DNA of 64,000 nucleotides from contig OZ316897.1 in NCBI GenBank assembly GCA_973895155.1, positions 22,171,455 through 22,235,454 on the forward strand, read 5' to 3'. The translations under genes and the position numbers were made by a program. The notes below the pieces were generated by a model. It had not been told where the DNA came from. It worked only from the letters and a program-made list of their open reading frames with translations, and made no database searches. Of this stretch, positions 1 through 64,000 are shown in pieces. The DNA is from Marsupella aquatica (taxonomy: Eukaryota > Plantae > Marchantiophyta). Position 1 is the first letter of the stretch, and every line of letters starts with the position of its first letter.

Positions 1-5
1 GGACA

Positions 6-3000
6 ATGAGGCTAGCAAATGGAGCAAGAGTGCTACCGGTGGGGACTCTTACTCAAGTACCTACTCTCATTGGGGGGCAGGAGTTCTTGTTGAATTACTT
101 GGTGATGAGACCAGCAAGGCCATCTACTTACCCAATCTTGATTGGGAGGCCTTGGCTATATGGAGCCAAAGTAGTGTCTGATTGGGGCAAGAAGGAGTTT
201 AGGTTTGGCAAACCAGCCACTTCAGTTTCATGGGGTCATGACAAGCATCAAGGAGAGACTACTGATGAGTTGGATGAATATGATTCTGAACTTTCCGATG
301 AGTTGAGTACCAAATCTGAATCTGATGAGGATGAGGTATACATGTTGAACATGGTGAGCCAATGGACTGAAGAAGAAGTGTTTGGAGAGGAGCAAGAGCA
401 GGAGGCTCTTACCAGCCATTCACCTCTGCCCAGTCTCAGTGAAGTGACCAGTCTCGAGGAGGTGAAGCAGGCTGAGACCTCAGCCAAGGAGAGCAACCAA
501 GAAGACACTATCACAATGGCTCAGGAGGTTGATCAGACCAGCAAGGGTGCTGCCCAAGTTGAGATCAAGACAAGGAGTAATGACCAGAGTTTAAAGGCTA
601 AGCACTTAGCCTTGTTAAAGCTCAAGATAAAGGAGCTAGAGGACCAATTGAAGGCTGCAAACTCAGAGGAGGATGAGACTCAGGAAGACCAGCATTCAAG
701 CAAGGAGAAGGAGGAGTTAAGTGCTGAAAATGCACCCGTCTATGGAGGCATGAGGTTGGCACAACTTGAGGGCACTTTTGACTCCACAATGAGGAACAAG
801 ATGGAGGTGATTCGAGCTGAGCAGTACAGAACCATCTCTGTCCAGCAAGACAAGACCTTCAACTTGGGAAATGCCCTGGGATCAGGTGAAGAGAAAACTA
901 TCCAAGATTTGCTAGGTGAATATGTGGATGTGTTTGCTTGGAGTCACTTGGATCTTACTGGTGTAAACCCTGAACTTGGTGAGCATAGAATCGACTTGAT
1001 GCTAGGAGCTTCACCTGTGAGACAAAGGCAATATCGGATGAATCCCAAGTACTCCTTGATGGTGAAGGAAGAGATAGACAAATTGCTGGAAGCAGGTTTC
1101 ATCTATCCTGTGTTGAATAGTGAGTGGGTTTCTCCAATTGTCATAGTACCAAAGAAACCAGGCTTGGATGGTAAGCCTAAGATCCGAGTTTGCCAAGACT
1201 TTAGGAAACTCAATGAGGCCACTAAGAAGGACCACTATCCCATTCCATTTACTGATATGGTACTTGATTTAGTAGCTGGTTGGGAAGTGTATAGCTTCCT
1301 AGATGGGTACTCAGGTTACAACCAGATTTGGATAAGGAAGGAGGACCAGTTGAAGACAGCCTTTACTACTGAGTGGGGGATTTATGCCTTTCGGAGGATG
1401 CCTTTTGGTCTTTGTAATGCCCCTGGTATGTTCCAAAGGTTGATGATGAATATCTTTCATGACTACTTGAGAAAGTTCTTGGAAGTATTCATAGATGACT
1501 TTGCTGTTTTTGGAAGGGGGAAGGACCATGTTGAACATTTGAGGATGACCTTCCAAAGATGTAGGGAAGTTGGTTTGAAGCTTCACCCAGGGAAGTGCTT
1601 CTTTGGTGTGGAAGAAGGGATACTACTTGGCCACAAGGTATCCAAGAAGGGCATAGAAGTGGACCAAGAGAAGGTTGCTGTTTGGATGGCTGTCAAGTTT
1701 CCAACTTCAGTGACAGAGTTGAGGGGATTCTTGGGATGTTTAAACTACTATAGAAGGTTCATTAAGGACTTTGCTAAAGTAGCTTTACCCCTAACCAGCA
1801 TGCTTAAGAAGGGGGCTGAGGTTGAACCCTCAGTTGAGAGGCTAGCAAGTTTTCAGGAGTTGAAGAACAGGTTGGTTGAAGCCCCTATCTTGATAGCACC
1901 AGATTGGAGTAGAGAATTTCATGTGTATGTGGATGTGTCTGGCTTTTGTATTGGTGTGGTGCTTAGTCAACTTGATGACCAGAATAGGGATCACCCTATC
2001 TACTTTGCAAGTAGACTATTGGCACCAGCTGAAAAGAATTACTCACCAACCGATAGAGAAGCTCTAGGAATCATCTACTCTTGTAAGAAGTTTAGGCACT
2101 ACTTGTTGGGCTATAAGGTGGTCTTTCATACTGATCACAATGCTCTCAAGTATATGGTGAATAAACCTGATGTAACTGGTAGAGTGGCAAGGTGGATCTT
2201 GTTGCTCCAAGAGTTTGATTATGAGGTGAGGGTCAGGCCTGGTAAGAAGCATGGGAATGCAGACTTCTTCTCAAGGATTGAAGGAGAAGAGGACTTGAAG
2301 GAGGTGGATGATCAGTTTCCAGATGAAGACCTCTTTCATGTGGGAAGTGGAGGAGATACATGGTATTTGGATATCATCCAATTTCTTCTCACAACCCGGC
2401 TACCAAGAGATTTGAACCAAGAGGAGGCTGCTGTTTTCCTGAGAAAAATCAGACCTTACTTATTGGTGAAGGGTGTCCTTCACAAGGAAGGAGTTGATGG
2501 GAGACTAAGGAGGTGTTTGGAGAAGAAGGAAATCTCCATTGTGATGAGAGCTATGCATGAGGAGGAGGCTGGTGGCCATTATGCAAGTGCAACAACAGCA
2601 AGGAAAATTCTTGATGCAGGGTATTGGTGGCCAACACTTCATAAGGATGTAAGTCTTTTTGTGAGGGGATGTGACCCTTGCCAAAGGACAGGTAAGCCAG
2701 CTCACTCAAGGCATCACCCTCTTACCACCATCTTACCTCTTGCACCTTTTGAGAAGTGGGGTATAGATTTCATAGGTCCCATCACTCCTGTGACCAGGTC
2801 TAGAAGGAATCGATACATCCTTCTTGCAACTGATTATGCTACTAAGTGGGTAGAGGCAAGACCAACCAGCAAGGATAATGCTCTCACAGTAGCAAGGTTC
2901 ATGTATCAACAGATTTTTACCAGATTTGGGCCACCTCTAGAGCTGGTTAGTGATAGGGGGACTCACTTCTTGAATGAAGTTGTGGAGGAGCTCACTAACC

Positions 3001-3620
3001 ATTACTTGATTAAGCATAGGAAGACCACCCCCTATCACCCCAAGGCCAATGGATTAACGGAGAGAGCTAATGGCATCATTGGCAAGATCTTGAACAAAAC
3101 CGTGGCGGCACACAAGACTGATTGGGATGACAAATTATACTCAGCTGTGTACTCCTACAACCTTGCTTTCAAGACCACAACCGGCCATAGTCCTTTCTAC
3201 CTAGTATTTGGACAACACTCCCTTGTACCTGTTGAGTTTGAAGTGCCTACTTTGAGGGTAAGTGTGGAGGAGAGAATGGAGGCTGACCAGAGTTTAATGG
3301 AGAGAGCTTACCAGCTGGAGGAGTTGGAGGAAATCCGGGAAGAGGCAAGCAAGCAAGTGAAGAAGAAGCAAGCTCAAGTGAAGCAACATCATGACAAGAA
3401 GTTGAAGAAGCCAACTTCTTTACTTGCTGGACAACTGGTATTACTCTATGACAGTAGGTATGCTCATTTTCCAGGCAAGTTGCATACTCGGTGGTTGGGT
3501 CCTTATGTTGTTCACCAGGTTTATGCTAATGGGTCAATTCAGCTTGCTACTCTTGAAGGAGAGGTGTTCCCTACTAGAGTGCATCATGATAGGTTGAAAA
3601 GGTACTTTAATCAGGAATAA
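6..3620 (+). CDS. pol: Ty3/gypsy Pol polyprotein (protease tail, RT, RNase H, integrase), 5'-partial, uninterrupted
   Basis: ILIGRPWL protease tail, RMPFGLCNAP and VFIDDF (RT), DVS...TDH (RNase H), H-H-CDPC zinc finger, GIDF/SDRG/TER DDE triad, WLGPY motif; no chromodomain seen. Confidence 0.96.
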   Translation: MRLANGARVLPVGTLTQVPTLIGGQEFLLNYLVMRPARPSTYPILIGRPWLYGAKVVSDWGKKEFRFGKPATSVSWGHDKHQGETTDELDEYDSELSDELSTKSESDEDEVYMLNMVSQWTEEEVFGEEQEQEALTSHSPLPSLSEVTSLEEVKQAETSAKESNQEDTITMAQEVDQTSKGAAQVEIKTRSNDQSLKAKHLALLKLKIKELEDQLKAANSEEDETQEDQHSSKEKEELSAENAPVYGGMRLAQLEGTFDSTMRNKMEVIRAEQYRTISVQQDKTFNLGNALGSGEEKTIQDLLGEYVDVFAWSHLDLTGVNPELGEHRIDLMLGASPVRQRQYRMNPKYSLMVKEEIDKLLEAGFIYPVLNSEWVSPIVIVPKKPGLDGKPKIRVCQDFRKLNEATKKDHYPIPFTDMVLDLVAGWEVYSFLDGYSGYNQIWIRKEDQLKTAFTTEWGIYAFRRMPFGLCNAPGMFQRLMMNIFHDYLRKFLEVFIDDFAVFGRGKDHVEHLRMTFQRCREVGLKLHPGKCFFGVEEGILLGHKVSKKGIEVDQEKVAVWMAVKFPTSVTELRGFLGCLNYYRRFIKDFAKVALPLTSMLKKGAEVEPSVERLASFQELKNRLVEAPILIAPDWSREFHVYVDVSGFCIGVVLSQLDDQNRDHPIYFASRLLAPAEKNYSPTDREALGIIYSCKKFRHYLLGYKVVFHTDHNALKYMVNKPDVTGRVARWILLLQEFDYEVRVRPGKKHGNADFFSRIEGEEDLKEVDDQFPDEDLFHVGSGGDTWYLDIIQFLLTTRLPRDLNQEEAAVFLRKIRPYLLVKGVLHKEGVDGRLRRCLEKKEISIVMRAMHEEEAGGHYASATTARKILDAGYWWPTLHKDVSLFVRGCDPCQRTGKPAHSRHHPLTTILPLAPFEKWGIDFIGPITPVTRSRRNRYILLATDYATKWVEARPTSKDNALTVARFMYQQIFTRFGPPLELVSDRGTHFLNEVVEELTNHYLIKHRKTTPYHPKANGLTERANGIIGKILNKTVAAHKTDWDDKLYSAVYSYNLAFKTTTGHSPFYLVFGQHSLVPVEFEVPTLRVSVEERMEADQSLMERAYQLEELEEIREEASKQVKKKQAQVKQHHDKKLKKPTSLLAGQLVLLYDSRYAHFPGKLHTRWLGPYVVHQVYANGSIQLATLEGEVFPTRVHHDRLKRYFNQE

Positions 3621-3660
3621 GTGTGTTTGCGGGGACGCTGCACACTTAAGTAGGGGGCTA

Positions 3661-6600
3661 TGTGGGATGGCTCAGTGTCAGCTAGTGTAGAGAAACATGA
3701 CATTCTTTCGTTTAGAAGAGGAAATAGTTAGGGAAAAAGTTTTAGTGCTATCAGAGTAGCTAGGTTTAGGGCACTTAAGTAAGAAGGGAAGCTTAGTAGA
3801 GGTAAGAGGGAATTTAGTTATGCAAAGTTATCTAGGGGTAAGCAAGTTACTATAGGAGGGGCAGGAAACTAGTCCGTCCTTAGTTATAATAGGCGACTAA
3901 GTCGGGACCGAAAAATGACCCGACACCGGACATCTTATTTTTTGGCTGATATTTCTCCCATGGGTGCTGGGAGGTCCCTAGGGAACCCTGAAAAAGTATG
4001 AAGTCAAGTGGGGTCTTAACCTAGGAGTTATAAGTATTTTGGCAAAAATCAAAGTTACCAAATAGCGGGTCCCGGGAAAAATAGCTGATGGGTAAATGTA
4101 GGGGTTCCAAGTTTGGAAGTGGGTTAAGTATGGTCCCCTCTATCCCTAGAAACTTGTGGGACAACTTTGTCACACTTGGTTACTTTTTGGGAGCATCTCA
4201 AAGTTGAGAAGAATTTTGGAAGACATAAAGACTTGACCCTCTTTGCCTAATTTTAGAAAAGTTGTTATAGGGTTTTGTTTATATCTTAGTAAACCCGGAC
4301 ATAGTCCTATGTCCATAGAATCAGTGGAGCTACTCAGAAGTCCTTTTGGACTTATGTGTGAGTTTTGGAGGGGGGTCCAAAATCGCCCCAAAATGCTGTT
4401 TTTCCAAAAAAAAAATGTATTTTTTTCTAAGTGTAAACCGCGTGGGCGACGATCACGCGGCGAGCACGAGGCAAGGAGGAGCGAGCACGAGGCAAGGAGG
4501 AGCAAGCACGAGGCTGGTGAGGACGTCAAGCACCGGGAGGCTGTCCAAAGGTGCTGCATGATTACTTGAGGAATCAATTGAGCACAAGGGCGGCTGAATT
4601 GAAGGAAGGGCGGCTGAATTGAAATGGCTGCTGCTGATTGAAGAAGCAAGGGCTGTTGCTGATTGAAGAAGCTATGGCTGCTGAGAAGGAAAAGAGCTAT
4701 GGCTGCAAATTAGGATCGCTGCTGGCTTTGAATTGGGAAGGCTGCTTGCTGCTATGACAGCTGCACACTAGATTAGAGGTGCTCCTACTAATCAGGCACG
4801 AGATGCTCATGAGAATTGGCTGGCTGCTGCCTTGATGCTGCTGAATTGAATGATGCTGCTGCTAGCTGCGAAATTGCAAAGGTGGGCAGCTACGAAATTG
4901 AGAAGAGAGACCTGCTTGACTGAGAAGGAATCAAGCTATGGTTGCTGCTGCTGTGCTTCAAATCTGCTGTTGTTGTGCTGTAAATGCGCTGATGTGACTG
5001 TGCTGCTAGCTGCGAAATTGACTGTGCTGCTAGCTGCGAAATTGACTGTGTTGCTAGCGGCAAAATTGAAGAGGTGGGCTAGCTGCGAAATTGACTAGGC
5101 TGGCTGTGAGCTATGGTGGCTGTGAAATTGAGGGGCTGGCGGCTGATCAGCTGGACTGCTGCACAAGAAAGAATCCAATAGAGAATGCTGTGGTTTTAGA
5201 TTGAATTCACGAGAGAGAAATGGCTGCAAACATTGCTGTCCTTACAATTTCTTCATAAGAAACATGAGTATAATGAGAGTGCTCTCCCCTCATGACACGT
5301 GGAATCCCCATAAGGGGCATGTAAGGTAAGTGTAATCGGGCCGCCGCTTACACCCGCTTTACACCAAAAACAGGCCTTGGGAGAATGGGCATAACTTTGG
5401 CTAGAGGTATCCGTTGGGGCCCAAATTTTTTTGTGCTGAGTTAGGGGAAGATAAGGCACCCCCTGGTGAAGGTGGAACCCCAGAAAAGTAATCACTCAAA
5501 TATATTTTTAACCGAGGCCACGAGGGAGTCCCGACAACTTGCAAACCAAAGTCGGCATAGGGGAATGAATACCAGATTTAGGGGCTGACCTTTCTTGCAC
5601 CCATACCACTTGAGTTAGGCTCTAGAGAAGGGTACTTACCTTTGGCCAAAGGTGTAAGGCCATCAAGTTAAGAAAAGTAAATATAGGGGGTAGTTTACTT
5701 AGGGTAGTAAAGGGGTTACAAGTAAAATAAGGCCAACTTTGACTAGGCACAACTTGAGACTCACTCACTCTTTTTGCGAGCTTTCAAGTGGGTTGGTAAG
5801 CTGGTGAGGAGGACCATAAGTGGGAGTAGGTTTGGAAGTCAAAGCATACCACTCATGTGTGGCATATTCCAGGGCTTGGAAGGAGGCAAAATAGCAAGTA
5901 GTAGGGTGGGCTATGAACTATAGAGTTGGACTTTGTGTGTTAGGAGGACTTGGGGGAGGTATAGTTGGACCCCAGGTCAAGCTTGGTGTGATGTGGAAGG
6001 AGATAGTATATAAGGAGGAAGTTTTCATTTGTTAGGGACCGGGAGTCTCATCTCTTAAGTGAAATCTCTACCTTGCCAAGGTAGGGCTAAGCTTGAGAAA
6101 GGAGAGGTGGTCCATGCTTAGTGTGGAGAATGTGTAGTGAACTTTTGTTGTAAAGGTGATGCAATAAAAGGAGACTTACCAATCTTCATTGTGACCATTA
6201 AGTGTGAGTGCATTTGAAGTATATGAGAGCAAGAGAAGAGTCCATGCTATGGTATAATCTTGGTCTAAGCTTGAAGGGGATGTGCTAGTACAAAACCAAG
6301 GCCAAGGAGGCAAGGTTAAGGTATAGCATTACTTTGAGACTTAGAGAGGATTATAGCTTGAGGGTGGAAAGTACTTTGCTTGGTGTGTGGTGTTAACAAG
6401 AAGTAAGAACAAGAGGAAGAGTCCTTAGATAGAGGAGCCTTCTCTAGGGCTCAAAGGGGATGTGTGGACCCAAACCAAGGCCAGGGGGGCAAGGTTGAGG
6501 GGTAACACTACTTTGAGGGTCTTGAGGAGACTTAAGCTTGAAGAGGAAAGTACTTTGGGTTCTTGGGTGTTTGTGTGAGAATCTACTCTAAGGTGACAGC

Positions 6601-6849
6601 TTGGAGCGGAGATCCCCCTTGCTGATCCTTGGAGTAGAGGAGAGGGGAAGGGGTGAGTACAAAAGTAGTCAAGGGGACTACCTCTCTAGAAGTGGAGAGT
6701 TGAAACTACTTATGTATGGAGTGATTGGACATTGTAAGCACACTTCAGAAGTTTTGTCAATCCTTTGTGACCCTGGTATGACATGGAGCAGGTATTAGGT
6801 AGTCTTTTGGGGAGAAAAGCCGCTTAAGCTCCTTGGCAAGTGTTTGACA
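3661..6849 (+). repeat. 3' LTR of gypsy copy 1 (~3.2 kb), with internal 24-bp repeats (~4997-5070) and a ~180-bp duplication (~6230-6580)
   Basis: TGT...ACA ends directly after the PPT; the right boundary is inferred because the 5' LTR and TSD are outside the window. Confidence 0.7.
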
Positions 6850-7344
6850 ATTGACATTAGAGTTAGTCATTTATGGCAGAAGTCCATAATGACAATATGT
6901 TGTTGTAAACACTGATACATTCTCATTTTCAGATTGACCCTAAATTTTGTCATTTAACACCGTTGGTTAAAATGACGATAATACATTTTTTGTCATTTAT
7001 CACCGTTGTCCAAAATGATCCAAATAGATTTTTAGTCATTTCAGTCATTGTCAAGAGTGACTATAATGTTGCTAAACACTGATTTATCATTTTTGTTATT
7101 AATTGTGTCATTTAAGACATGTGTCTAAATTGACCATTTAGGGAAATTGGGTCATTTTGGTCGCATCAGTCATTATAGACATTATACAAAATGACGAAAA
7201 AATTAACATTTTGTCATTTCAGTCTATTGGTCATTGTGGACAGTCATTCCCCTGTCATTCTTTTTGTGTCATTAAAACTTTTGGTCATTTATTCATCTCT
7301 GTCATTGGGTGATTGGTCATAAAGGGCCCTGTTTTCTTCTAGTG
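6850..7344. mobile_element. Right end of a CACTA/EnSpm DNA transposon (TIR + subterminal repeats)
   Basis: Ends in ...GGGCCCTGTTTTCTTCTAGTG, i.e. CACTAGAAGAAAACAG on the reverse strand; many GTCATT/AATGAC subterminal motifs in both orientations; cuts off the MTase frame (the ORF tail TRRKQGPL is TIR-derived). Confidence 0.85.
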
Positions 7345-10300
7345 TTCACGACTTCAATAGTGAAAGTCAAAGTCCCCAATGTTCCCAATTGGCCTCCAAT
7401 CGGTGGTTGAATCTCTAGACCTTTGCCGCCTTGCCCTTCAATCTGTGCTTCATCATATAAATTCCAGTTTGACTTTAGAGTCATAATCCGATGTCTCACA
7501 AAATCAATCTGCGCAGCACTTTTATCAACCGCACAACCCTGGCGAGAATTGAGAAGAGCCGCAGCTAACATGGATCCGGTTCCGCAACAAAGATCCATAA
7601 CCCAGTCATTTTTCTCCGAGAAATGAGTAACAAACCAAGCACCCAAACCAACAGGCTTTTGGTACGGGTTCACAACATAGCCCAACGGATCAACAGACTT
7701 TTTGGTTACACATGGAACCTTAATGATATTGATGTGAGACTCATCCGGTTGGAAATTGTACATGTTCATGTTTCGGATGCCTTCCTCGCTGTAGAATCCC
7801 ATCGACCAGTTTTTGAAACCCCACGCCAATCGAGCACCGGCGGGACGCTCATGAATGTTGACCTTCTCCCAAATTCCAGACTCAACCCCACAGTTGCACA
7901 CAATCTCGAGCGCAAACATGACCATATTTGTTCCTGTAATGAATGGATCACAACAAACCTCCACTGCTTAGCAGCTGTCATGTTCGAAAAACTTCTCACT
8001 ATATCTACAACGTCCTTTTCCGTGAAGGACACTTCATCAAACTCCGAACCAGGCGCATTAAAACCATACGGAATGTCGGCAACGGCAAGAGTGTAAGGTT
8101 TTCCCTCCACAAAAGAATCCAAAATTCAAACATCCCCAACATGGAGATAGTAAGAGAAAGAATCTCCGTTAGCATTTTTCCATATTTGCTCCACGACTTC
8201 TCGTGCATCCTCGCCTAGCGTCTGGAGCCGGTTGTACCGATCAATTGCAGCAAGCACAAAATTCTTGAACACATACGGGATGTCAGCGGAGGGAACAATA
8301 ACCTCCCCCGCCGAATTATATTGCACAGGCGGAAGAACTTTATTTTTCCGCTTCGACCCAATCTTCAGCTGTAACAAAGGTCGCACAGAATTCCAATCAG
8401 AATGAAATTGCTTAACGAATATGAAAGCCGTTAAAAATCTTGGGAATGAAACGAGTTATGCAAAAATGTACTGATGGAATGGCAAGGCCGATAAAAATCT
8501 CGCGATGATTTTTGAATGGAACGAGGAATGCAAAAATCTACTAATGGAATGGCAAGGCCGATAAAAATCTCGGGGAGAGACAGGTGCTTACCGCTTCGCT
8601 CAAGTTCTCTGCCCATGTTCCTAGGACGGAAACATCCATCTCATTTGGAAACATTTCTCTGCACGTTGCCCAGTCGGGCTGCCCAGATATTTGCAAGAAT
8701 AATTTCTTCACCTTGGAAAGTTTTTTCAGCTTTTCCCCTTCCTTGTGCATTTGATCCAAGGTGATCACTTTCCCAATGACCCTATTCAAGAGCTGCTTAA
8801 CATGCTCCTTAGTTGACTGTCCTTGAAGACCTCAAAAAGTATTTAAATTGAGGTCACCTGCAAGTTTATTCATTTTAATCTCTTTCAGTGTTAAAGGTTT
8901 AACCTTTCCCTTTGCATTTGTTGTTGCCAAGATCTTTTTGGGTTGTCCCAAGACAGTCCCCTTCTCCCACATCTGGAAAACTTTCTCATGAAGATCCCAA
9001 ATTTCACCCGTTCAAAAAGCAATCTGGAATGTTGGGACATGTTTGGCCATGTTGTCACAAACACCGGGAGTGTATTGCAACATACATTCCTAACAACAAG
9101 CTTTGCGAACATCCTTGTTTGATCCTACATCCATTTCAACAAAGATATTGTGGCACGCACGAACTCTATCGATAAGAGTCATGTTCTTCCTATACTCCTG
9201 GTCATAATTGTGCTGGAAGCCCAACTTCTGGACCTCCGACTTGGTAAGTCTTGCATATACCCAAGCTTCCAGCTCACCATAAATCTGCTTCCCATACATT
9301 TTATACAACTCGGCCTTTGCCCGAGCACCATGATTTCCTCCAGTAATTCTATACTTCCATACTCTGGACTTTAGAATGTCCCAATCCTTGATTGTGGGAC
9401 AATCCTCCGGATCCACACACAGCACAAACGGTGCGCTAAAGTTAGTGGGGTTTTTCCTTAGAAGAATCTTGATATTCTCCACATGCAATTTTTCCACTGG
9501 TCTGATCAAAGTTGACTTCTCTCCAGCTTCATCAAAAATTAAATTGTTGACATGCAATAGGACAGTTGTCCTTTGAACCCTTCGCTGCATCAGCAGACTG
9601 AGCTCCGCTTTGATGGCATCAGTCTCATACATCGAAAGAGCAGTCTCCTCCTCTTCATCAATCTAGAAAATGCCGTTTGAAATTAGATTACGAAAGAAAC
9701 AGCAAGATTTTTATCGGAATCCTCTTTCGTCAATAGAAAATCAAAGTTTGGTAGCACTTACCGATGGAACCTCGGCTTGTATATCTGAACGAGGCAAACG
9801 CTCATCAAGCACCGGAGGCTCCATATTGATCGGGGCTTCCACTCCTTCCGGGGCTGTGGATAAACTCCAGCCTGTTCTCTTTCTCTTAACGCAGACTCCA
9901 GAACCAAATGGCCCCGATCCCTCAGATCCTCTACTCTCGCTTACATTTATGTAAGGCGCTTCCGAAATGCCTAAACCTGCACCGGCTGCACGACCTCGAC
10001 GATTGCCGCTGCCCCTTCTCCCGCCCTTGGAGGGACCAGCAACATCTTCCTTGATGTTCCCTCTCCCTCTCCCTTTCCCCCTCCCCCTTCCCTTCCTCGA
10101 ACCACTTTTGGGCTCGTCCAAAGCCGTACCTCCAGCGCTTTTTGCCGATGAAGCTCCACTCCCGTTAGAACCAGGCCTCTTAATAACTATTTTCCGGATG
10201 GGTCTGAATTCTTCACCTGTGAGCCTCTTGTACTCTGCGTTCACCCTTGGTAGCATGATGAGATCACAATCTTGGACAAACTGGCACACCCAAGCTGGGC

Positions 10301-10360
10301 CCATAAGATTCATTACTTTTGCTGACCTAACTTCCGCGACAAGCGCGTCTTCAGGGTAAC
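7345..10360 (-). pseudogene. Gene A, 3' portion: ParB/Srx-like domain + beta-class N6A/N4C DNA methyltransferase (element Y)
   Basis: ParB-like YRITGGNHGARA; MTase motif IV-like LAVADIPYG, then NPYQKP and motif I-like VMDLCCGTGS (PF01555-type order); phase-0 GT-AG introns at 9663-9761 and 8369-8591 join the ORF pieces in frame; several in-frame TAG/TGA stops and a frameshift near 7930. Confidence 0.85.
8427..8572. repeat. Three copies (60-70 bp spacing) of GCCGATAAAAATCTCG, a variant of the Y palindrome, inside an intron of gene A
   Basis: Copies at ~8427, 8487 and 8557; the last two lie in a ~70-bp tandem duplication. Confidence 0.7.
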
Positions 10361-10385
10361 ATCACCCTATTCATTAAAACTGGAA
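10361..10385 (+). repeat. Left TIR of element X
   Basis: 23/25 match to the reverse complement of 28384-28408. Confidence 0.88.
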
Positions 10386-11073
10386 TTTCTCTAGTCCAAA
10401 AGTTGACGTTTAAATCTATTATTTTACACCCCAAAATTCTATAACTTTGTCCCCAAAATCATACATTTTCGTGGCCAAATGTACACTTTTTAAAGTCTAA
10501 ATTTACAATTGTAATGCTCAAATTATTAAATAACTAAGTTATTAATTATAAATATTATTAATTAAAATATAAACATATACAAATATAGAATAAGACAATA
10601 TAAGTTTGACAATACAATAAATTCAAATGATAACATTAAAAATGACACACTCTAACCAAGGGTCATGAACACGGAACTCCAGGAAAACAAGTGATGTATT
10701 ATAAAATTATAAAACCTATTTTTACAGGGTCGAGATCACATTGACCCCTATATAGGGTCCAGATGGTTCTGACCGGTTGTTGAATGCATATCTGTAAAAA
10801 TCTATATGATGACCATCTCGACCCAAATGGAGGGTTCACATAATTTTGACCCGTTGTTGAATGTATATCTTTAACTTACTATTCTTTCTGTACAGGGTTA
10901 AGACCCGAATAGACTAGCCTTTTTATGAGTATATATCTATAAGTAAAACCCTATTTCTTCAGTAGAGGGTCAAGAACATTTAGACCCAAATGGATGTTAC
11001 GGTAAGCTTCACGCTTTCCTACAAACATATACCCCTAACTAATAATCAGTGTTTGGTGTAGGGTCGAGATCAT

Positions 11074-12333
11074 CTAGACCCAAATCTCATGATCCTCCTC
11101 CCCGCAGAATTCATTTGAGCAAGTAAATCTAGACCCTGACGGGTCATATTTCATATCGCGATTGCAAAAATCCAGAGGCTTTCTATTCCAAAACTTAGTC
11201 GTGAGGTCTCTAGTCCTCAGAACTTCCGAAACAAATGCCAGATGATTGTCTCTATAGGGTCTTGTATACTGATCCCCAATTAATGTCCTTATAAGGTCCT
11301 CGATCGCCTCCTCCGTCAATTCCTCAATTGGTGGCAATTGTTGCACTTCATTCTTGATATCCCAGGAAATTTTGTCCGCTGTAACATCCAAGACTGTATG
11401 GATAACAGTGGGAACCCATACCATACTACCCCACCTCTCCGACAACAGCGCATAAATGGCAGCCTGTTGATCACTATCCGATAAAACATTGATCATAGAC
11501 CACTTTGGTTGATTGATAAATAGGTAGTGTTGAAGATTGAAGGCATGATACAATTTCCTCAGCAGAGGCCACAGTATTTCGGGAAAGAAAGTATCATCCG
11601 TGGAGTGATGCAAAAATGAAGAAGGGAACAACCCACAATTCTCTGGATTTGCAAACGCCTTCATTGGAGAGTCATCAAGGAGGAGTGTATTAGTCTCATC
11701 GTATAATAAACCATAACGTTTCCAAACAACCCTCAAATCCTTCAAAAGAATATTTGCATTTCCGTCGGTGACGTCAGGCCTCTGGATTCCAGTGTCAAAT
11801 GTATCTTCTTGCGTCAGAATAAACTTGAATTGCTCTTGCTCTTCTTGAGTGAAGATCAAATGAATCATTTCATTTGCCCTGGGCTTTCTCGCACAAGTCC
11901 AGATGGCAACATCAAATATAGCAAAAGTTGCGATTAAGAACTCGTGAAGATGGGGACGCTCAACATACATAAAGTTAAATCCTCCACGTCTCCCCCAATG
12001 AACACCCTTGACACTTGTGGCACTTCGGCGCGGAGTTCTAACAGAATCCCAACACATTTTGTTGAGGTCAAGAATCAATAGCTTCCGTCTGATTGGACCG
12101 TGAAGTGGAGGCAAGGGTCCTGCAAACAAGAGACACCTATATTAGAATTGTGTGAGACAGAATAAAGGTAGGCTAGAGATGATCTCAAGCATGAACAGTA
12201 AATGAACAACAGTGCGCGACAAACCTGCAATTGGCAGAAGGGCAGATGTCAAAGAATGTGGAAAGCTTCGGAGACTATTGTCGACGCAATCCACAACTGG
12301 TAATGGCCCGCCTATCTCTGTGAAGGTAGACAT
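11074..12333 (-). CDS. FCP1/SCP (NIF)-like HAD phosphatase-domain protein; exons 12333-12225 and 12119-11074
   Basis: RKLLILDLN, ERPHLHEFL, FDVAIWT, LLKDLRVVW and NTLLLDDSPMKAFANPEN match the NIF fold signature; a phase-1 GT-AG intron (12120-12224) joins the 63-aa and 351-aa ORFs; motif I reads DLN instead of DxD. Confidence 0.8.
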
Positions 12334-12339
12334 AATAAT

Positions 12340-15300
12340 TTAGATGGCTGAATTTGAGGACTGAAGGTAGCTTGGGTTTCAACGTCACTTGCTGAAAGAC
12401 CCAAATTCATCTAGAAGGTTATCTCCTAATTGGTTTTGGATGTCCAAATTGATCCCTCCAGGAAGCGTTTCAACAAGAGCTGGCTCAGACTAGACTGGCA
12501 CTAATTTGAACTTATTTTTCCTATAATCCCTGGAACGCATAATCTTCTCAGCCTGATCTACACTGACTTGTTCGCCTTTTGATGGACCATGAATCCACAC
12601 ATAATGAGTAGCATTAGCTTTGAGAGATTTGTAACCAGTTCTACCAATTTCAACACCAGGTTTCCTAACAAAAGGGAGAATTACGGGGCTTCCAGTAGAA
12701 GAATCTATGAAAACAAGCTTATCCTCTTAAGCGCAAAACATTTGGTCCAAGGGAGAGGACGATGCACCTGCCTCGTCCTGAGGGGGAGTTGTGGCAGGGG
12801 AGCGACAAGCTTTCTTGGTTGAAAGGATCTCATCGAGTCGAGGTGGGCTAGGAATTGGGTGGCTGGCAGCGTCCTGCAAGGTGGTTTCCCAACCAACATC
12901 CAAGTTCGAAGACTGTTGCTCACGTTGTGCATCCTCTGCATGAAATGCGTCCCTCGAAGAAGGTACACCAGGAAGCTCGAGATCATCTCGACCATCATTT
13001 ACCTCATTAAATTTGGGCAATATTTCACCCTCCTCTTCCATGTAGCTTGGGATTTTGGGGCCCTCTATTTTGCGATGCTCCAAATTCTCCGCAAAAACTT
13101 CCTCAGAAACACTCGCCTCAACTGGAGCTGGAATCGAGGCCACTTCTTCCAAAACAGTAAGGGGACCGGCTTCAATGGCCTCAGATGGCAACGACTCTGG
13201 GGGTGGAATATATAAAACATGGCGGTTGTCATGGAGGCTCGCGCATAAGCTTTGATGAATTCCATCTCTTGAGCTGTGTCAGAATAAACAAAACAATCCC
13301 GACCAACAATGACGCAAGCTTTGAGGGTCTGCCCTCCGGAGAAGAAGTCAAGCACTGTGTGACCAGTGCTGGAGAAATAATCAACAAGATGCTTTGTCAT
13401 TCGTATAGGTTTAGCTTTGGGGTTTACAAAGCCCCCTCTCCAACCGACCATCTCATAAGACGGGGCCATCTTCTCCAATACTTCGACATCAACTCCAACT
13501 TCATCCTGCTTCTCTTTCCCTCTTTGTTGATCCTTGCTTTTCCCAGCGGAAGACCTCATCGGTAAGACGGTGAAGTCTTTGTCGTACTTAGCACTGTAAT
13601 TCCAGAACGCATAAAAATCATCGAAGAAAATTTGGGACCAGTCAGGCTCTTCATCACAACAAACTCCCCCAAAAATGATAGTGTCCCGTGCTCCTATGAG
13701 AAAGTCACCTTCCTCCTTGGGTACATCTTCACGGTAGTAACTACCGTACTCGAGCTTAGTGTGGACTTTCTTCTCATGACGGAACTTCTCGAAGGCACTC
13801 TGAATCTGGCCTATTAAAGGGCCCTGACGGACAAAAATAATTGCCAAAAACTCGGTTGAGTTAGACATCTCCACACAATATTCCAACAAGACAAAAATCT
13901 CAGCATCTGTCCACTGATGTTGTCGAATACGACCAAAGTCGACAAGGGCAAGTGCGCACGTATTATGAAAGGGTCCAACTGATTCCGGCTTCATCGTCCT
14001 CATAAGATTGTCGCTTAAAAAACTGCGATAAGGAGTATCCACCATAGCAGGAGTCCCACCAAACGTCTTGCAGTATATCTGCTCAAGCTTCACAATGAGA
14101 CTTTGCAGAAATGGTTCTTTGGCCCTATTTCTCTTTAGGAGATTGGACAGCCAAACCTCCCCAGCGAGCTGTCTCAGTTTTGGCAATTCACCGTGATCTA
14201 AAAATGCTGGCAAAAATTGAGTTAGCTCAAACCAAGTAAGTGAATCGGAAAAATGTTCGGGATACTTTAAAACGTAGTACTCCACAATTTTTTCCCTCAG
14301 CTTTGTCATGACTTTAAACGTGTGGGCCATGTCACTCATTGATTGAACATCAGATTTGTTCGCTGGGTCTTTCTTCAATAGAACCTTCTGATGATGAACG
14401 GCGGTGAACACCTTTAGAATGTCCTCACTACTGAGGTCCCCTTCAAAGCATCTAAACAATGCCGGTGTAATCATTTTTGTTGTCCGGCTTTTCCCATTCG
14501 TTTTTTAACCTAACTCACCAAGTCCATCAGGAAGAAGCCCCTTGACCCAATCGATGCACATTAGTCTCCAAGACTGGAACAGTTTCTCTTCCGAAAACAA
14601 CAACCAAAAAATATTCCTCAGGTCGGATTTTCTAATCGTTATTTTGGCCAAAGCCATGAAATCCTGATCCAAAGATAACAACAAAAGTCTGAGGCTCGAG
14701 ATGGTCTAGAGGTAGAATGAAGAAACTATGTTGAAATTTATTGAAAAAGACTTGAATACAAAAAATTGACCTCGAGGCTCGAGACAATCTCGAGCTAGAA
14801 GTGGATTTGAGTTCAAATATACCTGGAACTTTTGATGATCCATTAGTCTATTGGACCCAATCACGGGTCTCTTCATACGGCCACACTCGTCAAACTGTTG
14901 AGGGCATGGACCATAGTATCAAGAAAATAGGACTCATACTCCATTGTCTTGTTAACTGCATTTGCCCTTTATGAGTGTTGAGCAAGTATTGTTCTTGGAG
15001 TTTTGTCCGAAAGAATTCATGACTTTCGAAGCTGAAGACTCTTGGCGACCTCCTTCAACTTTGCATTGCTCTTAGACCAACCAATGATCCAAACTGCTGC
15101 CTTGGCCAAGTGTTGTCCACTAATTGCAAGGAATTGCACCTTCTTATTCTTCACACCCCACTCGAACTCCTTTCGATCCTCAGGAGTATTATCATAATGG
15201 AGCAACTGCGAACTCTCTCTTGAATACGGAATTAAATCCGCCACAGTTGGTACCATTCCAGGGTTTCTAACCATGGATTTTGCGATCTCCATGGCATGGT

Positions 15301-17787
15301 CCTTATTGAACATCCTATATACCAAAACTGCAGAAGGTGAATCTATACTAGTGACAGGAATGTCAAAAGTTTCATTCATGCCAAATGTGTAATACTCCTC
15401 AATCTCCTTAAGAACTTTGGCTCCTTCTTTAACGCTCTTTTCACCCGGAGCATCTCCTGGAGTGCCATCATCATCGGTATGTGCAATCACACTCGAAGAA
15501 GATGTCGGAATGAGATCTACCTTTACAGGCGCAAACTTTTTCTTAGGCGGAGCCTTCTTCGAAGCGCTTTCAGGTTTCTCAACCCTTTTCCTCTTTTGCA
15601 CCACCTTTGCCTCCTTCTTGTCCGAGCTTGACATCTTATCTCCTGAAGCTCCTGATTTCCCTTTACCTGTTTGTCTCCGATGACACAACACCCACTTCTT
15701 ACACCCTTCCTCGTCAAATTCACCAGCTCCAAAAACAAAATCAGGGGAAATGGATTGAAACTCTCCCACCTTGGAATCTGACATTATTCTCAAAACCTTC
15801 CAAGTGAAAGGAGTCGTGAATTCATTGTCATGATCAAAACCGTATTTCCGGCAATACAAGAATCCAAAAATTATATCTGCCCCAGTCATTTTGGACTCTT
15901 CCAACAGATTACTGGCAGTAAATCCATCGGGGAAGAATCCCATTGGTATCACGCTCAGTTGTTTCCTAGGAGCACATTCAATATTAAGATCGCACGAGTA
16001 GTTCTTGGAGTGAAGCCTAATGAGAGCCCATTTCCCACTCTCATGGTTCTCCACCGTCAAGACCATGTCCTTACCATTACTTGTGACAATGGAAACAACA
16101 GGCCCAAGTAAGCTGCAAACTAGAGGTTCGGTAGATGGAGACCTCGTCTTCAAACAAATAACTGACCCCTCCATCTCCTCAATTTCAGCTAGCTCAATGG
16201 CCCAACAAAATCCTATATCAGTTTGTCCAAGGCACAAAACCTCAAGGGCATGTTCATCTTCAACAATCAAATTGGGCAATCCCAATTTTGCACCTGGAAA
16301 AAATGAAAAATAGACCAATTGTCAGAATCACAGAAACGAGAAATCCCGTAAGAGGCTCGAGACGATCTCGAGCTTCCCTCACCCATTAACATAGTTGAAC
16401 TCAAATAAGTACAAAACCGTTGTTTCATGGCCAGATGTATTTGGGGGGAGGAATTGATTCTAAAATATCATAAACCCACCTACCAATCACCTTTTCGAAC
16501 CCCAATCATCAATGGAAACAAGTTGGAGGGTATTTCACAATCTATAGATGGCAAGCATGGAATACAATGGAAGCTCGAGATGATCTCGACCCTAAATTCA
16601 TGAACAATACTTTAGAAATAGAATACAGGAAGAGTCAATCGTGGCTAAACAGTCAACATTATCTAAATCTTTGCATTGTCATATTTTGTCATAGGAAAAC
16701 ATTGATTCTCAATTATGAGAATCTCCATCGAATACGAACATCATACTCAAAAGTTGACCAAGTTTACGTCTAACACCGACTTCAAAAACTCTCTAACTCG
16801 GGATGATTTCCATGATCAGAATGAGTTGGAGAGTACAGAAGTCGTTGACAGAAGCAAGCTTGGTCAACTTTTGATAGGATGTTGGTTTTCGACAGACGTG
16901 GTCTTCCATACACAAAAAATCTGACAAGGCAAAAATTTAGTACATTGTTGATGAATTGGATATTTTAATACTTGGGTCAAGATGATCTCGACCCAAGTCT
17001 CTAAAAGTTAGAATACAGAGACTCACAATTGGCATTGGTTCACCGTTAACTAAATCTTTGCATTATCATGTTTCTTCACTGAAGACATTGATTCGCAAAT
17101 ATGAGAATGTCGATCGAATACGAACAACATACTCAAAAGTTGTCCAAGTTTACCTCTAGCAAAGGCTTCAAAAACTCTCTAACTCGGGATGATTTCCATG
17201 ATCAGAACAAGTTGGAGAGTACAGAAGTCGTTTTCAGAAGCAAGCTTGGCCGACTTTTGATATGATGTTGGTTTCCAAAGGAGATTGTTTTCCATCGGAA
17301 ATAACAAAACATCCGTCAAATACGAACAACATATTCAATAGGAATCTAAATCTGCCTTTTCCATAATCCCTTTTGGATATGCTGTTAGTATTTGACAGAT
17401 ATAGCATGACAGATACATCAACATGAAAATGACAGAAACCTCTTAACTTTGTGGATATTAGGCTCGAGACGATCTCGAGCCTAATCTCAGTTACAAACGA
17501 TAAACTTGTTCACTTTGAAGCCACCTCTTGAAGCAAAGTAATGCAAAAAATATCAATCGGCTCGAGATGATCTCGACCCTCAAGTGGATCAAAAACCAAG
17601 TATGATTTGAAGCTTGAGATGATCTCGAGCCAAACCTCCATCTAACAATGAGAAAAGATAATATATTACGTTTGATTGTGCGGTGGATGTTCTGCGATGA
17701 ATCTAGAAGGGTCTGAAGCTCCATCGCTACAGTTGATGCGTCGTACTCGGCGAAGTTATCCTTGGAGAAATCTACAACGGTCGACAT
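12340..17787 (-). pseudogene. Gene C: second ParB-like + MTase-like gene with degenerate catalytic motif (element X)
   Basis: ParB-like VQFLAISGQHLAKA in ORF 15017-16318; MTase C-terminal half NPKAKP...FSSTGHTVLDFFSGG in ORF 13065-14474; LALVDFGR at the apparent DPPY position; phase-0 intron 14664-14822; probable first exon from ATG 17787; several stops and frameshifts; both ends approximate. Confidence 0.72.
16570..17290. repeat. ~390-bp tandem duplication, each unit starting at an X palindrome
   Basis: Shared blocks such as TTCAAAAACTCTCTAACTCGGGATGATTTCCATGATCAGAA at ~16781 and ~17167. Confidence 0.8.
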
Positions 17788-17999
17788 GGCTACTGGATAG
17801 TGGATACTAGATCTGGGTGATATAAGAAAAATATTATCTCGAGGCTCACAGGAAAATCTTGATCCAAACGGCTATAAAATATCTTGAGGCTCAAAGGGGA
17901 TCTTGACCCTAAACAAGTCTCGAGGAAAAAATGACGATCTAGAGGCAAAAGCGACGAAATATCTAGAGGCAATAAGCAAGAGGCGAGTGAGGCGCGGAG

Positions 18000-18290
18000 G
18001 GGAGGTAGGCAGGGAGGCGAATGTGCAAATGAGGGTGGCGACGTTGTGAATGTGGACTATAAGCCGCTCGGTCGGCCCTGAGTCAGGCTAGGGTGCCCGG
18101 CGACGGATGCCTGGCCACGTGTAGGATGCCACGCGCCCATGCGTGGGAGTGAATCTTGAGTTGAGTCATGATGACGGTGCTGTCACACGTACTGTCATTA
18201 TTGCGGTCCGTACTTCACCCTGCCGCTAGTTCATCCCTGCCATTGGTTTGACAGAGCCATCTGGTCAGGCAGGATTTTATATATTGCTCG
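18000..18290. promoter_or_regulatory. Probable divergent promoter between gene C (-) and the transposase-like gene (+)
   Basis: GC-rich island with CACGTG (18116) and TATA-like TTTATATA (~18276), followed by a pyrimidine-rich 5' UTR-like tract; the flanking genes point away from it. Confidence 0.4.
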
Positions 18291-18942
18291 TTTTTCCTCC
18301 CCACCGGGTCATTCTTCAGATATCATTTCATTGCTCGCTTCCTGCTCCCCTCATTCTCTCTCTTATCCCTCTTCCTGCCCCTGCCTCTCGCTCCCTGTTC
18401 TCTGGCTCTAGATTTTTTCTCGAATCCCTTTCTCTCTCAGTTGTTTATTTGGTTTTGGAGACATTCTCATTTGAAGCCATGAAGTTGGTCTAAAATAATT
18501 GAACCCATACCTTTTAGAATACCAAACCATTTATGCTTAAAACATTGCCACTCAGAATCCATTTGTGATCCTTTTCTCTTTTTTTTGAAGCTATTTCTCA
18601 TTAGTCTTCTATAAGCCTACTTTATGTATTTCAATGTCAAACTTTTACCTCTAGATCATCTAGAGCTCCTCAATCATAACAACATATTTTTCAATTAGAG
18701 TGCCATTTGTGGCTCGAGATCGTCTCGAGCTTTAGGTATCTTCCTGGGAATTGTCTATTTTTGTTTCTAGCTCCTTTAAATCCACAAGTATTTAAGTATC
18801 TTTCCTTCTCTTGCGTGAGTTCATGCTTCTCTGAGGAGTTATTATGAGCTGTTGTTTCTATGCACTTCATAGTTCTTCTTCTAGGGTGGATTATTGATTG
18901 TTGGAAGTATAGAATTCCCTCTTCATGTGGATTTTATATTCT

Positions 18943-19176
18943 ACCTCGAGATTGTCTCGAGCTGAAGACTTTGTTAATCTATATCTCATGGTTTTTGTGG
19001 TCCATTCTTTACCTCGAGATCGTCTCGAGCTGAAGACTTTGTTAATCTATATCTCGTGGTTTTTGTGGTCCATTCTTTACCTCGAGATTGTCTTGAGCTG
19101 AAGACTTTGTTAGTCTATATCTCGTGGTTTTTGTGGTCCATTCTTTACCTCGAGATCGTCTCGAGCTAAAGACTTC
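18943..19176. repeat. 68-bp tandem repeat (~3.4 copies), each with a CTCGAGA-N3-TCTCGAG palindrome
   Basis: Units start at 18943, 19011, 19079 and 19147. Confidence 0.92.
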
Positions 19177-19260
19177 TTAATCTGTTACTGCTAGTTCAGT
19201 TGGTTTATTTTTGCTAGTCACTTTACCTCAAGATCATCTCGAGGTACAACAGCTTCCTAT

Positions 19261-20480
19261 TTGGAACATCTTTTCCAAATGGGGATATTCTTTCGAGGAG
19301 ACGAGGTTTCCCTCTTACTTGACGGAGTTGAAGTTGCCTCTGGAACAGTCCTTAAGGTTGACCTTGGTGACTCAGTGCGTAACGTTGATTTGGGTATTAA
19401 TCGTATAGGAGTTCTTATTGAGAGGTGCTATGATGGATCTCGAGAAATTCCATTCCCATTGCCACCGATCAGGACACTTTTTGATGTTGTAGACTCCTGC
19501 ATTATTTGGGATGCCTCTTTTGCATATTTGAGGTCACAGTCAACTCCAGTGATGACACAAGTGGATGCTACATGTTCTACAAATGATACATTTCCCAATT
19601 GCTTACCTGAAAAATCTGCGGTGGGAAGTTTGGGAGACTCAATTATGGATGGCAATGAAGTGGAGCTCTCGATTGGAAATCAGATTGTGTGTCAAGGATT
19701 TGTATTCAAGACGAAACCCGATGAGACTTGTCACAATGAAAGACTTGGCCCTGATAGGATTAGTGTGAAGATATGTGAAGTTGTTCAAGGAATGGAGAGG
19801 TTACCCTTTCCGCACGCTGGAGCCGATACCGTTCAGGAAGGATTGGACAGTTTTGTAATCTGGAATTTAAGGAATGTTCATCGGAGGAGTTCTTCCCATG
19901 ATTTACTAGATGAGCCGTCCGCACAGGATGTTTTTGGAAATTATAATTTCAAAGATTATAGTTTGCGTTCGAACTGGATGGCGGAGGAAGTGGAATTGTA
20001 TGTTGATGATAATCGGACCAAGGTCGGGCTTGGCATCATCACATTCCTTTCGAGTCTGGTGCCATTGATGATGAGGTTCTTGGGCCAAATCACGTTGGGG
20101 TTGTTGTCACACACGTGATTGACCCTCAATTTTTCCTGAATATCTCCCCCGGAGTGCCGGGTCTTGTTAGGTGGGCCATCCGTTCACTTGTGCTGATATC
20201 AAGGGGGATTTTTCTTCTGGATCTCATTGGAGAGGTTTCTCCCGAGCCAATTATTGATGGTCGAGATTGTCTAGAGGTAGATATGAATGGTCACACTAAG
20301 TTTTCAAAACGGCCTTATAATTTCATCAAGAGAATGAAGGGAAACCCTGATGAAAAAAGGAAGAAGCACCTGGAGTCGAGGGCAATTCTGAAAATCACAG
20401 AGGAGGAAATTGATTCCATCCAAAGAGAAGGTTGTTGTAAGTTGAAGTGTTGCCTCAACATGCCGAGAGAAGACCTTATG
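19261..20480 (+). pseudogene. 5' part of the element X transposase-like gene: three tandem Tnp1/En-Spm (TnpA C-terminal)-like domains followed by a CCxxxCC segment
   Basis: Repeated EVxL...V(A/C)xGxV...LGxxR(I)xV...LPFP...W units; frameshift near 20070; GCCKLKCCLNMPRE resembles, from memory, the N-terminal region of DUF7869-type bryophyte transposase-like proteins; fused directly to gypsy protease sequence at ~20481. Confidence 0.55.
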
Positions 20481-23400
20481 GGGAGGAGACGTAGAAGAAG
20501 GTTACCCAAAGTTGGGATTGACCCCATACAAGTCAATTGGGTCACAGAGGATTTGGGTGCCCCAGAACTCACAATAGACATCAACGGATGTGCAATACGG
20601 TTTGTACCGATGGATGGTGGTTCGGGAATCAACATCATGACTGAGGAGACAACCAATCAATTGGGGTATACGGAGTTAGAGCCACCGGCACGTGCCATGA
20701 GGCTGGCTGATGGGGCACGGGTGGTGCCGCTGGGGTGTCTCACCAAGATTCCAACAATGATTGGGGGAAAATCTTTTCCCCTCAACTATTTGGTGATGCG
20801 ACCCGTTCGGCCGTACGGTTTTCCCATCTTAATTGGCAGGCCATGGTTGTATCTGGCCAAAGTGACGAGCGATTGGGGCAAACGGCAGTTTCGGTTTGGA
20901 ACCCCCACTATTATCATTCCCTGGTCAGCGGAGTCACCTCAAGGGGAGACTACCTCTATGGAAGAGCAATATGATTCAGAGGTCACCTCAGAGGAAGATG
21001 AGGATGAAGTATACATGGTGAAGCTGATTTCTCATCTAACGGAGGAAGATGTCTTTGGTCCACAAGCTGCTACCTTTGAGGAGGGAATTATGGAAGTACC
21101 ACTTGACCAGAGTTGTGTTGTGCAGAGGAAAACCAAGGAAGAGCCACCTACACCACCCCTGGCCCAGCTTATTGATACTCAAGAGCAGGAACAAACGGAG
21201 GAGGAGGGGCAGGAAGCTCAAGCCATTCTGTTTGACAATGAACGAAGGGAGGAGTGGCTGAATGACCTCTTAGATGAAGAATTTAGAGAGGAGCTACTGT
21301 CACATTACAAAGAATCTGACGTGGAAGAAATGATGGCCCATGTGGCAAAAGACCCACCCCCAACTCGGCCAGACCAGGAGGAGAGTGATGCACCTGTGTA
21401 TGGAGGGATGAGGCTTGCACGGCTGGAGGAGACCTTTGATGAGGAGACACGCAACAAGCTGGACGTGATCAGGCCGGAGCAATACACAAAGGTGGAGGTG
21501 GGTGAAGGCAAGACACTCAACATTGGCAGCAAGTTGGATGCTACGGAGCAACACACCATTCAGAATACCAAGACGTATTTGCGTGGAGCCACCAAGATTT
21601 GAAGGGAGTGCCACCTGAGTTTGGTGAGCATAGCATTGACTTGATGTCAGGAGCCCGGCCGGTGAGGCAACGCCAATACCGTCTCAATCCCAAGTACTCA
21701 CTCATGGTGAAGGAGGAGATTGACCGTTTGTTGGATGCAGGCTTCATTTATCCTGTCATGCACAGTGAGTGGGTATCACCCATCGTGATTGTGCCCAAGA
21801 AGAAAGGGGCAGACGGTAAGGTGAAGATACGGGTGTGCTAAGATTTCCGGAAGCTGAATGACGCCACCAAGAAGGATCACTATCCACTGCTGTTTACTGA
21901 CATTGTGTTAGATATGGTGGCCGGTTGGGAGATTTACAGCTTCCTAGATGGTTACTCTGGATACAATCAAATCTGGATACGGGAGGAGGATCAACTCAAG
22001 ACGGTTTTCACCACGGAGTGGGGGATTTTTGTATTCCGTAGAATGCCTTTTGGGTTGTGCAATGCCCCTGGCATGTTTCAACGACTCATGATGAATATAT
22101 TTCATGACTTTTTACGGAGGTTCTTGGAGATCTTTATTGATGACTTTGCTGTCTACGGCAAACAAATCAAGCACCCTAAACACTTACGGTTGACTTTTCA
22201 GCGGTGCCAGGAGACTTGCTTGAAGCTACATCTTGAAAAATGTTTTTTTGGAATTGAGGAGGGGACCCTATTGGGCCACAAGGTGTCGGCTCGTGGAATT
22301 GAAGTTGATCGTGAGAAGGTAGCCGTGTGGGTAGCAGTCTCGTTTCCCAAAAACGTGAAGGAAGTGAGAGGGTTCTTGGGGTGCGTTGGCTACTACCGCC
22401 GCTTCATCAAGGACTTTGCCAAGGTAGCCATGCCACTCACATCCATGTTGAAGAAGGGAAGTGAATTTGAACCTACTCCTTCCCGTCAAGCTGCTTTTGA
22501 TGAACTAAAGAAACGTTTGCTAGAGGCTCCCGTACTCATCACGCCTAATTGGAATAAGGAGTTTCACGTTTACGTAGACGTATCCGGGTTTTGCATCGGT
22601 GCCGTCTTGAGTCAGTTGGATGAGGATGGGAGGGATCATCCCATCTACTTTGCCAGTAGGCAGTTGGCCCCGGCAGAGAAGAACTACTCACCCACCGATA
22701 GGGAGGCTCTTGGTATCATTTACGCTTGTAAGAAGTATCGTCATTATTTGTTGGGTTACAAGGTTGTGTTCCACACGGATCACAACAGTTTGAAATACAT
22801 GGTTAACAAGCCAGATCTGTCTGGGAGAATTGCACGATGGGTCCTCTTATTACAGGAGTTCAACTATGAGGTGAGGGTGAGATCCGGGAAGAGTCACAGC
22901 AATGCTGACTTCTTCTCCCGTATTGAGGGACCATCTGACTCTCAAGAGATTGATGATCGTTTTCCCGATGAAGAAGTCTTCAAGGTGACTACAGAGGCCA
23001 CTACTTGGTATGGAGAAATTCTTGAATTTCTCCGTACGGCCAGGATTCCATTACGATTGGGTCCGGAACATGCAGCAGTGTTCTTACGTAAGACGGGGCC
23101 CTACTTGCTTGTGAAGGGAGTACTTCACAAATACGGCATGGATGGACGCCTTCGTTGTTGTTTGGAGGAGGCTGAGATACGTACAGTCATGGCGGCACTA
23201 CATGAGGAAGAAGCTGGTGGCCACTTTGCACGGGAAACCACCGCTAGGAAGATACTGGATGCGGGATATTGGTGGCCCACACTTTTCCGGGATGTGCACA
23301 GGTACATCCAGAGATGTGACCCCTGCCAACGCCAAGGCAGACCAGGGCCCTCCTCCCGGCACCCATTGGTGCCCATACTTCCCCTTGCACCATTCGAGAA

Positions 23401-24340
23401 ATGGGGGGTTGATTTCATTGGTCCCTTTACTCCCATTACACGGAGGGGGAGGAAGCGCTATATCATATTGGCCACGGACTATGCCACCAAGTGGGTGGAG
23501 GCCAGGGCAACAGCAAAGGATGATGCCAACACCACTGCACGGTTCTTGTACGAGCAGATTTTCACACGGTTTGGGCCACCCTTGGAGCTTGTGAGTGACA
23601 GGGGTACTCACTTTCTCAATCATACGATTGAGCGTTTGACGGAGAACTACTTGATCTCACATAGGAAAACCACTCCGTACCATCCACGAGCCAATGGGCT
23701 CACAGAGAGAGCAAATGGGATCATGGGCAAGATCCTTAATAAGACGGTATCAGCTCACAAGACAGATTGGGATTTGAAGTTGCTGGCTGCTACGTACGCC
23801 TACAACCTGGCTCACAAGACCACCACTGGCCACAGCCCCTACTTCCTTGTGTTTGGTCAACACTCTCTTGTGCCGGTGGAATTTGAGGTTCCCACCATTC
23901 GAATCTTAACACGAGAAAGGGAAGGGGAAGAAAGTAGTGTAGCTGCACGGATCCAACAGTTGGAGCAACTTACAGAGGTACGAGAGGAGGCTTTGACGAG
24001 CACGGAGCAACAGCAAGGCAAACAGAAGTTACACTACGATTCCCATCTCCGCCGTGTGTCCATTGAGGAGGGAGATTTGGTGCTCCTCTATGACAGTCGT
24101 TTCATGCATTTCCCGGGGAAGCTACATACACGTTGGATGGGGCCCTACATTGTCGATGCAGTCTACTCCAATGGGTCAGTTCAGCTCAAGACGCTGGAAG
24201 GGCAACTACTCAACACATGGATTAATCAAGAACGCCTGAAGAAGTACTACACGGAGGAGGAGTATGGTGCTCGCGGGGGCGCTTCGCAATTAAGAGAGGA
24301 GCTATGTGACGGGGTCCCCGTCTCGAAAGGTCATCATTAG
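20481..24340 (+). pseudogene. pol: pol of gypsy copy 2 (frameshifting deletion at ~21563, TAA at 21839)
   Basis: ORFs 20115-21602 (3' part), 21599-21841 and 21905-24340 are collinear with copy 1 Pol. Confidence 0.92.
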
Positions 24341-27018
24341 GAGTTATTGGCAAGATGCATGTAAATAAATAAGCCAATATACATAATAGTTTTTCAATTT
24401 TTTTTAATTTCTTAAAAGTTAATCATCCCGGTGTGTGTTCATGTTGCTCTGGAGGGCCGGAGCTATTTGAACCCGGGAGGAACTATTTTTTTAATTGACC
24501 TTTTGCTCTCTTGGGTCTTGTCGTTGTGGGAGAAGAAAATTAGGCATCTTAAGGGGATACCACTCATTAATATTTGGAGACCCCGGCAGTTTTTCTTGGC
24601 CCCGGTATAATATGGCAGAGGAGCCCACGAGCCGTGGGGCGCGAGACGGAGGGTCGCCCTGCGAGTAGGCGGAGCCCCGAAAGGGTCTTCCAGGGCGTAA
24701 GCGAGGGGCAGCCGGGAAGGAGGAGCCCACGAGCCATGGGGCGCGAGACGGAGGGTCGCCCCGCGAGTAGGCGGAGCCCCGAAAGGGTATTCCGGGGCGC
24801 AAGCGAGGGGCAGCCGGGAAGGAGGAGCCCGCGAGCCGTGGGGCGCGAGATGGAGGGTCACCCCGCGAGTAGGCGGAGCCCCGAAAGGGTCTTCCGGGGC
24901 GTAAGCGAGGGGCAGCCGGGGAGGAGGAGCCCGCGAGCCGTGGGGCGCGAGACGGAGGGTCGCCCCGCGAGTAGGCGGAGCCCCGAAAGGGTCTGCCGGG
25001 GCGTAAGTGAGGTGGCAGCCGCATGGAAGTTGACTATGGGTAACACGGGGAGGATTGGGAATTCCCTACCCTTTGTTTTTTTTCTTTGGTTTTTTTTTGT
25101 TTCTTTGCTTCCTTCTCCGCGCGTGCAACTCCTTTCTTGGCCGAAGCACTCTGCCCTCATTTCCGAAAGCAATTTCCCCAAAGTCGGAAGCTCTCTACCA
25201 GCTCTTACACTTATTTTCGAAGCTCTTTCTCATGGTCAATTGTTGGGGCTTGTGGGCATGATTCTTCCGGGCATTAGCGGCAGCAGCACGGAGTGGCTTC
25301 TGAGGGAATTGAGGGTAATTGATTGATCGGGATACGGGGGCCGTTTCGGGCCAGGGGATTGACATTGCTACGGGTGACGGGATTTGGTGATTGAGGATTT
25401 GATTTCTGGATGCATGGATGCTGGATCAACCGGAGTTTAGTGCGGCACGCGTTCGGAGATACAAGGCTGCTTACCGTGACTACATTGAGACATTGATTGC
25501 AAGAGCTTAGAGAAGAAGCTCAGGGAGGTACATAAATCGTTACGAGAAGCTCAGGTCAACACGGGGATCCCGGGGATGCCACCCCGATCTGTCACCCCTG
25601 GGACTCCCATGGCCACCGGGCAAGTTTTACCGTTGGAGTTGTGGTCCAGTGAAGAGGCGGCCTTATGGAAGGACACCATTGGTGACGGGTACATTAAGGC
25701 GTGGCAAGCCTTGGCCAATTTGAGGAAGCAGGGGAGCACTAGCACAAGGAGTACCCCGGTGAAGAAGAAGAGGAGTGAAGTGGCACTCACTCCAGTGGAG
25801 AGTGATGAGGAGGCCCACTCACGGGGCTCAAGCCAAGGCACCGTGAGTGAAGAGGAGGAGGATTAGAGTGGTCGTACGGACGTGGTTGTACGGCCCCTTG
25901 ACTTTTCAACTTTTTTGTGAGGGGTCACTCACGGGCTTGTTGGAAAGAGCTCGCGGAGCTGATTCCAACAAGAGGCGGCGCTCCTCAAACGGAGCCAGGA
26001 TGAGCAGGTTAGGGCCCGACGAAGTTGGGTTTATGGGATACTAAAACGGCCATAACTTGGTCCTCCGATGTCCGTTTCAAGAGCGGTTGAGTGATTCATG
26101 ATCAGGGGGAGCAAGGCTACCCAGGGGTGAGCTCAGAGGTGAAATCATAGTGACACCTAGTTTTGGCAATTGTGGGGTCCCTTGCATTTTCACGGTTCAC
26201 GGAGCGACGTTGGGGCGCCGTCGAAGGCACCGTCGGCCCCATTTTTAGTTTAGGGTTTTAGGAGCATGTGTGTGCCGCATGCTTTAGGATTAGGGATTCC
26301 TCATGGACGGTTTTAGCGGCGCCGCTAGGTAGCCGCCACCTTTGTGACCCCGTGAGGGGGCTTTGGTGTGTTTGTTTCTAGTATTTAGGGGGAGAGCCCC
26401 GGAGTAGTGAGGGGGGAACTCAGCGTAGTGCTTTGATGCTTTTGAGTAGCTTTTGTGAGTAGCGCACCGATTAGGTGAAGTTCAAGCCAGAGTAGTGAGG
26501 TGGAGAACGTAGCACTTGTCCTAGGGAGGCAGGAGTTGGGCAGACGGCAGGAGGCCGGATTGCCCTTGCATGTGTTACGGGAAACACCAAGAGATATGGA
26601 TTTGGCTTGAGGTTCCAATATTTTGTGTGTCACTTGTTGTTGCTTGTGTTGTTTGTTTTCCTCCCCTAGTGCATGTGGTCGGTTTCGTTATGGAAACATT
26701 TGCCCTTGTCACTAGTGTTCAAACCTTATTGTAAACGTTTGTATGCTTGCCCATGAGAGGGGGGTGGTGACAGCACTCACCCGATGGGCATGAGTTGTAG
26801 ATGGTAGGACCAGTCCCTTGGACTTGATCAAAAACGGAGAGACCAGTCGGTAGACTTGATCAAAAAGTACACTTCTGGGAGTGGAATCAAACATACTCAT
26901 CCTTAGGTATGAAAATCCTTCAAATAGCGTCCCTCCACGACCCCGTAATACGATACCAACGGTTTAAGCGAAGAAAAGTACGATTTGCACGTATTAATCG
27001 TTGGATAGGCAAGTGATA
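24305..27018 (+). repeat. 3' LTR of gypsy copy 2 (2714 bp) with an internally deleted LTR-ORF remnant (~25434-25866)
   Basis: Homologous to 38884-43223; MPPRSVTPGTPMATGQVLPLEL... is shared with the 617-aa ORF. Confidence 0.88.
24619..25010 (+). repeat. 102-bp GC-rich tandem repeat (~3.9 copies) in the LTR
   Basis: AGGAGCCC starts at 24619, 24721, 24823 and 24925. Confidence 0.92.
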
Positions 27019-27022
27019 ATAG

Positions 27023-27688
27023 TTGGCATTGACATATGAGTTTTGGCCAAAAACCAACCACGGAACTGGTTACAAGGTGAATAGTACAGGAACCTCTGAA
27101 CCATTGGGGGAACCTAGTAGTAGTACACAGAATCCAGAAATGGTGGAGCTTCAGAATGAGTACCTTGAAGAGATGGAGGATCAAACTGCACCATTTGTTG
27201 GCACTCGACACGAGCAAGAACTTGCCCGTTGGATTCCTCTCCAGGACATTCAAGAGGGCCACTTTGTATTTCTTCGTCCAGAGGATGAATGGGAAAAGAA
27301 GAATGGCAAAGAACTTTTTTGGTTGGTGAGAGCTTTGGGTGTTGTGGACCCAAACCATGAAATCCCTTCAGGAGACTTGCAATGCAATAACAATATTTCT
27401 ACTAGTACAAGGTATGCTCCTATGTTCCAAGTGCAATGGTGGAGGCCTAAACATGGTAAACATGATGCACCGGATCATGTGCGATATTCACGTTGCTTTC
27501 AGACCACTAAGACTTGGGAGATGGATCCTGGGTTTGATAGTGTCACTGAACGTTGGCAATTTGCTAATTCTACTATGTATGGATTCAAGTCACGCTCTAG
27601 AGAAGAAAATATAATTGATAGAGGTTTGACCATTCCCAAGAATGTTTTGAAAACACTCAAAACCTACATGGAAGGGATTGTTCATTAA
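27023..27688 (+). pseudogene. 3' part of the element X transposase-like gene
   Basis: FWP...IQEGHFVFLRP...FWLVRA...FQVQWWRP resembles, from memory, the C-terminal domain of DUF7869-type bryophyte proteins; same strand as 19261-20480 and resumes right after the LTR end. Confidence 0.5.
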
Positions 27689-28383
27689 GTCAAATTAAAG
27701 TTTTCTAGTAGTCAGAGTGAGGGAGTCTAAGTATGTCAATTGGTTTGTAATGTCTTAGTTTACGTACTAGTTGGTTACTAGTGAATCTAAGTAACTTTTA
27801 TAATATTTTGGGAGACTAGTTTGAATAGGTGGGCAGGAGGTATTAATTGGACTTGGCCGGATACCTTTATATTAATTGCTTTAATTATAATTACATAATA
27901 CTATCTGACTATATTACAAGAAGTAATATTCGTGATGGGATGTGACTGCCTCTAGTAAACCTTAGTTTCAACTCGAGTTGCTTACTGTAGAATGTACTAA
28001 CAAATTAGTTAGTTACTTGAATTAATATGGATAGATACCATTCTGACAAGTTTATAAATTAATGCTTTCATTTATTACGTAGAAGGTTTAGCTAGGGTCG
28101 AGATCATATTGAAGTTAGCTTTAGTTATATTATATTACTTACTTACTAGTTAGTCAGATTGAATCAATTTTCTACTTCTTATCCAACATATTTTACATTA
28201 TTATCACCCAAATGTTTTTCTTTAGAATCCAAATTAATATTTCATTTTCCCCTATATACAATCTTGATTCCCCAAATGTACATGATCTTGTGCCCAAATA
28301 TACAACTTTCACTGCCCAAATGTACAATTCTTGTACCCAAAAGTATATATTTTGGTGCCCAAATGTCCAAAGATCAAAGAATT

Positions 28384-28408
28384 TTCCAGTTTTAATGAAT
28401 AGACTGAT
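28384..28408 (-). repeat. Right TIR of element X
   Basis: Reverse complement matches 10361-10385; followed by TSD TAAC. Confidence 0.88.
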
Positions 28409-28790
28409 TAACTCTCAAGGGATTTCTCAAGAAAGTTCTCCATGGTGACAATGACAGAGGTGAATCCCTTGCCTCCACACATTGTCAAGAAACTCAGACC
28501 CTCTTTCAACACTTTTGCCTCTCCCTGGCTAATCAAGTACTCACAGATCGCCACACCAACAACGGGGCCAAACGAGAGAGTAACCTTTGCGGATTTTTGC
28601 ATCTGGACATAAAGGATAGGAGACTCACAGTCTGCCATATCCTTGGATTGTAACCTGGTGTTGCGGAGTACCACTGTTTCTTGATGAACTTGACCTCTTC
28701 ACAAATGTCTTTGCTTGTCCAAATCGCGTTCGTGAGGCTTGTCATGAGACTTTCAGCCTCGGCAGATCCACCCTTCCCACTAGGACCCAT
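28409..28790 (-). pseudogene. Gene A, 5' portion (probable start MGPSGKGG..., frameshift near 28650)
   Basis: ORF 28408-28674 joins in frame to the sequence below 10360 once X and one TSD copy are removed; a TTTTCAG acceptor lies just upstream of ATG 28790. Confidence 0.7.
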
Positions 28791-29128
28791 GATGACAAAG
28801 TCTGAAAATTTGAATGCAAGGAGCAATAAATTTATCGCTCTGACAAACCCAAAAACCAAAAACCGGCATGCAAACATCGATACAATGAACTCAAAAAGTC
28901 CTCATTCACGTACAAGCATTAGGTCATTCCACGAGCGATACCAACTCCGATAAAATTATCGCAAACAAATATGAGCACGATATAAATTGACGGCCGAGAT
29001 TACATTATCGTACGTGTCAACATCTAAAAATGAGACCAACACCAATAAAATTATCGCAAAAGTGGTCCAAACAAAAAGTGAGCCTTCTTTAAATTGACAA
29101 CCGAGTGTACATGTGATAATGTGCCTAA

Positions 29129-29708
29129 TCAATCATCCCACCCAAGATCAAACCGCGCTACAGCAAAGCGAGAGATTAGCTTCTTGGGCCATTGGGGTAT
29201 ATGAGTGATCCTATGATCATAGGCCCATAGCCAATGAAAATCTGTGGCACCGGTCTCAGGATTAACTACAGCTACTGAATAGCCGCGTGACGGAACGTCA
29301 CAACAGGCATTTGTGCAACACTGACACATCTCACCATTGTCAAGGACATTTGTCCATAAACAAGATACATAAGTTAACCTAAATAACGGACAAAGAGGCC
29401 TAGGGGGGAGTTGATGAGTCCTATACGAATATAACTTCCCACCAGTGTCAATCAAAAACTCGGTAGCAAGAGGATTGTCCAGCTGGTCAATCACATCCTG
29501 AATCTCATCAAATGCTCTACGTCTGTTGTGGGCATAGAATTCTGGTTCATAGGCAGGATTGCCCTTCACAACATGACAGCAGTGCAGTATAAAATGTTTT
29601 ACTGCACCGGTTTTAAGAAAAAGCAGGATAATACTTCTAGAAAATGCAGCATATCTATCCCACCGGATATAAATTTCTCCCCCTACCTGGTCTACGTAGA
29701 AGTGATAT
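29129..29708 (-). pseudogene. Unknown gene of element Y, split by the solo LTR (5' part from 34323 to ~34360-34469)
   Basis: Frame stays open from the TSD to 29129 (YHFYVDQVGGEIYIRW...CQCCTNACC...); no recognised domain. Confidence 0.45.
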
Positions 29709-32700
29709 TGTGATGCCTAGCCAGGAATCATTCGGCCAGTTAAGTGGGTAAAGCAGGAATGCACCCTAGAAACACCTTAGTATAGGGACAAAACAAGGAA
29801 AATATAAACAATTAGGGGCGACTATGGAACCCAGGCCGAGGCCGGAGGTAAGGACGCTGGGGGTGAAAACTCGATTAGGGTTACGGCACGCTAAGCGTCG
29901 GCGGCTAGGAAGGATCAACGGGAGGAAGGACCGGAAGAGGAGAGGGGTAAGGAGCGCTTGCAGGAGATGGTGGCTCATTTGCGAGCATGAACTAGGCAGA
30001 CGACTACGGGAGGCCAACTACTGTCAGCTGCTTAGGCAAGCACTCGGGGAGAGAGTAGATACCGACGATCGACCTAAGGAGGGTATGAGCAACGTCAATC
30101 AAGCGGCACATTTCTGGGGATGCCTGTTCGAACGGGCAACTGAGTACATCAAGACTTACGAGGACAAAGAATCAGAAAGGGCAGCTCGAGAACGACAAGA
30201 GCTCGCTCGATTGTGGGAGCTGTAGAAGACGGCTTTCTTAGGAGGTGAACTCATCAAGGCCGAGTTCTTGTGGACTCCTACTTCCAATCAGCTCGACGAT
30301 CTTCTGTTTTGTGAAGACAGAATCATCGGCATTCGAGAGGCCATCAAGAACTGCAACGACATACACTGGGAATTGAAGGGTAGCACGGAAGGGTGGACCC
30401 AGGCAACGGTGCTAGGAGAAACCTCCACGGCAGCCGAGATGAAGAGGAAGGGAGCCGTCAACGATGAAGCCACCCCGGCAAAAAGAACGAGGTCGGCGGC
30501 ACCAAAGAAGCCAGCCGAGCAGCAGAGCAGGAGGCAGGGAGAAGCCGAAGAGGAGGAGGTTGATCCCATTAATGCCATTCCAACCATGGATGACACCTGG
30601 AAAGGCTGGGCGACAACCCTACCAGCGGAGGTGCAACTACATTTTGCACGGGAGGAGGATGCATGCTTTACGGCCATGCAGACCAAGAAGTACCAAGGCT
30701 TCATGGCCGGATCCGGCTTAGAGGCCTTTGTAAGATTACCATGGCTGAAGCCGGAGGTACCGGATTCAGACCTATTAGAATTCATGGGGTCATGGGAACC
30801 CGAGACCAATTGCACGAGGATATATGGGAAGGATTTCTATCTTACTCCCAAGGTGATTGCCGAAGTGTTTGGCTTGCCAATAGGCAATAAGACCAAAGTT
30901 GATACCAGGAAGACCTTGCCTGACAAGGAGTTCCGGTCGTTCCCCGGGCCATCAACAAAGAATGGCTTCTTCCGGAACACCTGCACCAACCCGCACATAG
31001 GAGAGATGATCGACTTCTTGCGGGTGACCATGCATTGTAACTTGCCGAGGGCAGAGATCGGCAAGGCACAGGTCTATCTGGCAGAGAGGCCAGACCCAAG
31101 CCGGGACTACAACGGGTACCTCCTCAACCAATTGAAGAAGATCTTAAAGGAGGAGCAGCAGGTAATCGGCATGGGGAGCGTGTCACGGCTTGGCTATCAC
31201 ATGCCGCTATTGTGCCGGTATGCCAGAGGTCAGACCTTTGCCCCAGTACTTCCCCTGCAGGTAAGGGTACCCGAGGAAGCTCCAGCACCGAGGCCGGTAG
31301 CAGAGAAGCCTCAACCACCTGTTAGCCCTACGATTGAGCAGGTGTTTAGGCCAAGGAAGGAAGACTTGCCAATGCAGCAACCAAGCATGCAGAATCTGCT
31401 GAAAATGCTGGAGAAGGAAAAGACGGCACCGGCACCGGCTTCGGCAGCAGCACCAATACAGGACACTGCCCCAGAGGTCAACCTAAGCAGAATCAGGCCA
31501 GAATCCAAGCCGGGTGTTCGAATGTACGTGGGAGTCTCAAGCTCTGAATCTGAGGCAGAATTGCCTGAAGCTCCTACCGGCGAAGAGGAGAGGGAGAAGC
31601 CGGAAGTCCAAGAGGTGGAGGAGGCAGTGGAGGACTGCAGCCATGATAACTCCGGCTATGGGTTGGACCATCACGTTCCAGGAGTAAGGACCTGTGGCCG
31701 GTTTATCCCCACACTTCCAAGGGTAGTTCGAGGGGACCCCAACCAGTAGAGTAGCCCCGAGTCTCCCCCACCAGATGTTGCTCCCCCGAGCTTTGACGGC
31801 ATAAAACAGACGGTGCAGGAATTTCAGGAGCAAATCAGGCAGGAAGAGGAGGTAGCCCTGGCTAGGGAAAAGGATTTTCCAGGAGGAGATTGGCCGGAGG
31901 ACATCAGGCGGCTAGCCAAAAAAGGAAGCAAACCTCTAGCCACGATTGAAGAGATCCACAAGACGGCTTGGGAGCAGAGGCCGCGATGGACGATGCCGAT
32001 CACTTCTACTTACTCCACCTACGCTAAGAATAGAGCCATGGAGTATGGTGAGATATTTGGGGAACTTGCGCTCGGCATCTTTGGGGAGGAGTTGGAGGTA
32101 GGACCCTTTTTCCATAGGGAGCAGTTGGAGAAGCACCAATTAGAAGAAGCGGTGGCTTTAGAGAGAAGCAAGAAGGACGAGGTCATCCGGCGGCTTAGGA
32201 GGATGGAAGCCAAGATTGAAGATCTAAGGGCGGCCAAGAAAGCCCAAGATGAACTGCGGATTAAGCGGCATGAGCTGAACATCATGCAGGGGCAGTTGGA
32301 CACAGCGCAGGCTGATAATCAGATTATCAAGGATAAACTGACTCAGACCCAGGGAGAATTGGCCGACGCAATCAAGGACAGGGAGAAATGGAAGAAGGAG
32401 CTGAGAAACGCAGAGGAGGCCCATATATCAGTCAACAACCGGGTCACGGCGGAGACTCAGAGAAGGGAGAGGGCGCTGAAGGGAGAGCTCGAGGTCATCC
32501 GCAGAGTCCTTGAGCAGAAGGAGGCCGAGTTAGGGAAATCCTATCAAGGGATTATTGCGCTACAGCAGGAGCTTGCGTCCCTGACGGCCAGCTTCAAGGC
32601 CGACCTGCGGGAGAAGGATGCCCAGCTCGACCAGACTTATGCCAAGATGAATAACATGGAGTCTGAGGTCGTAGCGGAGCTCGACAAGGAGCTAAGAGCA

Positions 32701-34322
32701 ACCCAGGAGGAGAGGGCTACCACCAAGAAGGAATTGGAGGAAGCCCACAGGGAATTGGAGGAAGCCAAAAACGAGTTGGAGGAGGCACGTAAGGACCTGC
32801 ATGAGACCCAGGAAGAGTTGGAGGAAATCACGAGGAAGATGGAGAACCTACAGCGGCGGGCCGACAACCAAACTGAGCGGCTGAAGAAACAAGCCGCAGT
32901 ATTTAAATGCTTAGCTGCATCAGGTCCATCTCCCGTTGGGGCAAACCAGTTACCAGGGGTGGTAATTGCCGAAGGACCAGCCGTGACACACGGCCCGGTG
33001 CCGGACATTGGCGGCAAAGGGAAGGAACCGGCTGTGGAGATAGTGAAGAAGAAGAAGCGGAAACCTTCGGGGCCCGGAGGTTATTCGACCCCTCAAGCCG
33101 TACTCAAACCGGCACCAACCTCCGGCATGAACACGGCAATAGATCCCGCTATCACCAAAGGTGGGGATGGCGCGGCCCAAGCCGAACTACTCAGTAATGA
33201 GGCCGGTATCCCAGATCCGCCTCTTGAGCAGGCCGGGGAGACCGTAGCCGAGAATGATTCCCGAGCCGATGCCGATGCCGATGGTGGACCCAGTCAGGCC
33301 GATGGAGAGTTGACTCAGTCACGGGTAGGTAATCTATCAGAGAACGAACCTACGGCAGTGGCTGAGGAGGAAGCGTTGGGGTCGTCCATTGAGGATCCAC
33401 CACCGGTGTCGTGACGGTGCAAGGGCGCCGTTCCTTTTAGGAAGGGCGGACGTGGAGGTAGGAGGCGTGAGTGGGCAGGGCGGGCGCTGATCTCCAAGTT
33501 TAGGATTAGGATCAGGACCAGGAGGCGGCCCTGACACTTAGCTTAGTGGAATTGCGGTTCCACTGGCAGGAGCAACACTTGTGCTCCTACCTTGTTGTAC
33601 ATAGGTAGATTCGGGCAGGTAGATTACTGTTAGGTAGATTAGGCTTACGCTGCAAAGAATTAGGCGGATCCACTACCAGGATAAGTACCTGGGCAGTGGG
33701 GAGCTCAGCGCCTCTTCTTTAGCAAGTTTTTAGTTTGCACCAGCCGGGCTGGGATCAAGTAGTAAGAGAAGCTCTCGGTTAGTCATACCGTGACCTTGTG
33801 TATATTCATGTTTCCTCATGCCTAAGAGCTGAATAGAGTTGGCCTCACGGCTTAGTTCGCAGAGCTTGTGTATGAGATGTACTGTTTGTATGGCAAGTGC
33901 ATGGTATGACTCAGTCAGAAGGAGTCATTTTGCTATTTGTGTGTCGCATTAACTTGTGTGAAGAGTGCCCACATCAACCAGAAGGGAGGAAAGTAAGCAA
34001 GGGAGTGAGAGTTGGATGTGTCGAGCTGAAAGAGGTCTTAGCGGCTTAACCAAGCCTATTGGGGATCATTCCGGCGGCGGAATCCAAACATACCTAACCA
34101 GAAGGAGAGGAAGACAAGGGAAGGCCTAGATTAGGCCGGCTACGTATCTCATGACCCGATGAAGGATCTGTCCAGTATATGTGTGTAAAAGGCTAATAGT
34201 AATAGTAGAAGGAGGTTAGCAACGTCCCATGCCGCTAAGCCGCGGAAATGGCCTCGCCAAGCCGCGGGAATCGGCTTGAGCTGGGGGTTTCTTGGGTTTA
34301 GGGAGCCATGGGACGCACCACA
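29709..34322 (+). mobile_element. Apparent solo LTR (4614 bp) of a long-LTR gypsy family, containing a ~1195-codon frame
   Basis: Ends TGTGATGC...GCACCACA (7/8 inverted repeat); 5-bp TSD GATAT at 29704-29708 and 34323-34327; no gag/pol. Confidence 0.82.
29824..33414 (+). pseudogene. LTR-encoded protein: PMD/Transposase_32-like segment + long coiled coil; one frame with two TAG stops (30223, 31747)
   Basis: ORFs 29824-30225, 30268-31749 and 31813-33414 share one frame and the gaps between them are open; LLEFMGSW...IYGKDFYLTPKVIAEVFGLP resembles plant gypsy accessory ORFs; ELEEA heptad repeats. Confidence 0.72.
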
Positions 34323-34799
34323 GATATGCGTTATTATAAAATGGTTTGCTACCAGCCTGCAAATCTTTAAAATTAGTGATTCATCCAGCTTCCTTAGCTG
34401 GTCCATCAGGGCACCATCCCCCCATTTCGGAGGATCCACAAAGGGTACAAAAATGCGTCGCTCGAGCATGACCTGATCAGCGAATAGAAATCAGGAATAC
34501 ATTTTGGAGAACATACTCATTACAATTCTACAAGTTTCATTCAACTTTATAGTACCTTGTATAACGGGCTGTGAAGCCAATGCACTTGTTAGCTAATTGT
34601 CTGTAGAAGCGCAAAAAACTACACTCTGGACCACACAACCCGAAGTCAGGCGAGGCAGGGTCATTTATATTCAAAGTGTTTTTTTACAAGCTCTTCTCGA
34701 GCAAACCTTAGATCACCCAAAACAATTGACTACTAAATTGACCAGAGGAATGAGGAGTGCGATAAATTTATCGAATGTTCGCAGCAATGCCTCATCCAC

Positions 34800-35348
34800 T
34801 CAGACTTGTCCATGCCATGCAAGAATTGTCCGCTTCCCGCTTTCTCCAAGATTCACCCAAACTCTAAGAAACGCATCTAATCGGTCATACGAGAAGCACC
34901 CAAGCATATCTATGGGAGGGAGGAAATGAGTTTCCTCTCGGAAGACCCTAGCAATATGTAGGTTTGAGAGAAGGTCGGCATTAGGAATGCTTGCGAGCAT
35001 TTGGTTTATGTCATTAATCTCACGGACTGCATATTTCAGTAAAGCCCAAAATCGTGTACCAACAACAAGATGGTTCCATTTCTTCGAGGTGGCTCCAAGA
35101 CAAATGATTGTTCTCATTTGAGCCAGTCGTTCTTCGGGTAAAAGTTTTAGGTCAAGGCCAAGGTGTTCATCTTGTGTGCAAGACAACGCCAAGAGAGGCC
35201 AAATGTGAGATTCAACGAGTTGATCAGGAAGTCCATTCAACAGACTTCCGCATTCCACACCAGGCACTTTTCCTTGAATATATTTCCTACGCTCGTGGGC
35301 TAATACGGATGCCATCTTAGCAACGATTAGGTTCTCCGACGCAGCCAT
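34800..35348 (-). CDS. F-box-like domain protein (cargo of element Y)
   Basis: LLNGLPDQLVESHIWPLL ... CLGATSKKWNHLV resembles a split F-box; ATG start; flanked by Y palindromes. Confidence 0.5.
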   Translation of the reverse strand: MAASENLIVAKMASVLAHERRKYIQGKVPGVECGSLLNGLPDQLVESHIWPLLALSCTQDEHLGLDLKLLPEERLAQMRTIICLGATSKKWNHLVVGTRFWALLKYAVREINDINQMLASIPNADLLSNLHIARVFREETHFLPPIDMLGCFSYDRLDAFLRVWVNLGESGKRTILAWHGQV

Positions 35349-35388
35349 GAAGCAGAGCTACCAAAACCACCAATAAAAGTACCTTCAA

Positions 35389-35872
35389 TCACCAGGTGTA
35401 ACCAAAGACATCCACAGTACCAACCCTGCACGACAATTTAAAGATTAGGACTCGGACCATATTGTATTCGGTGCACATGGGTAGGACTTGTTTACTTAAA
35501 TGTGTCCTTACAAAACACGCCTCAATGTGAAGGTCGCAACACTCATCGTGAAAGGTTGACCCAAGGGTCCTTGTTCCAAATCTGACAACATAAGTATGCC
35601 AATTTATGGTACTTGTTGTCAAGAGGACGACAACAATAGTTACAAGAAAACTCCAAAGAATGGAGACACGATGTTAACATCAACCTCGAACGGATTGGAA
35701 CTCCTGCACCATTCATTCCGTAGAACTCAATCCGGAGAGGATTCTGCCTATCTCCGGGATCAGTACCACCCATCCACAACGGTCCTACACCAATGGGGAG
35801 AACTTTACGTTGCACGAGTTTCTTGTACAACCGGCGTGCACGTTTGACACGATTTTGAATTAAGACAGCCAT
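35389..35872 (-). pseudogene. Unknown small gene (ORFs 35543-35872 and 35389-35622, possibly frameshifted)
   Basis: ATG-start ORF co-oriented with the other Y genes; no recognised domain. Confidence 0.3.
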
Positions 35873-36060
35873 TTGTCACTATACCTTTGATCCACCAAGT
35901 CCAATCGACCTTTCGTTGTGCCTCCTAAACCCTGCAGCACTGCGACATCATAGAGGAAGATGAGTCTCCAAACAAAACAGAGGAAGATGAGTCTCACAGG
36001 AGGGTGCGATAACTTTATCGCACCTCGCATTCATCTTGAAGACATGACTCCCTCACACAC

Positions 36061-36393
36061 TCAAGCAATCTTCAATCAATCACAGGAATGGAAACTCCGA
36101 TAAATTTATCGGAGTCTCAAGCAATCTTCAATCAATCACAGGAATGGAAACTCCAATAAATTTATCGGATTCTCAAGCAATCTTCAATCAATCACAAGAA
36201 TGGAAACTCCGATAAATTTATCGGATTCTCAAGCAATCTTCAATCAATCACAGGAATGGAAACTCTGATAAATTTATCGGAGTCTCAAGCAATCTTCAAT
36301 CAATCACAGGAATGGAAACTCCGATAAATTTATCAGAGTCTCAAGCAATCTTCAATCAATGACAGGAATGGATACTTCGATAAATTTATCGGA
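36061..36393. repeat. 56-bp tandem repeat x6, each with the palindrome CCGATAAATTTATCGG or a near variant
   Basis: Units start at 36061, 36117, 36173, 36229, 36285 and 36341. Confidence 0.95.
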
Positions 36394-37635
36394 CCTTGAA
36401 TATAATTTATGGAATGAATGCGCACTGGATCAAAGGAATGCAACAGAGGAATGTAGAATGCGATAAATTTATCGCAATCCTCTCGGATCAGGACATTGAC
36501 ACCAAATGACAAGTCAACCTTACATGGATGATACTCGACTAGAATGGTAGTTCCGATAAATTTATCAGGTTCTCTGGAGAAAGAGTCAAGTCTCTTGGGA
36601 GGAATGCAAGACTTGATAGGAGTTCAGTATTCACTCTGAGTGAGGTGTTGGTCGCTCCGGCGAAAATAAACTTTTTATGGGCAACCCGCTCCTCTTTATA
36701 TAGGGGATGCTCTAACCATGGTAACTTTCCCCCTTAACCATGGTTACTTTCCGCCTTAACCCGGGTTAGTGCGTGGTCGACCCTCGATTACGTGGTTTTG
36801 GACCAAGTTACTCATAGTTCGGACTTTTTCACAGAGCGAATGTAAAACTCAATGCACGTATCGCTCCCTGCATTCCCGCGGCGATGCAATGTAGGCAACT
36901 CATGTTTTTTTGATTTTTTGGCAGTTTTATCGGAGATTGCATTGCCTTAGAAAAAAAATGGAATTGGGCTAAACGAGAAGTGTGTCACACTTCTCGGTCA
37001 GTCCAAAATCGTGTTATTATCTTTCCTAGTAATTTGGTCTCTATCATTTTTACTAGGCTCATTTGACTTCTCTATAGACTGAAATCCAATGAGAACATTG
37101 GCATTTTTCTCTCCTTCAGGTACCTCGCAAATAGATGCATCACTCTCTGTTGAGCTACCATCCTCCATAGATCTCCTCGACGCATTTAGAGGGGCACTAA
37201 AAACGTGACTAAAACTATTCCCTTCTACAGCTCCTTCTAAACATTCAGACACAACTTGTGCTATGATATCGGATTCTCTATCTCCTTCCTGATCTTCGTC
37301 CTCTGATCCACTCGACTCATCTGAAAACACAATTGGACTCCGTGGCTCTCTATACATAACCTGAATGCCACTAAGACCTCTCCTCGACACTTGGAGCCTG
37401 GAACCAATCACAGTCCGCCCTGGAGAACTTGGAGAATCTAGAACTCTCAACGGTGAACTATTCACACGTGCAATCCCAACGACTCCGCAAGCTGCAGGAA
37501 AATTGAGCACTTGTTGACCACGATTCCCACGGACCATTCGGGAAAGGGCCGAGTCTGGACTTTGTAATCCGATTCTGTGACGGGGTCCCTCCACGGTAAG
37601 TCACCATTAGTGTCACGGCGAGAGTTCCCTCACGT

Positions 37636-38907
37636 TTGGGCCCGGAGAGAGCAGCAGTGTTTTTATGTAAGACAGGTCCCTACTTGCTTGTGAAGGGAGT
37701 ACTTCACAAGTACGGCATGGATGGCCGTCTTCGTCGTTGTTTGGAGGAAGCTGAGATACGTATAGTCATGGCAGCATTACATGAGGAAGAAGTTGGTGGC
37801 CACTTTGCACGGGAGACCACCGCAAGGAAAATACTAGATGCTGGATATTGGTGGCCAACTCTCTTTTGAGATGTACACCGGTACATCCAGCGATGTGATC
37901 CGTGCCAGCGTCAAGGCAAACCAGGGCCCTCCTCACGCCACCCATTGGTGCCCATACTTCCTCTTGCACCCTTTGAGAAGTGGGGGGTTGATTTCATTGG
38001 CCCCTTCGCTCCCATCACTAGAAGAGGGGGGAAGCGCTACATCATTCTTGCAACGGACTATGCCACAAAGTGGGTGGAGGCCCGAGCCACTGCCAAGGAT
38101 GATGCCAACACCACGGCACGTTTTTTGTACGAGCAGATTTTTACACGATTTGGTCCCCCATTGGAGCTGGTGAGTGACAGGGGTACTCACTTTCTCAATC
38201 ATACGATTGAACGTCTGACGGAGAACTACCTGATCTCACATAGGAAGACCACTCCGTACCATCCTCGAGCCAATGGGCTCACTGAGAGAGCAAACGGGAT
38301 CATGGGCAAGATTCTTAACAAGACGGTATCAGCTCACAAGACAGATTGGGATTTGAAGTTGTTGGCTGCTACTTACGCCTACAACCTGGCTCACAAGACT
38401 ACCACGGGCCACAGCCCCTATTTCCTTGTGTTTGGACAACACTCTCTTGTGCCGGTGGAATTTGAAGTGCCCACCATTTGGATCCTAACACGGGAAAGGG
38501 AAGGGGAAGAAAGAAGTATAGCTGCACGGATCCAACAGTTGGAGCAACTCACTGAGACACGAGAAGAGGCTTTGACCCGTACAAAGCAGGAGCAAAGCAA
38601 ACGGAAGTCACATTACGATTCCCGTCTCCGTCGTGTGTCCATTGAGGAGGGAGATTTGGTACTCCTCTACGACAGTCGTTTCATGCATTTCCCCGGGAAG
38701 TTGCATACACGTTGGATGGGGCCCTACATAGTAGACGCCGTCTACTCCAACGGCTCAGTTCAACTCAAGACGTTGGAGGGGCAACTACTCAACACATGGA
38801 TCAATCAAGAACGCCTAAAGAAATACTACATGGAGGAAGAGTATGGTGCTCGCGGGGGCGCTTCGCAATTAAGAGAGGAGCTATGTGACGGGGTCCCGCC
38901 ACGGTAA
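37636..38907 (+). pseudogene. pol: Integrase region of pol, copy 3 (TGA at 37867)
   Basis: Nearly identical in protein sequence to copy 2 integrase; zinc finger, DDE and GPY motifs. Confidence 0.93.
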
Positions 38908-41900
38908 GTCACCATTAGTGTCACCAGCAAGACACCTGTAAATGAATAAGCCCATAGACGCGAGTTTTTTTTAATGTTCTTTAAGTTTGTAAAGTTTTTT
39001 AAAGCATCTCGGGATAGTCGGAGACCCCAACAGTTTTGTCTAGACCCGGGTTAATTATGGGGCAAAACCTGGGGGGTATAAAATCGTGACTTTTCGGGAA
39101 GGTAAGGAAGTCCGGGAAATAAGCATTTTTAATTTTTTTGGTAACACCCCTTCTAAAGCAACACTCAGGCAGAGCTGGGGGAGTATGGGGGGTTTAATTA
39201 AACCCCCATTAAATCCTTCCGCGAGTGGGCAGCGAGAGAGCCGGGCCTTAAAGAGTATGAGGGGATCCATAAGGGGCAGCCCTGGAGCTGCCACATGGAA
39301 TCCCCATAAGGGGCACGAAGCCAGCCAAGGCGAAGAAAAAAAAGAACTCCGTGGGGGGAAGCTGCCGCAAGTTAGGGGGGTTTTTTTTAAATCCCTCCCA
39401 AGGAGGGCAGCCGGGCCGTGGCAGAGCCGCGAGTGACCGGGAAGGAGGGCCGCGAGCTCCGCGAGGGCGGGAGCTGCTGCGAGCTGCTGCGAGTAAGGAG
39501 TAGGGGGGTTTTAAAATAAATCCCTCCTAAGGAGGTCCGTGAGCTGCCAAGAGGGCAAGGGCTGCCAGGAGCGCGAGCCCGCACGGATGTGAGCTGCCGC
39601 GCAAGCGGGGGTGTCCACGAGTGAGCCAGGGGGCAAGGAGCCAGCCGGCAGCAGGATTGGGGGATATTAGGGCAGCCGCGTGGCAGGGGGCGAGCGAGCC
39701 CTGCATAGGTCCGTGAGCCACCAGGGAGCTACTAGGTGCGAGGTGCGAGGACGCGAGCTGCGGGAGGAAGAAATTAAAACCCCCTTAAGGGGCTCCGCGA
39801 GTGACTGGGCAGGGGGGCCGCAAGCCCTACATAGGGCCGCGAGCCCGCACGGACGCGAGCTGCGAGGAAGGGGGACTCCCGCGAGTCGGGACAAAGGAGG
39901 GCCCGGGGCGCAAGGCGAAAAGCTGCTCCCAGGAAGGGTTTCGTTGTTTTTTTTTCTCTCCCCTCTTTTCTCCTTTTCACACGACCCTTCTCTTGCCGAA
40001 AGCAAACTCGAGTTTCTCTCTCTTATTGCCGAAAGCTTCCTCCTTATGTTACAATTATTTGAGCTCTCTCTCTAATTCTTCTCAAGGCTCACTCAAGGGG
40101 GATTGCGGGGACTATTCGGGCATTAACGACAGCAACATGGAGTGACGACGGAGGGGATTGAGAGAAATAAATTAATCTGGCTACGGGGGCTGTTTCGGGC
40201 CAGGGAATTGACATTGCTACGGGTGACGGGATTTGGTGGTTGAGGATTTGATTTCGGGATGCATGAATGCTAGATCAACCGGAGTTTAGTGTGGCACGCA
40301 TTCGGAGATACAAGGCTGCTTACCGTGACTACGTGGAGACTTTGATTGCAAGGGAGAGAGAAGAGAGAGAAGCTACGATGAGCACGGGATTGGCAGCAAG
40401 TTCCACACCGGTGGGTAGGAGGATTTTTTGTCGAATTTATCCCAAGACCTCCGCCAAGGTGATGGAGGATTGTCGAAATATTTTCCAAGCCACCGGGGTT
40501 ACAGAATTCATGAAGGTAGAGATTACCATCCCTCCGGGGAAGAGCTGGGACATTGAGGCTGGGATGAAGTTACGAACGGAGGGAATCTACTTTGAATGTC
40601 TCAAACGTGTAGTGCCCCATGTGGAGTTGGCTAGGCTGCTATTTTTGGAGAATCAGAAATTCTCATTCACACCTTGGCACATTAGGGGAGAACTCACGTT
40701 GAAGATGGTGGCCACTTGGGTGATTAATCCCACCTCCACCACTGCCATCCCTCTTTCCGCTGTCAAGGATGTTGAGTATAAGGGATTCCTGGCCAAGGTT
40801 CATCAACGGGTCCTTGGCAACGTGCAATCCGGGGTGGTGAATGAAGAGCATTTTGTGGTAGCTATGGACATCAAGAACCACCCAGCCCATGTGTACGGAT
40901 GGTGGTACTACGGGTTGAAGAAGCTGTTGGCCGCTGATCCCGGGAGTGTGAAACCAGGTGGGGCTGTACATTTGATGGGGTCATTTGTATTGGCTAGGGC
41001 AGAAGGGTTGATTGGTTCCCCGGGACAGGAAGACACAGGATCATCTCTCACCACGGAGATCCGGAGTATTGCCACTACCATTTTAGGGAAGCTCACGGAG
41101 GAATCATCGTCGGCTGGTGGGGATGACGATAGAGGAGAAGAAAACCAGGATGAGGACTACACGTTGGAGTGGCTTGAATCACTCGTGGGAGATCCAAAAA
41201 AGCCCCTGGTCTACAACATTCCGGATGTTTACCTGGTAGAGCTACAGGATTTCAGAGAGGGAGTCCAAGAGGGACTCAAGCTAGTCCACGCATTGAGAGA
41301 TTCTCTCAAGCACGCCACAGCCAGAGTAGAGACGTTAGAGCAGAGTACCCTGTCTCTGAAGGAGGTGATCAAGGCCAAGGAGGGGACCATTCATGAGAAG
41401 GTTAAGCTTCTCCAAGCAGCTCACGTAGAGATCTCCAACTTAAAGGGAGCCTTGTCCACCAAGGCCAAGGAAGCAGAAGAGGTGGGAGCGTTGAGACAAG
41501 CATTGGCCAAAGAGAAGCAGAATTCTGGAGAAGTGGTGGAGTGGAGAAACCAGGTGGGAGCACTACGGAGTCAGGTGGCCGCCTTTGAGACACGAGCAAA
41601 GAGGAGTGAGGCCTTGAGTCTGGGGAAACGGAAGAGCCCCGGCACACCTAGCTCCACACTTTCCCCGGATTTGATCTCCCAGGCTATTGAGATGGTGGTG
41701 AAGGAGGTTAGTGGGAAGTATGGACCCTTGTTGGATGGAGCCAAGAAGAGTCAGGAGAAGAGCAAGGGCTTGGAGAAGAAGCTCCGAGAGGTACGGAAAT
41801 CGTTACGGGAGGCTCAGGTCAGTACGGGGATGCCACCCAGGTCTGTCACCCCCGGGACTCCCATGGCCACAGGGCAAGTTCTACCGTTGGAGTTGCGGTC

Positions 41901-43223
41901 CGGAGAAGAGGCTACCCTATGGAAGGACACCATTGGTGAGGGGTACATCAAGGCGTGGCAAGCCTTGGCCACTTTGAGGAAGCAAGGGAGCGGCAGCACG
42001 GAGAGTACCCCGGTAAAGAAGAAGAAAAGTGAGGTGGCACTCACTCCCGTGAGTGATGAAGAGGAGGCCCACTCACGGGGCACAAGCCAGGGCACCGAGA
42101 GTGAAGAAGAGGAGGAGTAGATAGTCGTACGGATGTGGTTGTACGGCCTCTGGATTTCCAAATTTTTTGGATGGGGTCACTCACGGGCTTGTTGGAAAGA
42201 GCTCGCGGAGCTGATTCCAACAAGAGGCGGCGCTCCTCAAACGGAGCCAGGATGAGCAAGTTATGGCCCGACGAAATTGTGTTTTCGCGATACGGAAACG
42301 ACCATAACTCAGGCGTCCGATGTCCGTTGCGAGTGCGGCTAAGTGATTCGGGATCAGGAGGAGAAGGGATATCCAAGGGTGAGCTCAAAAGTACAATTGA
42401 TAGGGCACCTAGTTTCGGCCATTGTGGGGTGCCTTGCACTTTCAGGGTTCACGGAGTACAGTTGGGGCACCGTCAAAGGCACCGTCGGCCCCTTGTTTAG
42501 GGTTTAGGGTTTTAGCAGCATGTGTGTGCCGCATGCCTTTTTAGTTTAGGGATTTCTTAGTGCAGGGTTTTAGCGGCGCCGCTAGGGTAGCCCCCATCGT
42601 TGTAACCCCATGAGGGGTGCTTTGGTGTGGTTTTTTGGTATTTAGGGGGAGAGCCCCGGAGTAGTGAGGGGGGGAACTCAGTCTAGTGTTTGTTTGAGGG
42701 AAGTTGTCTAGCAGCCCGAAGAGGGAATCCAGCCAGAGTAGTGAGGTGACAGCATAGTATTGTCCTAGGGAGGCAGGAGTTGGGCAGATGGCAGGAGGCC
42801 GGGTGGTCCTTGCAATGTATACGATTGTTCACCAAAAGATATCGATTTGGTTGGATTCCTGAATTTTGGGTGTGGTGTTCTCTCTCTTGTTGCACGGTTG
42901 TGTTCTTCCCCTAGCATGAATGTTTAGAGAAACTCGTATGGTTTGGTCGACCCTGTGAGTGGGAGAGTGGTGACAACACTTTGCCAAAGACTAGGAGGAG
43001 TAGGAATAGGACAGTCCACGGGACTTGATCAAAAGCGGAGTGCATGTATAGTCGATAGACTTGATCAAAAAATACATTTCCGGGAGCGAAAACGAATCTA
43101 CTCATCCTTAGTGAGAAGTTACTCTGTATAGCGTCCCTCCACGTCCCCGTCATACGATACAAACGATTATTAGTAGAAACTCAACGGTATTTGATGTGTT
43201 AATCGTTTGATAAGCAAGTAACA
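38884..43223 (+). repeat. 3' LTR of copy 3 (4340 bp)
   Basis: PPT AAGAGAGGAG at 38871-38880; start matches the 5' LTR stub; CA end followed by the TSD. Confidence 0.93.
40267..42120 (+). CDS. LTR-encoded 617-aa protein (globular N-half, acidic linker, coiled coil, basic NLS-like and acidic tail), function unknown
   Basis: Uninterrupted ATG-TAG ORF entirely within the LTR; both ends conserved in copy 2. Confidence 0.8.
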   Translation: MLDQPEFSVARIRRYKAAYRDYVETLIAREREEREATMSTGLAASSTPVGRRIFCRIYPKTSAKVMEDCRNIFQATGVTEFMKVEITIPPGKSWDIEAGMKLRTEGIYFECLKRVVPHVELARLLFLENQKFSFTPWHIRGELTLKMVATWVINPTSTTAIPLSAVKDVEYKGFLAKVHQRVLGNVQSGVVNEEHFVVAMDIKNHPAHVYGWWYYGLKKLLAADPGSVKPGGAVHLMGSFVLARAEGLIGSPGQEDTGSSLTTEIRSIATTILGKLTEESSSAGGDDDRGEENQDEDYTLEWLESLVGDPKKPLVYNIPDVYLVELQDFREGVQEGLKLVHALRDSLKHATARVETLEQSTLSLKEVIKAKEGTIHEKVKLLQAAHVEISNLKGALSTKAKEAEEVGALRQALAKEKQNSGEVVEWRNQVGALRSQVAAFETRAKRSEALSLGKRKSPGTPSSTLSPDLISQAIEMVVKEVSGKYGPLLDGAKKSQEKSKGLEKKLREVRKSLREAQVSTGMPPRSVTPGTPMATGQVLPLELRSGEEATLWKDTIGEGYIKAWQALATLRKQGSGSTESTPVKKKKSEVALTPVSDEEEAHSRGTSQGTESEEEEE

Positions 43224-44284
43224 GATTCCCTCGCTTGCTTGCACATCCAGTCTAGGCAATGCAAAGACCAATCGCCGTATCGGTCTTTGTATTTCTACCT
43301 CCTGGTCCTCACCTAGAGACTAAAAGATCCGTTGTTGAACGTGTGTTGAATGTGGCGACTTGAATGCTGAGTGCGATACGCGTATCGGTCGCCGGATACC
43401 CTCTCCATAACCCAGGATGGATGGCCTGAAGCGACGTCTTGGACCTAAACTTGGAATTGTAATTTTCTCACTTCTTGGTGATGGAACGCTCAAGAGACGA
43501 CGCTTCTCAGGTTTACTAGACGCCTGACTAGACGACACATAGTAAGAACTGGGCTCAGGACCAGAACTTGCATCAGAATCCGAATCAACGTCAAATTTTT
43601 TTGGCACTATCTGCTGTGAGAGAGGTAGAGCTTTAAGTATGCAACTTGGCAAGCAACGAGCGACAACATTAGGAGAGGATTCAACTGAACTTGAAGGTGA
43701 ATCTGTGTCTGATTGAGACATGGCTATCTGAGACACTATGGGGCTTTGCATTCCTCCCTCAATCAGGGAAAACGAATGGCTCAACGGACAAAATGTTGCT
43801 CCAAGAACACAACTCCCAAAACTCTACTCTGGATAATGACGCCAAAAACTTATCGGCGGTGGCCCTTTTATAGTGTCTGTTGAGGGGTTGGCCCACATGG
43901 CCACTTTTGATTGGCCGTCTCGCTAAACGACAAAATAGCAGAGAAGGGTATATTCACTAGTACATATTTAGCTGATTTCCAATGCTCAATTTTTGCAAAC
44001 AATCGGCGTCCGATTCTTTTAGAATCGGAAATTCCCATTATCACAAAATGGCAATATGCCATACTCTCGGCTTCGGATATCTTCATTTCTGATGTAATTA
44101 ACAACGGAACCTTTCCGATGCGGTAAAAACGGATCATATCCGTTACAAACTACATCGGATCCCCTAACAAAAAATTTGATTGATATGTCCGATGTTTTTT
44201 GAACCGCAAATGATGTGCGTTTCAATATTGATCGGAAAAGTTCCGTAGTTGATAAGAACGGATATTATATTCGATTGTGGTAAA

Positions 44285-44415
44285 ATGGCAAAGTCCGATG
44301 TTGAGAGAATGGGAAAGTCCGATGCTAAGAGAATGGGAAAGTCCGATGCTGGGAGAATGGGAAAGTCCGATGCTAGTAGAATGGGAAAGTCCGATGCTGG
44401 GAGAATGGGAAATTT
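44285..44415 (+). repeat. 24-bp tandem repeat (~5 copies) GGGAAAGTCCGATGCTGGGAGAAT
   Basis: Visible periodicity; translates as a KSDAGRMG repeat. Confidence 0.9.
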
Positions 44416-45679
44416 TCATTTTGGCAAAACGACAAATTCCTATTGTGTTAGATGGGGCATGTAGTTGCACCGACATACTCTTCCTAGAAAAGAGGATACA
44501 ATCATTCTTGCATGTTTGAATGACTTCATACTTGAGGCAAATGGACTTAATTGAATGTTGTTCTTGCCTCCTTCCAAGACCCCAAAATATTGTTCCCTTT
44601 TGGCAATATTTGCTCAACATGCAAAATCAAAAATTTATCATCTTAAAGGAGATTGCTTGTCCCATGTAGTCTTTGCTGCAAGTCCAACAACAACATAGTT
44701 GATGAAAGATGAGACAATCGGGAGCTGCCCTTGACGCCAAGGCTTTGGAAGGACCAAAATATTAATCTTCCATAACTAATAAACTATAATGATCTCATGT
44801 CAAGTCGGATGGAGGAGGGCTTTACTATTCACGAATGACCCCAAATTTCTATTGATTGCTCCAAGGGAATGTAAGAGGGTAATTGTAATTATAGATCACT
44901 CGATGCAAACATGCAATATCATGATAGAGCAAAACTGGGATTTATTAGTCTAATGCCACACTTTTGTGGCATAATCACTACATTGCCACTCTTTTTCTTG
45001 TATTTATCAGTCTACCACTCGTTTGAGTCATCGGTTAAGAAAAGTAACTCAGGTTAACTACCTAAGATCCGATGTTTGAGATTTCTTTTGGTCTTCCCAT
45101 TGGACGGTCGTCGCTTCCCCCACGGTTACATTTTGAACCCTCAGTATAGTTTGCGGAGGGGTGGGTTGGCTAATCCATTTCTCCTCCCCTCCATTTCTCT
45201 GTCACCATAGTTGAGGCGCACTGGCTGCGTCTTTGCTCCACCCTTGCCACTATCGTTGCATCCTCATTTCCCCGGGCCGGGCTGTGTTGTCGTTGACCCT
45301 GGCTGCCTCTAGCTCGGCCAGGGCTGCATTGTTGCATGTTGCCTGTCGGCCTCTCCCGACTCTGCCCAGCTTAGGTCCAAATTATGGGTCTTAATAAATT
45401 TAGAAGTGTATAAAATCCCTAAACACTCCAAGTCAAACAATAAAAGTGTTAAGCTTGCATGTACATTGTGAGGGATAAGAACTAGAAAGTTAAGCTCATG
45501 TTGGAGGAATAGCAATTGGGATGGGTGACCACTTAGTTGAGGAATGAAGAGTTGAAATGTCAAAGGAGGTGGGCACCTCGCTCGTGGTTGCAAAATGAAA
45601 GTAAATATACAAAGGAAGAGATGGGTGACCTGAGCACCCCGCGTTCGCTCCAATGTGTATCCCATTTTCATTGTTTTAA

Positions 45680-45808
45680 ACTTTCCCATTCTCCCAACAT
45701 CGGACTTTTCCATTCTCCCAACATCGGACTTTCCCATTCTCCCAACATCGGACTTTCCCATTCTCTTAGCATTGGACTTTCCCATTCTTTCAGCATCGGA
45801 CTTTTCGA
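45680..45808 (-). repeat. Inverted copy of the same 24-bp tandem array (~5 copies)
   Basis: CTTTCCCATTCTCCCAACATCGGA units are the reverse complement of the 44285-44415 units. Confidence 0.9.
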
Positions 45809-48800
45809 TATAAGTCCGATTGTCGATATCCGATACTTTTATCATGGCATGTTACGATGCCGACAGAATCGGATGTATGGTTTTTTCATATTTTGTTTTA
45901 CAAAGACGTCCGATGTGGAGAGAATCGGAAAAAAGGAGGTAAAATGTACTAGTGATTTCTTGGATTTCCAATTTGATTCTTACACATGCATCGTGGAGAA
46001 ATTATGTAGTTTTGAAATTTAAGCGATAAATCTATCTGATGTTGGTATTGCAAAAAGCGTTTCCTTCATATGGAAAGTTGTAATTTTGAAATTGCAGCGA
46101 TAAATTTATCTGATGTTGGTATTGCAAAAAGTGTTTTCTTAATATGGATAGTTGCAATTTTGAAATTTAACCGATGAACCAAAGGATCTTAGTATGGTCA
46201 GCAAGTATTTTTGGCATCCGGAGTTGTCGCGATAATTTTATCGGACTGCGCATTGTTGTTGAGACAACGACATGTTGACTATGCATGTATGTGGTTACTA
46301 TGGTCGATTGCAGAGGTAACTGCACTTAAGGTAAGTTTGACAAACTGTGCGGTAATTTCTTATCGACTGTGATGTAAAATAGTTACGGTAAATAACCAAA
46401 AATTGGGAAAATTGAGATTCGGTCGGAACTTTCATGGTTGAAATTCGGAGTCCGATACGGGTATCGGACTTTGTTTGAAAAGTGGATATGGATTTCTAGA
46501 TAAGACATTTCATATATCTTTGGAGAGCGTGAATATGATCGAGGTTCTGGCGAACATTTTTTGGATCTAATTTTTCCTTGATAAATTGAATGTTTGTGAC
46601 CATTAATTTCAGTCGTTCGGACGATTCTTGAATTTCCTGATTCAATCCAAACTCCGATATAGATTACATTATTTCCCCAAAAACCTGTTTTTGATAAAAA
46701 AACCACCAATTTTGCGAGATTTGGCGGAAAATGAAAACACACTTCTCGTTTGCGGAAATAGTTCTCGTTCGGTCGGAAATCATGTTTCCAGAGATGATGA
46801 GGGAGAGGAGAATGGCCCAATAGATAGAGGGCAAAGAAAACACGCCAATGCGGCCAGTAGCCCAATTAGGATTTGGTCTGAATGGAAGCAATCAAGCAAG
46901 CTTCCAAGATTAGGCTAATTGTAGCTTATTACACACTTGGGGGGGTCACTTCCACGGAAGTGGCACATCACGTGCGACGAAGTATAGGCCCATTTAAATG
47001 GGTGTGGCAGAAGACTTCCAAAGTTTGGTGGAAGAACACATAGGGCATGTTTTATGGACTGGTCAACTTTCAAGAACACATAGGCCTATTTAATTGCAAA
47101 AAATACTTTCTTTAAAGTTTTTAGGGGTTTTTTAATAAAAATGACAAAATTTAAAGAAAGAAAGGGCTTTGCAAACAAAAAAATTTCACTTATAAGTTAG
47201 GGGGGTCAAACCCTAAAACATCGCACGCGATGTATGGCCCTCCATATAGTGACCCCCCGAGATTACACATTTTGTAGGACTCGACAAGAGTTTGACGATG
47301 GGCCGCAAAAGCCCTATTTTGTACACATTTTGACAGGCCAATCTGGTCTCTGATCTTATGAATCCAATTTTCCCATTCGGTGTTTCCCACATCAATTTCT
47401 GTGGATTTCAGTGTGCTGCTATGGATCTTATGAATGTGTCAAACCTTTTTGGTTGGAATGTGCTTTCGAGTTCCAATGTCCTGAATGCATTTGCCATCTC
47501 CCGCTACTCGCAGCAATGTGCATTAGCCAGTTATGTCGACTACACAAAATCTGATTCACCAGTTTTGTCGACAATGCTGGACCCAATTTGCCACTTACCA
47601 CGTTCAGGAAAATATTCATTCGCCAGTGGGTTAACCACATCGGGAACCTGGTTTTCCAGTTAAAACTATTGCCCGCCGCACCCAGTAGCCACCTCCCCTA
47701 CCTGAACACTTATGACACTCGCCAGTCTGGCAAAAATTCAAAAACCTTAAAAAATACACTGACCCCGACCCCAACTGAAGTGATTTGGTAAACTATAGAA
47801 CAAAACTACACCTGATGTTGTAAGTTGATGCCAAAAATTGTCTAGCTCTTCCATTTAGAAGAACATCCTGGACAGCTCATTACTAGGGGTCCTAGTAGGT
47901 AACAAGACTGTCATAGGGCCCATCACCTCCAACAGTCCTACCAGCAACTAAATGTAAATAATTGGGCTGCTTTGCCTTTGGGACCCTGTCTCCAAGTCTG
48001 GCATTTTTGTTTGTTTGCATTGTAATATATAAATAATGAATCACTTGTTGTGTGAAATGGCACTCAATTATTAAAGTTATTTTAGTTTCTCTAATTCAAA
48101 ACACCTATCTGGTCAACCAAGAGTAAATTAATAATCACTTGACACTACAGTTAATTAGAGGAAGAAAAAGAACTGTGACCCATCAACAAAAAAACTTTTT
48201 CTTGCCCTCACATACCGAACTTTCCCTTTCCCAACTCTTTTTAAAAACCTCCCACCCCCACACATTGCCCCGGCAACTCTTCCCCAGAAAAAAAGGCTAA
48301 AGAATGGGGAAATTGAAGCCCAAACTGACCCAAACATTTGAGGCATGCCCTGGATAGAACTATGCAACCTGGATGGGCCACCCAAATTCGTGTTGCCTTT
48401 TCAATCAGTATGTTACCTTTGTATTATAATCTATGATTGGGACGTTTTTTTGTCAAAAGTGACCTTGTCCGTCTGGATTGCAAGGTTAGCAGGAGTGATG
48501 CATCCCAGGATTGGGATAAAATGTGTAGCCAAGAAAGAATGGAAAAAATTGGAGAGGCTTGGGAAAGCCTTTTAAAAATGGAAAGAGACAAGAGAAAAAG
48601 AAAGAAGGTAAGCCGTGATGAACTTAGCCACTGAATCATGCAACCCCCATGGACAGTGACACCTTTGCCTTTCCAAAAATGTTTCAACATCAAACATAGA
48701 CGGGCATTTAAGAAGCTCTTTGGAACCATCTTTCAATGAGTCAGTCTAATGTAGCTAGTTTTCCCTGGTAGTTTTCATGAAGAATTGTCAGAATTATACA

Positions 48801-49730
48801 GTTATAAAGTAAGATGAGTCATTCAGTCACTTCATTTCACTTACCTCACCACCTACGTTTTTGAGCATATAGCTACAACAATGAGATAACTGTTAATTTG
48901 TTCAAAAGGAGAAGAGAGAACAGTGTCATGCACTTTCTCTTGGGTCTAGAATTATTAACCATAGTTAGTCTAATTAACCAAAGTCAAGTACTTGGTAATT
49001 AAAAGGTTAGATGTGCAACTAGTTACTAACTATGTTCATTAGCATGACTTAGTTAGTGATTGAATGGGTCTTAGGCTCATTGTCACAAAACCATCTAAGA
49101 GATGGGAGAGTTTAGTATGTCAGTGGAGATGTGGTATAGCAAATGGGCTTAAAGTCCGGCTTAAAGTTTGATAATCTATCTTGTGTGTTCCTGTGGAGAT
49201 ATATAGTCTCTGGAAAAGTGAATCACAATAGATCAATTTTTTAATGGGAAATCACCTTAATAGAAAGTTTTTAGGGTTTGTGTTCAGAATCTCATTGGCA
49301 TTTAAGCCCTTGTAGTCTAATTTACCCTTGGTTAGGCGTTTTGCTTTCAATCTACTATGGCCGAGACTATGGCTAAATTTTCTGAGGCATCATAAAAAGT
49401 AGACATGTACAATGTGCATCAAAAGAACATGGAGATACTGTTGAGGTTTTTTGTGAACACTTGATCTGGAGACTTGGCATTAAATCAAAACCTATTTTTA
49501 CCCCATACAGGCAGAACACAAACCAAGACAAAGTATTTGAGAGAGTTAAAATTAGGGTCTTGGTTTGTGTTCTGGTATTAATAGCATTTTGACTTGATTT
49601 AACACCGAACATATTAGAGAGTTGCAAACTAAGAGTTACTTATAAAAAGTGAATGTGTGTCTTGGTTTGTGGTATGGTATAACATTAAGTGTTGATTTAA
49701 TACCTACCATGTTTCAGAGCTGCAAAGAGT

Positions 49731-49909
49731 GAGAGATATGCTTAGGAGACCCCCTTCTGGAAAAAGTTTGCTTAATCAACCCCCTCAATACTTTTCCACA
49801 ATCTGGACCGTTGATGGACCTTTCGATCTCAGATCTGGACTGCTGATAGACCTCAGGGGGTTGATCAAGTAACAAATTTCATTTTGGGGGTTGATCAAGC
49901 AAATGCCTC
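49731..49909. mobile_element. Mutator-like MITE (~180 bp)
   Basis: Flanking direct repeat TGCAAAGAGT (49721-49730, 49910-49919); G...C ends; internal inverted repeats TTTGCTTAATCAACCCC / GGGGTTGATCAAGCAAA. Confidence 0.65.
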
Positions 49910-51604
49910 TGCAAAGAGTTAAAATGAGTATGTGCCTTGGTTTGTGTTCTGGTACAAAGTTTGCTGACTGTTGAGTTAATGCCAATCGGGTGGTACCCAG
50001 TAGGAGGGGTTGGACTTGTGGGCGCATCATAGCTTAGATAGGAAAAGGATGACTCTCAATGCACAGAACAAATTGGATGAAATTTCACCCGCAAAGTGGC
50101 AGGTTAGGGGCAAGTAGGGTCCCCCTAAAAGGGCATGACAAACAGGGTCTAAAGTGGAGCTACAGCCAAGGACATTGATTACATACTTTTATGGTCAGAC
50201 AAAACTCTTACATGTTTCCTATAGGTGCCCAGTAAGATCATTCGTCCAAATTACTCACAGCCATAAGACCTTGATTATGGTTGATTTTGGCAGAGCCTGG
50301 TAAGGATCAAATGTCCAAATTAATCACAGCCATAAGACCTTGATGTACAATTATGGGGTACTTTGACCCACCCTAATGGAAAGTAGGGTGCAACCTACAC
50401 AAGGATCTCCTAATATTCTGTAAGTTCAGATTGAGTGGTGTGTTTGGCTCCATATATAGGGAAGTTAGGTTGAAACCTACAGATGGAACTTTGAATGTTC
50501 TGTTCAGATTAAGTGGGTACTTACTACCATCTTTCTTGCCCCAAACACAATGCACGGTCTTGTATTCAAATAGTGGGCCATGGGGTGCTCTATTTGAATA
50601 GGGCACCTAGGGCATTGTTGGGGATCTAATAGGACAGCATGACAACAAAGGAACCAACATATAACCGACAAAGAGAGTATGTGGTTCACCCCGTCAAGGC
50701 TACGTCCATGCCAGTGAAAGAAGAATCAATCTGAACGTAACAATAGGGCGTCTCAAAGCTTGGCCTTAACAAGATAAGGCCCTCCCCAAACTCAATTAAG
50801 TATTATGGAATGTCCCATAAAAGTTATGGGAGCCAATCTTTGGCTACCATAAGGAAAGCCCGCGGATTCAACACTTAACCCGTAACGTTCCCGCAACTTT
50901 AGGCAGAAATCCGGAAATCTGGAAGTCCAGACCCCTCCAGACTTGATGCGGGGGAGTCGCAAGGCACATGGGATTTGCTCCTGATGTGGTGATTGCTGCT
51001 GCATTTGAGGCAGCACTGATCAAGAATTGAGGAAACAATATTAATATATGCTATGAGACAGGTGAGGCCTTAATTTCTGCCTTATGGGGCGGGTCAATGT
51101 TACCTCCCCCAGTTTTTAAGAGTCTATAACTGGGTCCCATAACTCTATATACCACAAATCTGTAACTTTCTCTAATGACCGAGCTTTGAGACGCCCTAAT
51201 ATATCCACCATAACCTAGCTCCACAAACTCCCCCGTAAACTCCACTATGACCTGATCTCTCTCACCCTCTAGCCTCTCCACACATAGGACTGAACTCTCA
51301 AATGTGAGCACACATTTGGGTATACCCCATCCCATGGTCTATGGGAGCCTGGAACTCAAATGAGAGCTATCCTAGTAAGTCTGCTAATGCATGACTAGTA
51401 CTACGGAAGTAAATAGGTTATACTAGAGGCATAACCTAGTAACAATCATGTTTTTTCATTTTTTATACTTTTAGAGCGTTGTGTTCACATATTGACTTTA
51501 TATCATATGACTCATGAATTTATTCCTATTTGTGCTCAATGTAGAAAAGTTTAGGGTCATTCCTGAACACGATGTCCAAGTCAAATACAATGCCCAAGCG
51601 CTCT

Positions 51605-51835
51605 GTGTGTTTGAATAAAAAACACTTTTACGGTGTGGAGACTCTAAAAATTCCATTTCCAAACATTGTGTTTGAATAAAAAATACTTTTTGGTGTGGTG
51701 AATCTAAAAATCCCATTTCTAAACATTATGTCTGAATAAAAAATACTTTTTCATGTGGAGACTCTAAAAATTCCATTTCAATCAAGTGTTTTTGAAATAT
51801 AAATACTTTTTCATGTGGAGACTGTAAAAATAAAA
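51605..51835. repeat. ~61-bp AT-rich tandem repeat (~4 copies)
   Basis: TTTGAATAAAAAATACTTTT..TGTGGAGACTCTAAAAATTCCATTTC units. Confidence 0.8.
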
Positions 51836-54677
51836 ATATGTCCTGGCCCAGTTTGGCCTTGATGGGCAAATGAGGGGTGTCATCCGTCACACCCGGTCGT
51901 CCTGACCACCTGGTCCTGACCCCACCCCAACCCCGTCCGGTCTGGACCTGACCCGAGCCCGTCCCATCCCTACCTCGCCCCACCCTGACCCGTCCCATCC
52001 CTACCTCGCCCCACCCAGACCCAGCCCCCGACCCCGAACCCAAACTCTAATCCCTGGCCCGGCCAGGGCCAGGAAAGGGAGAATTCGGGACCTGGCCGGG
52101 CCAAAGGGAGAATTCGGGACGGGTGGGGAATAAGGAGGAATAAGTGTCATTTGGCCCCTTTTGGAGCAGTAATGTGACGTGTTTACGTCTGAGGGGGACA
52201 CGTAAACTCGCCCCTCACACGGGGCGTTCTGGGGAAGACGTAGGATGATACCTTGTGTTCCGTCCAGGTTGCTCATGTAACCTCTCGGTGGGTAATCACT
52301 CATGAAACGTGTACCATTGAGTCTCGTGTCAGGAAGATCGAACGGATATGGAAGTTGATGGGCAAAGGCATGAAACAACAGACATTGAGTTTTCCTCGAA
52401 ATTGCCCTCACCGTCCCGTTAACAAATTTGATTCATAGCGTTTTCAACATTTTCAACTCAGCACAGACAGATTACGTTCGCACAGAATGACTTCCAAGGA
52501 GACCATGAGGTCAAGCCTGATGTACCTACCTGGAAAGATACGTAGTATGAAGGTCAAATGGATTTCCCTTTGTTCCCCATGGGAAATCCAGTTTGTGAAG
52601 GGGTGTTGCGCCAGCCTTCTGATCGGCCACTTCGGGATCTGATTGGGTATCCAGATGCTTCGATACTTTCAAATTTCAGCTACTCCGCAACTCATTCAGC
52701 TCGTAACTATCAGCGTTGGGCCTTTTCTTTGTATCTTTAGTCCTCTCATTTCCTCTACAATTTTTAGTGTCGTCATTCAAATCGACGAGCTTCATTACGT
52801 ACTCCAGCTACTCAGTGTACTCTACGAATTACTCTTAAAACATTCCCTCAGTTCCCCATGGGAGTTGTCAGGTCACAGCTTGACAGTCAAGTAATCGCAT
52901 GCATCTTTAGTAGCCACCTTTGCATTCGGATTGATCGTTTGCTATTTTCTCTTTTCTTTGGCCCAAAGGCACGAGGTGCGACATACCCCTCGGGAACAAT
53001 ACCCTGACTTGTCTTTCAATCCCTGGTCCATGCGTTACTTTTGTGCTCGGACGGCGTTCATTTGTACCAACACACTTCAGGAGGCGGTATGATAGCGGCG
53101 CAGGAATTGCTTGAACCAAAAAGCTGAATCCTTAGCGTATCGCTTCAAACTGTCACTGTGGTCAACATATATAGTTGAGACCAAAGAGATGCGTGTAGCC
53201 AGATATCCACTCATAACAGTCTACTACTCAATACTGCCCAGGCAAATTAGCCCCTTACATCTGCCCCTTCCCTGAACCCAAACAAACACCGGATATCAAA
53301 AGAGATTTAGCAGAGGAAGATTTCACATGGACTCCGAATATCGAAGGAAGCTCGCTTACGATACAACTCAAGCAAACCTTCTCCAGCTCGTGTCACACAA
53401 CTAGTGACAATAACCTCACGAGTTGGGAGGAAACACTTTGCATTGCTTACTGTTAACTTAAACACTCGCTTGCCAGACACTTCACCTGGGTCCATTTCCT
53501 TACTCTGACACATCTCCAAAAATTTCTATTACTCTGCCTAAACTCAGTCCGTAAGTATAGACTGCAACATTCATGAACTCCTTTAATCCTTGATTAACAT
53601 GTGTCGATTGAGTTCAAAGATCCGATTCTTTGATTTTAAAACCTGACACCAGACGATTTCTCATACTTGAGGCCGTCTCATCTTTTTACTCTTTTGCTTC
53701 AGGTCTTCGAGACGTACTCGGGGTCAGTTAATAGATTCTAGTTCTTTGTGCCCCTTCTCTCTGCACCTACTCGTGACATAAGAACCCCATATATATAATG
53801 CCGGTTCAAGCAATTGATCCATGCCCAATCAATGTGAACTCTAGCAATCTGGCCCCTACACTACTGTTGGCGCAGGAAAGTTTAAGATGTAGAGTCAATA
53901 ATGAGATGAAGACCCTTCAGTCCGGCCAAAGAATTGATTTGCCTTTCTAGGTCCCCGCAAACCTTTGACATCTTCAATGTTTAAACATCGGAGCTTTGGC
54001 AATTGGACAAAGAATTTAGTTTAGAAGTAAATGTGTACATTAATTGTTAGATTGTTTTATTGTGAAGAGTTTTCGAAGGCCTCTGGCAGGCTTCGCACCA
54101 CACCAACTGAGTTCAAGATGGCCTAGTTACTATTCGAACTTTTGAAGTAAGTTTTCACAATACCAGAACTTCAAGCGACCAATGCAGACAGCCCCAGAAA
54201 GGTTCGGCCAGGAAGTGAAATTCGTAGCAAGATTCGACTTCAAGGTGAGCTCGGGGGTGAGCTCGACAAGTATCAGTCAGCAAGCTCATTCGCGTAGCCT
54301 CAGCTGTCAATTGAATTCAATTCGTAGAGTCAAATCTGATAGAATGTTCCAAATTGGATACATATATGGTATCATGTTCATGTACATATATCCGTCCAGC
54401 ATTGTCAGCTGCGACTTCAATTCTATTCCCGATAAACGTAAAACTAAATCCGATAGAGGATTACCAAATTGGGCATCAATCTGTCATCATGTCCGTACGT
54501 GTAGTGCATTCAACAGCTTTCGATTGACATTAAGAATGAAGATAGATCTGATAAGAAATGTCTGTCACTGCAATTCTGCAATGATGATGACCTACAAAGA
54601 AGAGTGCCCGGCCTCCTCACATCACGACTATAGACCGACCACTGGCACAGCATTCGATTCTATGACACATTCTGCTC

Positions 54678-55679
54678 TCAAGCCAAACCGACCATCTTTA
54701 ATGAGTCGGTCCACAAGTGATCCTCTTTTTCCTCGTCGTAAGCATGCTCTGCATACCCAGGATCGCTGATCGCACTCCCCTCCTTCACCGGCAGGCTAAC
54801 CTGCACATCCTCCAAATACTTGCCTCCTTTCCCCTCCCACTCCTTCCCCACAGCCGCCCAAACGGTCGTCGCAGCCCCCTGCTCCGTGCTCTTCATAACA
54901 GCATTAATCTCGGGCGAGTTCAAGGCTTCCTTCAAGTCCTCTGCCAAATAGTTCATCAGCTGCGTCCGGATGCCCCCCGGGTGCAGGCTCGTCGCGTGGA
55001 GCCCCTGCTGCCCGAAATGCCGATCGATGTGATTGGCCATATAGATGTTTGCCGTCTTGCCTTGCCCATATGCGAGCATGGGATTGTAGTCTCCTGTTTT
55101 GAAATTGTAGTCCTCGAAGCGGATGCCACTAAAGCGATGGCCGGATGATGCGACTGTGACGACGCGCGAGTTGAACTCCGGCGTAGAAGAAGCGAGCAGA
55201 CTGGGCTTGAGGAGGTTGAACAGCAGGAAGTGGCCGAGATGATTGGTGGCGAATTGAGTTTCGAATCCGTCCACAGTTGTGGTCCCTGGGGCGGGGATGG
55301 CCATCACGCCTGCGTTGCACACGAGGACGTTGATCGGTTTCTCGGCGGTCTTGGAGAGGAACTCCGCTGCTGCAGCTCGAACGCTCTCCAGGGAGGAGAG
55401 GTCCATGGACAGGAGCTCGACGCGGCCGGGCTCGAGTAAGTCCGCTAGTGCCGTCTTGCCCTTCTCAATGTCTCGTACCCCGCAGTACACCGTCGCTCCT
55501 GTGGTCGCGATGGCACGAGCAGTCTCGACTCCAATTCCTGACGAGCATCCGGTTATTAGGAAGGTTTTGTTCTTTAATTTGCCTTCCAACCCCTCGTCCT
55601 GAATGATTTGCAGAGCGGTAGGACGGGCGTCGCCTGCTCCGTGAGGATTCACATGGACTGCTGCGTATTTGGATGCCAT
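54678..55679 (-). CDS. Short-chain dehydrogenase/reductase (retinol-DH/WWOX-like), 333 aa, intronless, fungal-like
   Basis: TGCSSGIG (TGxxxGxG), CNAG, FATNHLGHF and YGQGK (YxxxK); ATG at 55679 gives MASKYAAVH... Confidence 0.93.
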   Translation of the reverse strand: MASKYAAVHVNPHGAGDARPTALQIIQDEGLEGKLKNKTFLITGCSSGIGVETARAIATTGATVYCGVRDIEKGKTALADLLEPGRVELLSMDLSSLESVRAAAAEFLSKTAEKPINVLVCNAGVMAIPAPGTTTVDGFETQFATNHLGHFLLFNLLKPSLLASSTPEFNSRVVTVASSGHRFSGIRFEDYNFKTGDYNPMLAYGQGKTANIYMANHIDRHFGQQGLHATSLHPGGIRTQLMNYLAEDLKEALNSPEINAVMKSTEQGAATTVWAAVGKEWEGKGGKYLEDVQVSLPVKEGSAISDPGYAEHAYDEEKEDHLWTDSLKMVGLA

Positions 55680-57669
55680 TGTCGGAGAACGAACCCGAAG
55701 CGTAGCTAGGAGCGCGTGGAGTGGGCGAAGTTTACGGTATGCTTGCTCCGTGTTTGGCGCTGTGATGGTATTCTGAGTGTGGACTTGTGGAGATTGCAGA
55801 AAGATCCAAGGAATGTTTATACTGTCTCGATCTGCCAACTCTTGTTTAGAGGTTTGGTGTGGAGGAAGGTTCGTTTGAGACTTCGAAAAAAATAAAACGA
55901 AGAAATGGACCACGACGTTTCGCCATCATTGTGTCCGGGCAGGGTAGGAATTCGTACTTTCTGTTCTTTCCATGCGTAAGATTTCGGTGTTCGTGTCTTC
56001 CTTAGAGGTCTACTGCAATTTGGGTGTATGTAGGACGGATTTTCATCGGAAGTTTCTGAAACAAAAGAGTTTTCCGTAAAAGCAGCCCATGGAAAGACGC
56101 GCCATTCACCCTGTAATTCTAAAAGGCTAGTTACCGTGAAAGTAGAGCATGAACAGACTTTTTTGTCAAAACTCAAGGTGAAGTCCTACAGCTAATGATT
56201 TCTAGGGCAAGTCTCGACTCTCGTGAGCATTTGTGACATTGCACTCTTGCTTTGCTTTATGGTGGTTCACTACTGTAGCTCTTCCAAATATTCTTCGTGT
56301 TATTCTTCTTGTTGCTCTGCCAAATGTAAGATCTAATTGATGTTGCATGCTCGTTGCGCCTGCTTCACTGCTCGCTGCTGGTAGTTCCGCCCCTGCTCGC
56401 TGCTGCTAGTTGCTGCCCACATGAAGATTACAGGGTGACTTAGACATTGCCACCCCCGAAGATCACTTTCCCGTTTTCGCCCTGGATTTTACTCTGGTGT
56501 ATTTGAGTACCGCTGCCAAACGCTAACTCACCCTGTGTAAATCATAAACCTGCTTTCACCCTGTGAACTCACCCCTTAAGTGTGCTTTTACAGAAAACTC
56601 TAAAAGCTCAAAAACCTTAATTTATCCAGAATCACATTTCACGGAAATATCGTCCGCTAGATTACCTTTGGGCACTTCAAGGCAAAGAAGCTTCAGCTAG
56701 ATTACCCTCGAGCAAGGACTCCTTGAACGCACCGTTGATTTGCACACCAAGACACCCCGGCCCACAGAAACTACAGCAGATCAAGCGAGCTGCTACCTGG
56801 CCACTTCGGGTATCGAGGTGATTACGTATGCAACAGACTGCAGACTTATACTGTAATGATAGGTCTCAGCCTACCGTCGTTGCAGCTAGGGAAGAGCCAC
56901 CCGGTGGTCATCCGGTTCTCTATCTAAGCTTTTCTAAAGTATCAAGTCCGATACAAAACAATTCTTCAAGATTTTGTTTTCGGTGTCGATTTCTTCAAGC
57001 TCTGCTCCGTCCTGGTCTCTTGCTTTCAGGACTTCTTGGATGACGGAAAACACTCCTTAGACCGTCGAACCGACCAGCAAACTTAACCGTAAAGCTCGCT
57101 TATCGCTCTGTTTTGGCATTCGCCAACTCCTGCACCTTATTCATGTCTCTCCTCCAGCTGAAATAAGACTTTGAAGGTGAAAGTTAACCTGCCATAGTCG
57201 ACGACGTGCACACGGACCTGTTTGTAATAGTTAAAGCCACCCCTAATCGTCCAAACTTCTGGATTGTGGAGTTCGCGACGAATCAAGCAGGATCCAAAAC
57301 TTGCCTTCACTGTAAAGTTCATGTCAGCTGTGTTAGCAATTAGATTTTCATCTTTGGAAGAATTGTCGTAGAAACTTTTCATTTGGTTCTTTCGAGTCAA
57401 TTTTTTTTAAAAAAATTGTCGTAGAAACTGTTCTCTTTGTTTGTTTAGTCGGGCCTAAAAATCGTCATTGTTCAAGGATAAGGGTTGGGAAATCCACTTC
57501 TGCAGCGGCTCTCAGTAACATGTCCTTTGACTATGGTACATGGGCTGGACTGTGGGAAGTACATGAGTAAATTCTGCAAGTGCCACCTCTCTCCCCATGA
57601 CCCCCATGAGCGTCCTTCCTTTTCGGGAGTTGAAGTGACACTGCAGGCTTGACTCATACTATTGTTATT

Positions 57670-57938
57670 ATCGGGGACCCACTCTTAGGTACCGCGCCCG
57701 GTTCCTTTTCACTGGCCGGTCTTTTGGAGTTCTGCCTCTCCTGTTGTAGTGGTTAAATTTCTAGTTTAGCTTCCTTCTTTTGGAGTCTACTTCTCTCTTG
57801 GTTTCCGGCCCACCCAGTTTTTGGCTACATGACCTTTGGTCCTTCCGGGTGCCAACCCCCTTTTGTGGGCCACCCCTATTGTATGATGGCTTTATGAATG
57901 TAATCCAATTGGTTTTTTCGAGGCAAAAAATAAAAATC
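57670..57938 (+). mobile_element. Possible 3' end of a truncated LINE/SINE
   Basis: Pyrimidine-rich tract ending in a degenerate A-tail (AAAAAATAAAAA); no TSD found. Confidence 0.3.
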
Positions 57939-58089
57939 ATTTTTTAGGTTCTCAGCAATTCGTGTCATGTAGTCCGATTTGAGGCTGTAGTGGACAATAG
58001 CTCATCGCCCTCTTCTATTTGCGTTTGGTGTTGTCCTCTCTGAACTCTGTTTCTTTTAATTGCTACTAGCTCATTACCCGTGTGTTACA

Positions 58090-58520
58090 CAAATGGCGTC
58101 GTGTCGGCCAATATGTGGTTGAGAAAAGAAGATGTCCTGTCGGCCAAGAGGTTGTTGAGAAAAAAGATGTTCTGTCGGCCAAGAGATTGTGAAGAGAAGA
58201 GATGTAATGTTGGCCAAGAGGTCGTTAAGAAAAAAAGATGTCGTGTCAGCCAAGACATCATTGAGAAAAAAGATGTCGTGTCGGCAAAGACGTCGTTGAG
58301 GGAAAATACCCGTGCATTGTACAAGATGTTGTTAAGAAAAAATATGGTGTGTCGCCCAAGATGTTGTTATGTGAAAGATGTCATGAAGTAAAAAGATACA
58401 AAAATCATTTTGCCAAAGATGTCATTATATGAAAGATGTTGTTAAGAAGAAGGTGTCATTTTGCCAAAGATATTGTGAAGTAAAAGATGTTATAAGGAAA
58501 AAAGGATCGTTATGAAGTAA
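58090..58520 (+). repeat. Degenerate ~20-bp periodic repeat built on AAAAGATGTC(G/A)T
   Basis: Many AAGATGT/AAGACAT motifs; also recurs at ~58740-59000. Confidence 0.65.
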
Positions 58521-61447
58521 AAAGTCAAGGAGAGAAGGAGAGAGTCTTTGTGTTTCTATCCAACATGCCTGGCTACCCTTTTGTTTTTCTACCCAAAATG
58601 CCCCTGCATTTGAATGACGACCACTCTATGAATTGGCGCAATGTTATATTATCGGTTTCAGGTTTAGGGTGTTAGGGTGTTAGGGCTTAGCAAAGATGAC
58701 CATTCTATTGTTATCCTTTCAATCCCCCTGCATTGCATAAAAAATGTTGTTTGGTTAAAGATGTTGTTGAGAAATAGATCGTGATGCAAAAGACATCGTT
58801 GAATATATAAATAAATAAAAATTATTAAAATGTATTATTGCATAAAAACTTTTGTTGAATGAAAGATATCATTGTGCAAAATACTGGTTATGGCAGCCAC
58901 AAAAGTTCCCTTTGCAGTTTTTTTCTCCTTGCACAACAAAATTCTTGAATAAAAGATGTCATTGCACAAAAGACTGGCTATGACACCACAAAAGTATAAC
59001 AAAATGAGAAGTTTTTTCCCTTTTTTTCCACCTTCCTTTTTAACCAATTTTCTCTTATGTTCCTTTTGAACCTTAACCTCCCCTTTTGTCCCATTCCCCT
59101 GTTTTTGGTCTTCTCTTTTTCTCATTCACCATCACTCCACTCGCTCGCCGCACCCCCCCTCCCCACCCATGCGAGACTGGAGCCCTTCGAGGGGCTGCCC
59201 TACATTGTGAGTGTGCCCTTTGCCCGACACCTTGCGATCAATGCCCATGCCATGCGCTTCACTATGTCTTTGGGCCTTGTTTCTTTGTTTTTTGGCATTG
59301 AAAATGACAGTGCAAATGACTATAAAAATCAACACAAATATTGGGAGAACCTTTTTTTATTGATCTAGTGCCTAAAATATTATTAGCAATTAAACTCCAC
59401 TTGCCAGTATTATACAAAACTATGCTGCACACAATATTGAATAAGTACAATACTTATTTGCATGGATCATGAGTATCCTCCTTTATCCTTGTGCATTGAT
59501 ACTCATCATTGTGTTAAAATCTTTCACTGTTTTTGGTGTCTTGTGTGATTATTTTTGCTTGTCTTGGACAATGGTGCAACTTTTTGTGAGTCACATTAAA
59601 CTCAATTCACACTTTGGCTTTATTACTTACCTTTGACCAGATTTTTAAATTTTTGTGCCCTGCAAATTTGAATGAGCCATCACTGTCTCTAAAAAGTGGT
59701 GCAACTGTACATTATAAGAGTTAATGTACTAACTTCAATTGTTTGGTTTTTTTGTAAATTGGTCAGCTTCCCTGTTTAGTGCCCTTTTCTTAACTCATTT
59801 GTTTCAGCAAGCCATGAATTGGCTATTGAATAGACTTGACCAGTTCCAAAACCCTAATGGAGTGGGTATTGTATACATTTTAAAATCACAAATTACTAAT
59901 AAAAGAAAAGTGCAATCATTACTTTGGCCTTAGTTAAGTATTAAATAGATCTTTGATATTCATGAACTCCCGAAGGTGCACGAGGGGCTTGGTAGTTAGT
60001 CCTTCCTTTGCACTACAAAAGGGGCCCTATCAATACGGCACATGTTCATTTCCATGGGTGACCAGCAGACTTGTCCTGTTCACTTAAGTGAACAAATACC
60101 CCTCACTATATTTTGAGCCATAGATTGTCCACAGTGGTAAATTAATGAGATGAGATTGATTTATGAATTGGAAGGATTCTAATGTAGCTATAGTAGTTTC
60201 CATGAAGAATTGAAATAGCTATAAATTTGTAAAGATTAGTCACTCAGTCACTTCACTTCACTCTCCACACTTAGTATTTTCAGAAGTTCATTTTTTAGCA
60301 TATAACTACGACAAAAAAGAAATCATAAGGTATATCCTGAGAGGAGGTAACAGACAGAAGCGATGTCTAGCTCGCTGCATATATGGACATCATTCAATCC
60401 TTGAGTTGAATTCCAAAGCCCGAACTTGGATCCGTAGACAATCGCACTCCCAATTATGGAGAGATACATTGATCCAGATCTATTTGGCGAGCAAACTCCC
60501 GCTGCACACAAATTCATACTTCTAATGTATGTGTTCATTTCCATACATTGGACATATTTAAGACATGCTTAAATGAGAGTTATGAAAATTCGCAACAAAC
60601 AATGTCGATGAGCTGTGGAGCTCTGAAAATATAGAAACTAATGCAAAGAACAAAAGGTGCCACAGAGGGAGACAGGATCCGGAAGGCAACAAACCCCAAG
60701 AAACCAAATGATGGAGGGAAACACTTAGGCGAACAACACAGGAAGGCAGAAGAGCCAAAACGCCCAAGAATCCGCAGCAACTGGCTAAAGAATAAAAACT
60801 AGATTGAACCCTAATGAGCAAAAAACCGAAGCTCCTACAACCAGGCAGAATTATTGTAGCGTAGATCGAAGAAATGCCATTTTTCTCAGGTCTCCGGCAG
60901 CAGCCTTACATTTATAATTGCTAAGTACTGCCCAGATTGAGGAATTCTTTCACTCGAGGGTCTCACTATATGGGGATCTCCCTATCGCCTGCGACGTTTG
61001 TAGACCTTGGACCTCCTAAAATATAAGAAATAATTTTTATTTTTAAATCTATATAAAATTAGAATATTTTTAGAATATTTCAAAAATTAGATTAAAAAGG
61101 ATTTAATGTTCTTATAAATCTCAAAATTAAATTTAAAATACCTTATTATTTTTTACAAAAATTCTTAAATTTTCCCTTGCAATACCCTATCTTTCGTAGC
61201 ACTATGTGCCTTGTGAAAGTGAAACCCCCTAGTTACTTTCCTTGCTGAGTCTAGCATGGCATTTTCACAATATATTCAGGCTTGAAACCAAATGCCTGTA
61301 CGAGAATATAGAGCCCCCAAGTTCGAACGAAGTGCATCTACAGAAAGCTTCACTACAGACTATGAGAATTTGCGAATCCGTCTTTCGGCCAATGCTCAAG
61401 ACAGTAGCTCGTTCGTGAATTGTGTAACATTAACCAGATTCAATCCA

Positions 61448-62280
61448 CTACCATGCTAACGTGACGTTGTTCCTCATCGCAACGGACTGCTTGACCTGGT
61501 CTATTTCCTGGTTGTTACCATTGACACCGAAGGCCGTGCTGAGAACATTGTCGGGGAGACCTTTGCCACCGGCGGTGAAGAGAGCTTTGGCAATTAGGAG
61601 CGTTCCGGGGTTCTCACTGGAGAGCGCAGAGAAGCCTGAAGCCGGTGTCTTACCATTATTGCGCTGCCAGTGCAAAGTACCCTTGGGAAACACAAAGATG
61701 TCGCCCGCCTGCACGGTTGTCTCGAATAGCTCGTTTGCAGTATCGACAAATCCCACGTCAAGTGCCCCTGGAACAAAAATAAACCACAAGAATCACCAAT
61801 TCAGTCCTCAGTATAATGATCACGGGGGAACCAGGATTCTCAATGCTTGGACGTACCGAAGCATATTTTCTCTAGCACGATGGCACGAGCAGCTCGTAAC
61901 GTCATGTAACGATCCTAATGAAACACAGGTTAGATCCATTACTTGCAGTGTCATAGCGATTTTTTCGGAACTGTACCTGAAAGAACGTAGAACACTTCGG
62001 TTGCGCGAGGATGAGTATGGGGATCAATCTGCGACTCTGCGCCGAACTCGAACAGCACAGCTGCAAGGCCCAGCCCGCTGAGTCCTCTGATGGCGGCTCC
62101 GGTGGGCGCCGCTATTCCCTTGCCTAGCGTCTGAGGGTTGCGGAATCCCTTGAAAGTAAAGTCGTCCACGGTCGGGTTGGTGACATTGAAATCGGTGGTG
62201 AGGTCGGGGTCACTCGCAAGAACTGTGTGCACCATCAGTGTGAACACCAGCAGTCCCAAAATGAACACAAATTTCGCCAT
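61448..62280 (-). CDS. Germin-like protein (cupin), 207 aa, signal peptide; exons 62280-61977 and 61767-61448
   Basis: Germin box PHTHPRATE, GDIFVFPKGTLHWQ; phase-1 GT-AG intron 61768-61976; hydrophobic N-terminus ending in LA-SDPD. Confidence 0.95.
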
Positions 62281-62512
62281 GGTGTATCGGTAGATTGGAT
62301 GCCCACCTGTTGTTCTAATTCCGTTCGCTCCAATGTGATCAGGATTCAATTAACTGCACGTCGTGGATAGTTTCGGCAGGCTAGTAAAGAAGCACTCAGA
62401 CTGTACGCAAGTCCGAATGCTTTCAGTGAGGTGTTCACAGACTAGATTTGGGAAGTCTAATACCCAAGTCTAATACCTGGTTCCGGTTGAATCATTTGAA
62501 CAAGGACAACGG

Positions 62513-62520
62513 TATTTATA
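62513..62520 (-). promoter_or_regulatory. TATA box of the germin-like gene
   Basis: CCTATAAATACC on the minus strand, ~235 bp upstream of the ATG. Confidence 0.55.
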
Positions 62521-64000
62521 GGAATTGAACGAGTAAATTAGCTGAGGGAATTGGCTGAGTGCAGTTCCTTGTAGAGAAAGGCAAGTCTGTTTGACAAAGT
62601 CAACAATTGGAAACACGGTTAGAAGGAAGGCCCGACGGCTCTCCATTAACACTCCTCCCGCCCGGCCGACAGGCCCGGTCTTGTCTGTGCTGGGTCATGA
62701 CTTCGTGAACTGACGAGCATGAGGAAGTCGGCTTGGAAGGTCAGGCTGGCTGATCGACCACTTCGGACTTTGTACAACTAACGGCATTACACATTGTACA
62801 CTTGGCTGGAACGATATTACTCATGAAGGGGTCCGTGCCTCCTTGGCTTCTGAAGCGAGTACAAAAAATAATTAAGTGGCTAGCAGATCAAATTTACAAG
62901 TGAAAGTACATAAACGGAGCCTATTTGCGATACAAATTAAACTGCACGCCGTATATGCATTGTATATCATTACGTACATATATGGAACGTGGGAGTGTTC
63001 ATTGTGCTGTGCATCTATATATGCTGCAGTGAGATGTATTTGATAAAATGGCCCGAGAATAAATAAAGCAGTGGAATAGTTTCATGCTTGTTAGACCCGA
63101 ACGTGGTGCCAAGTGGTGTTGCTGGGACGTTCACAAGGGTCAGTCTACCGTTCTAGTCCTTCTGTACCAAAAGCCTTTGGGAAGATCAGACTTAGTGTGA
63201 TTTGTTCAACTCGTTTTTGTGAATGAGAATTGGGATAGAGACAGGTGGTGAGAAAGACCACCGCTTACCAACAGTCGATAACTCCGAGATAACTCCGAGT
63301 CAGTCACTCATTGACGAAGTTCACTTACGTGTATCAGTCCGATTTCACAATAGAGGCCAGGTCCCTCCGGAAGTGGCTATTTCAGATCAATCAGGGATGC
63401 ACGTACGCTTATCGCGTGAGGCTGGATTGCATAAGCTTAGTCTTTGATCCATGGTTAATGAATAATTGAAGGCGAGTCAAGCTGACTATTTCTTCTTGCG
63501 ATGTCGAATTGCCGCCAACGAACCCGGAGAAAACATTCAATCTCCTACTTCGTTTGAACGAAACGCTATATTGGAACAACCCACAGCAGCAATCTTGACT
63601 AGGATGTTCTAGGCGATGAGTAAGCATACGAACTGACCAACAAATACGAATAATCAGCATACCAGCTGAAACTTTTACTATCAAGCTGTACGTTGGAAGC
63701 TTCAGTTCAATGAAATTATATTTCCTGTCCAGTCTGATATTTCCTGTCCAGTCTGATAATTATATGGGCTTTCAATGTTGGACGTGACAACTTGCATGTA
63801 GTGAGTAAACCGGCAAACCCGAGACACCTCTTGAACTCTCCGCCTTCATAGAACAAGCTAGGTTTCTGGATGTAGATAAGTTTCGGTCCCTTTGACTTCG
63901 TGTAGCAGAAAGTTAATTGCCAATCACATAGCCATGCAATGAAGGAATGACAGAGAAGTTCAGAATCACTGATGCAGTCAGTAGGATGACAAAATTTGGC

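Follow-up and report, generated by a model that had tools for sequence, protein, structure and literature searches.

The 64,000-nucleotide stretch of contig OZ316897.1 from the liverwort Marsupella aquatica that was analysed here (the window) contains an internally deleted Ty3/gypsy copy whose polypurine tract (PPT) lies directly behind pol and whose 3' long terminal repeat (LTR) encloses an uninterrupted sense reading frame of 617 codons. It seems probable that this is an Athila-like element carrying an accessory gene in its LTR, the product of which is likely to be a nuclear, DNA-binding factor that would maintain transcription. LTRs usually hold control DNA only. The available passages of PMC6317226 and PMC7264820 place the extra ORFs of plant LTR retrotransposons either ahead of gag or in the interval from pol to the 3' LTR, and a full-text literature search (without supplements) found no plant case of an ORF inside an LTR.

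Boundaries and contents of the element

The element and its parts are as follows.

37571..37575, + strand: left target-site duplication (TSD) GATTC, from the sequence and the empty-site joint
37576-43223, + strand: whole element, an internally deleted copy between the GATTC target-site copies
37576..37616, + strand: 5' LTR stub of 41 bp, 40/41 identical to 38884-38924
37617..38907, + strand: pol remnant (RNase H-integrase linker and integrase), with an in-frame stop at 37867-37869
38848..38883, + strand: conserved pre-LTR motif and PPT, with 10 purines at 38871-38880 followed by CTA
38884..43223, + strand: 3' LTR of 4,340 bp, TGT...ACA, ending in AACA, placed by the PPT, the TSD and contig breaks
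39012..40081, + strand: GC-rich, fast-changing region that aligns poorly to copy 2
39077..39083, + strand: TATA-type box TATAAAA, the only one found in the 4,340-bp LTR, a putative promoter
40267..42120, + strand: 617-residue sense ORF, uninterrupted, starting 1.4 kb inside the LTR
42188..42224, + strand: predicted RNA hairpin (z -2.08; 2/200 shuffles fold equally well)
43224..43228, + strand: right TSD GATTC, from the sequence and the empty-site joint

The first-pass annotation had fixed the LTR by the PPT, the 5' stub and the TSD; all three are present, and the empty site backs the same limits, as contigs compared with the window join 37570 to 43224 with five letters shared in all four public runs. 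In run X4, 10 contigs leave the window exactly at 43223 and enter mutually unlike sequence (agreement 0.49), while one contig of run X1 runs on into upstream pol at 37614. No primer-binding site (PBS) is readable behind 43223 in the X4 loose-end contigs. The first six bases of the X4 loose-end line are those that follow the copy 2 LTR, which may be chance. At the ORF, contig depth in runs X2 and X4 looks higher than at pol by a factor of about 1.5 to 3, as two LTRs per element would give, although contig depth is a quantity that cannot rank the parts.

A 2-bp microhomology marks the junction of the stub with pol; the remainder of the 5' LTR is deleted, together with the PBS, gag, PR, RT and RNase H. 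Compared with copy 2 over 418 codons, pol has a dN/dS of 0.05. Its frame reads through the PPT to a natural stop 24 bp inside the 3' LTR, and the PPT directly adjoins TGTGA at 38884. The pre-LTR motif is common to three sites in the window and six metagenome loci. A PPT/LTR-start profile, built from these same nine sites, scores 48-51 at the window sites versus at most 0.9 inside the 4,340-bp LTR, and at that level no second such motif is present in this LTR, the copy 2 LTR or the solo LTR described below.

The TATA-type box, which was not found in copy 2, lies about 1.2 kb upstream of the ORF. The copy 2 counterpart of the fast-changing region around it is a 102-bp tandem array; here the region ends in a pyrimidine-rich stretch followed by the ORF leader. 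The predicted hairpin falls within a segment of about 85 bp that copies 2 and 3 have in identical form, and just upstream of it a T-run/G-run resembles a second kind of purine tract, with no TG after it.

Three further units in the window bear on the layout.

3661..6849, + strand: likely 3.2-kb 3' LTR of a sister family, its right end placed by resemblance only
24305..27018, + strand: 3' LTR of copy 2, a member of the same family, lacking the part of the ORF between codons 29 and 500
29709..34322, + strand: likely solo LTR of a second family, 4,614 bp, TGTG...CACA, TSD GATAT
29770-33411, + strand: long frame of the solo LTR, broken by stops at 30223-30225 and 31747-31749

Copy 2 retains the homologous ORF remnant that had been reported for it, namely codons 1-29 (90% amino acid identity) and 500-617 (83%); the deletion between them sits at a 7-bp repeat and leaves the two parts out of frame with each other. 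What the first-pass annotation called a 29.7-kb solo LTR is instead the 4,614-bp unit at position 29.7 kb, the long frame of which combines a globular N-terminus with a coiled coil. The sister family has a pol 69% identical in DNA and the same PPT directly after it, and its LTR has no long ORF; the gene is thus either dispensable in cis or lost there.

The LTR-borne reading frame and its relatives

The intact 617-residue sense ORF noted in the first pass is confirmed, without a stop, in an LTR whose neighbouring pol is interrupted as had been described. When the LTR was shuffled 1,000 times by mononucleotides, no stop-free frame exceeded 421 codons, and the longest frame per shuffle averaged 158. 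The predicted protein has the following parts.

ORF residues ~57-241, + strand: N-terminal globular domain, followed by an acidic linker
ORF residues ~326-519, + strand: predicted long coiled coil (about 190 residues), followed by a C-terminal helix
ORF C-terminal end, + strand: basic KKKK at residue 584 and an acidic tail

The basic motif suggests nuclear import, and no transmembrane segment is present (highest 19-residue hydropathy 1.09). The ORF is under purifying selection: against copy 2 its dN/dS is 0.24 over 144 codons (p ~1e-6), five times the integrase value, with the flanking LTR 77% identical between the compared copies. Among the 12 indels listed of 64, the sole one in the ORF is in frame.

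The protein family comprises 14 proteins at E <= 0.001. Four of the ten that were looked up are named Calypogeia fissa, liverwort 'unnamed protein products', and these C. fissa homologs share the domain order of the ORF. Residues 57-241 align to residues 12-199 of the homolog P0129 (28%, E 3e-19). The Atlas model of P0129 residues 10-205, with a mean pLDDT of 0.51, matches eight of the ten listed clusters at TM 0.59-0.70, four of which carry relevant families: Transposase_32 (TM 0.68 over 186 residues), ATHILA PF03078 (0.70), PMD (0.65) and DUF1985 (0.59). Feature scores for this fold match are 0.89-0.91, with all family labels 'under the bar'. The N-terminal domain of the ORF homolog is thereby predicted to have a Transposase_32/ATHILA/PMD-type fold, and it is on this fold-level resemblance that an anti-silencing or targeting function for the ORF, which it may have, would rest.

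The 617-residue protein itself has Atlas feature scores of only 0.80 and low recognition (2049). It matches no Pfam family at E 0.1, and the PMD, Transposase_32, ATHILA and DUF1985 families were not found in six homologs scanned at E 1. Searching the 90% protein collection with the ORF and its alignment gave no match among 7,997 scored candidates of limited lengths, and a metagenome scan with the ORF returned 286 pattern matches and no relative. AlphaFold models made without or with a seven-row alignment were poor (pLDDT 43 and 44), Foldseek of the second against the PDB gave no match, and sequence searches of the PDB gave coiled-coil noise only. Profile comparisons with the solo-LTR ORF, and with one Transposase_32-bearing protein (P0084), were negative.

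Among 80 metagenome loci compared, the PPT-after-pol layout occurs in five (L004-L007 and L009), and all five have an ORF of one family beginning 0.5-0.7 kb inside the LTR. The earlier proposal of a lineage with accessory genes in its LTRs therefore finds support beyond the window. In L004 and L005 the post-pol PPT is followed by an inverted repeat of the LTR end that precedes the PBS (the first 10 bases in L004, 12/13 first bases in L005), and L007 runs for 3,568 bp from its LTR start, spanning a whole 641-codon ORF with no other start. L004, L006 and L007 have no further PPT/LTR-start motif beyond their post-pol site (scores <=0.9). A different order is found in L001, a circular contig, which reads pol, purine tract, 745-codon ORF, PPT and LTR start, 1-kb LTR, PBS and gag. 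Its ORF and the ORFs of L004, L006 and L007 are homologs (27-33% identity, E <= 3e-21), so that a member of the L004-type family here occupies the Athila position before the PPT. In L001, L004 and L005 a PBS lies a few bases past the LTR, of a type that we take to be tRNA-Asp. A TATA box, read by eye, is seen near the LTR end in L001 and L005, a position suggesting that U3 is long and R-U5 short. No locus among the 80 has two ORF-bearing LTRs.

The 617-residue ORF has no detectable sequence homology to the L001/L004-type ORFs (hhalign probability 0.1). The solo-LTR ORF matches their profile weakly (14.6 bits, E 0.018 among 16,868 fragments), and four fragments outside the family outscored it.

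Placement among plant retrotransposons

The Pfam order in copy 2 pol (RVT_1, RT_RNaseH, Integrase_H2C2, rve) is that of Ty3/gypsy, and the TG...CA LTR, the PPT before the 3' LTR and the target-site duplication are hallmarks of the same group. In copy 2 pol, Pfam finds no second RNase H in the interval from the RNase H (aa 213-316) to the zinc finger of the integrase (aa 419-474), nor after the integrase; the gag-side 5' part is missing. The Tat groups (TatI-III, Ogre, Retand) were rejected, there being no additional RNase H in the RNase H-integrase interval or after the integrase; the basal Tat groups without it, Tat Z1/Z2 (treated in the accessible part of PMC13468544), may be an alternative placement. 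Phygy was rejected too: in the part of PMC6317226 that defines it, it comprises short elements with no extra ORF, inserted at an NCGN motif, a definition that the 5-bp TSD and the 4.3-kb ORF-bearing LTR contradict.

Two pol trees were built, one from 98/120 hits and two window rows (aligned to the query over at least 440 aa), the other from 12/80 loci and 18 proteins picked by hand. The window pol shares a clade with liverwort-named proteins (100/99) to which the angiosperm rows do not belong. Its partners in the first tree are C. fissa proteins (support 1.0), and angiosperm proteins of 42-43% identity, presumably Athila, form the outgroup in the pol trees. In the second tree three clades, that of the window, that of L004-L009 and that of L001-L003, form an open fork, and the tree thus gives neither a direction of change nor a single origin.

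The nearest comparison is with Athila/Calypso (non-chromovirus OTA), which likewise have no extra RNase H, a 5-bp TSD and a sense accessory ORF after pol, have a tRNA-Asp PBS about 5 bp behind the 5' LTR that L001, L004 and L005 would share, and are represented, with Transposase_32, among the clusters predicted to match the ORF homolog in fold. Unlike the 'env-like' Athila ORF2, the ORF here lies after the PPT, which overlaps the end of pol, so that no sense extra ORF stands between the two; it is inside the LTR, has no env-like transmembrane segment and no Pfam match. Diaspora, an env-less soybean element of the Athila lineage with a tRNA-Asp PBS, resembles the present one in a PPT close behind the pol stop and an unusually long LTR; it differs in that the available text of PMC1142308 describes no LTR ORF and interprets the element as having lost an env-like gene. 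It thereby resembles the ORF-less sister family of the window.

Accessory ORFs of PMD or Transposase_28 type, often with coiled coils, are described in the accessible portions of PMC6317226, PMC11963269 and PMC3485330. Ogre has a PMD-type ORF upstream of gag, perhaps similar in kind to the one here, and long LTRs; Retand, Grande and RIRE2 have antisense Transposase_28 ORFs; Retrosat2 and RIRE3 have ORF0, with long LTRs in Retrosat2. In these elements, unlike here, the ORFs occupy the LTR-gag or the pol-LTR interval, and Tat elements differ further in their extra RNase H. The sag/naf gene of MMTV does lie wholly in the LTR, in U3, with its own U3 promoter and in both LTRs (PMC9412291, in part), although as an unrelated protein of a vertebrate retrovirus it is an analogy of layout only. 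VANC of VANDAL/MuDR and the host PMD proteins MAIN/MAIL1 share, by prediction, the fold group and a coiled coil; they belong to DNA transposons or are host genes, and the likeness would be at fold level. In the sections of PMC13547354 available, VANC anti-silencing factors resemble MAIN and are transposon-encoded chromatin regulators, and PMD proteins are described as countering Polycomb silencing in the part seen of 10.1101/2024.09.27.615353.

Alternative readings and the origin of the gene

The same layout could house a particle-associated or targeting factor, a coiled-coil partner of Gag or integrase concerned with nuclear import or site choice, which we regard as unlikely. The long predicted coiled coil would suit such a role, as would the modelling of the Athila domain as a pentamer via coiled coils (PMC13547354, in the portion available), the import or regulatory roles proposed for such ORFs in reviews (PMC7264820, in part) and the position of all three window LTR families among other repeats. 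On the other hand, the homolog's N-terminal domain is predicted to match the PMD/Transposase_32 group, the studied members of which act on chromatin, the basic motif suggests nuclear import, and a gene within a solo LTR would fit a trans-acting chromatin factor better than a part of the particle.

An improbable reading makes the ORF a conventional internal 3' ORF. The Athila-like element would then have two purine tracts and a short true LTR, and this copy would be an aberrant insertion, primed at the first of the tracts and so left with an apparent LTR of 4.3 kb. L001 does have two tracts with an ORF between them, both window families have a T-run/G-run behind the stop of the ORF (at about 42165 and 33435), and the 5' end here is a 41-bp stub, no two-LTR copy having been seen in the window or the 80 loci. 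These post-ORF tracts, however, lack a following TG and no LTR-internal motif rises above 0.9, whereas the post-pol motif is of the type that starts the LTR in L001, and the post-pol start of L004 and L005 repeats, in inverted form, the LTR end on the PBS side. Moreover, the second family left a TSD-bounded 4.6-kb unit with its own ORF and a third shares the PPT-after-pol layout; a single aberrant event does not explain these. A passenger origin, in which a second element or a captured gene landed in a long non-coding LTR and now decays there with no role in the retrotransposon, is very improbable and already disfavoured. The ORF's deletion in copy 2, its broken state in the solo LTR and its absence from the sister LTR would fit such decay, but the dN/dS between copies, beside the diverged flanking LTR, does not; nor are a TSD or inverted ends seen around the ORF, C. 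fissa homologs keep its domain order and relatives have an ORF at the same place.

We therefore return to an Athila-like element with an accessory gene in its LTR. The gene looks less like a new capture and more like a known Athila-type 3' accessory ORF turned into LTR by a change of PPT. The LTR-defining PPT would have come to lie upstream of the gene, which would be part of U3 because it derived from the pol-PPT interval when the PPT moved. PPT-primed reverse transcription makes both LTRs identical (established; see the available part of PMC7197481), and each of the two LTRs, as well as any solo LTR, would receive a copy of a gene so placed. The ORF would be expressed from a spliced or LTR-internal transcript, Arabidopsis Athila ORF2 being made from spliced RNA (same source), and its protein, to judge from the modelled fold, may bind DNA, counter silencing and keep the element transcribed. 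Only tentatively can this be extended to a widespread non-seed-plant gypsy lineage in which a PPT shift put an Athila-type ORF into U3, so that every LTR, including the solo LTR, would combine a promoter with a trans-acting PMD-fold anti-silencing factor.

If true, solo LTRs, usually regarded as dead ends, would be helper genes. The occurrence of one ORF family before the PPT in L001 and inside the LTR in L004-L007 and L009 points to a route for moving a gene into an LTR, comparable to MMTV sag. Annotation pipelines with short LTR limits misread such elements, and gene finders may take LTR ORFs for host genes; the homologs include four 'unnamed protein products' from C. fissa. Since a solo LTR contains the entire gene, these elements would offer a natural test of the role of the Athila-type ORF2.

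Limits and parts of the focal element

The focal element is an internally deleted Ty3/gypsy retrotransposon made up of the following parts:

37576-43223 (+), focal element, between two GATTC target-site copies
First 41 bp of the element (+), 5′ LTR stub, 40 of 41 bases matching the start of the 3′ LTR
Stub/pol junction (+), 2-bp microhomology by sequence comparison, pol resuming just upstream of the integrase zinc finger
37867-37869 (+), in-frame stop in the pol remnant, by translation
Directly 5′ of TGTGA at 38884 (+), polypurine tract (PPT), ten purines and CTA
38884-43223 (+), 3′ LTR, 4,340 bp, from TGTGA to ACA
24 bp within the LTR (+), natural pol stop, by translation
40267-42120 (+), ORF in the LTR, 617 codons, frame uninterrupted

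The first-pass annotation took the LTR limits from the PPT, the 5′ stub and the target-site duplication (TSD), all of which are present, and correctly described the ORF as open while pol carries a stop. Both ends of the element are confirmed by contigs from four public runs (at most four samples from two studies, the best-matching run possibly being the source itself): in all four, an empty-site contig runs from 37570 straight on to 43224, five letters being common to both sides, and in run X4 ten contigs depart at 43223 into mutually unlike sequence. As the natural pol stop lies within the LTR, pol reads through the PPT. The longest frame in 1,000 shuffles was at most 421 codons, against 617 for the ORF.

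The target site (37300-37575 and 43224-43700) is itself a multi-copy repeat with deep empty-site contigs, so that the focal element is nested. At a loose end at 43128, a contig of run X1 carries sequence like the second-family LTR start, preceded by CTA, directly upstream of the focal-family LTR end, possibly reflecting an LTR that is very short or recombinant, or else a motif common to both families.

Position of the ORF relative to the LTR

Relatives were collected by a metagenome scan with integrase alignment, in which 80 of 84 loci were kept; no copy with two LTRs is present among the 80. A two-block profile of the PPT and LTR start, built from nine window and metagenome sites, scores 48-51 at the three window sites, and no second PPT/LTR start was found inside the 4.3-kb LTR, where scores are at most 0.9. 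In five metagenome loci (L004, L005, L006, L007 and L009) the motif directly follows pol, as in all three window families, and in each an ORF of the family found in locus L001 starts 0.5-0.7 kb past it, the three long ORFs among them showing 27-33% identity to that of L001. For two of the loci, L004 and L005, the sequence that opens the LTR after pol is the inverted repeat of the LTR end preceding the PBS. L007 extends 3,568 bp from the LTR start, spanning a complete 641-codon ORF with no further LTR start. L002, L003 and L015 have after pol the other tract type, found there in L001, and are too short for a layout class.

L001 itself (1-10852) is a circular 10.7-kb contig, its first 123 bases repeating its last 123, that holds a whole Athila-like element with two unlike purine tracts around a 745-codon ORF. 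Its order (pol, a purine tract without a following TG, the ORF, the PPT/LTR-start motif, a 1-kb LTR, PBS and gag) is the Athila layout; the contig can usefully represent the presumed ancestral arrangement.

The match of the stub indicates a common first base for the 5′ and 3′ LTRs. In reverse transcription the plus strand is primed at the PPT and copied to the 5′ end (available text of PMC7197481), so that both LTRs should have carried the ORF at insertion. It is very probable that the ORF lies inside the LTR. An LTR-borne ORF as a trait of the lineage, also proposed in the first pass, is supported and reaches past the window: the five loci share the PPT-after-pol arrangement of the three window families and begin an ORF within the LTR. 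The third-family LTR has no long ORF.

Further elements in the window are:

24305-27018 (+), 3′ LTR of copy 2, a second member of the focal family
29709-34322 (+), second-family unit and likely solo LTR, 4,614 bp, TSD GATAT, one long frame interrupted by two stops
6-3620, third-family pol, with the same PPT right after it
3661-6849 (+), likely 3.2-kb third-family LTR

The third family may have lost the gene or may depend on it in trans. Copy 2 shares the PPT and LTR start of the focal element, and its ORF remnant is indeed homologous, as first suggested, with 144 codons common to both; codons 30-499 are deleted at a 7-bp repeat and the remainder is out of frame. These 144 codons give a dN/dS of 0.24 (Fisher p ~1e-6), compared with 0.05 for integrase, and the non-coding 3′ part of the LTR is 77% identical with 20 gaps. 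Among the 12 indels listed of 64 in the run contigs, one falls in the ORF, in frame. Right after the ORF stop, about 85 bp (42176-42260, +) are identical in both copies; a hairpin is predicted within them (z -2.08), and the stretch may serve in packaging or processing. Copy 2 is without a 5′ LTR and gag, and is flanked by transposase-like frames (19195-20480 and 27140-27688, +) with no Pfam match; it is probably inserted in a DNA transposon.

Beyond the third-family LTR a run of antisense frames (7317-16321, -) includes:

7317-7967 (-), N6/N4 DNA-methylase-like ORF, Pfam N6_N4_Mtase E 3.5e-5, under the curated cut-off
13065-14504 (-), N6/N4 DNA-methylase-like ORF, N6_N4_Mtase E 1.6e-4, under the curated cut-off
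11074-12141 (-), NIF/FCP1-type phosphatase, E 1.7e-17

Two further ORFs (9090-9662 and 15017-16321, -), presumably ParB-like from their motif by eye, have no Pfam match. The run is possibly a large transposon with DNA methylases in a liverwort-like genome. Elsewhere, a G+C-richer patch holds an intron-free 333-aa short-chain dehydrogenase (54678-55679, -; adh_short E 8e-22), which looks to be of fungal type and is hence a possible transferred gene.

The encoded protein and the lineage of pol

The 617-codon ORF matches no Pfam family, has no transmembrane stretch and carries KKKK near its C-terminal end; its structure models are of low quality, with long helices at 326-519. A phmmer search of 1.84 billion representatives gave 14 matches; they include fragments of 43-62% identity and, among the ten looked up, four Calypogeia fissa proteins of 27-30%. 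Residues 57-241 align with residues 12-199 of a homolog, P0129. The matching part of its Atlas structure model (pLDDT 0.51) resembles clusters that carry ATHILA (TM 0.70), Transposase_32 (0.68), PMD (0.65) and DUF1985 (0.59), all family labels falling below the tool's bar, and gives feature matches of 0.89-0.91 with PMD and DUF1985 sets. For the whole ORF, feature comparison offers Transposase_28 clusters at 0.80 as a lead. No sequence link was found from the ORF to the L001-type family or to the second-family solo-LTR ORF; the latter two match weakly. We infer a single fold group for all three.

Among named proteins, those closest to the window pol come from two liverworts, C. fissa (70-72% over RT-RH) and Riccia sorocarpa (46-57%); angiosperm matches over the full length are at 42-43%. 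The window pol rows cluster with the C. fissa proteins with support of 1.0. These matches point to a liverwort as the likely host. A Pfam scan of the polyprotein, as far as it is preserved, found no additional RNase H. Combined with a TSD of 5 bp and the PBS of tRNA-Asp type seen in relatives, this makes the focal element a probable Athila-like member of the OTA group without aRH; a basal Tat group likewise lacking aRH, as in the available text of PMC13468544, would fit these features too.

Proposed origin and function

The ancestor most likely had the order pol, ORF2, PPT, LTR, like Athila and L001. The LTR-defining PPT would then have come to sit directly behind pol, turning the old 3′ internal region, gene included, into the 5′ part of U3. 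In the tree the window clade and metagenome clades form a three-way fork without internal order, so the direction of change is taken from the layout published for angiosperms.

The transcript of the gene would either be a spliced RNA of the 3′ LTR, as described for Athila ORF2 (PMC7197481, available text), or start at an LTR-internal promoter, as for MMTV sag (PMC9412291, likewise). Upstream of the ORF there are a pyrimidine-rich leader and a single TATA box, which was not found in copy 2.

In the portions of the literature covered, plant extra ORFs lie either ahead of gag or in the interval from pol to the LTR, and LTRs reach about 5 kb (PMC6317226, PMC7264820, PMC12885004, PMC13547354, PMC1142308, PMC7197481, PMC7466625, PMC13468544, PMC11963269, PMC9412291, PMC3485330, 10.1101/2024.09.27.615353). 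Full-text searches for ORFs within LTRs, in a collection mainly of open papers, brought up no plant case. The component parts are of known kinds, and their arrangement seems undescribed.

If it resembles VANC and the MAIN-type proteins, as presented in the available text of PMC13547354 and 10.1101/2024.09.27.615353, the protein would likely enter the nucleus, oligomerise through its predicted coiled coil, bind the element's DNA and keep the element transcribed. Given its location in the LTR, it would seem fairly probable that the gene encodes such a regulator.
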